A stretch of 30,353 nucleotides of DNA, taken from positions 1 through 30,353 of IMG/VR virus record IMGVR_UViG_3300033562_000027. One strand, written 5' to 3'. The position numbers were made by a program, and so were the translations under genes. The notes under the pieces are model-generated. The model saw only the letters and a program-made list of their open reading frames with translations, was not told the DNA's origin and did no database searches. Positions within the stretch are counted from its first letter, which is position 1. Each line of letters begins with the position of its first letter. This document shows positions 1 through 30,353 of the stretch, piece after piece. This DNA is from a virus (taxonomy: Duplodnaviria > Caudoviricetes).

Positions 1-1506
1 GATTCGGTTGATATTCACGGCTCAATGGACCTTGAAACCAGAGAGCATCGGGTTATGGACTTTGCACATGGCCGGATAAAGCTGTTCGCTACAAAACCTA
101 TCTTGTCGGGATCAGGCTGTAACTTTCAGCGGCACTGCCACCGGGCCATATTTACCGGAATAGGCTATAAATTCAACGACTTCGTGCAAGCCATACACCG
201 GGTGCACCGCTTTTTACAGCATCAGCCGGTGCGGATCGACATCATTTACACAGAGTCAGAAAAAGCCGTTCTCAACACCCTGCTTGAGAAGTGGCAACAG
301 CATAATGAGCTTGTCGAGAACATGACTAAGATCATCAGAGAATACGGCCTTGCAACCACCTGTGCCGTTGACAAGATGGCCCGTCAGATCGGCGTAGAGC
401 GCAGAGTTGCCAAGGGTGAGCATTACACTTTTGTAAACAACGACTGTGTTCTTGAGGCTGCAAGCATGGCCGAAAACAGCGTTGACCTGATTCACACGTC
501 AATACCGTTTTCAAACCACTATGAATACACACCTTCGTACAACGACTTCGGTCACAACCAGAACAACGACAGGTTCTTTGAGCAAATGGACTTTTTGACA
601 CCTCAATTGTTGCGGGTTTTGAAGCCTGGACGTGTTGCTGCAATTCACGTCAAAGACCGTGTCATGTTCGGCAATGCAACAGGTACCGGTATGCCTACCA
701 TTGACCCATTCCATGTTGATTGTATCCAGCATTACCGGCGACATGGCTTTCAGTATTTCGGCATGATTACCGTTGTTACCGATGTTGTCAGGGAGAACAA
801 CCAAACCTACCGCCTGGGATGGACAGAGTGCTGCAAGGACGGTTCTAAAATGGGCGTTGGTTGCCCTGAATATGTTCTGTTGTTTCGTAAACTGCCGACT
901 GATACCAGCCGGGCGTATGCCGATGTTCCGGTATCAAAAAGCAAAGAAGAATACACTCGCGCACAATGGCAGCTTGACGCTCATGCTTATTGGAGATCTT
1001 CCGGCAACAGGCTTTTAACCACAGATGAGCTGGCCAACACCTCTATATCAGACCTGCAAAGAGTTTACAGGGAACAATCCAGGAATGCAGTTTACAACTA
1101 TCAGCAGCACGTTGAACTTGCAAAGCGTCTTGATGATGATGGCCGGTTGCCGTCAACCTTTATGGTAGTGGCACCAGGGAGCCATACCGACGAAGTATGG
1201 GATGATGTAAACCGTATGCGTACCCTGAATGGTGAGCAGGTACGGCGCAATGTTCAGATGCACGTCTGCCCTTTGCAATTCGATATTGTGGAGAGGATCA
1301 TCAACCGATTCAGCAACAAAGGAGATCTTGTTTTCGATCCTTTCGGGGGCATCTCAACCGTACCGTACATGGCCGTTAAAATGGGGCGTAATGGTTACGG
1401 TTCAGAACTAAACCCTGACTACTGGAAAGACGGCTGCGGTTATCTCAAAAATGCAGAACTTGAGGCTGATATGCCTACTCTATTTGACTTGATGGAGGCC
1501 GCATGA
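1..1506 (+). CDS. SF2/SNF2-type helicase C-terminal domain fused to an N6/N4 DNA methyltransferase (5'-truncated by the window)
   Basis: The frame is open from base 1 (DSVDIHGSM...). Helicase motifs V/VI (TKPILSGSGCNFQ, FVQAIHRVHRFLQ) are followed by beta-class MTase motif IV-like TSIPF and the SAM-binding motif I DPFGGIST. Confidence 0.85.
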   Translation, partial: DSVDIHGSMDLETREHRVMDFAHGRIKLFATKPILSGSGCNFQRHCHRAIFTGIGYKFNDFVQAIHRVHRFLQHQPVRIDIIYTESEKAVLNTLLEKWQQHNELVENMTKIIREYGLATTCAVDKMARQIGVERRVAKGEHYTFVNNDCVLEAASMAENSVDLIHTSIPFSNHYEYTPSYNDFGHNQNNDRFFEQMDFLTPQLLRVLKPGRVAAIHVKDRVMFGNATGTGMPTIDPFHVDCIQHYRRHGFQYFGMITVVTDVVRENNQTYRLGWTECCKDGSKMGVGCPEYVLLFRKLPTDTSRAYADVPVSKSKEEYTRAQWQLDAHAYWRSSGNRLLTTDELANTSISDLQRVYREQSRNAVYNYQQHVELAKRLDDDGRLPSTFMVVAPGSHTDEVWDDVNRMRTLNGEQVRRNVQMHVCPLQFDIVERIINRFSNKGDLVFDPFGGISTVPYMAVKMGRNGYGSELNPDYWKDGCGYLKNAELEADMPTLFDLMEAA

Positions 1507-1781
1507 GTAACGGTCATTTTTACCGATTCCCGCGAACTATATTCACTGACACCAATACTCCGATAGAACAACTTATTCATGTTCTTGGTGAAGTTCACGA
1601 GGCAATGGTTGATTCACGATGCAACAACTTTGCATGTTTAAAAGAGTTGATGGACGTGATCCATTCAGCAGAAACAGCAATAAGAATCATCGAAGAAATG
1701 ACTCCAGGTATCAACCTTGATTCCATGCTGCAAGGCACTATCAAAAAGAATATGGATCGTGGTTATTACGGGGGTAAGTGA
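1503..1781 (+). CDS. MazG-like all-alpha NTP pyrophosphohydrolase
   Basis: Acidic helical motifs (HVLGEVHEA, KELMDVIHSAET) and a C-terminal KKNMDRGYY, typical of small phage MazG-like proteins. ATGA overlap with the upstream gene. Confidence 0.6.
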   Translation: MSNGHFYRFPRTIFTDTNTPIEQLIHVLGEVHEAMVDSRCNNFACLKELMDVIHSAETAIRIIEEMTPGINLDSMLQGTIKKNMDRGYYGGK

Positions 1782-2509
1782 TGGAAATAAAAATAAAGAA
1801 CTGGAATAAATTTCAACATTTTAAAGACCGTAGACCACCGTGGATAAAACTATACAGAGACATCCTTGATGACCCTGAATGGTTCTCACTTGATCCGTTG
1901 GCTGCAAAGGTACTTGTGATGCTCTGGGTGATGGCAAGTGAGGATCATGGAACTTTGCCTGATATCAAAAAGATATCATTCCGATTACGACTTGATATCA
2001 ACATGATATCAACCATATTAATTCAATTAAATCACTGGGTTGAATGTGATGATATCAACATGATATCAGACCGATATCAACATGATACACCAGAGAGAGA
2101 GAGAGAGACATATAAACCAGAGACAGAGACAGAGACAGAGACAGAAGAAGCTGGTCAAATCACTTCTGTCGTTCCGCTGAAGCGTTCACGACCAGCTACA
2201 AAAAAATCAGTGCTGTCTGATGAAGATTGGATGCAATCACTAATCGACAATCCGGCGTATGTCCATATCAACGTGCCGGTTGAATTTGGAAAGATGGCTG
2301 CATGGTGTGAGACAAAGGGTAAGCAGCCGACAAGATCGCGGTTCCTCAACTGGCTGAACAGGATTGAAAAACCGATTAAGGGCGTGACTGTGCAACGGCA
2401 AGGGCCGGTAACTTTTCATCAGCAGCAGGTAGAAAATATCAAGAACGCTATGAGGGGGGCAATGGATGACCAAACAGGATTGGCATGCATTCAATTTATT
2501 GATGGGTGA
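1778..2509 (+). CDS. Phage replication initiator protein
   Basis: N-terminal IKNWNKFQHFKDRRPPWIKLY wHTH-type start, internal iteron array, ETETETE linker and C-terminal FLNWLNR domain. Followed by a loader-like gene. Confidence 0.75.
   Translation: MMEIKIKNWNKFQHFKDRRPPWIKLYRDILDDPEWFSLDPLAAKVLVMLWVMASEDHGTLPDIKKISFRLRLDINMISTILIQLNHWVECDDINMISDRYQHDTPERERETYKPETETETETEEAGQITSVVPLKRSRPATKKSVLSDEDWMQSLIDNPAYVHINVPVEFGKMAAWCETKGKQPTRSRFLNWLNRIEKPIKGVTVQRQGPVTFHQQQVENIKNAMRGAMDDQTGLACIQFIDG
1961..2150. repeat. Putative replication origin: GATATCA iterons plus a purine-rich (AG)n/(GAGACA)n tract
   Basis: GATATC at 1961, 1972, 1994, 2005, 2051, 2062 and 2073, with degenerate GATACA at 2084, mostly on an 11-bp period. 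A purine-rich tract follows at ~2092-2150. The layout resembles the lambda O-gene origin. Confidence 0.7.
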
Positions 2510-2807
2510 AATGGCTCTGGCGTTTCGTACTGACATCAGCCAGGAGTCAATCAAGGTTTATGGTAAGCACCTGGCTGACTATTCGATTGAGGCGGTATCA
2601 AGCGCAGTTTCAAAAGCGATCCAGACCGGAGAAAAGTTTCCGGGTATTAAAACGCTCAGGGAGTTGGCAAACAGCTACCGACCGCCAACCAACCGTCAAC
2701 CGGTGAGTGAGTCAATCCAGATTTCAGAGTTTACGGAAACAGAAATAGAGGAAAGTAAACAAAACATAGCTGACATCATCAAAGGGCTTGCCGTTTCTAT
2801 GGGGTAA
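2466..2807 (+). CDS. Putative replicative helicase loader/inhibitor-like protein
   Basis: Small helical protein overlapping the end of the initiator gene, with a 'Y..HLADYS.EAV..A...AI....KFP' pattern typical of the second phage replication gene. Confidence 0.5.
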   Translation: MTKQDWHAFNLLMGEMALAFRTDISQESIKVYGKHLADYSIEAVSSAVSKAIQTGEKFPGIKTLRELANSYRPPTNRQPVSESIQISEFTETEIEESKQNIADIIKGLAVSMG

Positions 2808-2902
2808 ATTTCAAGCGTGATTGATTTTTAATGGTTGATCTATACCATCATAAGGGCGGCAAAATAAAAACGGCTTAAAACGGCTTATATTTGAGGTGGA
2901 GA

Positions 2903-3010
2903 ATGAATGAAATATGGTGGGGGGGGAATATGACATACATCAAGAAGCAATGGCCTTTTATGTTGGGCGGTCTGTTAGTGGGGTACTTTATAGCAGAATG
3001 GCTGAGGTGA
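2903..3010 (+). CDS. Small single-TM peptide (35 aa; alternative start 2930)
   Basis: Not in the ORF track. GAGGTGG RBS upstream. Translates to MNEIWWGGNMTYIKKQWPFMLGGLLVGYFIAEWLR. Confidence 0.45.
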   Translation: MNEIWWGGNMTYIKKQWPFMLGGLLVGYFIAEWLR

Positions 3011-3013
3011 TAA

Positions 3014-3169
3014 ATGGCAAGTAGCGAGAAGAGGCTGACAAGACAGCAGATAGCCGAGGCTATGCGTAAAGCGTGTGAGCATGAGCCTTGTTACCCGGTG
3101 CAAAACGGGAGCTATGGGGTGTGTGCGATCTGTCTGAATAGGGGTAAGCCGGTGACTAGTAAGACATAA
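3014..3169 (+). CDS. Small Cys/His-rich (possible Zn-binding) protein, 51 aa
   Basis: Not in the ORF track. GAGGTG RBS upstream. Translates to MASSEKRLTRQQIAEAMRKACEHEPCYPVQNGSYGVCAICLNRGKPVTSKT and ends just before a terminator. Confidence 0.55.
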   Translation: MASSEKRLTRQQIAEAMRKACEHEPCYPVQNGSYGVCAICLNRGKPVTSKT

Positions 3170-3190
3170 ATATGAGTCCGACAATCTTTT

Positions 3191-3220
3191 AAAGGTCATC
3201 AGAAATGGTGGCCTTTTTTT
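3191..3220 (+). terminator. Rho-independent terminator ending the early/replication operon
   Basis: AAGGTCATCA-GAAA-TGGTGGCCTT hairpin (with G:U pairs) running into a T tract. Confidence 0.75.
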
Positions 3221-3233
3221 ATTGTCTGAATCC

Positions 3234-3272
3234 TTGACAAAGTGAGTAGAAATATTACACACTGTGTGTCAA
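3234..3272. promoter_or_regulatory. Possible promoter/operator region
   Basis: TTGACA (3234-3239) and its inverse TGTCAA (3267-3272) bracket the palindrome ACACAC-T-GTGTGT (3257-3269). The -10 boxes are imperfect. Confidence 0.35.
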
Positions 3273-3292
3273 TAAACTACACAGGTGAGTTA

Positions 3293-3526
3293 ATGCGAGT
3301 TTATATCGGAGTGTCTGCCAAGGGTGCAAGAGTTGGTGAATGCCATCAGTGCAGTAAAATCTCCGATGCTACAGTGGATTTGATAAGAGAGATGCACGAA
3401 GACAGGGGCAGGAGTTATGCAGTCATTGCCAGGGTGTTGAAGATATCGATTCATACTGTTGCCAAGATATGCAGGTATGAGCGCAGGGCCAATACACCGG
3501 ACAGATACATTTGCATAGATGTGTAG
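3293..3526 (+). CDS. HTH DNA-binding protein (likely start 3293)
   Basis: AGGTGAG RBS. GECHQCSKISDATVDLIR followed by a SYAVIARVLKISIHTVAKIC helix-turn-helix. Confidence 0.65.
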   Translation: MRVYIGVSAKGARVGECHQCSKISDATVDLIREMHEDRGRSYAVIARVLKISIHTVAKICRYERRANTPDRYICIDV

Positions 3527-3574
3527 TGTTAAAAAGTTACTCAGTTTACAATTATTATTAATTAGGTGACAACT

Positions 3575-3826
3575 ATGGCTTTTAAAAAAGGACAGGTGGC
3601 TAATCCCAAGGGTAGACCAAAGGGAGCTTTGCACAAGACTACCACTGAACTGAAGGACATGATTCTGAATGCTCTCAACAAAGCTGGTGGCGAAGAGTAT
3701 CTTTTGGATCAGGCAAGAAACAACCCTGGCCCGTTCATGTCACTGGTCGGAAAGATATTGCCAAAGGACATCAACGCCAAAGTAGAAGGGCAGGTTACTA
3801 TCAATCTGGTGAATGAATTTGAGTGA
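3575..3826 (+). CDS. terS: Terminase small subunit (likely start 3575)
   Basis: FKKGQVANPKGRPKG motif, directly upstream of and overlapping TerL. Confidence 0.7.
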   Translation: MAFKKGQVANPKGRPKGALHKTTTELKDMILNALNKAGGEEYLLDQARNNPGPFMSLVGKILPKDINAKVEGQVTINLVNEFE

Positions 3827-5156
3827 GCCGATCCGACTGGGGTATCCGATGCGTAAGTGGCAGCGTGAATGCTCTGACCTTTCAGTCGGCAAGCGATTCA
3901 TGGTGCTGGTGCTACATCGCCGGGCAGGTAAAACAGAACTGGCTTTGAAGAAACTGAACAATGCGGCTTTCAAGAACAACCTTGAATTGCCGCTTTATTT
4001 TTATGTGGCACCGCTACTCAAACAAGCCAAGACCATTGCCTGGACTCGCCTAAAGCAGATGGTAGCTCCTCTCCTAACGTTTCATGTCGAGATCAACGAA
4101 GCAGAACTGTTCATCAAGTACAAACACAACGGGGCAGTGATCAGGCTCTATGGTGGTGACAATCCAGATGCAATGAGGGGCGTGAGGCTTGACGGTGTTG
4201 TTATCGATGAGATCGCCCAGATCAAACCTGAAGTATGGGAAGAGATCATTCAGCCTGCCCTGTCTGATCGTAAGGGATGGGCATGGTGTCTGGGTACTCC
4301 GAAGGGAATAAACCTGTTCAGTGCGCTGTACTTTGCCGCTGAAGACCGACCTGATTGGGGCAGGGCTAGATATACCTGCTACGACACTGATGCATTGCCT
4401 GCTGACGAGATAGAACGACTGCGCTCTGAAATGTCAGAGTCGGCATTTGCCCGTGAGATGCTGTGTGACTTCACTGCTGCTGGCGAAGATCAGTTGATGT
4501 CGCTGACTGATGTAGAGAATGCATGCCGTGTTGAGTACAAGCCAGGAGAGATGGATTACGCTCCGAAGATCCTTGGCGTTGACCCTGCCAGGTTTGGCAA
4601 TGACAGATCAGTTATATTCCCCAGGCAGGGATTACAGTCATTAGATCCGATGGTTTACAGGGGCATAGATAACATGGAGTTTGCCGGACGTATTGCCGTT
4701 AAGATTGACCAGTGGAAACCTGATGCCGTGTTTATCGATGCAGGAGCAGGGGCGGGAGTGATCGACAGGCTCCGACAGTTGGGCCACGATGTGATGGAAG
4801 TGAACTTCGGCGGCAAGTCATCAGATCCACGATTTGTCAACAAGCGCACCGAGATGTGGCATTTACTGGCTGATGCTATCAGATCAGGGCTGTCCATTCC
4901 CAACAACAACAACCTCAAGCTGGAGCTTGCCACTCCATCCTACCGTTTCGACCAGCAGAATAGAATCTGTCTTGAATCCAAAGACGACATCAAGAAGCGT
5001 ATGCCAGATGCAGCCTCACCTGACCTGGCTGATGCTCTGGCACTAACCTATGCCCAACCAGTAGCCAAAGCCAAACTGTTCTCTAAGCCTCACTCAAGAG
5101 ACTACGACCCCTATGCCATAAAAAGCAGCGCACATACATCTACAGTGTTCGGTTAA
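3813..5156 (+). CDS. terL: Terminase large subunit
   Basis: Walker A HRRAGKT, Walker B VVIDE, coupling motif GTP, nuclease motifs GVDPARFGND and SPDLADALAL. Confidence 0.95.
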   Translation: MNLSEPIRLGYPMRKWQRECSDLSVGKRFMVLVLHRRAGKTELALKKLNNAAFKNNLELPLYFYVAPLLKQAKTIAWTRLKQMVAPLLTFHVEINEAELFIKYKHNGAVIRLYGGDNPDAMRGVRLDGVVIDEIAQIKPEVWEEIIQPALSDRKGWAWCLGTPKGINLFSALYFAAEDRPDWGRARYTCYDTDALPADEIERLRSEMSESAFAREMLCDFTAAGEDQLMSLTDVENACRVEYKPGEMDYAPKILGVDPARFGNDRSVIFPRQGLQSLDPMVYRGIDNMEFAGRIAVKIDQWKPDAVFIDAGAGAGVIDRLRQLGHDVMEVNFGGKSSDPRFVNKRTEMWHLLADAIRSGLSIPNNNNLKLELATPSYRFDQQNRICLESKDDIKKRMPDAASPDLADALALTYAQPVAKAKLFSKPHSRDYDPYAIKSSAHTSTVFG

Positions 5157-5160
5157 GGTG
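5127..5160 (+). promoter_or_regulatory. Putative late promoter copy 1: AGCGCACATAC-N16-TAAGGTG
   Basis: Same 11-mer and 16-nt spacing as the copies at 13382 and 28781. The ATG at 5166 lies 7 nt after the hexamer. Confidence 0.7.
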
Positions 5161-5165
5161 GCACC

Positions 5166-5600
5166 ATGATCGAGATAAAGCCCTGCACCATTACAGAAAT
5201 AGAGATGTCAGGCCTTGCCGATGAATATGCATCCTATGCCGTAGATGGACTGCCAGCACCTAATCCTCAATGGGATTGTTACCGGCAAATGGAAGCGCAA
5301 GACGCTATCTGTTCTGTTGGGGCATACGAGAGTGGCAAACTGATTGGGTTTATTGTCATGCTTGTGCATGTTTCTCTGCATTATGGAGTCAAGATAGCTA
5401 TGGCAGAATCCATATTTGTGGCCCATGAGTATCGTAAAACAGGGGCTGGCATCAAGTTAATCAGATCGTTTGACCAGTTTGCCAATATGAGTCAAGCAAA
5501 AGCGTCCATCGTGACCGCTCCGACTGGCGGTGAATTGGACAAGGTATTGTCAAAGGCTGGTTATATCAATACTCACACGACCTATGTAAAGGCCATCTAA
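5166..5600 (+). CDS. GNAT-family acetyltransferase
   Basis: Acetyl-CoA-binding motif A (IFVAHEYRKTGAGIKLI), a GKLIGF strand and a C-terminal KAGY. Confidence 0.8.
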   Translation: MIEIKPCTITEIEMSGLADEYASYAVDGLPAPNPQWDCYRQMEAQDAICSVGAYESGKLIGFIVMLVHVSLHYGVKIAMAESIFVAHEYRKTGAGIKLIRSFDQFANMSQAKASIVTAPTGGELDKVLSKAGYINTHTTYVKAI

Positions 5601-6052
5601 TGCATTTAGTGCCGAGTGGAACAATGGTTCCTGCCACAACTGGCGAAGGGCTGAAGAAGATCAGGGCATTAAAGGAACTGCTCATCCAGCTACCGCAGGA
5701 AGAGTTTACAACCTGGCACACGCTCCATGCCGGTATTTATTCAAGAACGGTGCTGGTAAAAGCCGGAATAATAATGGCCGGAGTATCCATCAAGATACCA
5801 ACCACGCTGGTTTTATGCGGTGATGCATCCCTTACGGTGGGTGAAGATGTAGTCAGGGTGTCAGGCTACATGGTTGTTCCGGCGGAAGCGAACAGAGAAC
5901 AGGCAATCGTTGCCCACTCAGATACATGGGTAACAATGCAGTTTACCACTGACGCGCAAACAATAGAAGCGGCAGAAGAACAGTTTACTGATGAGGCGCA
6001 TCTGCTGCTGTCGAGGACGCAAACGAATATAGTTACCATCACGGGGGTTTGA
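5600..6052 (+). CDS. Hypothetical phage protein, cupin/beta-barrel-like
   Basis: HTLHAGIYSRTV...AHSDTWVT beta-rich pattern. Translationally coupled to its neighbours. Confidence 0.55.
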   Translation: MHLVPSGTMVPATTGEGLKKIRALKELLIQLPQEEFTTWHTLHAGIYSRTVLVKAGIIMAGVSIKIPTTLVLCGDASLTVGEDVVRVSGYMVVPAEANREQAIVAHSDTWVTMQFTTDAQTIEAAEEQFTDEAHLLLSRTQTNIVTITGV

Positions 6053-6053
6053 T

Positions 6054-6389
6054 ATGTCAGGAACAGCAATGATAGTGGCAGCAGTGGCAGCAGTGGCATC
6101 AGTAGGTGTGTCAGCTTATTCGTCTGTTGCTCAATCTGAAGCGGCATCAGAATCCAGATCCGCCCAAGATAAAGCCCAGAACCAGGCAAAGGCCGATGCA
6201 GACAAGCAGGCCAAGCTCAGTGATGAGGCTAACAACTATGCAAACCGTAGGCAGGCAAATCCAAATGCCATTCTTTCAGCCGCACAACAGGCAGCTAAGA
6301 CAGGTGGCGGTTCTACCATGCTGACTGGCGCGCAGGGTGTTGCTGCTTCTGATATGACACTGGGCAAGACCAACCTGTTGGGTGCTTAA
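6054..6389 (+). CDS. Small Ala/Gln-rich virion protein preceding the portal
   Basis: Hydrophobic small-residue N-terminus, coiled coil and STMLTG...LGKTNLLG C-terminus, typical of the pre-portal gene in this phage group. Confidence 0.6.
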   Translation: MSGTAMIVAAVAAVASVGVSAYSSVAQSEAASESRSAQDKAQNQAKADADKQAKLSDEANNYANRRQANPNAILSAAQQAAKTGGGSTMLTGAQGVAASDMTLGKTNLLGA

Positions 6390-8081
6390 ATGGATACCAA
6401 GTCCAGACAGCCGACTATCAATGCTCCAGAGCGCGACAAGCTGATCACCAGGTGGGGGCATCTCAAGCAAGAGAGGGCATCATTCTGGAGTCACTGGCAG
6501 GAGTTGAGCAGATATATTCTGCCACGGTCTGGCCGTTTCTTTACCCAGGACAGGAACAAGGGAGAGAAACGACACAACTCCATCTATGATAACACCGGCA
6601 CAAGGTCGCTCAAGATTCTTGGTGCAGGTATGATGGCCGGAGCAACAAGCCCTGCCCGCCCTTGGTTTAGGCTTGGTGTGGCAGATCCTGAACTTAACAA
6701 GTCCAATCCGGTTAAGACCTGGCTGCACGAAGTAGAAGAGATGATGCGTAGAGTCTTCCAGCAATCCAACACCTATCGCTCCCTGCATACCATTTATGAA
6801 GAGCTTGGCACGTTTGGTACTGCATCAGCACTGGTGCTGCCGGATTACGACAAGATTATTCACCACTATCCTATGACCTGCGGTGAATATGCCATTGCCA
6901 CTGACTATCAGGGCAAAGTCAATACTCATTATCGTGAGTTCCAGAAGCCTGTTGTGGATGTGGTTAAGGAATTCGGATACGACAACTGCTCTCAGTATGT
7001 CAGAGATATGTACAACAGGGGCAACCTGGACGCGTGGGTTACACTGATTCATGCCATAGAGCCACGCACTGACAGGGATCTCAAGAGCAAGTCAAGCAAG
7101 CAGATGGCATTTGGTTCCTATTACTTTGAGCTTGGCGGGGAAAAGGGCAAGTATCTCCGCGAGTCTGGGTTCCAAGAGTTCCCTGGTGTAGTGCCTAGAT
7201 GGGCCACTGCCGGTGGTGACATATACGGCAACTCTCCAGGTATGGAAGCATTGGGGGATATTCGCCAGCTTCAACATGAACAGCTCCGCAAAGGTCAGGG
7301 CATAGATTACAACACTCTGCCTCCGATACAAGTTCCAACATCATTAAAGAACAGGGAAGTGGATACGCTGCCTGGTGGCGTTACCTACTTTGACCCTGCA
7401 TCACCTCAACAGGGCATCAGATCACTCTGGGAAGTTCGCACCGACATGAGCCATCTGCTTGCCGACATTCAAGACGTGAGAGAGCGCATCAGATCTGCAT
7501 TTTACGCTGATCTGTTCCTTATGCTGGCAAATGCCACTGACACCAGAATGACTGCCACAGAAGTTGCAGAGCGGCACGAAGAGAAGTTGCTGATGCTTGG
7601 CCCAGTCATGGAGCGACTACACAATGAGTTGCTTGACCCGCTGATCAGCATGACATTCACCCGCATGCTTGAGGCAGGAATACTGCCTCCACCGCCTGAA
7701 GAGTTAAACGGTGTGCAGGTAGATGTAGAGTTCATCAGCATGCTGGCACAGGCACAGAAAGCAATAGGGGCTAACTCAGTTGACAAGTTCATGGGTGGCA
7801 TAGGGATGGTGGCACAGTTCAAGCCAGGTGTGCTTGACAAGGTTGACGAGGATTATTGGGCAGATGCCTATGCCGATATGTTGGGAGTTGATCCAAACCT
7901 TATCGTTGCCAGTGACAAGGTAGCAGTCATCCGCCAGCAGAGAGCCAAGCAGCAACAGGACGCTATGCAGGCGGAGCAGGCACAGCAACAGGCACAGACT
8001 GCAAAAACAATGTCAGATACCCAGGTGGGTGATGGTAATGCGCTTGAGGGCATACTCTCCCAGTTTAGCGGGTACACCTAA
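6390..8081 (+). CDS. Portal / head-tail connector (T7 gp8 / BPP-1 Bbp21-like)
   Basis: 563 aa, with TSPARPWF, YGNSPGMEALGD and MTATEVAERHEEKLLMLGPV motifs. Confidence 0.93.
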   Translation: MDTKSRQPTINAPERDKLITRWGHLKQERASFWSHWQELSRYILPRSGRFFTQDRNKGEKRHNSIYDNTGTRSLKILGAGMMAGATSPARPWFRLGVADPELNKSNPVKTWLHEVEEMMRRVFQQSNTYRSLHTIYEELGTFGTASALVLPDYDKIIHHYPMTCGEYAIATDYQGKVNTHYREFQKPVVDVVKEFGYDNCSQYVRDMYNRGNLDAWVTLIHAIEPRTDRDLKSKSSKQMAFGSYYFELGGEKGKYLRESGFQEFPGVVPRWATAGGDIYGNSPGMEALGDIRQLQHEQLRKGQGIDYNTLPPIQVPTSLKNREVDTLPGGVTYFDPASPQQGIRSLWEVRTDMSHLLADIQDVRERIRSAFYADLFLMLANATDTRMTATEVAERHEEKLLMLGPVMERLHNELLDPLISMTFTRMLEAGILPPPPEELNGVQVDVEFISMLAQAQKAIGANSVDKFMGGIGMVAQFKPGVLDKVDEDYWADAYADMLGVDPNLIVASDKVAVIRQQRAKQQQDAMQAEQAQQQAQTAKTMSDTQVGDGNALEGILSQFSGYT

Positions 8082-8731
8082 TGATGAAGCCATGCCGTGG
8101 TGCAGTACCTGATGGATGGGTGAGATCGGCAGTACCTGGCTGGATTCAGCCTGCCCCAGTCGAGCCTGAACCAGATCCGATACCAGGCCCAGAAGGGCCA
8201 TCCGGCAAAGATGGCATAGATGGTAAAGACGGAGTTGATGGCAAAGATGGTGCTGACGGTAAAGACGGCAAGGATGGCATTAACGGACGCGATGGGAAAG
8301 ACGGCAAGAACGGCAAGGATGGAAAGCAGGGGCCAATAGGTAAGTCAGGGAAAGACGGCAAAAATGGATCAGACGGGCTTGCAGGAGTTGGCATTGCAGA
8401 CATTATAGGTTTCGGTCACGACCTGATCATCAAAATGACTGACGGCAGTGAAAAGAGATTCAGGTTGCCAAGTTCGTCATCATCATTCGGCGGTGGCAGT
8501 TCATCAATCAGTACCGTGGAGGAAGAAGTGGTTTATTCAACCAACTACGACAAAGTGAGTGACACCATTGCCTACGTTGGCGAAGCACTGCCAGGTTCAC
8601 CAACAAGCGCATCGGTGTGGAGAATCAAACGACTTGATACTGCTGACGGTGATCTGGTCACTACCTGGGCTGATGGCGTGGCCGACTTTACGCATATCTG
8701 GGATAACCGGCTAACACTTAATTATTCATAA
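8081..8731 (+). CDS. Collagen-like repeat protein
   Basis: About 22 contiguous Gly-X-Y triplets (mostly GKD) at 8186-8383, a Ser/Gly linker and a C-terminal YVGEA.PG....WRIKR...WDNR domain. Confidence 0.75.
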   Translation: MMKPCRGAVPDGWVRSAVPGWIQPAPVEPEPDPIPGPEGPSGKDGIDGKDGVDGKDGADGKDGKDGINGRDGKDGKNGKDGKQGPIGKSGKDGKNGSDGLAGVGIADIIGFGHDLIIKMTDGSEKRFRLPSSSSSFGGGSSSISTVEEEVVYSTNYDKVSDTIAYVGEALPGSPTSASVWRIKRLDTADGDLVTTWADGVADFTHIWDNRLTLNYS

Positions 8732-8820
8732 GAGAACACCATGTCACTATCCAACACTATATTGTGAAACTTGATAGTTGTTCAAATCAGCTTGACAAGG
8801 CTCTGGGAGCATATCGCTAA

Positions 8821-11397
8821 ATGGCAACAATAACCGTGGATACATATTTGGACGGTGGTGTAGCACGTACTGCGGGTGAGACATGGGCATGTAACGGTGG
8901 GCGTTTAACCATCAGGACAGACACTCGTTGGCACGCTAACGCTCCTGCCAGTATGACTGGTACGCTTGGATCGGTAACGATCTCTGCAACGCTTGGTGGT
9001 GGCTACACTGTTGACGGTCGCAACGTGCGCTGGCTGGCTATCACCGGAGGTTCAGGTACTGCTGCTATCGGCACAACTGTTACGCAAGGTGGCGTGTCTG
9101 GATATTTCCTTGGCTATTGGGCATCTCTCACGTCTGCACCTTCTACCACCATCGGGGCTACTGGCTTTATCAAGCTGCGTGAAGTAACGGGCGGGGCGTT
9201 CTCTGCTGGTGCGCTCTCTGGCATCACAGCTACTGCTGCGGGTGCTGATGTAGTGGGCTGGATTGAGGTTATGCAGGATCAGCTATCCAACATCACCGTT
9301 CCACGACTCGGCGACTTTACTGTTCGTGGTGATTGGTTCGATCTTGGAGTAACCACAGGGTCAGCCAACCAGCTTGTGCAACTACCTACCAACGGATCTG
9401 CCACCTGTTACGTTCCCGGCGTGTGGATTGCCAACACCGACACACCGACCACGGATGAACATTACGACTTTTATCCGTCCATTTATGCAGCCGCCATGAT
9501 AACCACCAACTTTGGTACAGACATTCGCAGCCAGTTTGTCTGCATGGAAACCACCGGAGCTGTTCGTATCGGGCATAACGGCACCACGGCGGTTTGCTAT
9601 GTTCCGCCGGCAGGGCGCAAGATCAGGGTGCCCAACGTATTTGGGAGACAGTGCGCCGCAGCGACAAGGGCCACCACCGCTATCCCCCACGCCACCGCAG
9701 CGACACGCCCAGACTTCACTACCACATCAGCCGGTTATATAGACGTTGAGTATTTCCTCAATGATTGGTACTTCCTTCTTGCCCAGCCGTACAACGTAAA
9801 GTTCAACCACTTCGCTACGTTTGATTATATCAACATCAGCGAGTGTGCAACCGCACTTGATATTTATGATGGTGGTAACGGCATCAGCCAGACACTTGAC
9901 GCCAGAACGGTCACGCTTACGTCAAATTTTGCCGGTGGCAGGGTAGAGAAATACACTTCCCACCGTCATCAGGCAGGAACCACAGACCACGCCTTTGAAG
10001 TGCTGTACTGCCAAGGCCAGACCTTCACCAATGTGAAGAGTGGTATTGTCACCTTTGTCCGTTCTTCAGGCGTTGCGTTTCAGGCAACACAGTGTACCGG
10101 CTTAACTTTTGATGGCTGCTACAACTTCAATCAGTCGATCAACTTCACCACCTGTTTCGATTGCACGGTCAATGACCACGATCATACCGATAGATTTGTA
10201 GGGGCGACCACGACAGCTGGCGTCTATGCCATCGTTATCGCTGCATCGTCAGACAATATTGTTGTCGATGGTGTGACGTTCGGGATGCGTGGGCAGATTG
10301 CTAACGTCCATCCTTACACCGGCATTATCAACATGAGCCTATCCAGCAACGTGAAGTTCAGAAACTTTGGAACTCGATCTGCTTATCTTAATGGCGGCAC
10401 TGCCAACCAACCTGCCTACATTTTTATATCAGGCGGCAACAACAGAAACGTAAAGTTCCAACGGATGTACCTTACCCCCACCAGAACCGGAGCAATCAGT
10501 ACGCTTAACTCTGACAAGAACATGACCTATGAGCATGTCTACGGGGATGGTGCAGATGCAATCGTTCTGGCAAGCTTGAACAGTACCGCAAAGAACTGTG
10601 GGGGAACCAGCTCTGTAACTGGTCAGGCATCGGTTTACGGTACTCATTTCTGGGATGCTTTTGTGTCCGATACCGTTGGCAGAATAACCCTGCCAATGAA
10701 CGAGTCAACCGCTGATACTGCCCCCTATGTGACGATAGTGGCAGGTACGCCAAAGTTCACTTCCGCCGGTCAGATAGTTATGCAGAGCCTGAATGATGAA
10801 GTGATCTTTGAACAGCACTATTTTGCCCTTGGAGTTGTCAGTTTCACCAACACCGCCCCCGTTGTCACTGGCACCAACGTAACCTATGTTTCCGGCCCTG
10901 ATTGGGGGAACCACGATATTTATTTCCAGTATGACAAAGGTGCTGGATGGAATGGTAGCTGGCTGGATCTGACTGCTGCAAACCTTGTAGCGGTAGGAGC
11001 TATTGACCCAAGCATAGGGGTGAAGCTGAAATATCGTATTGTCTGTGATGCTGCATCAACAACCAATGCCATTACGTACATCAGAGTGCAGACAGACAGC
11101 ACGCTGGCAGCACAGTCGGCTAACCTATACCCGTTGGATGTGAACACACTGACGTTCACAGGATTACCAACTGGTACGGATATGGTGGTACTTGAGGCGG
11201 GTACGTCTACTATCCTGTATCAGGTGGATTCGTATGGAAGCACAAGTATTCCTTACGTCTATTCAGGAGCAGATACCATTGATGTAGGATTTATTAAGCC
11301 GGGGTATGTACCACAGTATCTTAGAGGTTTAAGCATAGACACTACTGATTCAAGCATTCCAATTTCTCTTACACAAGACCGCAACTATACAGCATAG
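8821..11397 (+). CDS. Large beta-rich virion fibre/spike protein (possible parallel beta-helix)
   Basis: 858 aa, Thr/Gly/Asn-rich. Repeating beta-helix-like turns (QTFTNV, LTFDGC, IVVDGV, VKFRNF, VKFQRM, MTYEHV). Confidence 0.6.
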   Translation: MATITVDTYLDGGVARTAGETWACNGGRLTIRTDTRWHANAPASMTGTLGSVTISATLGGGYTVDGRNVRWLAITGGSGTAAIGTTVTQGGVSGYFLGYWASLTSAPSTTIGATGFIKLREVTGGAFSAGALSGITATAAGADVVGWIEVMQDQLSNITVPRLGDFTVRGDWFDLGVTTGSANQLVQLPTNGSATCYVPGVWIANTDTPTTDEHYDFYPSIYAAAMITTNFGTDIRSQFVCMETTGAVRIGHNGTTAVCYVPPAGRKIRVPNVFGRQCAAATRATTAIPHATAATRPDFTTTSAGYIDVEYFLNDWYFLLAQPYNVKFNHFATFDYINISECATALDIYDGGNGISQTLDARTVTLTSNFAGGRVEKYTSHRHQAGTTDHAFEVLYCQGQTFTNVKSGIVTFVRSSGVAFQATQCTGLTFDGCYNFNQSINFTTCFDCTVNDHDHTDRFVGATTTAGVYAIVIAASSDNIVVDGVTFGMRGQIANVHPYTGIINMSLSSNVKFRNFGTRSAYLNGGTANQPAYIFISGGNNRNVKFQRMYLTPTRTGAISTLNSDKNMTYEHVYGDGADAIVLASLNSTAKNCGGTSSVTGQASVYGTHFWDAFVSDTVGRITLPMNESTADTAPYVTIVAGTPKFTSAGQIVMQSLNDEVIFEQHYFALGVVSFTNTAPVVTGTNVTYVSGPDWGNHDIYFQYDKGAGWNGSWLDLTAANLVAVGAIDPSIGVKLKYRIVCDAASTTNAITYIRVQTDSTLAAQSANLYPLDVNTLTFTGLPTGTDMVVLEAGTSTILYQVDSYGSTSIPYVYSGADTIDVGFIKPGYVPQYLRGLSIDTTDSSIPISLTQDRNYTA

Positions 11398-11409
11398 AAG
11401 GAGTAGCAC

Positions 11410-12795
11410 ATGGCTAAGATAACAAGTAAAACTTCGTTGGTGGTTGGAACCAACCTTGTGATAAACGAGCCAGCCAAGACTATTCAGTTTCTTGCTGCCG
11501 GTGATTTAGTGTTTAAGGATGGGGTCAGTTGGCAAGCACTGTATTCAAAGCTGGTGGACTTGTGGGCTACAAGTACCTATCAAGACTCCCCGTTCCCCTG
11601 CTATGCTATTGACGCATTATCTGGTCAGTTTCAGATTGGTACAGATGGAGCTACATTTTCTGGATGGTCATTCGCAGATGATACGACAAGGAATGCTCTG
11701 CGTGATGGTGGTTGGTCTGAATACTCGGCAGCCGGTGTTTTGTTGCAGCAGTACGCAGGATTCATTGGTCTGGGTTCTATCACCCCTGCTACCACTGTCC
11801 AGCCTTACTATCACTTGGATGCTGCTGACGCTCCTACCGACTTCCCTTTTACAGATCAGTTCAACGTGGGTGTTAAAGTCTATGGTGACAGCACACATGG
11901 TAATTTTGATAAACGTACCTATGCCAAAACCTTCTGCCGTGAGTATGGTAAGAAGTTTAAATCATCTATTCTAGCTGACACTGGTGCAACGGGAACAGGT
12001 GCTAACAAGGTCAACTTCCTCGTATCAAACGAAGACGACCTGAAGATTACCACGCTGCTTGGTACTGATCAGTCTACTGGCGACAGTGCAATGTCAGGTG
12101 CTCCTTACTCTGGTATCACCGTGGCTTACTATACCAGCGATCAAACTAGAACCATTGGAGTCACAGGTTATCCATTCAGAATTATCATTGAAGGCAATGG
12201 CGGAACGCTTGAGCAGATTTACGCAAAGATCCAGTACCTTCTTCGCCAGAACAGTGACATCAACGTGGGTGGCGATGCTGGAACAGTAACAGGCAAGACT
12301 GCTGCTGATCTGCTTACTTTTGTTGGGGACACACTGGTAACTGCTACAGGCGTTTATATTGATGACGTACTTGCTGCTGACAGTAACCGTGTTGAATTTT
12401 ATGACAAGAACGCTGTCAAGCGCACCAACCCCTATACTGCTGCTGGCAACATGGCATTTAACTCAGTGCTGGTCGGAGCAGGATCTTCTTATCGACTTAT
12501 GTTTACTACTGGGCCGGGTGCTGGTGATGACTTTGGTGAATCTGGTGCTATAACTGTTCAAGATGCAGACGACAATCCTATTACTGGAGCTATCGGCACA
12601 GGGACCATTGCTTTTACCTTTGACTACGACGGAGACACGCTTGGTGGTACAGCAGGTACGGACAAGCCTGTTACGTTAATTGGTATTCGCCCCGGCTCCG
12701 GTAAGTATGCCGTTGCTACAGGCTCCCTATCTCGATCAAAAGGCATCAGTCTGTCGTTGGTAGCAGAAGCAGATCGTGTGTACTCAGCAGCGTAA
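11410..12795 (+). CDS. Putative virion structural protein
   Basis: GAAGGAG RBS. 461 aa, Thr/Gly-rich, with N-terminal DGVSWQALYSKLVDLW...PFP. Confidence 0.6.
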   Translation: MAKITSKTSLVVGTNLVINEPAKTIQFLAAGDLVFKDGVSWQALYSKLVDLWATSTYQDSPFPCYAIDALSGQFQIGTDGATFSGWSFADDTTRNALRDGGWSEYSAAGVLLQQYAGFIGLGSITPATTVQPYYHLDAADAPTDFPFTDQFNVGVKVYGDSTHGNFDKRTYAKTFCREYGKKFKSSILADTGATGTGANKVNFLVSNEDDLKITTLLGTDQSTGDSAMSGAPYSGITVAYYTSDQTRTIGVTGYPFRIIIEGNGGTLEQIYAKIQYLLRQNSDINVGGDAGTVTGKTAADLLTFVGDTLVTATGVYIDDVLAADSNRVEFYDKNAVKRTNPYTAAGNMAFNSVLVGAGSSYRLMFTTGPGAGDDFGESGAITVQDADDNPITGAIGTGTIAFTFDYDGDTLGGTAGTDKPVTLIGIRPGSGKYAVATGSLSRSKGISLSLVAEADRVYSAA

Positions 12796-12804
12796 GGGGA
12801 TCTT

Positions 12805-13383
12805 GTGGCTAAGTTCGAGTTTGACGGACCAAACAAGAGAATAATTATGAAGGACGACACTGTGATAAATGGTGTCTCATCCTTCTCTGTTACAGAGCTA
12901 TGGACAGAGTGGTGCGATTGGATGGTGCTTGACGATAACCTCAAGTATGCACCAGCCTTAGATTCTCTGATGGTGCCCCTGTCAGCAACTGAGTTTGTAG
13001 GACCGTACTTGTTTATGAGAAATGATCTAGGATGGATGGGTGTACCACCACAAGTCAATCCATGTACCGTTATGATCGAGGGTTCGTTCTTTGGTTCAGA
13101 CCCAAACTCTCCAGTTATGGTGAATCACACGGCACAGGCAACAGATCTTATTATAAACAGATCAACCTTGACCTCGACAATGGTTACAAGCGGAGTATCT
13201 GGACCAACAGCGGCTGAGATAGCAGCAGAAGTATGGAACGCATTGATAGACAACTACGTCAATCCAGAGTCAGCCGGTTATGCCCTGGCAAATCTAAGCG
13301 GTGGCAGCGGTTCGTTGACGCAAGAGCAGAATGACCAGCTTATGAATACACTAACCACAGCGACATTTATAGGCATGAAGTAG
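12805..13383 (+). CDS. Putative virion structural protein
   Basis: GTG start with GGGG RBS. FDGPNKRI...ELWTEWCDW...NLKY pattern plus an 'AEIAAEVW' element seen in phage fibre proteins. Confidence 0.55.
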   Translation: MAKFEFDGPNKRIIMKDDTVINGVSSFSVTELWTEWCDWMVLDDNLKYAPALDSLMVPLSATEFVGPYLFMRNDLGWMGVPPQVNPCTVMIEGSFFGSDPNSPVMVNHTAQATDLIINRSTLTSTMVTSGVSGPTAAEIAAEVWNALIDNYVNPESAGYALANLSGGSGSLTQEQNDQLMNTLTTATFIGMK

Positions 13384-13415
13384 CGCACATACACGGCATT
13401 CATTGTCGTAAGGTG
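13382..13415 (+). promoter_or_regulatory. Putative late promoter copy 2: AGCGCACATAC-N16-TAAGGTG
   Basis: Exact motif, overlapping the upstream TAG stop. The ATG at 13421 lies 7 nt after the hexamer. Confidence 0.7.
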
Positions 13416-13420
13416 ACGAT

Positions 13421-13768
13421 ATGAGAGAAAGCTACGATCCTTTTGACTTAACCGGACAGGACACTGCCAAGGCTGATAAAACAGTCAAGGCACGGCTGGC
13501 CCGTGAAACAGAAGAGGATGATTACAAGTGGTTGATGGGTAGCAAAAGAGGCCGCCGGATACTCTGGCGGTTCATGGAACAGTCGGGAGTATTTAGGCCA
13601 AGTTTCAACACCAACGCAATGCAGATGGCATTCAACGAGGGGTTCAGGAATCTTGGTAATAGCGTTCTCCGCATGATCCACAACAGTTGCCCCGAACTAT
13701 ATCCCGTAATGATGAAGGAGCAAACAAATGTCCGACACACTGATGGAGCAAGCCACAACATCCAATGA
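13421..13768 (+). CDS. Bbp19-like protein
   Basis: DYKWLMGSKRGRRILW...MAFNEGFRNLG signature, located before the scaffold gene. Confidence 0.8.
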   Translation: MRESYDPFDLTGQDTAKADKTVKARLARETEEDDYKWLMGSKRGRRILWRFMEQSGVFRPSFNTNAMQMAFNEGFRNLGNSVLRMIHNSCPELYPVMMKEQTNVRHTDGASHNIQ

Positions 13769-14315
13769 AGGCGAAGCTACCACGGAAGAACAGTCTACTC
13801 AGACGGATGAGCAGGCCACTCAGACAGAGCAGACTGAAACTGAAGCACAGCAAGGCGCACCTGAAAAGTATGAGTTTGTAGCACCAGAGGGCAAACAGTT
13901 TGATGACGAGGTAATGAATGTTTACTCCGAGGTGATGAAGGAACTGGATCTGCCACAGGACAAGGCGCAGAAGATACTCGACAAGGTCAACCCCATCCTT
14001 GAGAAGAGGCAGGCCGAGAAGATCGAAGCGATCCATAGCGAGTGGAGTGAAACCAGCAAGACTGACAAGGAGTTTGGCGGAGAGAAGTTACAAGAGAATC
14101 TTTCCATCGCCAAGAAGACCCTTGAAAAATACGGAACTCCTGAACTGAGTGAACTGATCAACAAGTCAGGACTAGGCAACAACCCAGAGGTGATACGCCT
14201 CTTTTATCGTGTCGGCAAGGATCTATCCACCGATACATTCGTGGGAGGGCAGCGGTCAGGTAAAGACAATGCCCCTAAATCGACATCAGAACTCGCAACA
14301 TCACTATATTCATAA
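13728..14315 (+). CDS. Capsid scaffolding/assembly protein
   Basis: Acidic N-terminus, APEKYEF, DKEFGG and GLGNNPEVIRLFYRVGK. Directly upstream of the major capsid gene. AAGGAG RBS. Confidence 0.8.
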   Translation: MSDTLMEQATTSNEGEATTEEQSTQTDEQATQTEQTETEAQQGAPEKYEFVAPEGKQFDDEVMNVYSEVMKELDLPQDKAQKILDKVNPILEKRQAEKIEAIHSEWSETSKTDKEFGGEKLQENLSIAKKTLEKYGTPELSELINKSGLGNNPEVIRLFYRVGKDLSTDTFVGGQRSGKDNAPKSTSELATSLYS

Positions 14316-14327
14316 GGAGAAACTACA

Positions 14328-15347
14328 ATGGCAACTTTAACCGCAACGAGTTTGACCCTTGCAGACTGGGCAAAGCGACTTGATCCCGATGGCAACGTGG
14401 GCAAAGTAGGTGAACTGCTTTCCCAAACTAACGAAGTTCTTGACGATGCAGTATTTAAAGAGGGCAACCTGCCCACTGGTGAGCGTGTTGTAATCCGTAC
14501 CGGCCTGCCTGCTGTTTATTACAGGATGATGAACCAAGGTATTCCGAACAGCAAGTCAACCACTGCAACCATCGATGAAGCATGTGCAATGTTGGAAGCA
14601 CGTTCAGAAGTTGACAAGGATCTGGCAGAGCTTAACGGCAATGTTGGTGCTTTCCGTGGATCTGAGGATCTGGCATTCCTTGAGGCAATGAACCAGGAGA
14701 TGGCAAGCTGCATGTTCTACGGCAACCCTTCCACGGATCCCAAGAAGTTCCTGGGCCTTGCAACTCGTTACAGCCTGACTTCTGCCGGCAACGGTACGAA
14801 CATCATCTCTGCCGGTGGTGCTTCCACTGATAACACTTCCATCTACCTGGTAGTGTGGGGTGATAACACTGTTTATTGCCCGTTCCCTAAAGGTTCCAAA
14901 GCTGGACTGATGCATGAAGATCTGGGTGAGCAGACTGTTTACAACTCTGACGGCACCCGTATGCAGGCACTGGCAACCCGTTATCAGTGGAAAAACGGTC
15001 TTGTTGTGAAGGACTGGCGTTATGTAGTCCGTATTCCCAACATTGACGTGTCTGATCTGCTGGCCGGAACTGGCACACAGGCATCTACCGCAGCAACCGC
15101 AATCATCAAGCTGATGACCCGTGCGCTGTACAAGATTCCTAACCTGGCAATGGGCCGTCCTGCATTCTACATGAACCGCACCGTTCATAGTGGTCTGGCT
15201 CTGGCTGCTCTGGATAAAACCCAGAACGTACTGAAGATCAACGAAGGTCTGAGCCAGTACGGTACGCCACAGAGCTGGCTGTCATTCCTTGGCGTTCCTC
15301 TCCGCAAGGTTGATTCCCTGCTGAACAACGAGTCAGTCGTATCCTAA
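14328..15347 (+). CDS. Major capsid protein (BPP-1 Bbp17-like)
   Basis: 339 aa with a TAAGGAG RBS. TLADWAKRLDPDG...LSQTNEVLDD...RTGLP, GLVVKDWRYVVRI and FLGVPLRKVD motifs. Confidence 0.92.
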   Translation: MATLTATSLTLADWAKRLDPDGNVGKVGELLSQTNEVLDDAVFKEGNLPTGERVVIRTGLPAVYYRMMNQGIPNSKSTTATIDEACAMLEARSEVDKDLAELNGNVGAFRGSEDLAFLEAMNQEMASCMFYGNPSTDPKKFLGLATRYSLTSAGNGTNIISAGGASTDNTSIYLVVWGDNTVYCPFPKGSKAGLMHEDLGEQTVYNSDGTRMQALATRYQWKNGLVVKDWRYVVRIPNIDVSDLLAGTGTQASTAATAIIKLMTRALYKIPNLAMGRPAFYMNRTVHSGLALAALDKTQNVLKINEGLSQYGTPQSWLSFLGVPLRKVDSLLNNESVVS

Positions 15348-15353
15348 ATAACA

Positions 15354-15375
15354 GGGGCGGTGTAACAGCCGCCCC
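15354..15375 (+). repeat. GC-rich hairpin after the major capsid gene (copy 1 of a 21-nt repeat)
   Basis: GGGGCGG-TGTAACAG-CCGCCCC, with no U-tract. Confidence 0.7.
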
Positions 15376-15398
15376 ATAATTCCGAAAGGAGCATCACC

Positions 15399-15836
15399 AT
15401 GATTACCGATAAGAACCTACGCGTTTCAACTGATCAGGCTGTCACTGCTACTGCGGTATCAACTGACACCATTGATCTTACCAAAGCAATGGATATTGGA
15501 GAAGGCAAGCCGCTGTATATGGTTTTCACCGTGACTACCACTTTCCTTACTCTGACTTCGCTTGCCTTTAACGTCATTGCCGACACTGCTGTAAACCTTG
15601 GCACTGCAACGGTGCTGGCATCTACTGGCGCAATCACTCTGGCATCCGGTGGTCTTGCCGCTGGTCAGCAATACACCCTAGCCATTCCCCCTGCCATTGC
15701 TTCACTTGGCAAGCAGTATCTGGGCGCATCGTACACCGTTAGCGGGTCTTCTGCTACTGCTGGCAAAGTAACCTGCGACATCGTTGAAGCTATCCAGGAT
15801 GGCCGGAAGTATTACGCATCTGGATTTACCGCATAA
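15399..15836 (+). CDS. Capsid cement/decoration protein (Bbp16-like)
   Basis: MITDKNL..S..QAVTATAVST..IDL N-terminus and QYLGASYTV...TAGKV, directly after the major capsid gene. Confidence 0.85.
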   Translation: MITDKNLRVSTDQAVTATAVSTDTIDLTKAMDIGEGKPLYMVFTVTTTFLTLTSLAFNVIADTAVNLGTATVLASTGAITLASGGLAAGQQYTLAIPPAIASLGKQYLGASYTVSGSSATAGKVTCDIVEAIQDGRKYYASGFTA

Positions 15837-15846
15837 GGGGTGATTT

Positions 15847-15990
15847 ATGCCGACTTACAAAGTGCTGGTTAAGTCATTCATCAACAACGCTCTGCTGGAA
15901 GAGGGTGACACTGTTGAGTATGACGGAAAGCCTGGCAGCAACCTTGAACTGATCAAGGATGTGAAAAGGAAACAAGCCGTAGAGGAGTAG
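15847..15990 (+). CDS. Small hypothetical virion-associated protein (47 aa)
   Basis: Not in the ORF track. AAGGGGTG RBS. Translates to MPTYKVLVKSFINNALLEEGDTVEYDGKPGSNLELIKDVKRKQAVEE. Confidence 0.7.
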   Translation: MPTYKVLVKSFINNALLEEGDTVEYDGKPGSNLELIKDVKRKQAVEE

Positions 15991-15995
15991 CGAAC

Positions 15996-16024
15996 GGGGC
16001 GGTGTAACAGCCGCCCTTCTTTTT
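15996..16024 (+). terminator. Rho-independent terminator after the head genes (copy 2 of the 21-nt repeat)
   Basis: GGGGCGGTGTAACAGCCGCCC followed by TTCTTTTT. Confidence 0.75.
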
Positions 16025-16032
16025 AGGAGGCG

Positions 16033-16686
16033 ATGATGGCATCAGAAGTTCAGATATGTAACCTGGCCCTGGCTAATCTGGGCGATACCGCCACTGTTGC
16101 CAGCCTTAACCCGCCCGAAGGATCAGCACAGGCAGAACACTGTGCCAGATTCTACCCAATAGCCCGTGATGCGTTAATCGAAATGCATGCATGGGATTTC
16201 TGTATGAAGCGTGTAACACTGGCACTGACAACCAGCACTGTATCTGGATGGCAATACTGCTACGCCGTGCCGTCAGATATGGTTGACGCTCTATCCATAA
16301 TCCCTTCTGATTCCTCAGATGATTACAGCACTTCAACATCCTATGACTTTGATAACAAAGCGATTGGCGGCTACACTCCCCAACCGTTTCAAATAGAACT
16401 GGTGAATGGCAGTCTGTGCATTCTCACTAATCAGGAAAACGCCGTACTCCGGTATAAAATAGGCAACAGCGATACAACCAAGTTCACCTCGTTATTTGTT
16501 GTGACACTCGCATGGTATCTGGCATCAATGCTGGCTGGCCCTATTATCAAGGGTGATGCCGGTGCTGCCGAAAGCAAAAGATGCTTGCAGATGTTCCAAG
16601 CTCATCTGGTGCAGGCAACGTCAGGGGATTCCGTATCTCGCTGTATCAAGCCCACGCATTCAGTAGTCTGGCTGTCAGGGAGATAA
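16033..16686 (+). CDS. Tail tubular protein A / adaptor (T7 gp11-like)
   Basis: SEVQICNLALANLG...YPIARDALIEMHAWDF signature. AGGAGG RBS. Confidence 0.85.
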   Translation: MMASEVQICNLALANLGDTATVASLNPPEGSAQAEHCARFYPIARDALIEMHAWDFCMKRVTLALTTSTVSGWQYCYAVPSDMVDALSIIPSDSSDDYSTSTSYDFDNKAIGGYTPQPFQIELVNGSLCILTNQENAVLRYKIGNSDTTKFTSLFVVTLAWYLASMLAGPIIKGDAGAAESKRCLQMFQAHLVQATSGDSVSRCIKPTHSVVWLSGR

Positions 16687-16690
16687 CATC

Positions 16691-18736
16691 ATGGCAAACA
16701 TGAGAACCTTTCAGCGTTCGTTCTCTGGCGGAGAGATGGCTCCAGAGATGTTCGGGCAGATCAGTGATGTCAAGTATCAGTCAGGCTTGGCACTCTGCCG
16801 AAATTTCATTGTCAAACCCACAGGTCCGGTAGAAAACCGCGCTGGCTTTCAGTTCGTGCGTGAAGTAAAAGACTCTGCCAAAATAACGAGGCTGATCCCT
16901 TTCACATTCAACACTACCCAGACGATGGTGATCGAACTATCTCCTGGCTACTTCAGGTTCCATACTGGCGGTGCTACCGTAATGAGCGGAGAGAGTCCTT
17001 ATGAAATAACCAACCCGTATGCTGAAGCAGATATATTCGACATTCACTATGTTCAATCATCTGACGTATTGACGCTGGTTCATCCTAATTATGCCCCAAG
17101 GGAACTTCGCCGGATTGGTGCCACAAACTGGCAACTGGTCACGATCTCATTTGCATCATCTGTGTCTGCTCCAACTGGTGTAGGTGCTACCACTGCCGGA
17201 TGCACTACGACCAAATACACATATGACTATGTTGTCACTGCCATTGCTTCAGATCTCATCTCTGAATCGGTTCAGTCCACGCATGCTACTATTGCTTCAA
17301 ACCTGAATGAAACTGGCTGCACCGTAACGGTGGCGTGGTCTGCTGTATCAGGTGCATCTGGCTACAACGTCTATAAGCTCCAGGGTGGTCTGTATGGCTA
17401 CATAGGGCAGACTTCAAGCTTGGCAATAGTGGATGACAACATCATGCCGGATCTGTCTAAGACTCCGCCAACCTATGAAACGGTATTCAACACGACTGGG
17501 GAATACCCTGGCGCAGTTTCCTACAATGAACAGCGCAGATGCTTTGCAGGCACAGCAAACAAGCCTCAGAATATCTGGATGACTAAATCCGGTACTGAAT
17601 CGGATATGTCCTATTCACTGCCCATCAGAGACAGTGACAGGATCTCGTTTCGTGTTGCTGCCCGTGAAGCGAATACCATCCGGCACATAGTTCCATTATC
17701 ACAGTTGCTGCTACTTACATCTGCCGCTGAATGGCGGGTAACATCAGTCAACTCCGATGCCATTACCCCGTCATCGGTATCAGTCAAGCCGCAGAGTTAT
17801 ATTGGTTCATCCAATGTCCAGCCCGTTATCGTGAATAACTCCCTGATCTACGGGGCGTCACGGGGCGGTCACGTCAGAGAGCTTGGCTATAACTGGCAGG
17901 CATCAGGTTTTGTTACAGGTGATCTGTCTATCCGTTCTGCGTACCTGTTTGATGGATATGACATCACTGATATGTGCTACTCCAAAGCCCCTCATTCACT
18001 CCTTTGGTTTATCTCAACGTCAGGCAAATTACTTGGATTCACCTATATTCCAGAACAGCAGATAGGGGCATGGCATCAGCATGATACTGACGGCATGTTT
18101 GAAACCTGCACCTGTGTTGCCGAGGGTAGCGAGGACGTGCTGTATGTTATTGTGAAGAGAACCATTAACGGGGCAGTCAAGCGATATGTGGAACGTCTTT
18201 CCACCCGGTTATTCAGTGATCAATCTGATGCGTTCTTTGTTGATTCAGGCGTTAAATACAGCGGCACTCCTGCCGATGTCATCAGTGGACTAAATCACCT
18301 TGAGGGCAAAACCGTCAGTATTTTGGCGGATGGTGCCGTGCATCCTCAGTGTGTGGTTACGGGCGGTCAAATAACGCTGAACATCGAAGCATCAACAATC
18401 CAGATTGGTCTGCCAATTCAGGCAGATATCAAGACACTGCCAGCCGTCATGCAAATAGATGGATTCGGCCAGGGCAGATACAAGAACGTCAACAAGGCAT
18501 GGCTCAGAGTCTACAGATCTTCAGGCATATTTGTCGGGCCTGATTCTGATCATCTTGTCGAAGCAAAGCAGAGAAGCATCGAGCCATATGGTACTGCTCC
18601 GGCATTAAAGACTGAAGAGATCCAGATAACACTGACACCCTCATGGGATGATGGCGGTCAGGTATTCGTGCGCCAGAATGATCCATTGCCGCTTGACATT
18701 GTATCGCTGACGCTTGAAGTGGCTATAGGGGGATAA
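16691..18736 (+). CDS. Tail tubular protein B / nozzle (T7 gp12-like)
   Basis: QRSFSGGEMAP...NFIV.PTGPVENRAG N-terminus, AWHQHDT and C-terminal RQNDPLPLDI. Confidence 0.88.
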   Translation: MANMRTFQRSFSGGEMAPEMFGQISDVKYQSGLALCRNFIVKPTGPVENRAGFQFVREVKDSAKITRLIPFTFNTTQTMVIELSPGYFRFHTGGATVMSGESPYEITNPYAEADIFDIHYVQSSDVLTLVHPNYAPRELRRIGATNWQLVTISFASSVSAPTGVGATTAGCTTTKYTYDYVVTAIASDLISESVQSTHATIASNLNETGCTVTVAWSAVSGASGYNVYKLQGGLYGYIGQTSSLAIVDDNIMPDLSKTPPTYETVFNTTGEYPGAVSYNEQRRCFAGTANKPQNIWMTKSGTESDMSYSLPIRDSDRISFRVAAREANTIRHIVPLSQLLLLTSAAEWRVTSVNSDAITPSSVSVKPQSYIGSSNVQPVIVNNSLIYGASRGGHVRELGYNWQASGFVTGDLSIRSAYLFDGYDITDMCYSKAPHSLLWFISTSGKLLGFTYIPEQQIGAWHQHDTDGMFETCTCVAEGSEDVLYVIVKRTINGAVKRYVERLSTRLFSDQSDAFFVDSGVKYSGTPADVISGLNHLEGKTVSILADGAVHPQCVVTGGQITLNIEASTIQIGLPIQADIKTLPAVMQIDGFGQGRYKNVNKAWLRVYRSSGIFVGPDSDHLVEAKQRSIEPYGTAPALKTEEIQITLTPSWDDGGQVFVRQNDPLPLDIVSLTLEVAIGG

Positions 18737-18737
18737 G

Positions 18738-19415
18738 ATGGGAATGACCTTTTTAACAAATCAGCTTATCGGTGGGGCTACTAGTGGAATATCTACCGGA
18801 AATCCATCAGCCGGAACTGGATCAACAGGCGGATTCTTCTCCGCTGGTAATATGTCATCTATTGCCGGAGGTGCTGGTGCTGTAGCAAGCATGATAGGTG
18901 GTATATCATCTGCCTTTGCTGCTTATGCTCAAGCCGATAGCATCAAAAGTAATCTTCAGTTTCAGTCTGATATGGCAAAGATCAACGCTCGTATGGCTGA
19001 AAATACTGCCCAGTCAATCATGGACGCAGGCAAGTCACAGAACGCTGCCAGCACAATGAAGTATGGACAGATGGCCGCAACACAGAAAGCATCCCAGGGT
19101 GCAAGAGGCGTGGCAATGGGCGAAGGATCTGCCGCAGAAGAGATCGCTTCTACCAACATCATAAAAGAGATCGATTCCAACACCATCAATGCCAACACGG
19201 TACGGGCAGCATGGTCTGCCAGAACACAGGGAGTCAATGCCAGCAACCAGGCCGCAATGTCACAGGTAAGCGCAAGCTCCATTAATCCCATGTCGTATGC
19301 CACTAACAGCTTGATGACCTCTGCCACTGAAGTCGCTTCAAGCTGGTATAAATCAAAACGGTCAGGAACTTCCGGCGGAACTCTTGCCGATATTCTTGCA
19401 AGTATAGGGGGCTAA
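18738..19415 (+). CDS. Internal virion (ejection) protein, T7 gp14-like
   Basis: Gly/Ala/Ser-rich with coiled coil and GARGV..GEGSA. Located after the nozzle gene. Confidence 0.7.
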   Translation: MGMTFLTNQLIGGATSGISTGNPSAGTGSTGGFFSAGNMSSIAGGAGAVASMIGGISSAFAAYAQADSIKSNLQFQSDMAKINARMAENTAQSIMDAGKSQNAASTMKYGQMAATQKASQGARGVAMGEGSAAEEIASTNIIKEIDSNTINANTVRAAWSARTQGVNASNQAAMSQVSASSINPMSYATNSLMTSATEVASSWYKSKRSGTSGGTLADILASIGG

Positions 19416-19416
19416 A

Positions 19417-21198
19417 ATGCCGATGTTTGTTCCAGCAGTTGAAGCCAGCGCAGTACCTATGCAGCAGTTTCAAGCACCTGAATCAAAGAACTATGCTGCC
19501 GACTCAGCCGCTCAAGCTGGCAACATACTGATGAAGCAGGGAGAGTTTATAACGAAAGTTGTTGAAAATTATAAAAATGACGTTGCCACTGCCAAGGTCA
19601 AAGATGCTGACAATGCCATGTCGTCAGCGTTCAGTGAGATCCTGCTGCACCCAGAAACCGGATTCATGGGCAAGATGGGCAAGAATGCAGTGGATGCCCA
19701 GAAGGACACGGTAAAGGCAGTTGATGATTATGTGGCACAGGTATCGTCAAACATGGTTGACCCTGTTGAGCAGGCCATGTTCAAGAAGGCAGCAAACACC
19801 AGGGTAGCTGCCATGAAACAGCAGATACTTGGTCACACATTACAGCAGGCCAAAACATGGCGAGTGCAGTCAAGTGGCGATAGGATGATGTCTGCCGGAC
19901 AAGAAATGATAGCATCCGCAGACCCTTCAAGCGAGGCATACCAAAAGGCACTTGAGACATTCAAAAACGAATCGGCAGAGAAGTCATCCCTGCTTGGTTT
20001 AGATCCAGCCTCTGCAAAAATACATCTGCAATCAGAACTGACAAAGGTACATGCTGAATCGGTTCAGCAGTTAATCAGCAGAAATGCGCCAATAACAGCA
20101 AGGTCTTATTTGGAAGATGCCATTAAAAACGGCGAAGTCATGCCCGGTGCCGTGAATGAAATCAAGAAGCATATTGATACTTCAGTTGATCAGTACCTGG
20201 GTAAAAACACAGGTGACGCTGTATTCGACCAAAGAATGGAAGAGATTGGCGGAGACATCAACAAGGCCATACCAGAATCTGAGATGCTGTCTGATATCAA
20301 TTCAAGTAAAGAGCTATCTGACCATGCGAAAGAAATAGCATCCGCCAAGGTCATCGGCAACATCAACAGGCTGAAGGCGCAGAGGTCGCAGGATGCACAA
20401 GAGTCCAGCAACCAACTGCACAAGATAATGAATCACGATGGCAGCATGTCGGAATATTCCCAGGCACTGGGGTATATCAGCAGTCTGACAAACGTAGACG
20501 AAACAACAAAAGGCAATTTAAAAGAACATGCCATGAGGTTCTACGGCATAAGGGAAAAGCAGTCTGAAGCAAGAAGCGATGCCAGGATACAGAAGCACCT
20601 AGATTCCATAGTAAGAGCAAAGGATGAGATAGACAACTATACCAACAACAAGTACGGCAAATTGAGCTTTCAGGATGCAATCATAAAGTTTGCTCCAACT
20701 TTAGGCAGTCAGGCAGAGAATGTTGCCCGTGTGATAGAAAAGATGAACACCAAGATGGAAAACCCGAAACTGGGGTATGCTGATTTTAATCGTAAGTTGT
20801 CGGTCATGGCAGCAAACAAAGAGTTTCAGAAACAACTTGGATTTGATCCAACCAGTAAAGATGCAGATGTAATCCAGGCTAAAAACATATTGTTGGAAGC
20901 AACGCTTGACAACATGGCGGCATTCGGAGCCAAGGGCAAGCAGATCAGTTTGGATCAGGCATTGAGCATGGCATTAAAAGAAGAGACAGTCAAAAGCAAG
21001 ATCATGGGATTTATACCCTCAACGAAGAAATACAAAGCCTATATGATACAAACACTGCCAGAGTCAGAGCAACGCCAGATAGTAGAGAATAACTTGAGAA
21101 TGGCAGTCAAGCCGGTAACGCCTGGCAACATAGAAAAAGGTCTGCAAGAATTACGCAAGAAAAGATCCTCTAACAACATTACCGACAACGAGGAATAA
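19417..21198 (+). CDS. Internal virion (ejection) protein, T7 gp15-like position
   Basis: 593 aa, all-helical composition, LHPETGFMGKMGKNA motif. Located between the gp14-like gene and the giant gene. Confidence 0.65.
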   Translation: MPMFVPAVEASAVPMQQFQAPESKNYAADSAAQAGNILMKQGEFITKVVENYKNDVATAKVKDADNAMSSAFSEILLHPETGFMGKMGKNAVDAQKDTVKAVDDYVAQVSSNMVDPVEQAMFKKAANTRVAAMKQQILGHTLQQAKTWRVQSSGDRMMSAGQEMIASADPSSEAYQKALETFKNESAEKSSLLGLDPASAKIHLQSELTKVHAESVQQLISRNAPITARSYLEDAIKNGEVMPGAVNEIKKHIDTSVDQYLGKNTGDAVFDQRMEEIGGDINKAIPESEMLSDINSSKELSDHAKEIASAKVIGNINRLKAQRSQDAQESSNQLHKIMNHDGSMSEYSQALGYISSLTNVDETTKGNLKEHAMRFYGIREKQSEARSDARIQKHLDSIVRAKDEIDNYTNNKYGKLSFQDAIIKFAPTLGSQAENVARVIEKMNTKMENPKLGYADFNRKLSVMAANKEFQKQLGFDPTSKDADVIQAKNILLEATLDNMAAFGAKGKQISLDQALSMALKEETVKSKIMGFIPSTKKYKAYMIQTLPESEQRQIVENNLRMAVKPVTPGNIEKGLQELRKKRSSNNITDNEE

Positions 21199-21201
21199 TA
21201 T

Positions 21202-24200
21202 ATGAGCTTGTACGATCTGCAAGAATCTCTTGGAATGAACTCAGCCGGTAACGCGGTGGTTAATCTCTCCGATGCCTTTGGTCAGAATCCAGTTGAACAT
21301 GCTGAACGGCGTAAACTGGAAAAGCAGACAGGTACTCCGGCAACGCTGATGGATGACCCTGAAGTAATGGTAGAGGCCAAGAAACAGGCATATGTAAAGG
21401 GATTGGCTCTCAGCCATACTCCGGCCACGTCAAAGTTTGCAGAGAATCCAAACAATGCTCCGCTGATGTATGATGATATGGACAACCTCACCAGCTTTGA
21501 AGACCGTATCAAAAAGCTGCCGAAACGGTCTATGTCAACAATGGGCATTGCAGGGCCGAAGGATATAGGCACTGCACAGGCGGCATCTGACTTCCTGAAA
21601 TCCACCTCTGATTTTATGGATAAAGCTGTTATCCCTACTCCGGCCAGAGCTTATGCTGCATATCAGCAAGGCACGGGCGGTATGTATCAGTGGATAGGTG
21701 AAATGATAGGATGGGATGGGCTTGCACAGCAGGGCAAGTCTATGCACGAAGATGCAAAAGCTGTTGAAGAGTTTATTCAGAAAGACAAGCAAATAGATCC
21801 CGACTCATGGACAGGTGCAACTGCCGTAGCATTGCAGAGCATGTACCTACAAGCTCCATTGATGGCAGCAGGTTCGCTGGCAGCCACAGTAAGGGGCGCA
21901 ACATCTGTCACCCTGGGCGGCATGGGCATGACCACCGCCGGTCAGACATACGCTGACAGAAGAGAAAAAGGTTTCAGCCCTGTTGCATCTGGATGGTCTG
22001 CCGCGTTTGATGGTGCAGTCGAAGTAGGCACAGAGATCATGCCGACATCCAGAGTCTTTGAAATGTTAAAGCCAACTGCCAAGGCATCGATGGGCAAGCT
22101 GATGACATCCGTTGCCAAATTGTACGGCGAGGAAATGGTGGGAGAATCCATCGCCACGTTCATGCAAGATGCCAATAATCGCTTTATGGGTAATCCTGGC
22201 CAGACTGCCGCGCAGAGAGTTGATGCCATCGGAGAGTATGTGCAATCTGGTGAGGCACTGACAAATTGGCTTAACACTATCAAGACAACTTTTATTCAAA
22301 CATCGCTTATGGCCGGTAGCGCATCTGGAATCAACCGAATCAGATCCTTTGGAAAAGATAGTGTGGCCGGCAGAACTCAACAGCAGGCTGAGCATACTGC
22401 CCAACTGGTTGAAGCAATCATAGCCGCAGAAGGTTCACGGCTCTTGACCAACTCGCCGGAGACATTCACCGAGTTTGCCCAGAGGGTTGGCGAAGAGCAT
22501 GGGCATGATAAGATTTACTTCCAGGCCGACAAGCTGATCAATGAGGCAGTCAATCAAGGTATACCTAAAGCACAGATCCCAGAGTGGTTATCCCAGTACG
22601 GAGTTGATCCGGTACAGCTTGCCACTGATTTGAAGACCGGCGGCACTATTGCCATCGATTTCGGCAGTGCAGTTGCCAACTTCAAAAATGATGGAGTCCT
22701 GCAAGCCCTTCAGAGTGAGTTTCTGGTTTCTCCTGATATGCACGGCTTGGCAGACGCAGAAAAAGGCATACAGATAGAATCAGCTCACCTAGAGCGACTT
22801 AACGATATTTATGCCGCAGATCAGGCCAAAAAGGTCGATGCAGCCGATGTTGAGGCATGGAAACAGGAAATACTAGGCAGGCCGGAGCTTGGCAAGTACA
22901 TCAAGGAGGAACATCTGGACAGCATGGCGGCAAGAGCGAATGCCCTTTCCAAGATGACCGGCATGCCTGCCATTGATTTCGTCAACGAGATGCTGCTGCC
23001 ATACAATATCAAGACAATGCGGTTTAAGGATTTTCAGAAACAGCGTCAAGAAAATGCCGGTATGGATGTCGGTGTTCTTAACGCAATCCGCACTGGCAAC
23101 GGTATCCCTACAGAGTCGCAGGCATACGGGCCGAGTTTGATTGACTTCTTGCGCGACAAGGGCGGGATTAAAGACCAAGGCGGAGAATTGGCAGCAATGG
23201 ATGCACATGCTGCCACAAAGCAGGCATTCAAGAAAAACTTTGTAAATGAATCCGGCATGAACCAGGACACGGCGCGGGAGTTGGCTGTTGAAGCTGGTTA
23301 TCTGAACGCTGATGCGACCATTGCAGACTTACTGGATATGATAGGGGCGGAACTGTCTGGCACTCCGAAGTATTCCGCCAACAACAGAAATGATGCCGTT
23401 GCCAACAAGCTGGAAAAGATCAACGAAACTCGCGCCATGTTTGAGCAGTTCGGTGTTGATCCAACTGGTGACATTGACGAGATACTGCAAAAGCTGTCCG
23501 ACATGCATACCGAGCAGGATGATCTGCCGTTTCAGGCTGATGAAAAAACGGGATTGGTTCAGCGTCCAGATGAAACACTGGAGCAGTTTGTTGATCGGCG
23601 CAACAGTACGCTGCGTGACAAGCTGGTTGCTGAGATGACACCGGAAGAAAAAGACCATGCTCTACTACTAAACGAATTGACGCATATTCCAAACCGTCGG
23701 GCATACCATGAAGACGAGGCAAAAAATGGTGGCCCGATGAAAATCCAGGTTTCTGTTGATGCGGATTCGCTGAAGTTTGTAAACGACAACATGGGGCATC
23801 ATGCTGGCGATAACATGCTTATTGCTATTGCCGAGGCATTGCATAAATCATCCCTTGAGTTAAGCAGTCGTGGGTTTGATGTTAGGGTGTATCATGTTTC
23901 AGGTGATGAGTTTATCGTCCAGAGCGACAACGAAAAGGCCGTGGCATTTATATTAAACTCTGTTGACAAGATACTGGCAGGGAGTATAATTAAATCAGAT
24001 CAGGTCGAAGGGTATTTTGTAGAAACAATCCCCCATATTACCTATGGAGTAGACAACAATGGCAACCTCAAAAGAGCAGATAAGCAACTCCAAGAATCAA
24101 AACGAATTGCCACAGATAGAGGAGTTCGTGCAGAGCGTGGTGAGCCGCCTTACACCACAAAGGTCGTGGACAGATCCGATGACGGGAAGAACTACGACTA

Positions 24201-27200
24201 TAACGATATCAAATCCTTATTCAAAAAATTAGAAGAAGAACGCAAAAAAGCCCGAGAAGAAGCTGCAAAAAAAGGCACAGATCCCGCTGACGTTAATCAC
24301 CCTGACAATGTAGCTGCTAGGTTCGCAAAGCTACTACAGGGCAATCCCCTCTTTCAATCCGCTTGGCACGGCACTCCCCACACATTCGATAAGTCACTTG
24401 CATCTGACGGGATAGGGGATTCCCCTCTTGTCAAGGGCTTTACGAATAGAATGGTATCCGATGCTCAGGTGCTCACTGATTTTGTTAATACTCCACCCTT
24501 TATTGAGAAGGGTCTTGACGGCTTCGATATCCCAACGCAAAACGCGCAACTCAGCAGAGTGGCCAGGCTTATCGAGAACGACAAGATTAGAAAGCTCGTT
24601 GTTGAGTCTATTCCGGTCGATATGATGAACATGCTCATTGAGAAGGAGCTTTCTGCCGATATGCTGCTCCATGATGTGACGGTGTTCAGGGACTTGTTTA
24701 CCCTCGACCGTGATAATTTTGTATCCCTTCCCGTTGATATGACCAGTCGCCTTGTGGATATCGTAGCATTTACGGGAACAAAAGAGCTTCTCTCTTCCCT
24801 TTATGTTGGCAAGGGGGCGGGAAAACTCAACACTGCAAAACTCACACTTAAAAGCTGGCATGATAAATTACCTCCTGATTTTTCAAGCATTATATCAGAA
24901 ACAACAGGGATTACAACTAATAGTATTTTCTCTGATGATGATGTGGCAATTACGGCGATGTACCAATCACAGCAGAACAACTACCTGGCCGCACTTACCC
25001 AAGATGCCGATGGCAACAATGTCGTAAACCTGTTCGCCGCCGCAGACAAATCCTCATTCCTCCATGAAGCAGGGCATATCTTCCTTAACCACCTGAAACT
25101 GGTGGCCGAGAAACACAACCTCCAAACAGCAGAATGGCAGGCCGCAAAAGAATGGTTGGGCATTGGCGATGATGGCATTATCACCCGTGAACAGCATGAA
25201 CAGTTTGCCGAGCATTGGGAAGTATACCTGATGGAAGGTAAATCACCGACTCCTGAACTGCGTGGGGCATTCCGTTCGTTTAAGCGGTGGCTGACTGCCA
25301 TATATGAAAACGTCAAGTCAGGTCGGTTCGGGCAACGTGATGGCATAGTCATCACTCCCGAAATAAAAGATCTGTTTGACCGTTTGCTGGCAACTGAGGA
25401 AGAGATCCAAGAGGCCAAAGACGAAGCTGCCCTGATTGCCATGCTTGATGACAAGATGCTGAACGGCACTGGTTTCTCTGCTGAAGAGATTGCTGCGTAT
25501 CAGAAGATAGTCATGCAGGCAGAAGACTCTGCCCGGGAGCGGATGGACAAGCACAAGATGATCGGCAGGGAAGAGCGTCTGGCCGGATGGAAGGAGCAAG
25601 CCGAGCGTGATGCCCGTGGTGTGCCGGTCTATGCTTTCCAAGAGTGGATGTCAGACATCGGCATTGATCCGAAGTCGGCGGCACAATATGGCGAAGTGCC
25701 AAGCAGGACGGTATTCAAGGCAGAAGGCGAAGACATTAACGTGGCAATTGCCGAACATGGCAGTCAGTTCGGGTATGAGAATGCAACTGACTTCATGCAT
25801 GATGTTAGGACGTACCCTATCCGCCAGCAGTGGATGGAAAAGAGAGTGGCACAGCTTGAAGCCGCTTATGATTTGGCACAGGATACTCAAGAGGCAATCC
25901 GCACTACATCACTCCGCCGTCAACTTGAGCTGGAATCCAACTGGCTGGAGCGCAAAATAAAGCAAAAGCGCATGAGTGAAGAACGGGCGCAGCAAAAGGC
26001 CGAGGCTGTTGATGCTGCCAAACAAGCCGCATACGAGCAGAGATGGGCGCAGGCTGAAGAGGACATGCTCTGGAAGATGGATCAGGCCAAGGCAACCACC
26101 CCGAAAGAAGTAATGAAAGAATGGGCCGAGCGCACGGTTGCAAGTCGCACCATGACAAAGATCCGCAGCATCTCAAAGCTGGTGGCAGAATCCGCCAAGC
26201 ATCGCAAGGAATCAATAGCCGCTGCCCGTGCCGGTGATTGGGAAACCGCTCTACAAAAGAACGAGCAAGCCCGCATGACCGAAGCATTAATCACGGCCAG
26301 TTATGCCGCTGCAAATAAGTTCAAGCAGATGCAGTCACGTTTGGCGAAGATCGCCAAGTGGACAAACGACAACAAGAGCGTGAAGGTCGGTGAAAACTTC
26401 CGTGATCAGATTAACCGGCTGATGCAGCAGTATGCCATTGCCAATAAAGAGTTTAATCCGAACATACCCAGTGTGCAGGACTTCGCCGCTAACCTTATTG
26501 ATGGTGAGGATGATATCGGGGCGGTGCTGCCGGAGTGGATAGGCATTGATCCCACTGACCAAAAGAACCTGACATGGCATGAATTGCAAGAACTGCATGA
26601 TGCCCTGAACTATCTGTATAAGCACGGCAGGGATGAAGTGGAAGGCAAGAAACTGGCAAACGGTCAGTATGTGTCTGCCTATGCCAGCGATATCTTGATG
26701 GCCCAGGGCGATATCAAGGGTATGCCCAACCTGAAATCAGATGCTACCAAATTCGGCAAGCTCTGGCAGGGAGTGCAGAAGGGTTACCGCAAGTTCTTTG
26801 CTAATACCGGCATCCTGCGGTTCATCGCCCAGCGGATGGACGGATACAAGAACATCGGCAAGAACGGCCAGATGGGGCCAGCAGAGCAACTGGTGCAGAA
26901 TGTTATCAATGGAATGGCGGCATCAAATGACCTCTGGATTAAAGTGTCTGCCGAGATTGAACCGCAACTTGCAGTGCTGTTTAAGAACCGCAACCAACAA
27001 CATGATGACCTGCCGTGGCCTTCAAAGCTGACCAATGCTGGCAAGTCGTGGACACATGAGCGGGTTGTGGTTGCTGCTCTTAACATGGGCAACGAGTCCA
27101 ACCTCCAACGGTTGATGGACGGTTATGGCTTAACTGAAAACCATATCCGCTTAATTCAATCCAAGCTGACTGCCGAAGAGTGGCGGGCAGTGCAGAGCAT

Positions 27201-28782
27201 CTGGAACACGATCAACTCACTCTGGCCGCAGGTCGCTGACACCCATGAGCGGCTGAAGTATTACCGGCCAAAGAAGATTGAAGCACAGGGCTTTAGCGTT
27301 ACCACTGCAGACGGGCAACAGTTATTCCTTGATGGTGGTTACTACCCTGCCGCGTATGACAAAGAACTGGATAACGATGCTGCACGTTGGGGTGAAAAGG
27401 AAGATCTGCTTGCATCCCATGAAGCTGTGATGCAAGTGCCTATCGCAAAGTCAGGCTTTGCCAAGAGCAGGGCAGACAGGGTGAACCGTCCAATAGACTT
27501 GTCACTTAATAACCTGTCCGTGCATTTTACCGACATCATCAAATTCATTACACTGGCAGAAGTAACCCGTGATGCGGATAGGGTATTTCAGGACAGAGAG
27601 CTTGTAAACCGCAACATGGAAACCATCGGCCAGGATATGCACAATGCTATTCGTCCGGCACTGCAAAACGTACTGCGTCCAGAAAGACGATTAGCGGGTG
27701 GCTTGCTTGAGCGTGGCCGAGTGGCAATGTCAACCTTCTATATGGGATATAATGCATGGACTGCCATCCAGAACGTGACCGGAGTATTCCCTGCTATTCG
27801 TCAAGTCGGATTCAACAACTACCTTGACGGAATTGCACAGACAATCAGCAATCCATTGAAGTCCCATAAAGCTATGTTGCAGATGTCTGGATATATGCGG
27901 CTGCGTGAAACAAACATTGAACGCGAATTAAAGGGTCAAATCAGCGACTTCAAAATCGGCGGCATGGAGATTAACGGCAAACGCTACACGTTCAAAGATG
28001 TGCAGTCACTGGCATTCGCCGGTATCAGGCTGATTGACAGCATAGTAGCCCTGCCCGCATGGTATGGTCGCTATAACTCGGAGATGGAAAAGCATGGCGA
28101 TATGCAGCGGGCTGTTGAATCTGCCGACTCTTCAATAAACAAGGCTCTGGGGTCTGGTCTGGCAATAGACTCCACCGGCACCGGGCGGCATCAGATCTGG
28201 TCACTGTTCGCCCCGTTCATGTCCTTTGCCTCAACTCAGCAGGAAGTGCTTACAACCGAAAGGCAGGCATGGAAGGAAGGCAAGATAAGCACCAGCGAAT
28301 TTCTTTATGGACACCTTATGACCTGGCTGGCTCCGGCCATTATGTCAACATTCCTTCAGGGTGCGTTGATGTACGGACTCATGGGGGCAATCGGTGGTGG
28401 TGATGACGACAAGCGCGAGAAAGGTGGCATGGATTATCTGACAGACATTTTGTCTTACCGGATGATGGGCATACCCTATCTGAGAGATATCTTTAACGGT
28501 GTCATTCAAGGTGTTGAAAAGAAAGCACCGATAACATCGGCGAGAATGCCAATAGCAGAAGCATTCAGGATGGCACAGCAGTTGGGCTATCGCATGGGCA
28601 ATATGGATGGATCAGAGAAAACTGTAAAGGCCGCGATGTGGTCGGCAGCAGAACTGACATCACTTTACTTGCATATCCCTGCTACCAGAATTTTTGAGCG
28701 GTGGCAGAAGGGAACAAAAAACATCGAATCCGGTCATGGATGGTGGGGTAATCACTTCATCCCGCAGGAAAAGAAAAAGTAG
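21202..28782 (+). CDS. Giant internal virion/ejection polyvalent protein with GGDEF, ART-like remnant and HExxH peptidase modules
   Basis: 2526 aa, in the last ejection-protein slot before the tail fibre. SGDEF at aa 900-904, AWHGTPHTFDK at aa 1054, FLHEAGH at ~aa 1288. Confidence 0.85.
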   Translation: MSLYDLQESLGMNSAGNAVVNLSDAFGQNPVEHAERRKLEKQTGTPATLMDDPEVMVEAKKQAYVKGLALSHTPATSKFAENPNNAPLMYDDMDNLTSFEDRIKKLPKRSMSTMGIAGPKDIGTAQAASDFLKSTSDFMDKAVIPTPARAYAAYQQGTGGMYQWIGEMIGWDGLAQQGKSMHEDAKAVEEFIQKDKQIDPDSWTGATAVALQSMYLQAPLMAAGSLAATVRGATSVTLGGMGMTTAGQTYADRREKGFSPVASGWSAAFDGAVEVGTEIMPTSRVFEMLKPTAKASMGKLMTSVAKLYGEEMVGESIATFMQDANNRFMGNPGQTAAQRVDAIGEYVQSGEALTNWLNTIKTTFIQTSLMAGSASGINRIRSFGKDSVAGRTQQQAEHTAQLVEAIIAAEGSRLLTNSPETFTEFAQRVGEEHGHDKIYFQADKLINEAVNQGIPKAQIPEWLSQYGVDPVQLATDLKTGGTIAIDFGSAVANFKNDGVLQALQSEFLVSPDMHGLADAEKGIQIESAHLERLNDIYAADQAKKVDAADVEAWKQEILGRPELGKYIKEEHLDSMAARANALSKMTGMPAIDFVNEMLLPYNIKTMRFKDFQKQRQENAGMDVGVLNAIRTGNGIPTESQAYGPSLIDFLRDKGGIKDQGGELAAMDAHAATKQAFKKNFVNESGMNQDTARELAVEAGYLNADATIADLLDMIGAELSGTPKYSANNRNDAVANKLEKINETRAMFEQFGVDPTGDIDEILQKLSDMHTEQDDLPFQADEKTGLVQRPDETLEQFVDRRNSTLRDKLVAEMTPEEKDHALLLNELTHIPNRRAYHEDEAKNGGPMKIQVSVDADSLKFVNDNMGHHAGDNMLIAIAEALHKSSLELSSRGFDVRVYHVSGDEFIVQSDNEKAVAFILNSVDKILAGSIIKSDQVEGYFVETIPHITYGVDNNGNLKRADKQLQESKRIATDRGVRAERGEPPYTTKVVDRSDDGKNYDYNDIKSLFKKLEEERKKAREEAAKKGTDPADVNHPDNVAARFAKLLQGNPLFQSAWHGTPHTFDKSLASDGIGDSPLVKGFTNRMVSDAQVLTDFVNTPPFIEKGLDGFDIPTQNAQLSRVARLIENDKIRKLVVESIPVDMMNMLIEKELSADMLLHDVTVFRDLFTLDRDNFVSLPVDMTSRLVDIVAFTGTKELLSSLYVGKGAGKLNTAKLTLKSWHDKLPPDFSSIISETTGITTNSIFSDDDVAITAMYQSQQNNYLAALTQDADGNNVVNLFAAADKSSFLHEAGHIFLNHLKLVAEKHNLQTAEWQAAKEWLGIGDDGIITREQHEQFAEHWEVYLMEGKSPTPELRGAFRSFKRWLTAIYENVKSGRFGQRDGIVITPEIKDLFDRLLATEEEIQEAKDEAALIAMLDDKMLNGTGFSAEEIAAYQKIVMQAEDSARERMDKHKMIGREERLAGWKEQAERDARGVPVYAFQEWMSDIGIDPKSAAQYGEVPSRTVFKAEGEDINVAIAEHGSQFGYENATDFMHDVRTYPIRQQWMEKRVAQLEAAYDLAQDTQEAIRTTSLRRQLELESNWLERKIKQKRMSEERAQQKAEAVDAAKQAAYEQRWAQAEEDMLWKMDQAKATTPKEVMKEWAERTVASRTMTKIRSISKLVAESAKHRKESIAAARAGDWETALQKNEQARMTEALITASYAAANKFKQMQSRLAKIAKWTNDNKSVKVGENFRDQINRLMQQYAIANKEFNPNIPSVQDFAANLIDGEDDIGAVLPEWIGIDPTDQKNLTWHELQELHDALNYLYKHGRDEVEGKKLANGQYVSAYASDILMAQGDIKGMPNLKSDATKFGKLWQGVQKGYRKFFANTGILRFIAQRMDGYKNIGKNGQMGPAEQLVQNVINGMAASNDLWIKVSAEIEPQLAVLFKNRNQQHDDLPWPSKLTNAGKSWTHERVVVAALNMGNESNLQRLMDGYGLTENHIRLIQSKLTAEEWRAVQSIWNTINSLWPQVADTHERLKYYRPKKIEAQGFSVTTADGQQLFLDGGYYPAAYDKELDNDAARWGEKEDLLASHEAVMQVPIAKSGFAKSRADRVNRPIDLSLNNLSVHFTDIIKFITLAEVTRDADRVFQDRELVNRNMETIGQDMHNAIRPALQNVLRPERRLAGGLLERGRVAMSTFYMGYNAWTAIQNVTGVFPAIRQVGFNNYLDGIAQTISNPLKSHKAMLQMSGYMRLRETNIERELKGQISDFKIGGMEINGKRYTFKDVQSLAFAGIRLIDSIVALPAWYGRYNSEMEKHGDMQRAVESADSSINKALGSGLAIDSTGTGRHQIWSLFAPFMSFASTQQEVLTTERQAWKEGKISTSEFLYGHLMTWLAPAIMSTFLQGALMYGLMGAIGGGDDDKREKGGMDYLTDILSYRMMGIPYLRDIFNGVIQGVEKKAPITSARMPIAEAFRMAQQLGYRMGNMDGSEKTVKAAMWSAAELTSLYLHIPATRIFERWQKGTKNIESGHGWWGNHFIPQEKKK
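23668..24110 (+). other. GGDEF (diguanylate cyclase-like) domain within the giant protein
   Basis: NELTHIPNRR, DADSLKFVNDNMGHHAGDNML, HVSGDEF (SGDEF at 23899-23913) and LKRADKQLQESKR match the GGDEF blocks DxLTxLxNRR, DxDxFKxxNDxxGHxxGD, RxGGDEF and RADxALYxAK. Confidence 0.88.
23963..23990 (+). promoter_or_regulatory. Consensus sigma70 promoter inside the GGDEF coding sequence
   Basis: TTGACA (23963-23968), 16-nt spacer, TATAAT (23985-23990). Both hexamers are perfect. Confidence 0.75.
24059..24232 (+). CDS. Overprinted 57-aa ORF in the +1 frame of the giant gene
   Basis: Below the ORF-track cut-off. GGAG at 24046-24049, 9 nt before the ATG, ~70 nt downstream of the perfect promoter. Translates to MATSKEQISNSKNQNELPQIEEFVQSVVSRLTPQRSWTDPMTGRTTTITISNPYSKN. 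Confidence 0.5.
   Translation: MATSKEQISNSKNQNELPQIEEFVQSVVSRLTPQRSWTDPMTGRTTTITISNPYSKN
24394..24861 (-). CDS. Nested antisense HNH homing-type endonuclease (Zn finger + HNH + HTH)
   Basis: CEFC...FCSRKC zinc finger, EHRHIMEQHIGRKL..NEHVHHIDRNRLNNELSNL HNH motif and C-terminal GWSINKISEHLSIGYHSIRKAL HTH. RBS AGGAGGT lies 8 nt upstream. Confidence 0.9.
   Translation of the reverse strand: MPAFKCEFCSVEFSRPLANIKGREKLFCSRKCYDIHKATGHINGKGYKIITVEGKQVPEHRHIMEQHIGRKLLLNEHVHHIDRNRLNNELSNLVVLDKPGHSAELRVLRWDIEAVKTLLNKGWSINKISEHLSIGYHSIRKALDKRGIPYPVRCK
24870..24916 (-). promoter_or_regulatory. Promoter and RBS of the antisense HNH gene
   Basis: On the minus strand: TTGTAA (24916-24911), 16-nt spacer ending in TGA, TATAAT (24894-24889), i.e. 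an extended -10. AGGAGGT at 24876-24870. Confidence 0.8.
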
Positions 28783-28814
28783 CGCACATACGGCAACACA
28801 TAGGCTTTAAGATG
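28781..28814 (+). promoter_or_regulatory. Putative late promoter copy 3: AGCGCACATAC-N16-TAAGATG
   Basis: Exact 11-mer overlapping the giant gene's TAG stop, with the same spacing. A separate GGGGGTG RBS precedes the ATG at 28832. Confidence 0.7.
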
Positions 28815-28831
28815 CGTAATGGGGGTGTGCC

Positions 28832-29902
28832 ATGACGATATCCAGTCAGACCAGAATAGCGGGGCCATTTACTGGCAACGGAATTACCACGACATTTCCG
28901 TTTGCCTTCAAGGTCTTCTCTGTTGATGAAGTAGATGTAGTCGTTGGAACAGACGGTGTCGAATCAACACCCACCATCAACAGCGACTATACAGTAACGC
29001 TCAACGCTGACCAGAATACAAACCCTGGCGGGTCAATAAATACGACAACTCCGCTTGCAGTGAGTAGCGTCCTTGTTATCACTTCCAGCGTTGAACTGCT
29101 GCAACCTGTTGACCTCACCAACCAAGGCGGTTTTTATCCCTCTGTAATTAACGATGAGTTTGACCGGCTGACTATTATCACTCAACAACTGCAAGAGCAA
29201 CTTGGCAGATCTTTGCAGGTAAGTCTAACATCTGGTGTAATTCCCACTGATTATCTTGGCGAATGCGAACTGTCCGCTTCTAATGCCGCTGCAAGTGCCG
29301 CCGATGCTGCCGCCGCTGAACTGGCTGCTGAAGCTGCTGCAAGTGTACTGTCTGACGGGGACAAAGGCGACATAACCGTATCCGGTAGTGGTGCAACGTG
29401 GACTATTGATAATGCCGCAGTAACCTACGCAAAACTTGCAACTGATGTTTATGACAGGGTTGTGCAGCGAGTTGAGGCGACGCCTTATACTTCAGTCGCA
29501 ACTGTCTCATCTACTTTCCCTGTTGATGACACTATTCCACAGAATGACGAAGGTTACGAGTTGATGACTGTCACAATCACACCAAAATCTTCAACTAATA
29601 GGCTAATTATATCTTTTGATACTGCACTATCGAAATTAGCCACAGGGAATATAATTATTGCTTTGTTTCAAGATTCAAACGCCAATGCTATTGCGTCCAG
29701 CTTAACATCTAATGAAGATGGATATGCGTCTAGAGATGGAATAGTACATGAAATGGCCGCTGGCACAACAAGTGCAACCACTTACAAAATTAGAGTTGGT
29801 GTGGGAGCAGGTAGTCTTACAATAAACGGTATAGCAACTAATAACCGATATTTGGGCGGTAGTATGGCAGCTAGATTGTCTGTGACGGAGGTACGAGCAT
29901 GA
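28832..29902 (+). CDS. Tail fibre protein (T7 gp17-type N-terminal attachment domain)
   Basis: MTISSQTRIAGPFTGNGITTTFPFAFKVF...QPVDLTNQGGFYP..IND.FDRLTI, then an Ala-rich linker, DGDKGDITVSGSG and a C-terminal ITPKSSTNRLII beta-sandwich. Confidence 0.85.
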   Translation: MTISSQTRIAGPFTGNGITTTFPFAFKVFSVDEVDVVVGTDGVESTPTINSDYTVTLNADQNTNPGGSINTTTPLAVSSVLVITSSVELLQPVDLTNQGGFYPSVINDEFDRLTIITQQLQEQLGRSLQVSLTSGVIPTDYLGECELSASNAAASAADAAAAELAAEAAASVLSDGDKGDITVSGSGATWTIDNAAVTYAKLATDVYDRVVQRVEATPYTSVATVSSTFPVDDTIPQNDEGYELMTVTITPKSSTNRLIISFDTALSKLATGNIIIALFQDSNANAIASSLTSNEDGYASRDGIVHEMAAGTTSATTYKIRVGVGAGSLTINGIATNNRYLGGSMAARLSVTEVRA

Positions 29903-30189
29903 GCTTAGTTCAGGCTATTTACAAAAATGTGCCTAATGCACAATTTGTTGTAAAAGATGGGGTTTTAATCCAATGGGATGCACCACTACCTGCGCCAACA
30001 GATGCACAAGTTCAACAATGGTATACTGATTACCAAGAGCCAAGCCCACGCATAGCAGAGATCAAGAACGAACTTGCTGCACTGGACATTAAACGTATCA
30101 GACCTGTTGCAGAGGGTGACACAGCATTCCTTACCACGCTTAATGCTCAAGCTGTTGCGTTGAGGGCTGAGTTACAGGGGTTACTATGA
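29899..30189 (+). CDS. Tail-fibre-associated small protein (XkdW/chaperone-like)
   Basis: PNAQFVV...IQWD...PAPT N-terminus and ELAALDIKRIRP...LRAEL C-terminus. ATGA overlap with the fibre gene. Confidence 0.6.
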   Translation: MSLVQAIYKNVPNAQFVVKDGVLIQWDAPLPAPTDAQVQQWYTDYQEPSPRIAEIKNELAALDIKRIRPVAEGDTAFLTTLNAQAVALRAELQGLL

Positions 30190-30353
30190 CACTCGGTATT
30201 CTTAGATACCTTCTGATGCTGCCTATCTTCATCTTGGCAACAATAGCAACATACGTTCTTGTTCCATTCCTTGTCCTTTTTCAAAAGGACGGCTGGTTGC
30301 CTAAGTGGTGTTGGTGGTTCCAAACGTGGGACAACAGCCTTGATGGTGACAAC
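30186..30353 (+). CDS. Membrane-associated phage protein (3'-truncated by the window)
   Basis: ATGA overlap with the upstream gene. A hydrophobic N-terminus is followed by WLPKWCWWFQTWDNSLDGD. Confidence 0.6.
   Translation, partial: MTLGILRYLLMLPIFILATIATYVLVPFLVLFQKDGWLPKWCWWFQTWDNSLDGDN

What the first reader, a model, noticed from the sequence alone, without database searches (positions are those of the whole stretch)
23536..24357. Diguanylate-cyclase (GGDEF) domain in a phage ejection protein
Seen: all GGDEF blocks are present. The metal-binding Asp, Lys, guanine-binding Asn and Asp (DxDxxKxxNDxxGHxxGD) and the C-terminal Lys are retained. The active loop reads H-V-SGDEF instead of R-x-GGDEF. 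An RGFD sits one residue off the canonical RxxD inhibitory-site spacing, and no sensor domain is recognisable. Known: proteins in this gene slot of T7-like podoviruses are injected with the DNA, and c-di-GMP controls motility, pili, EPS and some phage receptors. Inference: the virion may deliver a c-di-GMP synthase, or a GTP/c-di-GMP sink or dominant-negative partner, at infection. This could remodel the host surface (superinfection exclusion, biofilm) or perturb nucleotide-messenger immunity.
Basis: partly seen in the sequence, partly recalled or inferred. Interest (0 to 1): 0.88.

Follow-up and report, generated by a model that had tools for sequence, protein, structure and literature searches.

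The report
Phage ejection protein carrying diguanylate cyclase
A giant phage protein that is likely injected into the host carries an intact-looking copy of the bacterial enzyme domain for the signal c-di-GMP, predicted to pair with itself and be active; this design was catalogued by computer in 2017, and right beside the domain a nuclease gene lies backwards inside the same open reading frame.

Summary
The GGDEF domain is real: Pfam above cut-off, confident model, and the top fold matches are diguanylate cyclases. It sits in a 2,526-aa polyvalent protein in the last ejection-protein slot of a podovirus. It belongs to a phage lineage (97 distinct sequences) that keeps the catalytic Asp/Asn/Lys/GDE nearly invariant, mostly reads H-x-SGDEF and adds a conserved C-terminal tail. 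The RGFD 'I-site' is a private insertion. The stand-alone gp44 of cultured phage YuA falls in the same lineage. A homodimer through the N-terminal helix is predicted (0.44 against 0.00 for controls). Best reading: an unregulated c-di-GMP synthase delivered at infection (0.55); activity and packaging are untested. GGDEF in polyvalent proteins was described in 2017, and this scan found it before on other genomes. It lies codon-aligned inside the giant frame, where the closest relative has an ADP-ribosyltransferase-like core. Four distinct relatives repeat this nesting in other giant genes. It is an antisense variant of the ShiLan hidden HNH, a layout the scan also noted before in other host genes.

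The parts
21202..28782 (+). 2,526-aa polyvalent protein in the last internal-virion (ejection) slot: LPD22 - hydrophobic helices - GGDEF module - remnant ART-like ends around an antisense HNH - HExxH metallopeptidase - phrog_9880 C-terminal region
21277..21513 (+). LPD22 (large polyvalent protein domain 22), aa 26-104
   Evidence: Pfam PF18834 36.4 bits, cut-off 28.6
23593..23601 (+). (D/E)RR motif, aa 798-800, just upstream of the GGDEF core; role unknown
   Evidence: R799 in 89 of 97, R800 in 93 of 97; absent from YuA gp44
23617..23667 (+). N-terminal helices aa 806-822, predicted homodimer interface
   Evidence: score 0.44, best control 0.00
23674..24108 (+). GGDEF core, aa 825-969: D853, K858, N861, D870, H898-x-SGDEF (900-904), K967
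23869..23880 (+). RGFD (aa 890-893) inside a private insertion; not a conserved I-site
   Evidence: insertion in 2 of 97 sequences, RxxD in no other
24109..24150 (+). lineage-specific C-terminal tail G974-x-R976-x-x-R979-G980-x-x-P983
   Evidence: G974 95, R976 93, R979 88, P983 93 of 97; also in YuA gp44; the G-x-R-x-x-RG pattern was found in none of the 70 rows L154-L224 with a readable core motif
24355..24393 (+). N-terminal remnant (aa 1052-1064) of an ART-PolyVal-like domain
   Evidence: matches the start of the P0002-type domain
24394..24861 (-). 155-aa Cys-rich/HNH/HTH-like endonuclease gene, codon-aligned and antisense inside the giant ORF (aa 1065-1220), with no TTA/CTA/TCA codon, so the host frame stays open
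   Evidence: Pfam HNH_3 E 1.7e-8; codon counts; dN/dS 0.18 in the HNH frame against L052
24870..24916 (-). AGGAGG ribosome site (24871-24876) and extended -10 sigma-70-type promoter (TTGTAA-16-TATAAT with TG, 24916-24889) of the HNH gene
   Evidence: sequence; 10 of 12 consensus match
24925..24966 (+). C-terminal remnant (aa 1242-1255) of the ART-like domain
   Evidence: aligns with the end of the P0002 domain
25063..25077 (+). HEAGH zincin-type metallopeptidase motif (aa 1288-1292) with a downstream Glu-bearing helix
   Evidence: only HExxH in the protein; no Pfam MPTase hit; assignment rests on the motif description in PMC5512222
18738..21198 (+). two upstream internal virion / ejection-type genes (225 aa, 593 aa)
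   Evidence: phrog_418 internal virion protein E 7.9e-13; phrog_10475 and phrog_1044 N-terminal matches

Best explanation
The stretch is a GGDEF domain of a phage-specific lineage inside a giant polyvalent protein, which is likely packaged and injected with the DNA, where the domain is predicted to pair through its own N-terminal helix and would make c-di-GMP from host GTP without sensor or feedback control. Shown: fold, catalytic residues, family conservation, gene slot, lack of a conserved I-site or sensor. Predicted: the homodimer. Inferred: packaging, cytoplasmic exposure (perhaps after release by the HExxH peptidase), catalysis with guanine specificity, and an early c-di-GMP pulse that lowers motility and pilus display and so limits superinfection or rival elements.
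For: Pfam, AlphaFold2 and Foldseek. In 97 distinct family sequences D853, N861, G901, D902 and E903 are invariant; K858 is kept in 96, K967 in 95 and D870 in 85. The module is the best conserved part of the protein against its closest relative (62% against 18-54% elsewhere). 9 of 97 members keep canonical R-x-GGDEF and 15 keep the Arg, and the quick tree puts them on the same side of one branch (SH-aLRT 93). An SGDEF enzyme (MbaA) makes c-di-GMP in vivo (PMC8079147 passages). The fourth-position Glu is the general base and a cross-dimer Arg favours guanine (PMC6456294 section 13); my mapping of that Arg to R832 is inferred. Homodimer score 0.44, best of 3 controls 0.00; runs agree in at least 88% of contacts, partner pLDDT at least 85; the mark was reached by 20 of 30 solved homodimers and 1 of 23 monomers. 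45 of 50 viral loci hold the domain in frames of 1,000 codons or more, and 12 of 21 scanned loci have virion genes among the three upstream ORFs. The stand-alone YuA gp44 is annotated 'putative role in host cell conversion'. LK3 lysogens carrying a related gene overproduce biofilm, a correlation only (PMC8471281 passages). High c-di-GMP induces plzR, which removes type IV pili and blocks YuA adsorption (PMC11461919 passages).
Against: I found no activity measurement for any member (paper searches). The Arg before the loop is His in 82 of 97 and the first Gly is Ser in 84 of 97, a pair whose effect is unknown. This copy lacks the family's R970 (Ala here; Arg in 81 of 97). MbaA's purified cytoplasmic part showed no cyclase activity in vitro. 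One of three dimer runs scored 0.35, below the mark; the listed interface is the stalk helix, not the active sites; and the pass may come from likeness to solved DGC dimers. TM-scores to DGCs are only about 0.5-0.6 by query length. 9 of 21 scanned loci had no recognised virion gene upstream. LK3 lysogens also gained flagellar motility, which does not fit high c-di-GMP. Host and virion content are unknown for this uncultured phage.
Confidence: 0.55

Rival explanations
1. The domain is an active nucleotidyl transferase, but the H-x-SGDEF loop and the Arg-rich tail shift its product (linear pppGpG/pGpG, cGAMP or another dinucleotide) to jam nucleotide-based immunity rather than lifestyle signalling.
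For: Lineage-wide R-to-H and G-to-S changes and a conserved extra tail. D870 is Asn in 9 and Thr in 3 of 97. Single changes switch the product in Hypr GGDEFs (PMC6456294). Iyer 2017 proposes interference with host nucleotide responses.
Against: This copy keeps the guanine-reading N861/D870 and R832, and canonical R-x-GGDEF members lie in the same lineage.
Confidence: 0.17
2. The enzyme is active, but it works when the late gene is expressed (before lysis, or in a lysogen), or it is cut off by the HExxH peptidase before packaging, so it is not a virion-delivered effector.
For: The same lineage occurs as a stand-alone non-virion gene in YuA-type phages. P1 DdrB is processed before packaging (PMC5512222 passage). 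No proteomics are available.
Against: 45 of 50 viral loci fuse it into giant frames, often in the virion block (12 of 21). Keeping it fused there is best explained by delivery.
Confidence: 0.13
3. The domain is a non-catalytic GTP or c-di-GMP binder, or a dominant-negative partner of host cyclases; the (D/E)RR motif would help to bind c-di-GMP.
For: Degenerate loop. A DRR motif binds c-di-GMP in Caulobacter Cle peptides (PMC7382256 passages), and some members have GP(D/E)RR.
Against: Metal ligands and general base are invariant. The Cle motif needs DRR-x11-(R/K)RxxD, which this copy lacks. A few injected copies would bind little (copy number recalled from T7-type virions). YuA gp44 lacks DRR.
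Confidence: 0.1
4. This copy is a decaying passenger; the neighbouring ART-like domain is already lost.
For: The adjacent domain has been replaced by an HNH cassette. A970 stands in place of the family Arg.
Against: It is the best conserved segment against P0002, and all catalytic residues are intact.
Confidence: 0.05

Closest known systems
GGDEF domains of phage/prophage polyvalent proteins (Iyer et al. 2017, PMC5512222; e.g. Acetonema longum WP_004096050.1)
   Same: GGDEF fused with MPTase, ART-type and LPD domains in a giant protein among late virion genes; proposed injected nucleotide signal.
   Different: The passages and sections I read give no motif signature, no link to YuA gp44 and no activity test; its supplementary files were not read. 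Here the ART-like neighbour is replaced by an antisense HNH.
Stand-alone GGDEF of Yuavirus/Vojvodinavirus phages (YuA gp44, MP1412, Bordetella CN1)
   Same: 31-34% identity over the module; same DSLK-W-x-N-D-x-x-GH block, N-terminal helix and RxxRG-x-x-P tail; same side of the tree.
   Different: About 150 aa, free gene next to an anti-restriction gene; R-V-SGDEF or R-I-AGDEF; no DRR; not in the virion block.
Cellular diguanylate cyclases (SiaD, DosC, DgcR, DgcB, PleD, WspR)
   Same: Fold and catalytic set; stalk-helix dimer predicted.
   Different: No sensor, no conserved RxxD, H-x-SGDEF loop, extra tail; 17-24% identity for most listed fold hits (range 15-24%).
ShiLan domain, hidden HNH in actinophage methylases (Arsenault et al. 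2025, PMC11855218)
   Same: HNH with zinc fingers inside a host gene whose frame stays free of stops; no intron or intein signal.
   Different: ShiLan is on the sense strand in another frame, and the paper has no occurrence of 'antisense', 'opposite strand' or 'reverse'. Here the HNH is antisense and codon-aligned, has its own promoter, sits in giant virion-type genes at several sites, and stands in place of a domain core.

Membership tests
GGDEF domain (PF00990) | profile score above the curated cut-off | tested here: met
   37.8 against 23.8 bits; TIGR00254 39.2 against 37.4 on the domain, 34 on the whole protein
GGDEF domain (PF00990) | GGDEF palm fold | tested here: met
   pLDDT 88.3; Foldseek E 7e-10 to SiaD, all listed top hits are GGDEF domains
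Active diguanylate cyclase | metal ligands and base (D853, D902, E903), K858, guanine-reading N861/D870, K967 | tested here: met
   alignment to MorA and DosC; conservation
Active diguanylate cyclase | canonical R-x-GG(D/E)EF loop | tested here: not met
   H-V-SGDEF; an SGDEF enzyme can be active; the His form is untested
Active diguanylate cyclase | dimerisation of two GGDEF domains | tested here: inconclusive
   predicted homodimer 0.44 against 0.00 through helix aa 806-822; may reflect solved DGC dimers
Active diguanylate cyclase | c-di-GMP synthesis from GTP | not testable with these tools
   needs an enzyme assay
I-site-regulated DGC | conserved RxxD five residues before the loop | tested here: not met
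   six residues before, in a private insertion
Hypr GGDEF (cGAMP) | Ser/Thr in place of the guanine-reading Asp | tested here: not met
   D870 retained; Thr in 3 of 97 relatives
Phage polyvalent protein (Iyer 2017) | several unrelated domains including LPD/MPTase in one giant polypeptide | tested here: met
   LPD22 and GGDEF, HExxH motif, ART-like remnants
Phage polyvalent protein (Iyer 2017) | encoded among late virion genes | tested here: met
   tail adaptor, nozzle and two internal virion genes upstream, tail fibre downstream
Phage polyvalent protein (Iyer 2017) | packaged and injected | not testable with these tools
   inferred from position only
ShiLan-type hidden HNH | intact HNH inside a host frame with no stop | tested here: met
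ShiLan-type hidden HNH | sense strand, shifted frame, methylase host | tested here: not met
   antisense, codon-aligned, polyvalent host
Group I intron carrying an endonuclease | intron RNA core | tested here: not met
   no Rfam match at E up to 1 in 23000-26000; only 63 bases lie between the HNH start and the resumed host motif

The most novel reading that the evidence does not exclude
Phages carry their own lineage of sensor-free, self-dimerising dinucleotide cyclases. It is used both as a free early gene (YuA gp44) and as cargo of the giant ejection protein, so a virion can fire a c-di-GMP (or altered dinucleotide) pulse before any phage gene is expressed. The same giant genes are colonised by a dedicated family of self-promoted HNH homing endonucleases that lie antisense, avoid the three codons that would stop the host frame, and can replace dispensable effector domains.
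Probability: 0.4. Interest if true: 0.72.

Novelty: new member of a known kind. Interest (0 to 1): 0.42.

Why it matters
A virion-delivered second-messenger synthase would let a phage reset host lifestyle and receptor display at the moment of entry. The idea has been in print since 2017, and my searches found no test. The practical gain is that the lineage includes a 156-aa gene of a cultured phage (YuA gp44), which makes the activity question directly testable. The nested antisense HNH shows that some 'linkers' of giant phage proteins are hidden selfish genes that annotation would miss.

Tried and rejected
RGFD as I-site: rejected. Cle-type c-di-GMP peptide motif: the spacing does not match, resemblance only. 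Intron around the HNH: no Rfam match, and no joint or variant in the laid contigs (X1 may be the source of this DNA, X2 covers only scattered short pieces). Protein search with the antisense insert (aa 1066-1241) returned only the window's own protein among 624 candidates; this is no evidence of rarity, since DNA searches found relatives. Alignment A2 had two rows with wrongly chosen frames or bounds and was not used. The viral search with A3 returned only the known L052 contig. No RNA holder listed. The profile search of cluster representatives was queued but never returned, so the family size is a lower bound. The careful tree did not finish; the quick tree is used. The YuA genome paper is not held. 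The PDB sequence search with the 225-aa upstream protein gave nothing meaningful. No earlier scan notes exist for this genome or this sequence.
Full report
Observation. The stretch is aa 779-1052 of a 2,526-aa ORF (21202-28782, +). Pfam GGDEF scores 37.8 bits against a cut-off of 23.8 over aa 825-969. An AlphaFold2 model of aa 785-1000 has mean pLDDT 88.3. Its listed best PDB matches are all GGDEF domains (SiaD E 7e-10, DosC, DgcR, DgcB, PleD; TM by query about 0.5-0.6). Sequence alignment to MorA and DosC places D853-x-D-x-x-K858-x-x-N861-D ... GD870 and H898-V-S900-G-D902-E903-F on the canonical blocks.

Setting. The record is a linear viral contig, 71% complete by CheckV, held by one microbial-mat run that may be its source. 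Gene order: terminase, portal, capsid of the GP7 family, tail adaptor, nozzle, a phrog_418 internal virion protein, a 593-aa protein with the N-terminus of phrog_10475/1044, the giant ORF, tail fibre. The Bbp16, Bbp19 and GP7 hits point to an epsilon15/BPP-1-type podovirus (names recalled). The giant protein has LPD22 and one HExxH motif, which makes it a polyvalent protein in the sense of Iyer et al. 2017. That paper (PMC5512222; passages and sections 21-22 read, supplements not seen) lists GGDEF among polyvalent domains and proposes interference with host nucleotide signalling or action against rival elements. Five earlier notes of this scan describe the same design on other genomes.

The family. 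A region search found 59 proteins of 1,412-4,400 aa among 490 candidates. I pooled 59 proteins and 48 locus segments (L035, L041 and L048 dropped as short), leaving 97 distinct sequences. D853, N861, G901, D902 and E903 are kept in 97, K858 in 96, K967 in 95 and D870 in 85 (N 9, T 3). The loop is H-x-SGDEF in 76 and R-x-GGDEF in 9; His stands in 82 and Arg in 15. RGFD lies in an insertion found in 2 of 97, so it is no conserved I-site. The family also keeps an upstream (D/E)RR and a tail G-x-R-x-x-R-G-x-x-P; that tail pattern was found in none of the 70 rows L154-L224 with a readable core motif, which are nearly all ordinary cellular cyclases. Against P0002 the module is 62% identical, and other segments are 18-54%. 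In 21 of 38 candidate loci I scanned the three upstream ORFs (63 of 113 listed): 12 have tail, ejection or internal virion families, and 9 have none recognised.

A cultured relative. tblastn of annotated phages gave 57 records (39 Pseudomonas, 9 Bordetella by name). The top ones are the stand-alone GGDEF genes of YuA-type phages. YuA gp44 (156 aa, 'putative role in host cell conversion') shares the DSLK block, the N-terminal helix and the tail, and reads R-V-SGDEF. A quick tree of 83 rows puts the 47 phage-type rows, with three YuA-type rows nested among mostly Arg-retaining members, on one side of a branch against 36 cellular cyclases (SH-aLRT 93, unrooted, long branches flagged; the careful search did not finish). 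A review notes the YuA protein (PMC10333796 passage). LK3 lysogens carrying a related gene overproduce biofilm but also gain flagellar motility, with no causal test (PMC8471281 passages).

Mechanism. GGDEF enzymes work as dimers; the fourth-position Glu is the base, and a cross-dimer Arg favours guanine (PMC6456294 section 13). E903 is present, and R832 is my inferred match to that Arg (Arg in 70 of 97). Two copies of the module with GTP and Mg were predicted to pair: score 0.44 (runs 0.48, 0.35, 0.44), best of 3 controls 0.00, runs agreeing in at least 88% of contacts, partner pLDDT at least 85. The mark was reached by 20 of 30 solved homodimers and 1 of 23 monomers, and solved DGC dimers may drive the pass. 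The contact is the helix pair at aa 806-822, which YuA gp44 also has. SGDEF can be active in vivo (MbaA), although the purified MbaA fragment was not (PMC8079147 passages). I therefore favour an unregulated c-di-GMP synthase delivered with the ejection protein (0.55). Catalysis, product, packaging and effect are inferred. One plausible benefit is receptor shut-down: c-di-GMP induces plzR, whose product removes type IV pili and blocks YuA adsorption (PMC11461919 passages). A sink is unlikely because the catalytic residues are invariant and few copies would be injected (copy number recalled). The DRR motif resembles the Cle peptide motif, but the required second half is missing (PMC7382256 passages). 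Paper searches for a tested phage cyclase found none; the phage YIP peptides activate a host cyclase instead (PMC8085984 listing and passages). The library lacks most subscription papers, and the YuA genome paper was not held.

The nested gene. At 24394-24861 on the minus strand lies a 155-aa HNH gene (Pfam E 1.7e-8), codon-aligned inside the giant frame. It has an AGGAGG site 8 bases before its ATG and an extended -10 promoter match of 10 of 12. It uses none of TTA, CTA or TCA, the codons that would stop the host frame; the chance of that under the window's codon usage is 0.004. P0002 has at this place a domain of about 260 aa related to ART-PolyVal over its first 45 or so columns (hhalign probability 95.7). 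The window keeps only the first 13 and last 14 residues of it. L052 carries a 72% identical HNH between the same two motifs of an unrelated 3,243-aa polyvalent protein. Over 113 codons dN/dS is 0.18 in the HNH frame and 0.56 in the host frame. Of 92 HNH loci examined (12, 80), 5 lie in antisense frames of 1,964 codons or more: L052, L065, L066, L067 and L068, with L066 and L067 apparently the same sequence. These are 5 of the 6 loci that match from residue 28 or earlier to 147 or later; L053 is not nested, nor are L096 and L097, which match only the later part on short contigs. Many of the other loci are too short to show nesting. L054 lies in a 259-codon frame with an ART-like motif. L052, L054, L065, L066 and L068 have no TTA/CTA/TCA, while L053 has five; three of the five show TGnTATAAT upstream; and the insertion sites differ, one splitting LPD23. 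There is no Rfam match, and the source contig spans the region in one piece. The likely reading is read-through of the insert as a junk linker, with homing inferred and not shown. The closest published case is the sense, out-of-frame ShiLan HNH (PMC11855218 passages). One search for antisense in-frame cases gave nothing relevant. Earlier scan notes report antisense HNH nests in other host genes and a sense one in a polyvalent gene; I took the ShiLan lead and the read-through wording from them.

Verdict. Real, a new member of a kind predicted in 2017 and seen repeatedly in this scan. The added value is the lineage signature, the cultured stand-in YuA gp44, the predicted self-dimer and the nested HNH. 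Interest 0.42.

Noticed in passing
window 24394-24916 (-): Self-promoted HNH gene nested antisense and codon-aligned in the giant ORF, in place of an ART-like core; recurs in L052, L065, L066/L067 and L068 at several sites.
   Followed up: yes
L015:8771-10765: Family GGDEF in a frame of only 665 codons, directly after two internal-virion/ejection genes: a small form of the same slot.
   Followed up: no
L041:9896-10435, L051:9842-10522, L151:665-1225, L148:2901-3647, L150:5797-6672: Short stand-alone or small-ORF members of the phage GGDEF lineage.
   Followed up: partly
window 8081-13383 (+): Four genes between the portal and the Bbp19 gene: a collagen-repeat protein and 858-, 461- and 192-aa Thr/Gly-rich proteins without Pfam or NCBIfam hits (the 858-aa one has a weak phrog_22757 match); they look like fibre or decoration proteins.
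   Followed up: no
window 28832-29902 (+): Tail fibre whose C-terminal part hits Pfam Pgp3 C-terminal domain (Chlam_vir, E 2.7e-7, above cut-off).
   Followed up: no
window 25-1506 (+): Helicase-like piece fused to an N6/N4 DNA methylase.
   Followed up: no
window 5166-5600 (+): GNAT acetyltransferase between the terminase and the portal.
   Followed up: no
P0050, P0059, P0053; family column D870: Some relatives deviate: Asn (9) or Thr (3) of 97 at the guanine-reading Asp suggests other products in part of the family.
   Followed up: no
window 23500-25200: GC dips to about 0.45-0.46 across the GGDEF and HNH modules against about 0.50 in the rest of the gene, in line with module exchange.
   Followed up: no

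What the first reader, a model, noticed from the sequence alone, without database searches (positions are those of the whole stretch)
23963..24232. Perfect sigma70 promoter and overprinted 57-aa ORF inside the GGDEF cassette
Seen: TTGACA-N16-TATAAT is embedded in the codons for VDKILAGSII. It is followed by GGAG-N9-ATG, which opens a 57-codon +1-frame ORF overlapping the C-terminal part of the GGDEF domain. Inference: this is a second nested gene that host RNA polymerase could transcribe early or in a lysogen, independently of the late operon. It could be a cognate inhibitor or immunity peptide that travels with the cyclase cassette. Alternatively the promoter could produce antisense RNA against the convergent HNH transcript, or drive a C-terminal fragment of the giant protein.
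Basis: partly seen in the sequence, partly recalled or inferred. Interest (0 to 1): 0.78.

Follow-up and report, generated by a model that had tools for sequence, protein, structure and literature searches.

The report
Hidden promoter-driven gene inside phage cyclase
Inside the gene for a giant phage virion protein lies a second, 57-codon reading frame with its own consensus promoter and ribosome-binding site; related phages keep this layout, and the small protein is predicted to bind, and likely restrain, the c-di-GMP-cyclase-like domain it overlaps.

Summary
Relatives show it is not chance. A +1 ORF with start codon and ribosome-binding site lies at this place in 27 of 48 giant GGDEF genes (codon-shuffle null 4.4±1.7; elsewhere in the same genes 2.6% against 2.6%). 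In the window's clade, 5 of 6 loci with DNA keep both a promoter and the ORF, although silent sites are saturated; outside the clade the promoter is mostly absent. A complex model docks the peptide on the back of the GGDEF domain (0.87, best control 0.02), away from the catalytic loop. Best reading: a host-RNA-polymerase-driven hidden gene for a cognate regulator, likely an inhibitor, of the injected cyclase. Not shown: transcription, translation, cyclase activity, or inhibition versus activation. The window's peptide is not detected by the profile of the sister-group peptides. Antisense control of the HNH and a C-terminal fragment are not supported. The scan already reported this nested GGDEF gene on other DNA (e1-6324605); the conserved embedded promoter is what this window adds.

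The parts
21202..28782 (+). Host gene: 2526-aa polyvalent, predicted virion-ejected protein (LPD22 at the N-terminus, GGDEF domain)
   Evidence: ORF; Pfam LPD22 26-104 and GGDEF 825-969; phrog_9880; follows tail-nozzle, internal virion protein and endolysin-like genes
23674..24108 (+). GGDEF domain (SGDEF signature at 23899; DxDxLKxxNDxxGHxxGD intact; no RxxD at the canonical I-site position)
   Evidence: Pfam E 6e-8; model pLDDT 94.7; Foldseek best hits all diguanylate cyclases, E 5.7e-10
23963..23968 (+). -35 hexamer TTGACA
   Evidence: same position in L063 and L071
23985..23990 (+). -10 hexamer TATAAT; start site predicted near 23996-23997, not measured
   Evidence: -10 at the same nucleotide in L063, L071, L001
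24046..24049 (+). Shine-Dalgarno GGAG, 9 nt before the ATG (moderate, -5.9 kcal/mol)
24059..24232 (+). Nested +1-frame gene, 57 aa: disordered N-terminal tail, helix 20-30, beta-hairpin 34-38/45-49 (predicted)
   Evidence: positional conservation; complex model

Best explanation
A sigma70-type promoter, a ribosome-binding site and a 57-codon gene are overprinted in the +1 frame at the end of the GGDEF domain of a giant phage protein and are kept in related phages; the small protein is predicted to dock on that GGDEF domain and likely holds its cyclase activity in check. Shown: the elements, their conservation beyond codon-level chance, and the GGDEF fold. Inferred: the giant protein is made late, packaged and ejected with the DNA; host RNA polymerase fires the embedded promoter soon after entry, or in a carrier or lysogenic state. 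Predicted: the peptide's helix packs between GGDEF helices 62-85 and 107-122 and its last strand pairs with GGDEF residues 124-127 (domain numbering; add 804 for the full protein). Inferred and untested: binding switches off the injected enzyme after entry, keeps newly made copies silent in the producer cell, and may neutralise enzyme injected by sibling phages. In the sister group, which mostly lacks the promoter, the peptide would be translated from the late mRNA together with its target.
For: (1) +1 ATG + SD + 40 or more open codons at codons 40-62 after SGDEF in 27 of 48 giant GGDEF loci; null 4.4±1.7, max 9 of 150; local-usage null 4.5±1.8; control tiles elsewhere in the same genes 118 of 4555 against 117.5 expected. 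(2) +1 stops are depleted: 20 against 39.7±4.6 in 45 loci. (3) In the sister group the +1 frame is more conserved than the host frame over the same DNA (local score 27.2 vs 19.3; shuffled 15-17). Its profile finds 67 independently called proteins, most of them 45-70 aa. All 3 further loci from a later scan carry the ORF. (4) Promoter: 11/12 or better at the identical nucleotide in L063 and L071, 2 of 54 other loci against 0.135 expected anywhere in the region. In the window's clade (10 rows, SH-aLRT 99, quick tree), 5 of 6 loci with DNA have a promoter score at p 0.02 or less and the ORF; L051 has neither. Four-fold silent sites are saturated, 18 of 66 identical between the window and these four relatives. 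Of 60 homologous proteins only P0003 and P0023, the closest relatives of promoter-bearing loci, can encode 11/12 or better there. (5) Complex model: 0.87 against best control 0.02; this mark was reached by 116 of 157 solved and 2 of 215 mismatched pairs; the runs agree in at least 97% of contacts; partner pLDDT at least 88. The interface lies outside the DNA shared by the two frames. (6) Five short or stand-alone GGDEF loci, among them Bordetella phage CN1 gp42, lack the sister-group peptide.
Against: No transcript, start site, translation or enzyme activity was measured. The sister-group profile does not detect the window's peptide or its clade's peptides, so their homology to that family rests on position. 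Within the clade, +1 conservation is weak and no higher than host-frame conservation (19.2 vs 19.6; shuffled 15.2 and 16.5), and the host frame there is itself predicted to be structured. The predicted site omits the SGDEF loop and the substrate and metal residues, so inhibition would have to be allosteric or steric. Outside the clade only 6 of 42 loci reach p 0.1 or less for a promoter; over a wider upstream window L064 falls to p 0.12. 21 of 48 giant loci fail the strict ORF test and several have no such ORF. Whether the phage is temperate is unknown. The promoter weights were recalled, and the complex used my own alignments, which mix both peptide groups.
Confidence: 0.5

Rival explanations
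1. The gene and promoter are real and the peptide binds the GGDEF domain, but as an activator or adaptor: it would dimerise or target an injected domain that has no evident dimerisation module, so that cyclase activity starts only after phage DNA is transcribed.
For: Same conservation and complex evidence; the predicted site leaves the catalytic face free; a cyclase-activator complex exists, SiaD-SiaC 7e6g (entry title only).
Against: Short stand-alone phage GGDEF genes lack the peptide, so the domain family does not always need it. In the promoter-less sister group the peptide would be made late, in the producer cell, where activation is harder to rationalise (inference).
Confidence: 0.2
2. 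The nested gene is real but acts on a host target unrelated to the GGDEF domain; it is an early accessory gene that uses tolerant coding space.
For: The sister-group module also occurs in longer called proteins whose N-termini do not look like GGDEF shadows (P0089, P0090, P0091; genomic context not obtained). Earlier scan notes report other nested genes in giant phage genes (unchecked).
Against: In the fetched loci every profile hit with E below 0.01 lies at the GGDEF end; the complex model passes and falls to 0.00 when the GGDEF chain is replaced.
Confidence: 0.15
3. In this phage promoter and ORF are by-products of the GGDEF amino-acid sequence and have no function.
For: Val-Asp and Ile-Ile codons supply 8 of 12 consensus bases for free, and P(11 or better)=0.086 given these residues; the window's peptide matches no profile; the finding was picked after the fact from a very large scan.
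Against: Independent relatives keep both elements with saturated silent sites. The product of the ORF probabilities of the four other positive clade loci is about 3e-6 (L051 negative).
Confidence: 0.08
4. The promoter exists to make antisense RNA against the convergent HNH gene, or to express a C-terminal fragment of the giant protein.
For: The geometry is convergent, about 400 nt from the HNH stop codon. L011 also has a perfect sense promoter facing the same HNH cassette, and L078 has an antisense HNH right behind its +1 ORF.
Against: L063, L071, L001 and L064 keep the promoter without any HNH, and P0003 has an ART-like segment in place of the HNH. No conserved in-frame SD+start was seen. Interference with the HNH could still be a side effect.
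Confidence: 0.05

Closest known systems
Lambda Rz/Rz1 embedded spanins (PMC6139136; abstract and passages read)
   Same: A small gene embedded in the +1 frame of a larger phage gene; the two products form a complex.
   Different: Rz1 is an outer-membrane lipoprotein for lysis. Here a soluble peptide is predicted to bind an enzyme domain, has its own embedded sigma70 promoter, and occupies about 2% of a 7.6-kb gene. That Rz1 is read from the late transcript is recalled.
Salmonella rhs-CT/rhsI modules expressed from promoters inside the rhs ORF (PMC7043789; passages read)
   Same: Promoters inside a large delivered-effector gene give expression uncoupled from the delivery genes; effector plus cognate partner.
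   Different: There the internal promoter makes the toxin domain itself, and the immunity gene is a separate downstream gene (the latter recalled). Here the promoter lies within the effector domain and serves an overprinted partner only.
Polyvalent proteins with GGDEF domains (Iyer et al. 2017, PMC5512222; passages read)
   Same: The host gene: LPD22 and GGDEF in a large, predicted packaged and injected phage protein.
   Different: In the main text 'promoter' and 'overlap' do not occur and the 'nested' passage shown concerns a protein fold; no nested partner gene appeared in the passages I saw. Its supplements were not read.
SiaD-SiaC cyclase-activator complex (PDB 7e6g; entry title only)
   Same: A small protein partner controlling a GGDEF cyclase; best fold match of the domain.
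   Different: Chromosomal, separate genes; no sequence or fold link of the peptide to SiaC was found.
Earlier scan finding e1-6324605 (AI note on another genome)
   Same: A conserved second-frame gene at the end of a phage GGDEF domain, proposed to dock on it.
   Different: The lines shown mention no promoter. This window belongs to a clade with a divergent peptide and a conserved embedded promoter.

Membership tests
Functional nested (overprinted) gene | Start codon, SD and open frame conserved beyond what the host frame forces | tested here: met
   27 of 48 against 4.4±1.7; control tiles not enriched; 5 of 6 in the window's clade
Functional nested (overprinted) gene | Amino-acid conservation in the nested frame | tested here: inconclusive
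   Met in the sister group (27.2 vs host frame 19.3); weak in the window's clade (16 of 24 against 32 of 67 still encodable in P0003)
Functional nested (overprinted) gene | Transcribed and translated | not testable with these tools
   No expression data could be examined
Sister-group +1 peptide family (L-x-E-W/F-L-x-x-L-P-x-G-x-K motif) | Significant score against the family profile | tested here: not met
   Window peptide scores about -1 bit; held-out members L070, L065, L067, L088, L104 were recovered. Positional counterpart only.
Sigma70 promoter | Consensus hexamers, 16-18 nt spacer, conserved in relatives | tested here: met
   12/12, spacer 16; L063 and L071 11/12; L001 and L064 weaker
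Sigma70 promoter | Mapped start site or activity | not testable with these tools
   needs 5' RACE or a reporter
Diguanylate cyclase (GGDEF) | Fold, metal- and substrate-binding residues, signature loop | tested here: met
   Pfam, PDB profile and Foldseek; DxDxLKxxNDxxGHxxGD intact; signature SGDEF with His in place of the usual Arg in 44 of 49 giant loci (the usual Arg is recalled)
Diguanylate cyclase (GGDEF) | Makes c-di-GMP | not testable with these tools
   product and activity unknown
Effector-immunity (type II toxin-antitoxin-like) pair | Direct binding of partner to effector | tested here: inconclusive
   The model supports binding but does not show it: 0.87 vs best control 0.02
Effector-immunity (type II toxin-antitoxin-like) pair | Partner neutralises the effector's activity or toxicity | not testable with these tools
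   needs co-expression and enzyme assays
Spanin Rz1 | Lipoprotein signal with Cys; host gene a membrane i-spanin | tested here: not met
   The peptide has no Cys and no hydrophobic signal; the host frame is a GGDEF domain

The most novel reading that the evidence does not exclude
Injected effector domains of phage polyvalent proteins carry their own antidote genes written in a second frame of the same DNA. Here a GGDEF cassette encodes a proteinaceous cyclase inhibitor with a new binding mode, and in one clade also encodes its promoter in the very codons of the surface that the inhibitor binds. Enzyme, off-switch and timing would then move between giant genes as one indivisible module.
Probability: 0.4. 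Interest if true: 0.85.

Novelty: new variant of a known kind. Interest (0 to 1): 0.7.

Why it matters
If right, it shows how a phage can package a second-messenger enzyme without upsetting the producing cell, and switch it off after delivery. It offers a 40-residue candidate inhibitor of a GGDEF domain at a site away from the active site. It also shows that standard annotation misses conserved genes and promoters inside giant phage ORFs. The pair is small and can be tested at once in a laboratory E. coli strain.

Tried and rejected
A first pass over 38 loci (duplicates included) by pairwise alignment found no promoter and no ATG at the exact aligned position; a wider set and a variable start position overturned this. 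A pattern scan for GDEF plus promoter in viral contigs gave 118 stretches, of which four were GGDEF relatives (L107, L174, L180 repeat known contigs; L104 new), so no new promoter-bearing locus. Sequencing runs: no RNA holder listed; one DNA holder that may be the source; the laid contigs gave no strain variants over the element. No family or fold for the peptide: Pfam and PHROGs, ESM Atlas no usable hit, Foldseek PDB no match at E 0.001 or better; the wider fold search was not obtained. No Rfam hit in the window. General enrichment of strong promoters in giant genes: 8 sense sites against about 1.3 expected in 62 ORFs, but 4 of the 8 are the window, L011, L063 and L071, so no general claim is made. 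A weak profile hit behind the CN1 GGDEF gene is an antirestriction protein and was taken as chance. No context was found for the longer proteins bearing the module. A protein search with the HNH antisense translation found only the window's own protein. The careful tree did not finish; the quick tree was used. The DNA of P0003 and P0023 could not be obtained. Paper searches (listings and abstract starts only unless stated) found no report of a nested gene or promoter in phage GGDEF domains. The library lacks most subscription papers, and supplements were not read.
Full report
Setting. The window is the structural module of a podovirus with Bbp16/Bbp19-type genes: terminase, portal, capsid, tail nozzle, internal virion protein, an endolysin-like protein, then a 2526-aa gene at 21202-28782 with LPD22 and a GGDEF domain at residues 825-969. 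This fits the polyvalent proteins that Iyer et al. predict to be packaged and injected, some with GGDEF domains (PMC5512222, passages read). The domain models at pLDDT 94.7 and its best fold matches are diguanylate cyclases. The metal- and substrate-binding motif is intact; the signature is SGDEF. Activity and product are unknown.

Observation. All coordinates hold: -35 at 23963, 16-nt spacer, -10 at 23985, GGAG at 24046, ATG at 24059, stop ending at 24232, +1 frame. It is the only perfect site in the window, with about 0.009 expected. Given the amino acids, synonymous resampling gives 12/12 with P=0.008 and 11 or better with P=0.086. In a large scan this alone could be chance, so relatives decide.

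The nested ORF is a family trait. I gathered 55 distinct GGDEF loci (window included), at 27-49% identity to the window's domain. A first pass on part of them, at exactly aligned positions, was negative. Allowing the start to vary, 27 of 48 giant loci have a +1 ATG with SD and 40 or more open codons at codons 40-62 after SGDEF; the synonymous null gives 4.4±1.7 (local codon usage 4.5±1.8). The same test tiled over the rest of these genes gives 118 of 4555 against 117.5 expected. +1 stops are halved over the ORF: 20 against 39.7±4.6 in 45 loci. 21 of 48 loci fail the strict test; some of these are family members with weaker starts, others have no ORF. In 26 of 55 loci the peptide ends in a shared helix-LPxG-strand motif. 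There the +1 frame is more conserved than the host frame (27.2 vs 19.3; shuffled 15-17). A profile of 23 such peptides found 67 called proteins, most of them 45-70 aa. Three further loci from a later scan all carry the ORF. Five short or stand-alone GGDEF loci, including Bordetella phage CN1 gp42, lack this peptide. The loci are related, so these counts are not independent events, but silent sites are saturated in the pairs I checked (below).

The window's peptide is divergent. Profiles built without the window's clade recover held-out members but not the window's peptide or those of L063, L071, L001 and L064. In this clade +1 conservation is weak and no higher than that of the host frame, whose extension is itself predicted to be structured. 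L231 and L226 look intermediate in the alignment, by eye only. I therefore treat the window's peptide as a positional counterpart, not a proven member. It models as a disordered tail, a helix and a beta-hairpin, with no family or fold match.

The promoter is a clade trait. L063 (TTGACA-16-TATCAT) and L071 (TTGATA-16-TATAAT) have 11/12 sites at the identical nucleotide: 2 of 54 other loci, against 0.135 expected anywhere in the region. A quick tree puts them with the window in a 10-row clade (SH-aLRT 99). Of its six members with DNA, five have a weighted promoter score at p 0.02 or less. These include L001 (TTGGAA-17-TACACT, same -10 position) and L064 (TTGACA-17-GATGCT, 17 nt upstream). The same five have the ORF; L051 has neither. 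The weights were recalled, and over a wider window L001 gives p 0.04 and L064 p 0.12. Four-fold silent sites between the window and these four relatives match at 18 of 66, the chance level, so plain inheritance of DNA does not explain the match. Of 60 homologous proteins only P0003 and P0023 can encode 11/12 or better at this place. P0003 allows 12/12, although six of the ten residues differ. Outside the clade 6 of 42 loci reach p 0.1 or less, about as expected by chance.

What the peptide does. The one complex job, GGDEF domain plus peptide residues 16-57, scored 0.87 against a best control of 0.02. This mark was reached by 116 of 157 solved and 2 of 215 mismatched pairs; the runs agree in at least 97% of contacts and the partner's pLDDT is at least 88. 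My own alignments were used, so the counts hold only roughly. The peptide's helix sits between helices 62-85 and 107-122, and its last strand pairs with residues 124-127, which include the promoter-encoded Ser-Ile-Ile. These residues lie upstream of the DNA shared by the two frames, so shared nucleotides cannot create the signal. The catalytic loop (96-100) and residues 49, 51, 54, 57, 62 and 66 are not among the confident contacts. That this back face carries the allosteric site in cellular cyclases is recalled. The model supports binding; it does not show it, and it says nothing of the sign of the effect.

Mechanism. Most likely the giant protein is made late and injected (inferred), and the embedded promoter gives host-polymerase expression of the peptide after entry or in a carrier state (inferred). 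The peptide then binds the GGDEF domain (predicted) and restrains it (inferred from linkage to the giant, predicted virion-borne versions and by analogy to effector-immunity pairs). I put the gene being real at about 0.9, the promoter at 0.85, binding at 0.7 and inhibition at 0.5. Activator or adaptor (0.2), an unrelated target (0.15) and chance (0.08) remain.

The promoter persists in four relatives without an HNH in 4.2-5.7 kb of downstream host frame, and P0003 has an ART-like segment where the window has the HNH. The promoter is therefore older than the HNH insertion and not made for it. No conserved in-frame start follows it in the three loci printed.

Known and new. A +1 embedded gene whose product binds the host-frame product is known from lambda Rz/Rz1 (PMC6139136, passages). 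Promoters inside a delivered-effector gene are known from Salmonella rhs (PMC7043789, passages). My paper searches found no report of this element. The scan's own notes report the nested GGDEF gene on another genome (e1-6324605) and other nested genes in giant phage genes; I saw these after my own tests, and they are not independent support. Verdict: real feature, new variant of a known kind, interest 0.7.

Noticed in passing
window 24861-24394 (-), promoter 24916-24889; L011 3881-4459; L078 9050-8586; L013 about 335-710: An HNH endonuclease gene with its own extended -10 promoter and AGGAGG sits antisense and in codon register inside the giant gene, replacing the interior of an ART-like segment that P0003 retains. 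A 72%-identical HNH sits the same way, between similar flanks, in an unrelated giant gene (L011); L078 and L013 have related antisense insertions. The HNH genes of the window, L011 and L078 have no TTA, CTA or TCA codon, so the host frame stays open. It resembles the ShiLan element (PMC11855218, abstract and one passage read; the words 'antisense' and 'opposite strand' do not occur there) but lies on the opposite strand; no intein or intron signature came up in the Pfam and Rfam scans.
   Followed up: partly
L011 5727-5533 (-): A second perfect TTGACA-16-TATAAT, with AAGGAGG and a 48-codon +1 ORF, lies inside an unrelated giant gene just before a JAB/RadC-like segment (named from its motif, not scanned); the peptide has no relative among the fetched loci.
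   Followed up: partly
window 23593-23601; GGDEF homologues: A DRR/ERR arginine motif often precedes the GGDEF domain in this family; it recalls c-di-GMP-binding arginine-rich motifs (from memory).
   Followed up: no
window 24148-24249: The host frame under the nested gene is a clade-specific extension predicted to be well structured (strand 183-186, helix 196-212 of the domain model), so both frames may be constrained.
   Followed up: partly
proteins P0089, P0090, P0091, P0118: The sister-group peptide module occurs at the C-terminus of a Sel1-repeat protein and twice in P0090; P0118 joins a GGDEF piece to the peptide frame, possibly through a sequence error.
   Followed up: partly
window 19595-19568 (-) and 29633-29606 (-): Further 11/12 and 10/12 promoter-like sites with 16-nt spacers on the minus strand; no long ATG-started ORF was evident in the 300 nt behind them.
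   Followed up: partly
window 15354-15375 and 15996-16017: Two near-identical GC-rich hairpins flank the gene after the major capsid gene.
   Followed up: no
window 8821-13383: Three genes (858, 461, 192 aa) without a Pfam family, and at most one weak unnamed PHROG match, interrupt the portal-to-capsid block; a Pgp3-like C-terminal domain is in the tail fibre at 28832-29902.
   Followed up: no

Follow-up and report, generated by a model that had tools for sequence, protein, structure and literature searches.

How does an intact endonuclease gene persist on the reverse strand of a giant phage gene whose own reading frame stays open through all of it? The question is raised by the viral record IMGVR_UViG_3300033562_000027, analyzed over its whole length of 30,353 nucleotides (hereafter the window). 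The window is one contig from a podovirus-type phage, and it encodes a portal, a major capsid protein, a tail nozzle, and a tail fibre. A minus-strand ORF at 24394-24861 lies wholly within the open 2526-aa ORF at 21202-28782 on the plus strand, antisense to it and in a shared codon register. The nuclease cassette includes the following elements:

24394..24861, minus strand: HNH endonuclease gene, 155 aa (ORF list, Pfam, PHROG, AlphaFold)
24870..24876, minus strand: ribosome-binding site (RBS) AGGAGGT, 8 nt 5' of the ATG (sequence)
24889..24916, minus strand: sigma-70-type promoter TTGTAA-16-(TG)TATAAT with an extended -10, predicted from sequence, its boxes kept in the related locus L001

The layout proposed by the first-pass annotation, a minus-strand HNH gene with promoter and RBS in an open plus-strand frame, was thus borne out by the ORFs, the Pfam match, the promoter, and the RBS, and the codon-for-codon alignment of the two frames was confirmed. 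The ORF matched Pfam HNH_3 (E 1.7e-8, 34.4 bits, cut-off 24.8), the profile match on which that annotation had staked its reading, as well as 12 PHROG HNH families. The predicted protein includes a Cys4 zinc finger (C6, C9, C28, C32), an HNH core (H79, H80, N88, N92, H101), and a helix-turn-helix-like C-terminus. The five core residues were invariant across 17 embedded HNH sequences, and together with the profile score above cut-off they mark the product as a putative HNH endonuclease. Residue 105 is a leucine in the window and in L001, and a histidine in 28 of 31 relatives. The AlphaFold model of the 155-aa protein reached a pLDDT of 87.7, and its top Foldseek match was I-HmuI (PDB 1u3e), a weak one (E 0.04, prob 0.94). 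The two share the HNH_3 core, whereas the window HNH has an N-terminal zinc finger and no intron, and its activity is putative. The -35 box, the 16-nt spacing, and the TGnTATAAT element were also found 5' of the L001 HNH gene, where the spacer sequence has diverged.

The first-pass annotation had also put the chance of such a stop-free frame at about 6e-4. This figure did not stand: given how this phage uses its codons, the chance rises to about 0.004, and the host gene has a further antisense-open stretch of 152 codons at another place. The feature is considered real because of its HNH homology and its recurrence, not because of the open frame alone. The insert was spanned by one assembled contig without joints, which possibly came from the window's own source run. 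No joined form was seen among contigs aligned to the region; contigs cannot show absence. A weak terminator-like hairpin at 24049-24031 on the minus strand, about 345 nt past the HNH stop, was at chance level (two found, 2.0 expected).

The host gene and its features around the cassette are as follows:

21202..28782, plus strand: host gene, a 2526-aa polyvalent protein with 0 cysteines (Pfam, PHROG; ejection role from gene order)
24361..24393, plus strand: N-terminal remnant of an ART-like module, host residues 1054-1064, forming the left cassette junction (relatives)
24925..24966, plus strand: C-terminal remnant of the same ART-like module, host residues 1242-1255, forming the right cassette junction (relatives)
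25063..25077, plus strand: HExxH motif of a metallopeptidase-like module adjoining the 3' side of the cassette (sequence)

Pfam identified an LPD22 domain (residues 26-104) and a GGDEF domain (residues 825-969) in the host protein, and its neighbours carry tail, internal virion, and tail-fibre annotations. A large, multi-module protein that combines LPD and effector domains among virion genes agrees with the polyvalent type. Three genes in a row between those for the tail nozzle and the tail fibre encode no cysteine; the host gene is the last and largest of them, and the 11 other window genes tested encode 1-13 cysteines each. The gene order suggests that the host is likely an ejection protein, and the ejection proteins of podoviruses are described as required for infectivity (PMC8954989). 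The metallopeptidase-like (MPTase) label was assigned from the HExxH motif and the description in PMC5512222, with no Pfam match.

Two further sites in the window were recorded. The plus-strand stretch 23963-24232 holds a perfect TTGACA-16-TATAAT promoter (0.013 expected per simulated window), located within the GGDEF region, and then GGAG and a +1-frame ORF of 57 codons (24059-24232); the promoter points towards the HNH gene. The site may represent another hidden gene or give rise to antisense RNA; searches for homologues of the ORF were negative, and the ESM Atlas returned no usable match. A promoter-like site matching 11 of 12 positions (19595-19568, minus strand) lies within a 593-aa cysteine-free gene, with a 121-aa minus-strand ORF at 18962-19327 downstream.

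Comparison with same-family relatives indicated what the cassette displaced. The left remnant motif runs on into a full module in five relatives (P0166, P0162, P0159, P0161, and P0168), and the C-terminal remnant also occurs 3' of the cassette in L001/P0002, P0008, and P0009, with a degenerate form in P0003. Because the two motifs that bracket the cassette are the two ends of a single module of 236-331 aa in these five relatives, the cassette replaced the core of that module. The module is termed ART-like after a sub-threshold Pfam match, in which the homologous full module of L013 scored 29.4 bits against ART-PolyVal (PF18760; cut-off 31.2, E 1.5e-6) and that of L014 matched weakly. The insert was carried by six of 120 host-family proteins, at the slot used in the window or at a neighbouring one. 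Both occupied and empty versions of the slot thus exist, the patchy distribution typical of homing, and all empty alleles found were distant ones. Of the insert-free alleles sought since the first-pass annotation, five with the full module came to light; no near-identical empty allele was found, the nearest host relatives being about 50-60% identical. Scans of viral sequences with the host downstream flank and with the GGDEF region retrieved no relatives, so no close empty allele was available at the DNA level.

The arrangement recurs in more than 100 unrelated giant phage proteins, a point on which the first-pass annotation had only posed the question. In total, the antisense embedded layout was found in 44 DNA loci and in 137 giant proteins, at many sites. 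An initial search covering 12 loci identified it in L001, where the nuclease is 70-72% identical and the giant gene is a different one, and in L003 (38%). With a host-frame peptide profile, 828 cluster representatives were retrieved, of which 288 reached E<=1e-10. Among the 154 matches listed, 133 were at least 1000 aa long and at least five proteins carried two copies. A Pfam scan of 18 matched proteins identified polyvalent-protein families in 12, peptidase M23 in one, and none in five. Searches with the window's host-frame peptide among cultured phages and with that of L001 among plasmids gave no match.

Because a host-frame profile can find only open frames, a search from the nuclease side was added. 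It yielded 202 distinct HNHs, 45 of which passed the embedded filter. One of these, L128, passed automatically with flanks that are not a giant gene, and its removal left 44; it is included in all 31-locus counts given here, and excluded from the proline count. The pool of free HNHs includes same-strand methylase-type inserts. Seventeen of the 44 top scorers were the training set of the profile and three came from the host-side search; of the other 24, 23 were embedded alike. On the nuclease strand, extended -10 matches were found 5' of 14 of 33 embedded HNHs (0.9 expected) and RBS-like matches 5' of 16 of 33 (3.2 expected).

Insertion sites varied, and included positions in or beside ART-like modules, before or in peptidase-like modules, beside InPase-like modules, and in linkers; the module names are presumptive, assigned by motif. 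Related nucleases had one site type in common. In a first tree, 14 of 17 embedded nucleases grouped together (support 83), and a single origin was considered. A larger tree did not keep this grouping, so a single origin is not claimed. The larger tree required 15 label changes, against 31 for shuffled labels, and is compatible with one origin or several. Copies were also observed in metagenome bins labelled Smithella, Janthinobacterium, and Saccharibacteria (L110, L111, and L112, respectively), labels that may not denote the true hosts. The copy in L216 is embedded in a shorter host of 640 codons with five cysteines, and this is the only embedded locus with GCA or ACA codons.

Selection was examined in both frames, as the first-pass annotation had proposed. 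The nuclease frame is under purifying selection, with a dN/dS of about 0.2: values were 0.21-0.23 between the window and L001, and lay in the range 0.10-0.35 for the 11 embedded pairs whose dS could be measured. The host frame gave 0.65-1.1. Such estimates are confounded in overlapping frames, and those of the host frame are affected by the overlap as well. The catalytic state can also be read from the giant proteins themselves, because, opposite the His and Asn codons of the nuclease, the host frame must read Val/Met or Val/Ile. On this basis, intact H79, H80, N88, N92, and H101 fit all 142 copies in the 137 giant proteins, and no copy that kept the domain had lost the catalytic pattern, with the profile favouring intact copies. 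A free-standing nuclease at L204:4860-5519 is 62% identical to the embedded nuclease of L202; its proline codon is absent and its antisense frame closed, and it could either have escaped from an embedded position or resemble the ancestor.

In the host frame, the cassette encodes a passenger with the following features:

24424..24867, plus strand: passenger domain, host residues ~1075-1222, a predicted helical bundle with no cysteine (AlphaFold)
24613..24615, plus strand: host Pro1138, opposite HNH Arg83, near-invariant, its varying base silent for the nuclease, between two predicted helices

In the shared register, host codons that start with T correspond to nuclease codons that end in A. The stop-reading codons TTA, CTA, and TCA made up 258 of the 812 Leu/Ser codons in free genes and none of the 234 in embedded genes, where they are absent by definition. 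The choice of loci did not demand the absence of cysteine, unlike that of stops. The cysteine-reading codons GCA and ACA were nevertheless missing from all 302 Ala/Thr codons of the first 17 embedded loci, and accounted for one of 493 in the 31 loci found from the nuclease side, against 138 of 594 in 69 GC-matched controls. A blanket base bias is not indicated, because Tyr-, Trp-, and Phe-reading codons were reduced in embedded genes and Ser-reading codons were not. One cysteine was counted among 26,454 insert residues and 98 among 314,400 residues of the hosts; the same-strand HNH inserts of seven methylase-like genes kept 13. Only retention explains a cysteine exclusion that matches that of the hosts, so translation of the giant gene likely runs on through the cassette, with the passenger kept in the protein.

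The host frame is also under sequence-specific selection. The silent third base of nuclease residue 83 was G, giving the host proline, in 30 of 30 embedded loci and in seven of 69 controls. Since the bases flanking this codon vary freely, selection on protein rather than on nucleic acid is indicated. Host-frame identity exceeded a synonymous-resampling null with a z of 10.6 over 26 non-redundant loci (0.9 in controls), and the difference at silent sites was 0.385 for eight embedded pairs versus 0.514 for 10 free pairs (p 9e-4). AlphaFold modelled the passenger as a helical bundle, with pLDDT of 85-95 for model residues 31-120 and of 88-93 for residues 131-150. Fold searches with the passenger returned generic helical bundles (best Z 6.8) and no specific known fold, a sequence search of solved structures gave a match limited to the C-terminal helical part, and the ESM Atlas had no usable match. 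The predicted fold may be partly a by-product, because the amphipathic helix pattern did not exceed that read from the antisense strand of free HNHs (hydrophobic-moment test, p 0.6). Taken with the codon data, the models suggest that the reverse strand of the nuclease gene now encodes a domain that is under selection and probably folded, and that the passenger is likely a tolerated folded spacer. Of the tolerated passenger proposed by the first-pass annotation, the likely retention in the host protein was upheld, with the amendment that the peptide is not inert, given the sequence-specific selection and the predicted fold.

The reading that we consider probable is that of a selfish homing cassette that does not undergo splicing, comprising an intact HNH gene with its own promoter, antisense and in register within a giant gene, with the host protein likely carrying a folded spacer from the reverse strand. 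The promoter of the cassette would drive production of the nuclease without any need for expression of the giant gene, and the enzyme would cut target modules free of the cassette in co-infecting phages. Repair via the short conserved module ends would then copy the cassette in, and sub-lineages would keep to one module type with a jump now and then. This register may have been favoured as TTA, CTA, TCA, GCA, and ACA are all third-position choices silent for the nuclease, and because they are silent, host stops and cysteines could be purged at no cost to its protein. A sense fusion would instead bring the zinc-finger cysteines into a cysteine-free protein. Selection would hold the spacer compact and free of cysteine, so that the giant protein keeps working.

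Alternatively, the cassette may be a domesticated dual gene, from which the phage benefits through attack on co-infecting rivals or through a job of the host-frame product in the ejected protein. The sequence-specific conservation of the host frame, the confident fold model, the near absence of decayed copies, and the proteins with two copies (at least five) are all in line with it. Selection is, however, far stronger on the nuclease frame than on the host frame, the insert is present in so few host-family proteins, and no copy retains the domain with its catalytic pattern lost. Domestication is accordingly judged unlikely as the main account, and it is compatible with homing rather than exclusive of it.

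The nuclease might also be active without homing, with the cassette moving only by the ordinary shuffling of polyvalent modules. The many different insertion sites agree with this, as do close relatives that differ at the left junction with the right remnant travelling along. The window and L001 encode nucleases 70% identical in giant genes whose 400-aa flanks have no BLASTP match; this mobility agrees with homing as well as with shuffling, and the unrelated flanks are no proof of nuclease-driven homing, because polyvalent genes shuffle modules anyway. Two observations make mere shuffling a poor candidate: related nucleases hold to one module type in otherwise unrelated genes, and the nuclease gene has not decayed as a mere hitchhiker would be expected to.

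Removal of the insert after translation, either by the neighbouring metallopeptidase-like module or by an unknown splicing reaction, was a further candidate; the cysteine exclusion of the insert, however, is the same as in retained protein. The insert often adjoins an HExxH module, and processing of polyproteins by such peptidases is proposed in PMC5512222. Some copies, however, lie within ART-like or peptidase modules (L023, L123, L031, and L201). The passenger matched no Pfam family at E<=1, hence no intein or LPD family, conserved end residues of the intein type were not found at the ends of the insert, and its model is all-helical, with no Hint splicing domain found. An intein with an antisense endonuclease is thus not indicated by either domain or end residues, and excision at the protein level is regarded as very improbable.

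Introns often carry homing HNHs of the I-HmuI type, and a self-splicing intron with an antisense endonuclease gene is nonetheless scarcely credible here, as no ribozyme core or structured non-coding RNA of a group I or II intron was recognized (three weak Rfam matches over 21000-29000, none to an intron family and none inside the insert; folding z -0.17), the cassette beyond the ORF is about 60 nt of promoter and RBS entirely, and host frames free of stops and cysteines in 44 loci would be needless. An inversion or transposon was also considered and gained no support, as no terminal repeats or target duplication stood out. Read-through without splicing agrees with every test run. The splicing-free parasitism put forward by the first-pass annotation therefore stands as far as read-through is concerned; its picture of a simple addition gives way to replacement of an ART-like core.

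Hidden HNHs that are read through are already known from the ShiLan domain, in which HNH inserts are hidden in actinophage DNA methylases (Arsenault, Gosselin, Gogarten 2025, PMC11855218). As far as described there, a zinc-finger HNH is likewise nested in an open host gene with no intron or intein found, the insert is thought to be retained in the host protein, and homing is inferred. The window shares this nesting of an HNH ORF in another frame of an uninterrupted host, with no splicing element found, and the nucleases are related, with about 35-40% identity in the core. It departs from ShiLan in strand, frame, host gene, and RBS. The ShiLan ORF shares the strand of its host and is read in frame 3, as was confirmed here, and it is reported to have no detectable RBS, whereas the window HNH is antisense, in register, and has its own predicted promoter and RBS. 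The ShiLan host is presented as a non-essential methylase of about ten phages, with a low-confidence prediction for the in-frame product. In contrast, the antisense HNHs occupy giant cysteine-free virion-type proteins at many sites in more than 130 clusters, with the host frame measurably selected.

Endonuclease ORFs of the LAGLIDADG or VSR-like type have also been described on the antisense strand of inteins (Gosselin et al., bioRxiv 10.1101/2025.01.02.630785). Such inteins similarly place a homing-type endonuclease antisense in a translated host frame; their passenger is reportedly removed by protein splicing, whereas in the window no splicing domain was found and the nuclease is an HNH. The host gene is of the type described for polyvalent phage proteins, with LPD, ART, GGDEF, and peptidase modules among virion genes (Iyer et al. 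2017, PMC5512222), an article whose main text, as available, does not use the word "antisense". OAFI (bioRxiv 10.1101/2024.11.07.622342) is presented as an engineered, synthetic alternate-frame insertion, to which the cassette appears as a natural antisense counterpart. A literature search, with most subscription journals and supplements outside its coverage, retrieved no account of HNH genes lying antisense within genes for polyvalent or ejection proteins. What appears new, judged from that search, is the breadth of the antisense form and its selection in two frames.

Seven same-strand HNH inserts in the +1 frame (L185, L065, L153, L005, L178, L154, and L190) were observed in uncultured phages, at one apparent site in genes that we take, by motif, to be DNA-methylase-like; they are ShiLan-like. 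In the cultured cyanophage Cr-LKS3 (OM373202.1, 39565-39876), a DNA methylase is annotated over an HNH match, possibly another hidden HNH.

Alongside introns and inteins, the cassette would represent a third route by which a selfish nuclease gene can persist within a likely essential gene, on a scale far beyond the methylase case of 2025. As gene callers give the giant gene alone, embedded nucleases are likely missed in annotation, and the cysteine test offers a simple indicator of a nested insert that stays in an ejected protein. With more than 100 diverged copies and free-standing relatives as controls, the family is a natural experiment on the origin of a protein domain from an antisense frame, in which the signature of selection is measurable at sites silent for the older gene. 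In its widest form, for which we regard the case as evenly balanced, these cassettes would be a widespread, unannotated class of homing elements, neither intron nor intein, with a nuclease encoded by one strand and a newly evolved domain, folded and devoid of cysteine, by the other. That domain would let the cassette enter in frame at many sites in essential ejection proteins and pass through the tail, and hundreds of "unknown" segments of giant proteins would be copies of it.
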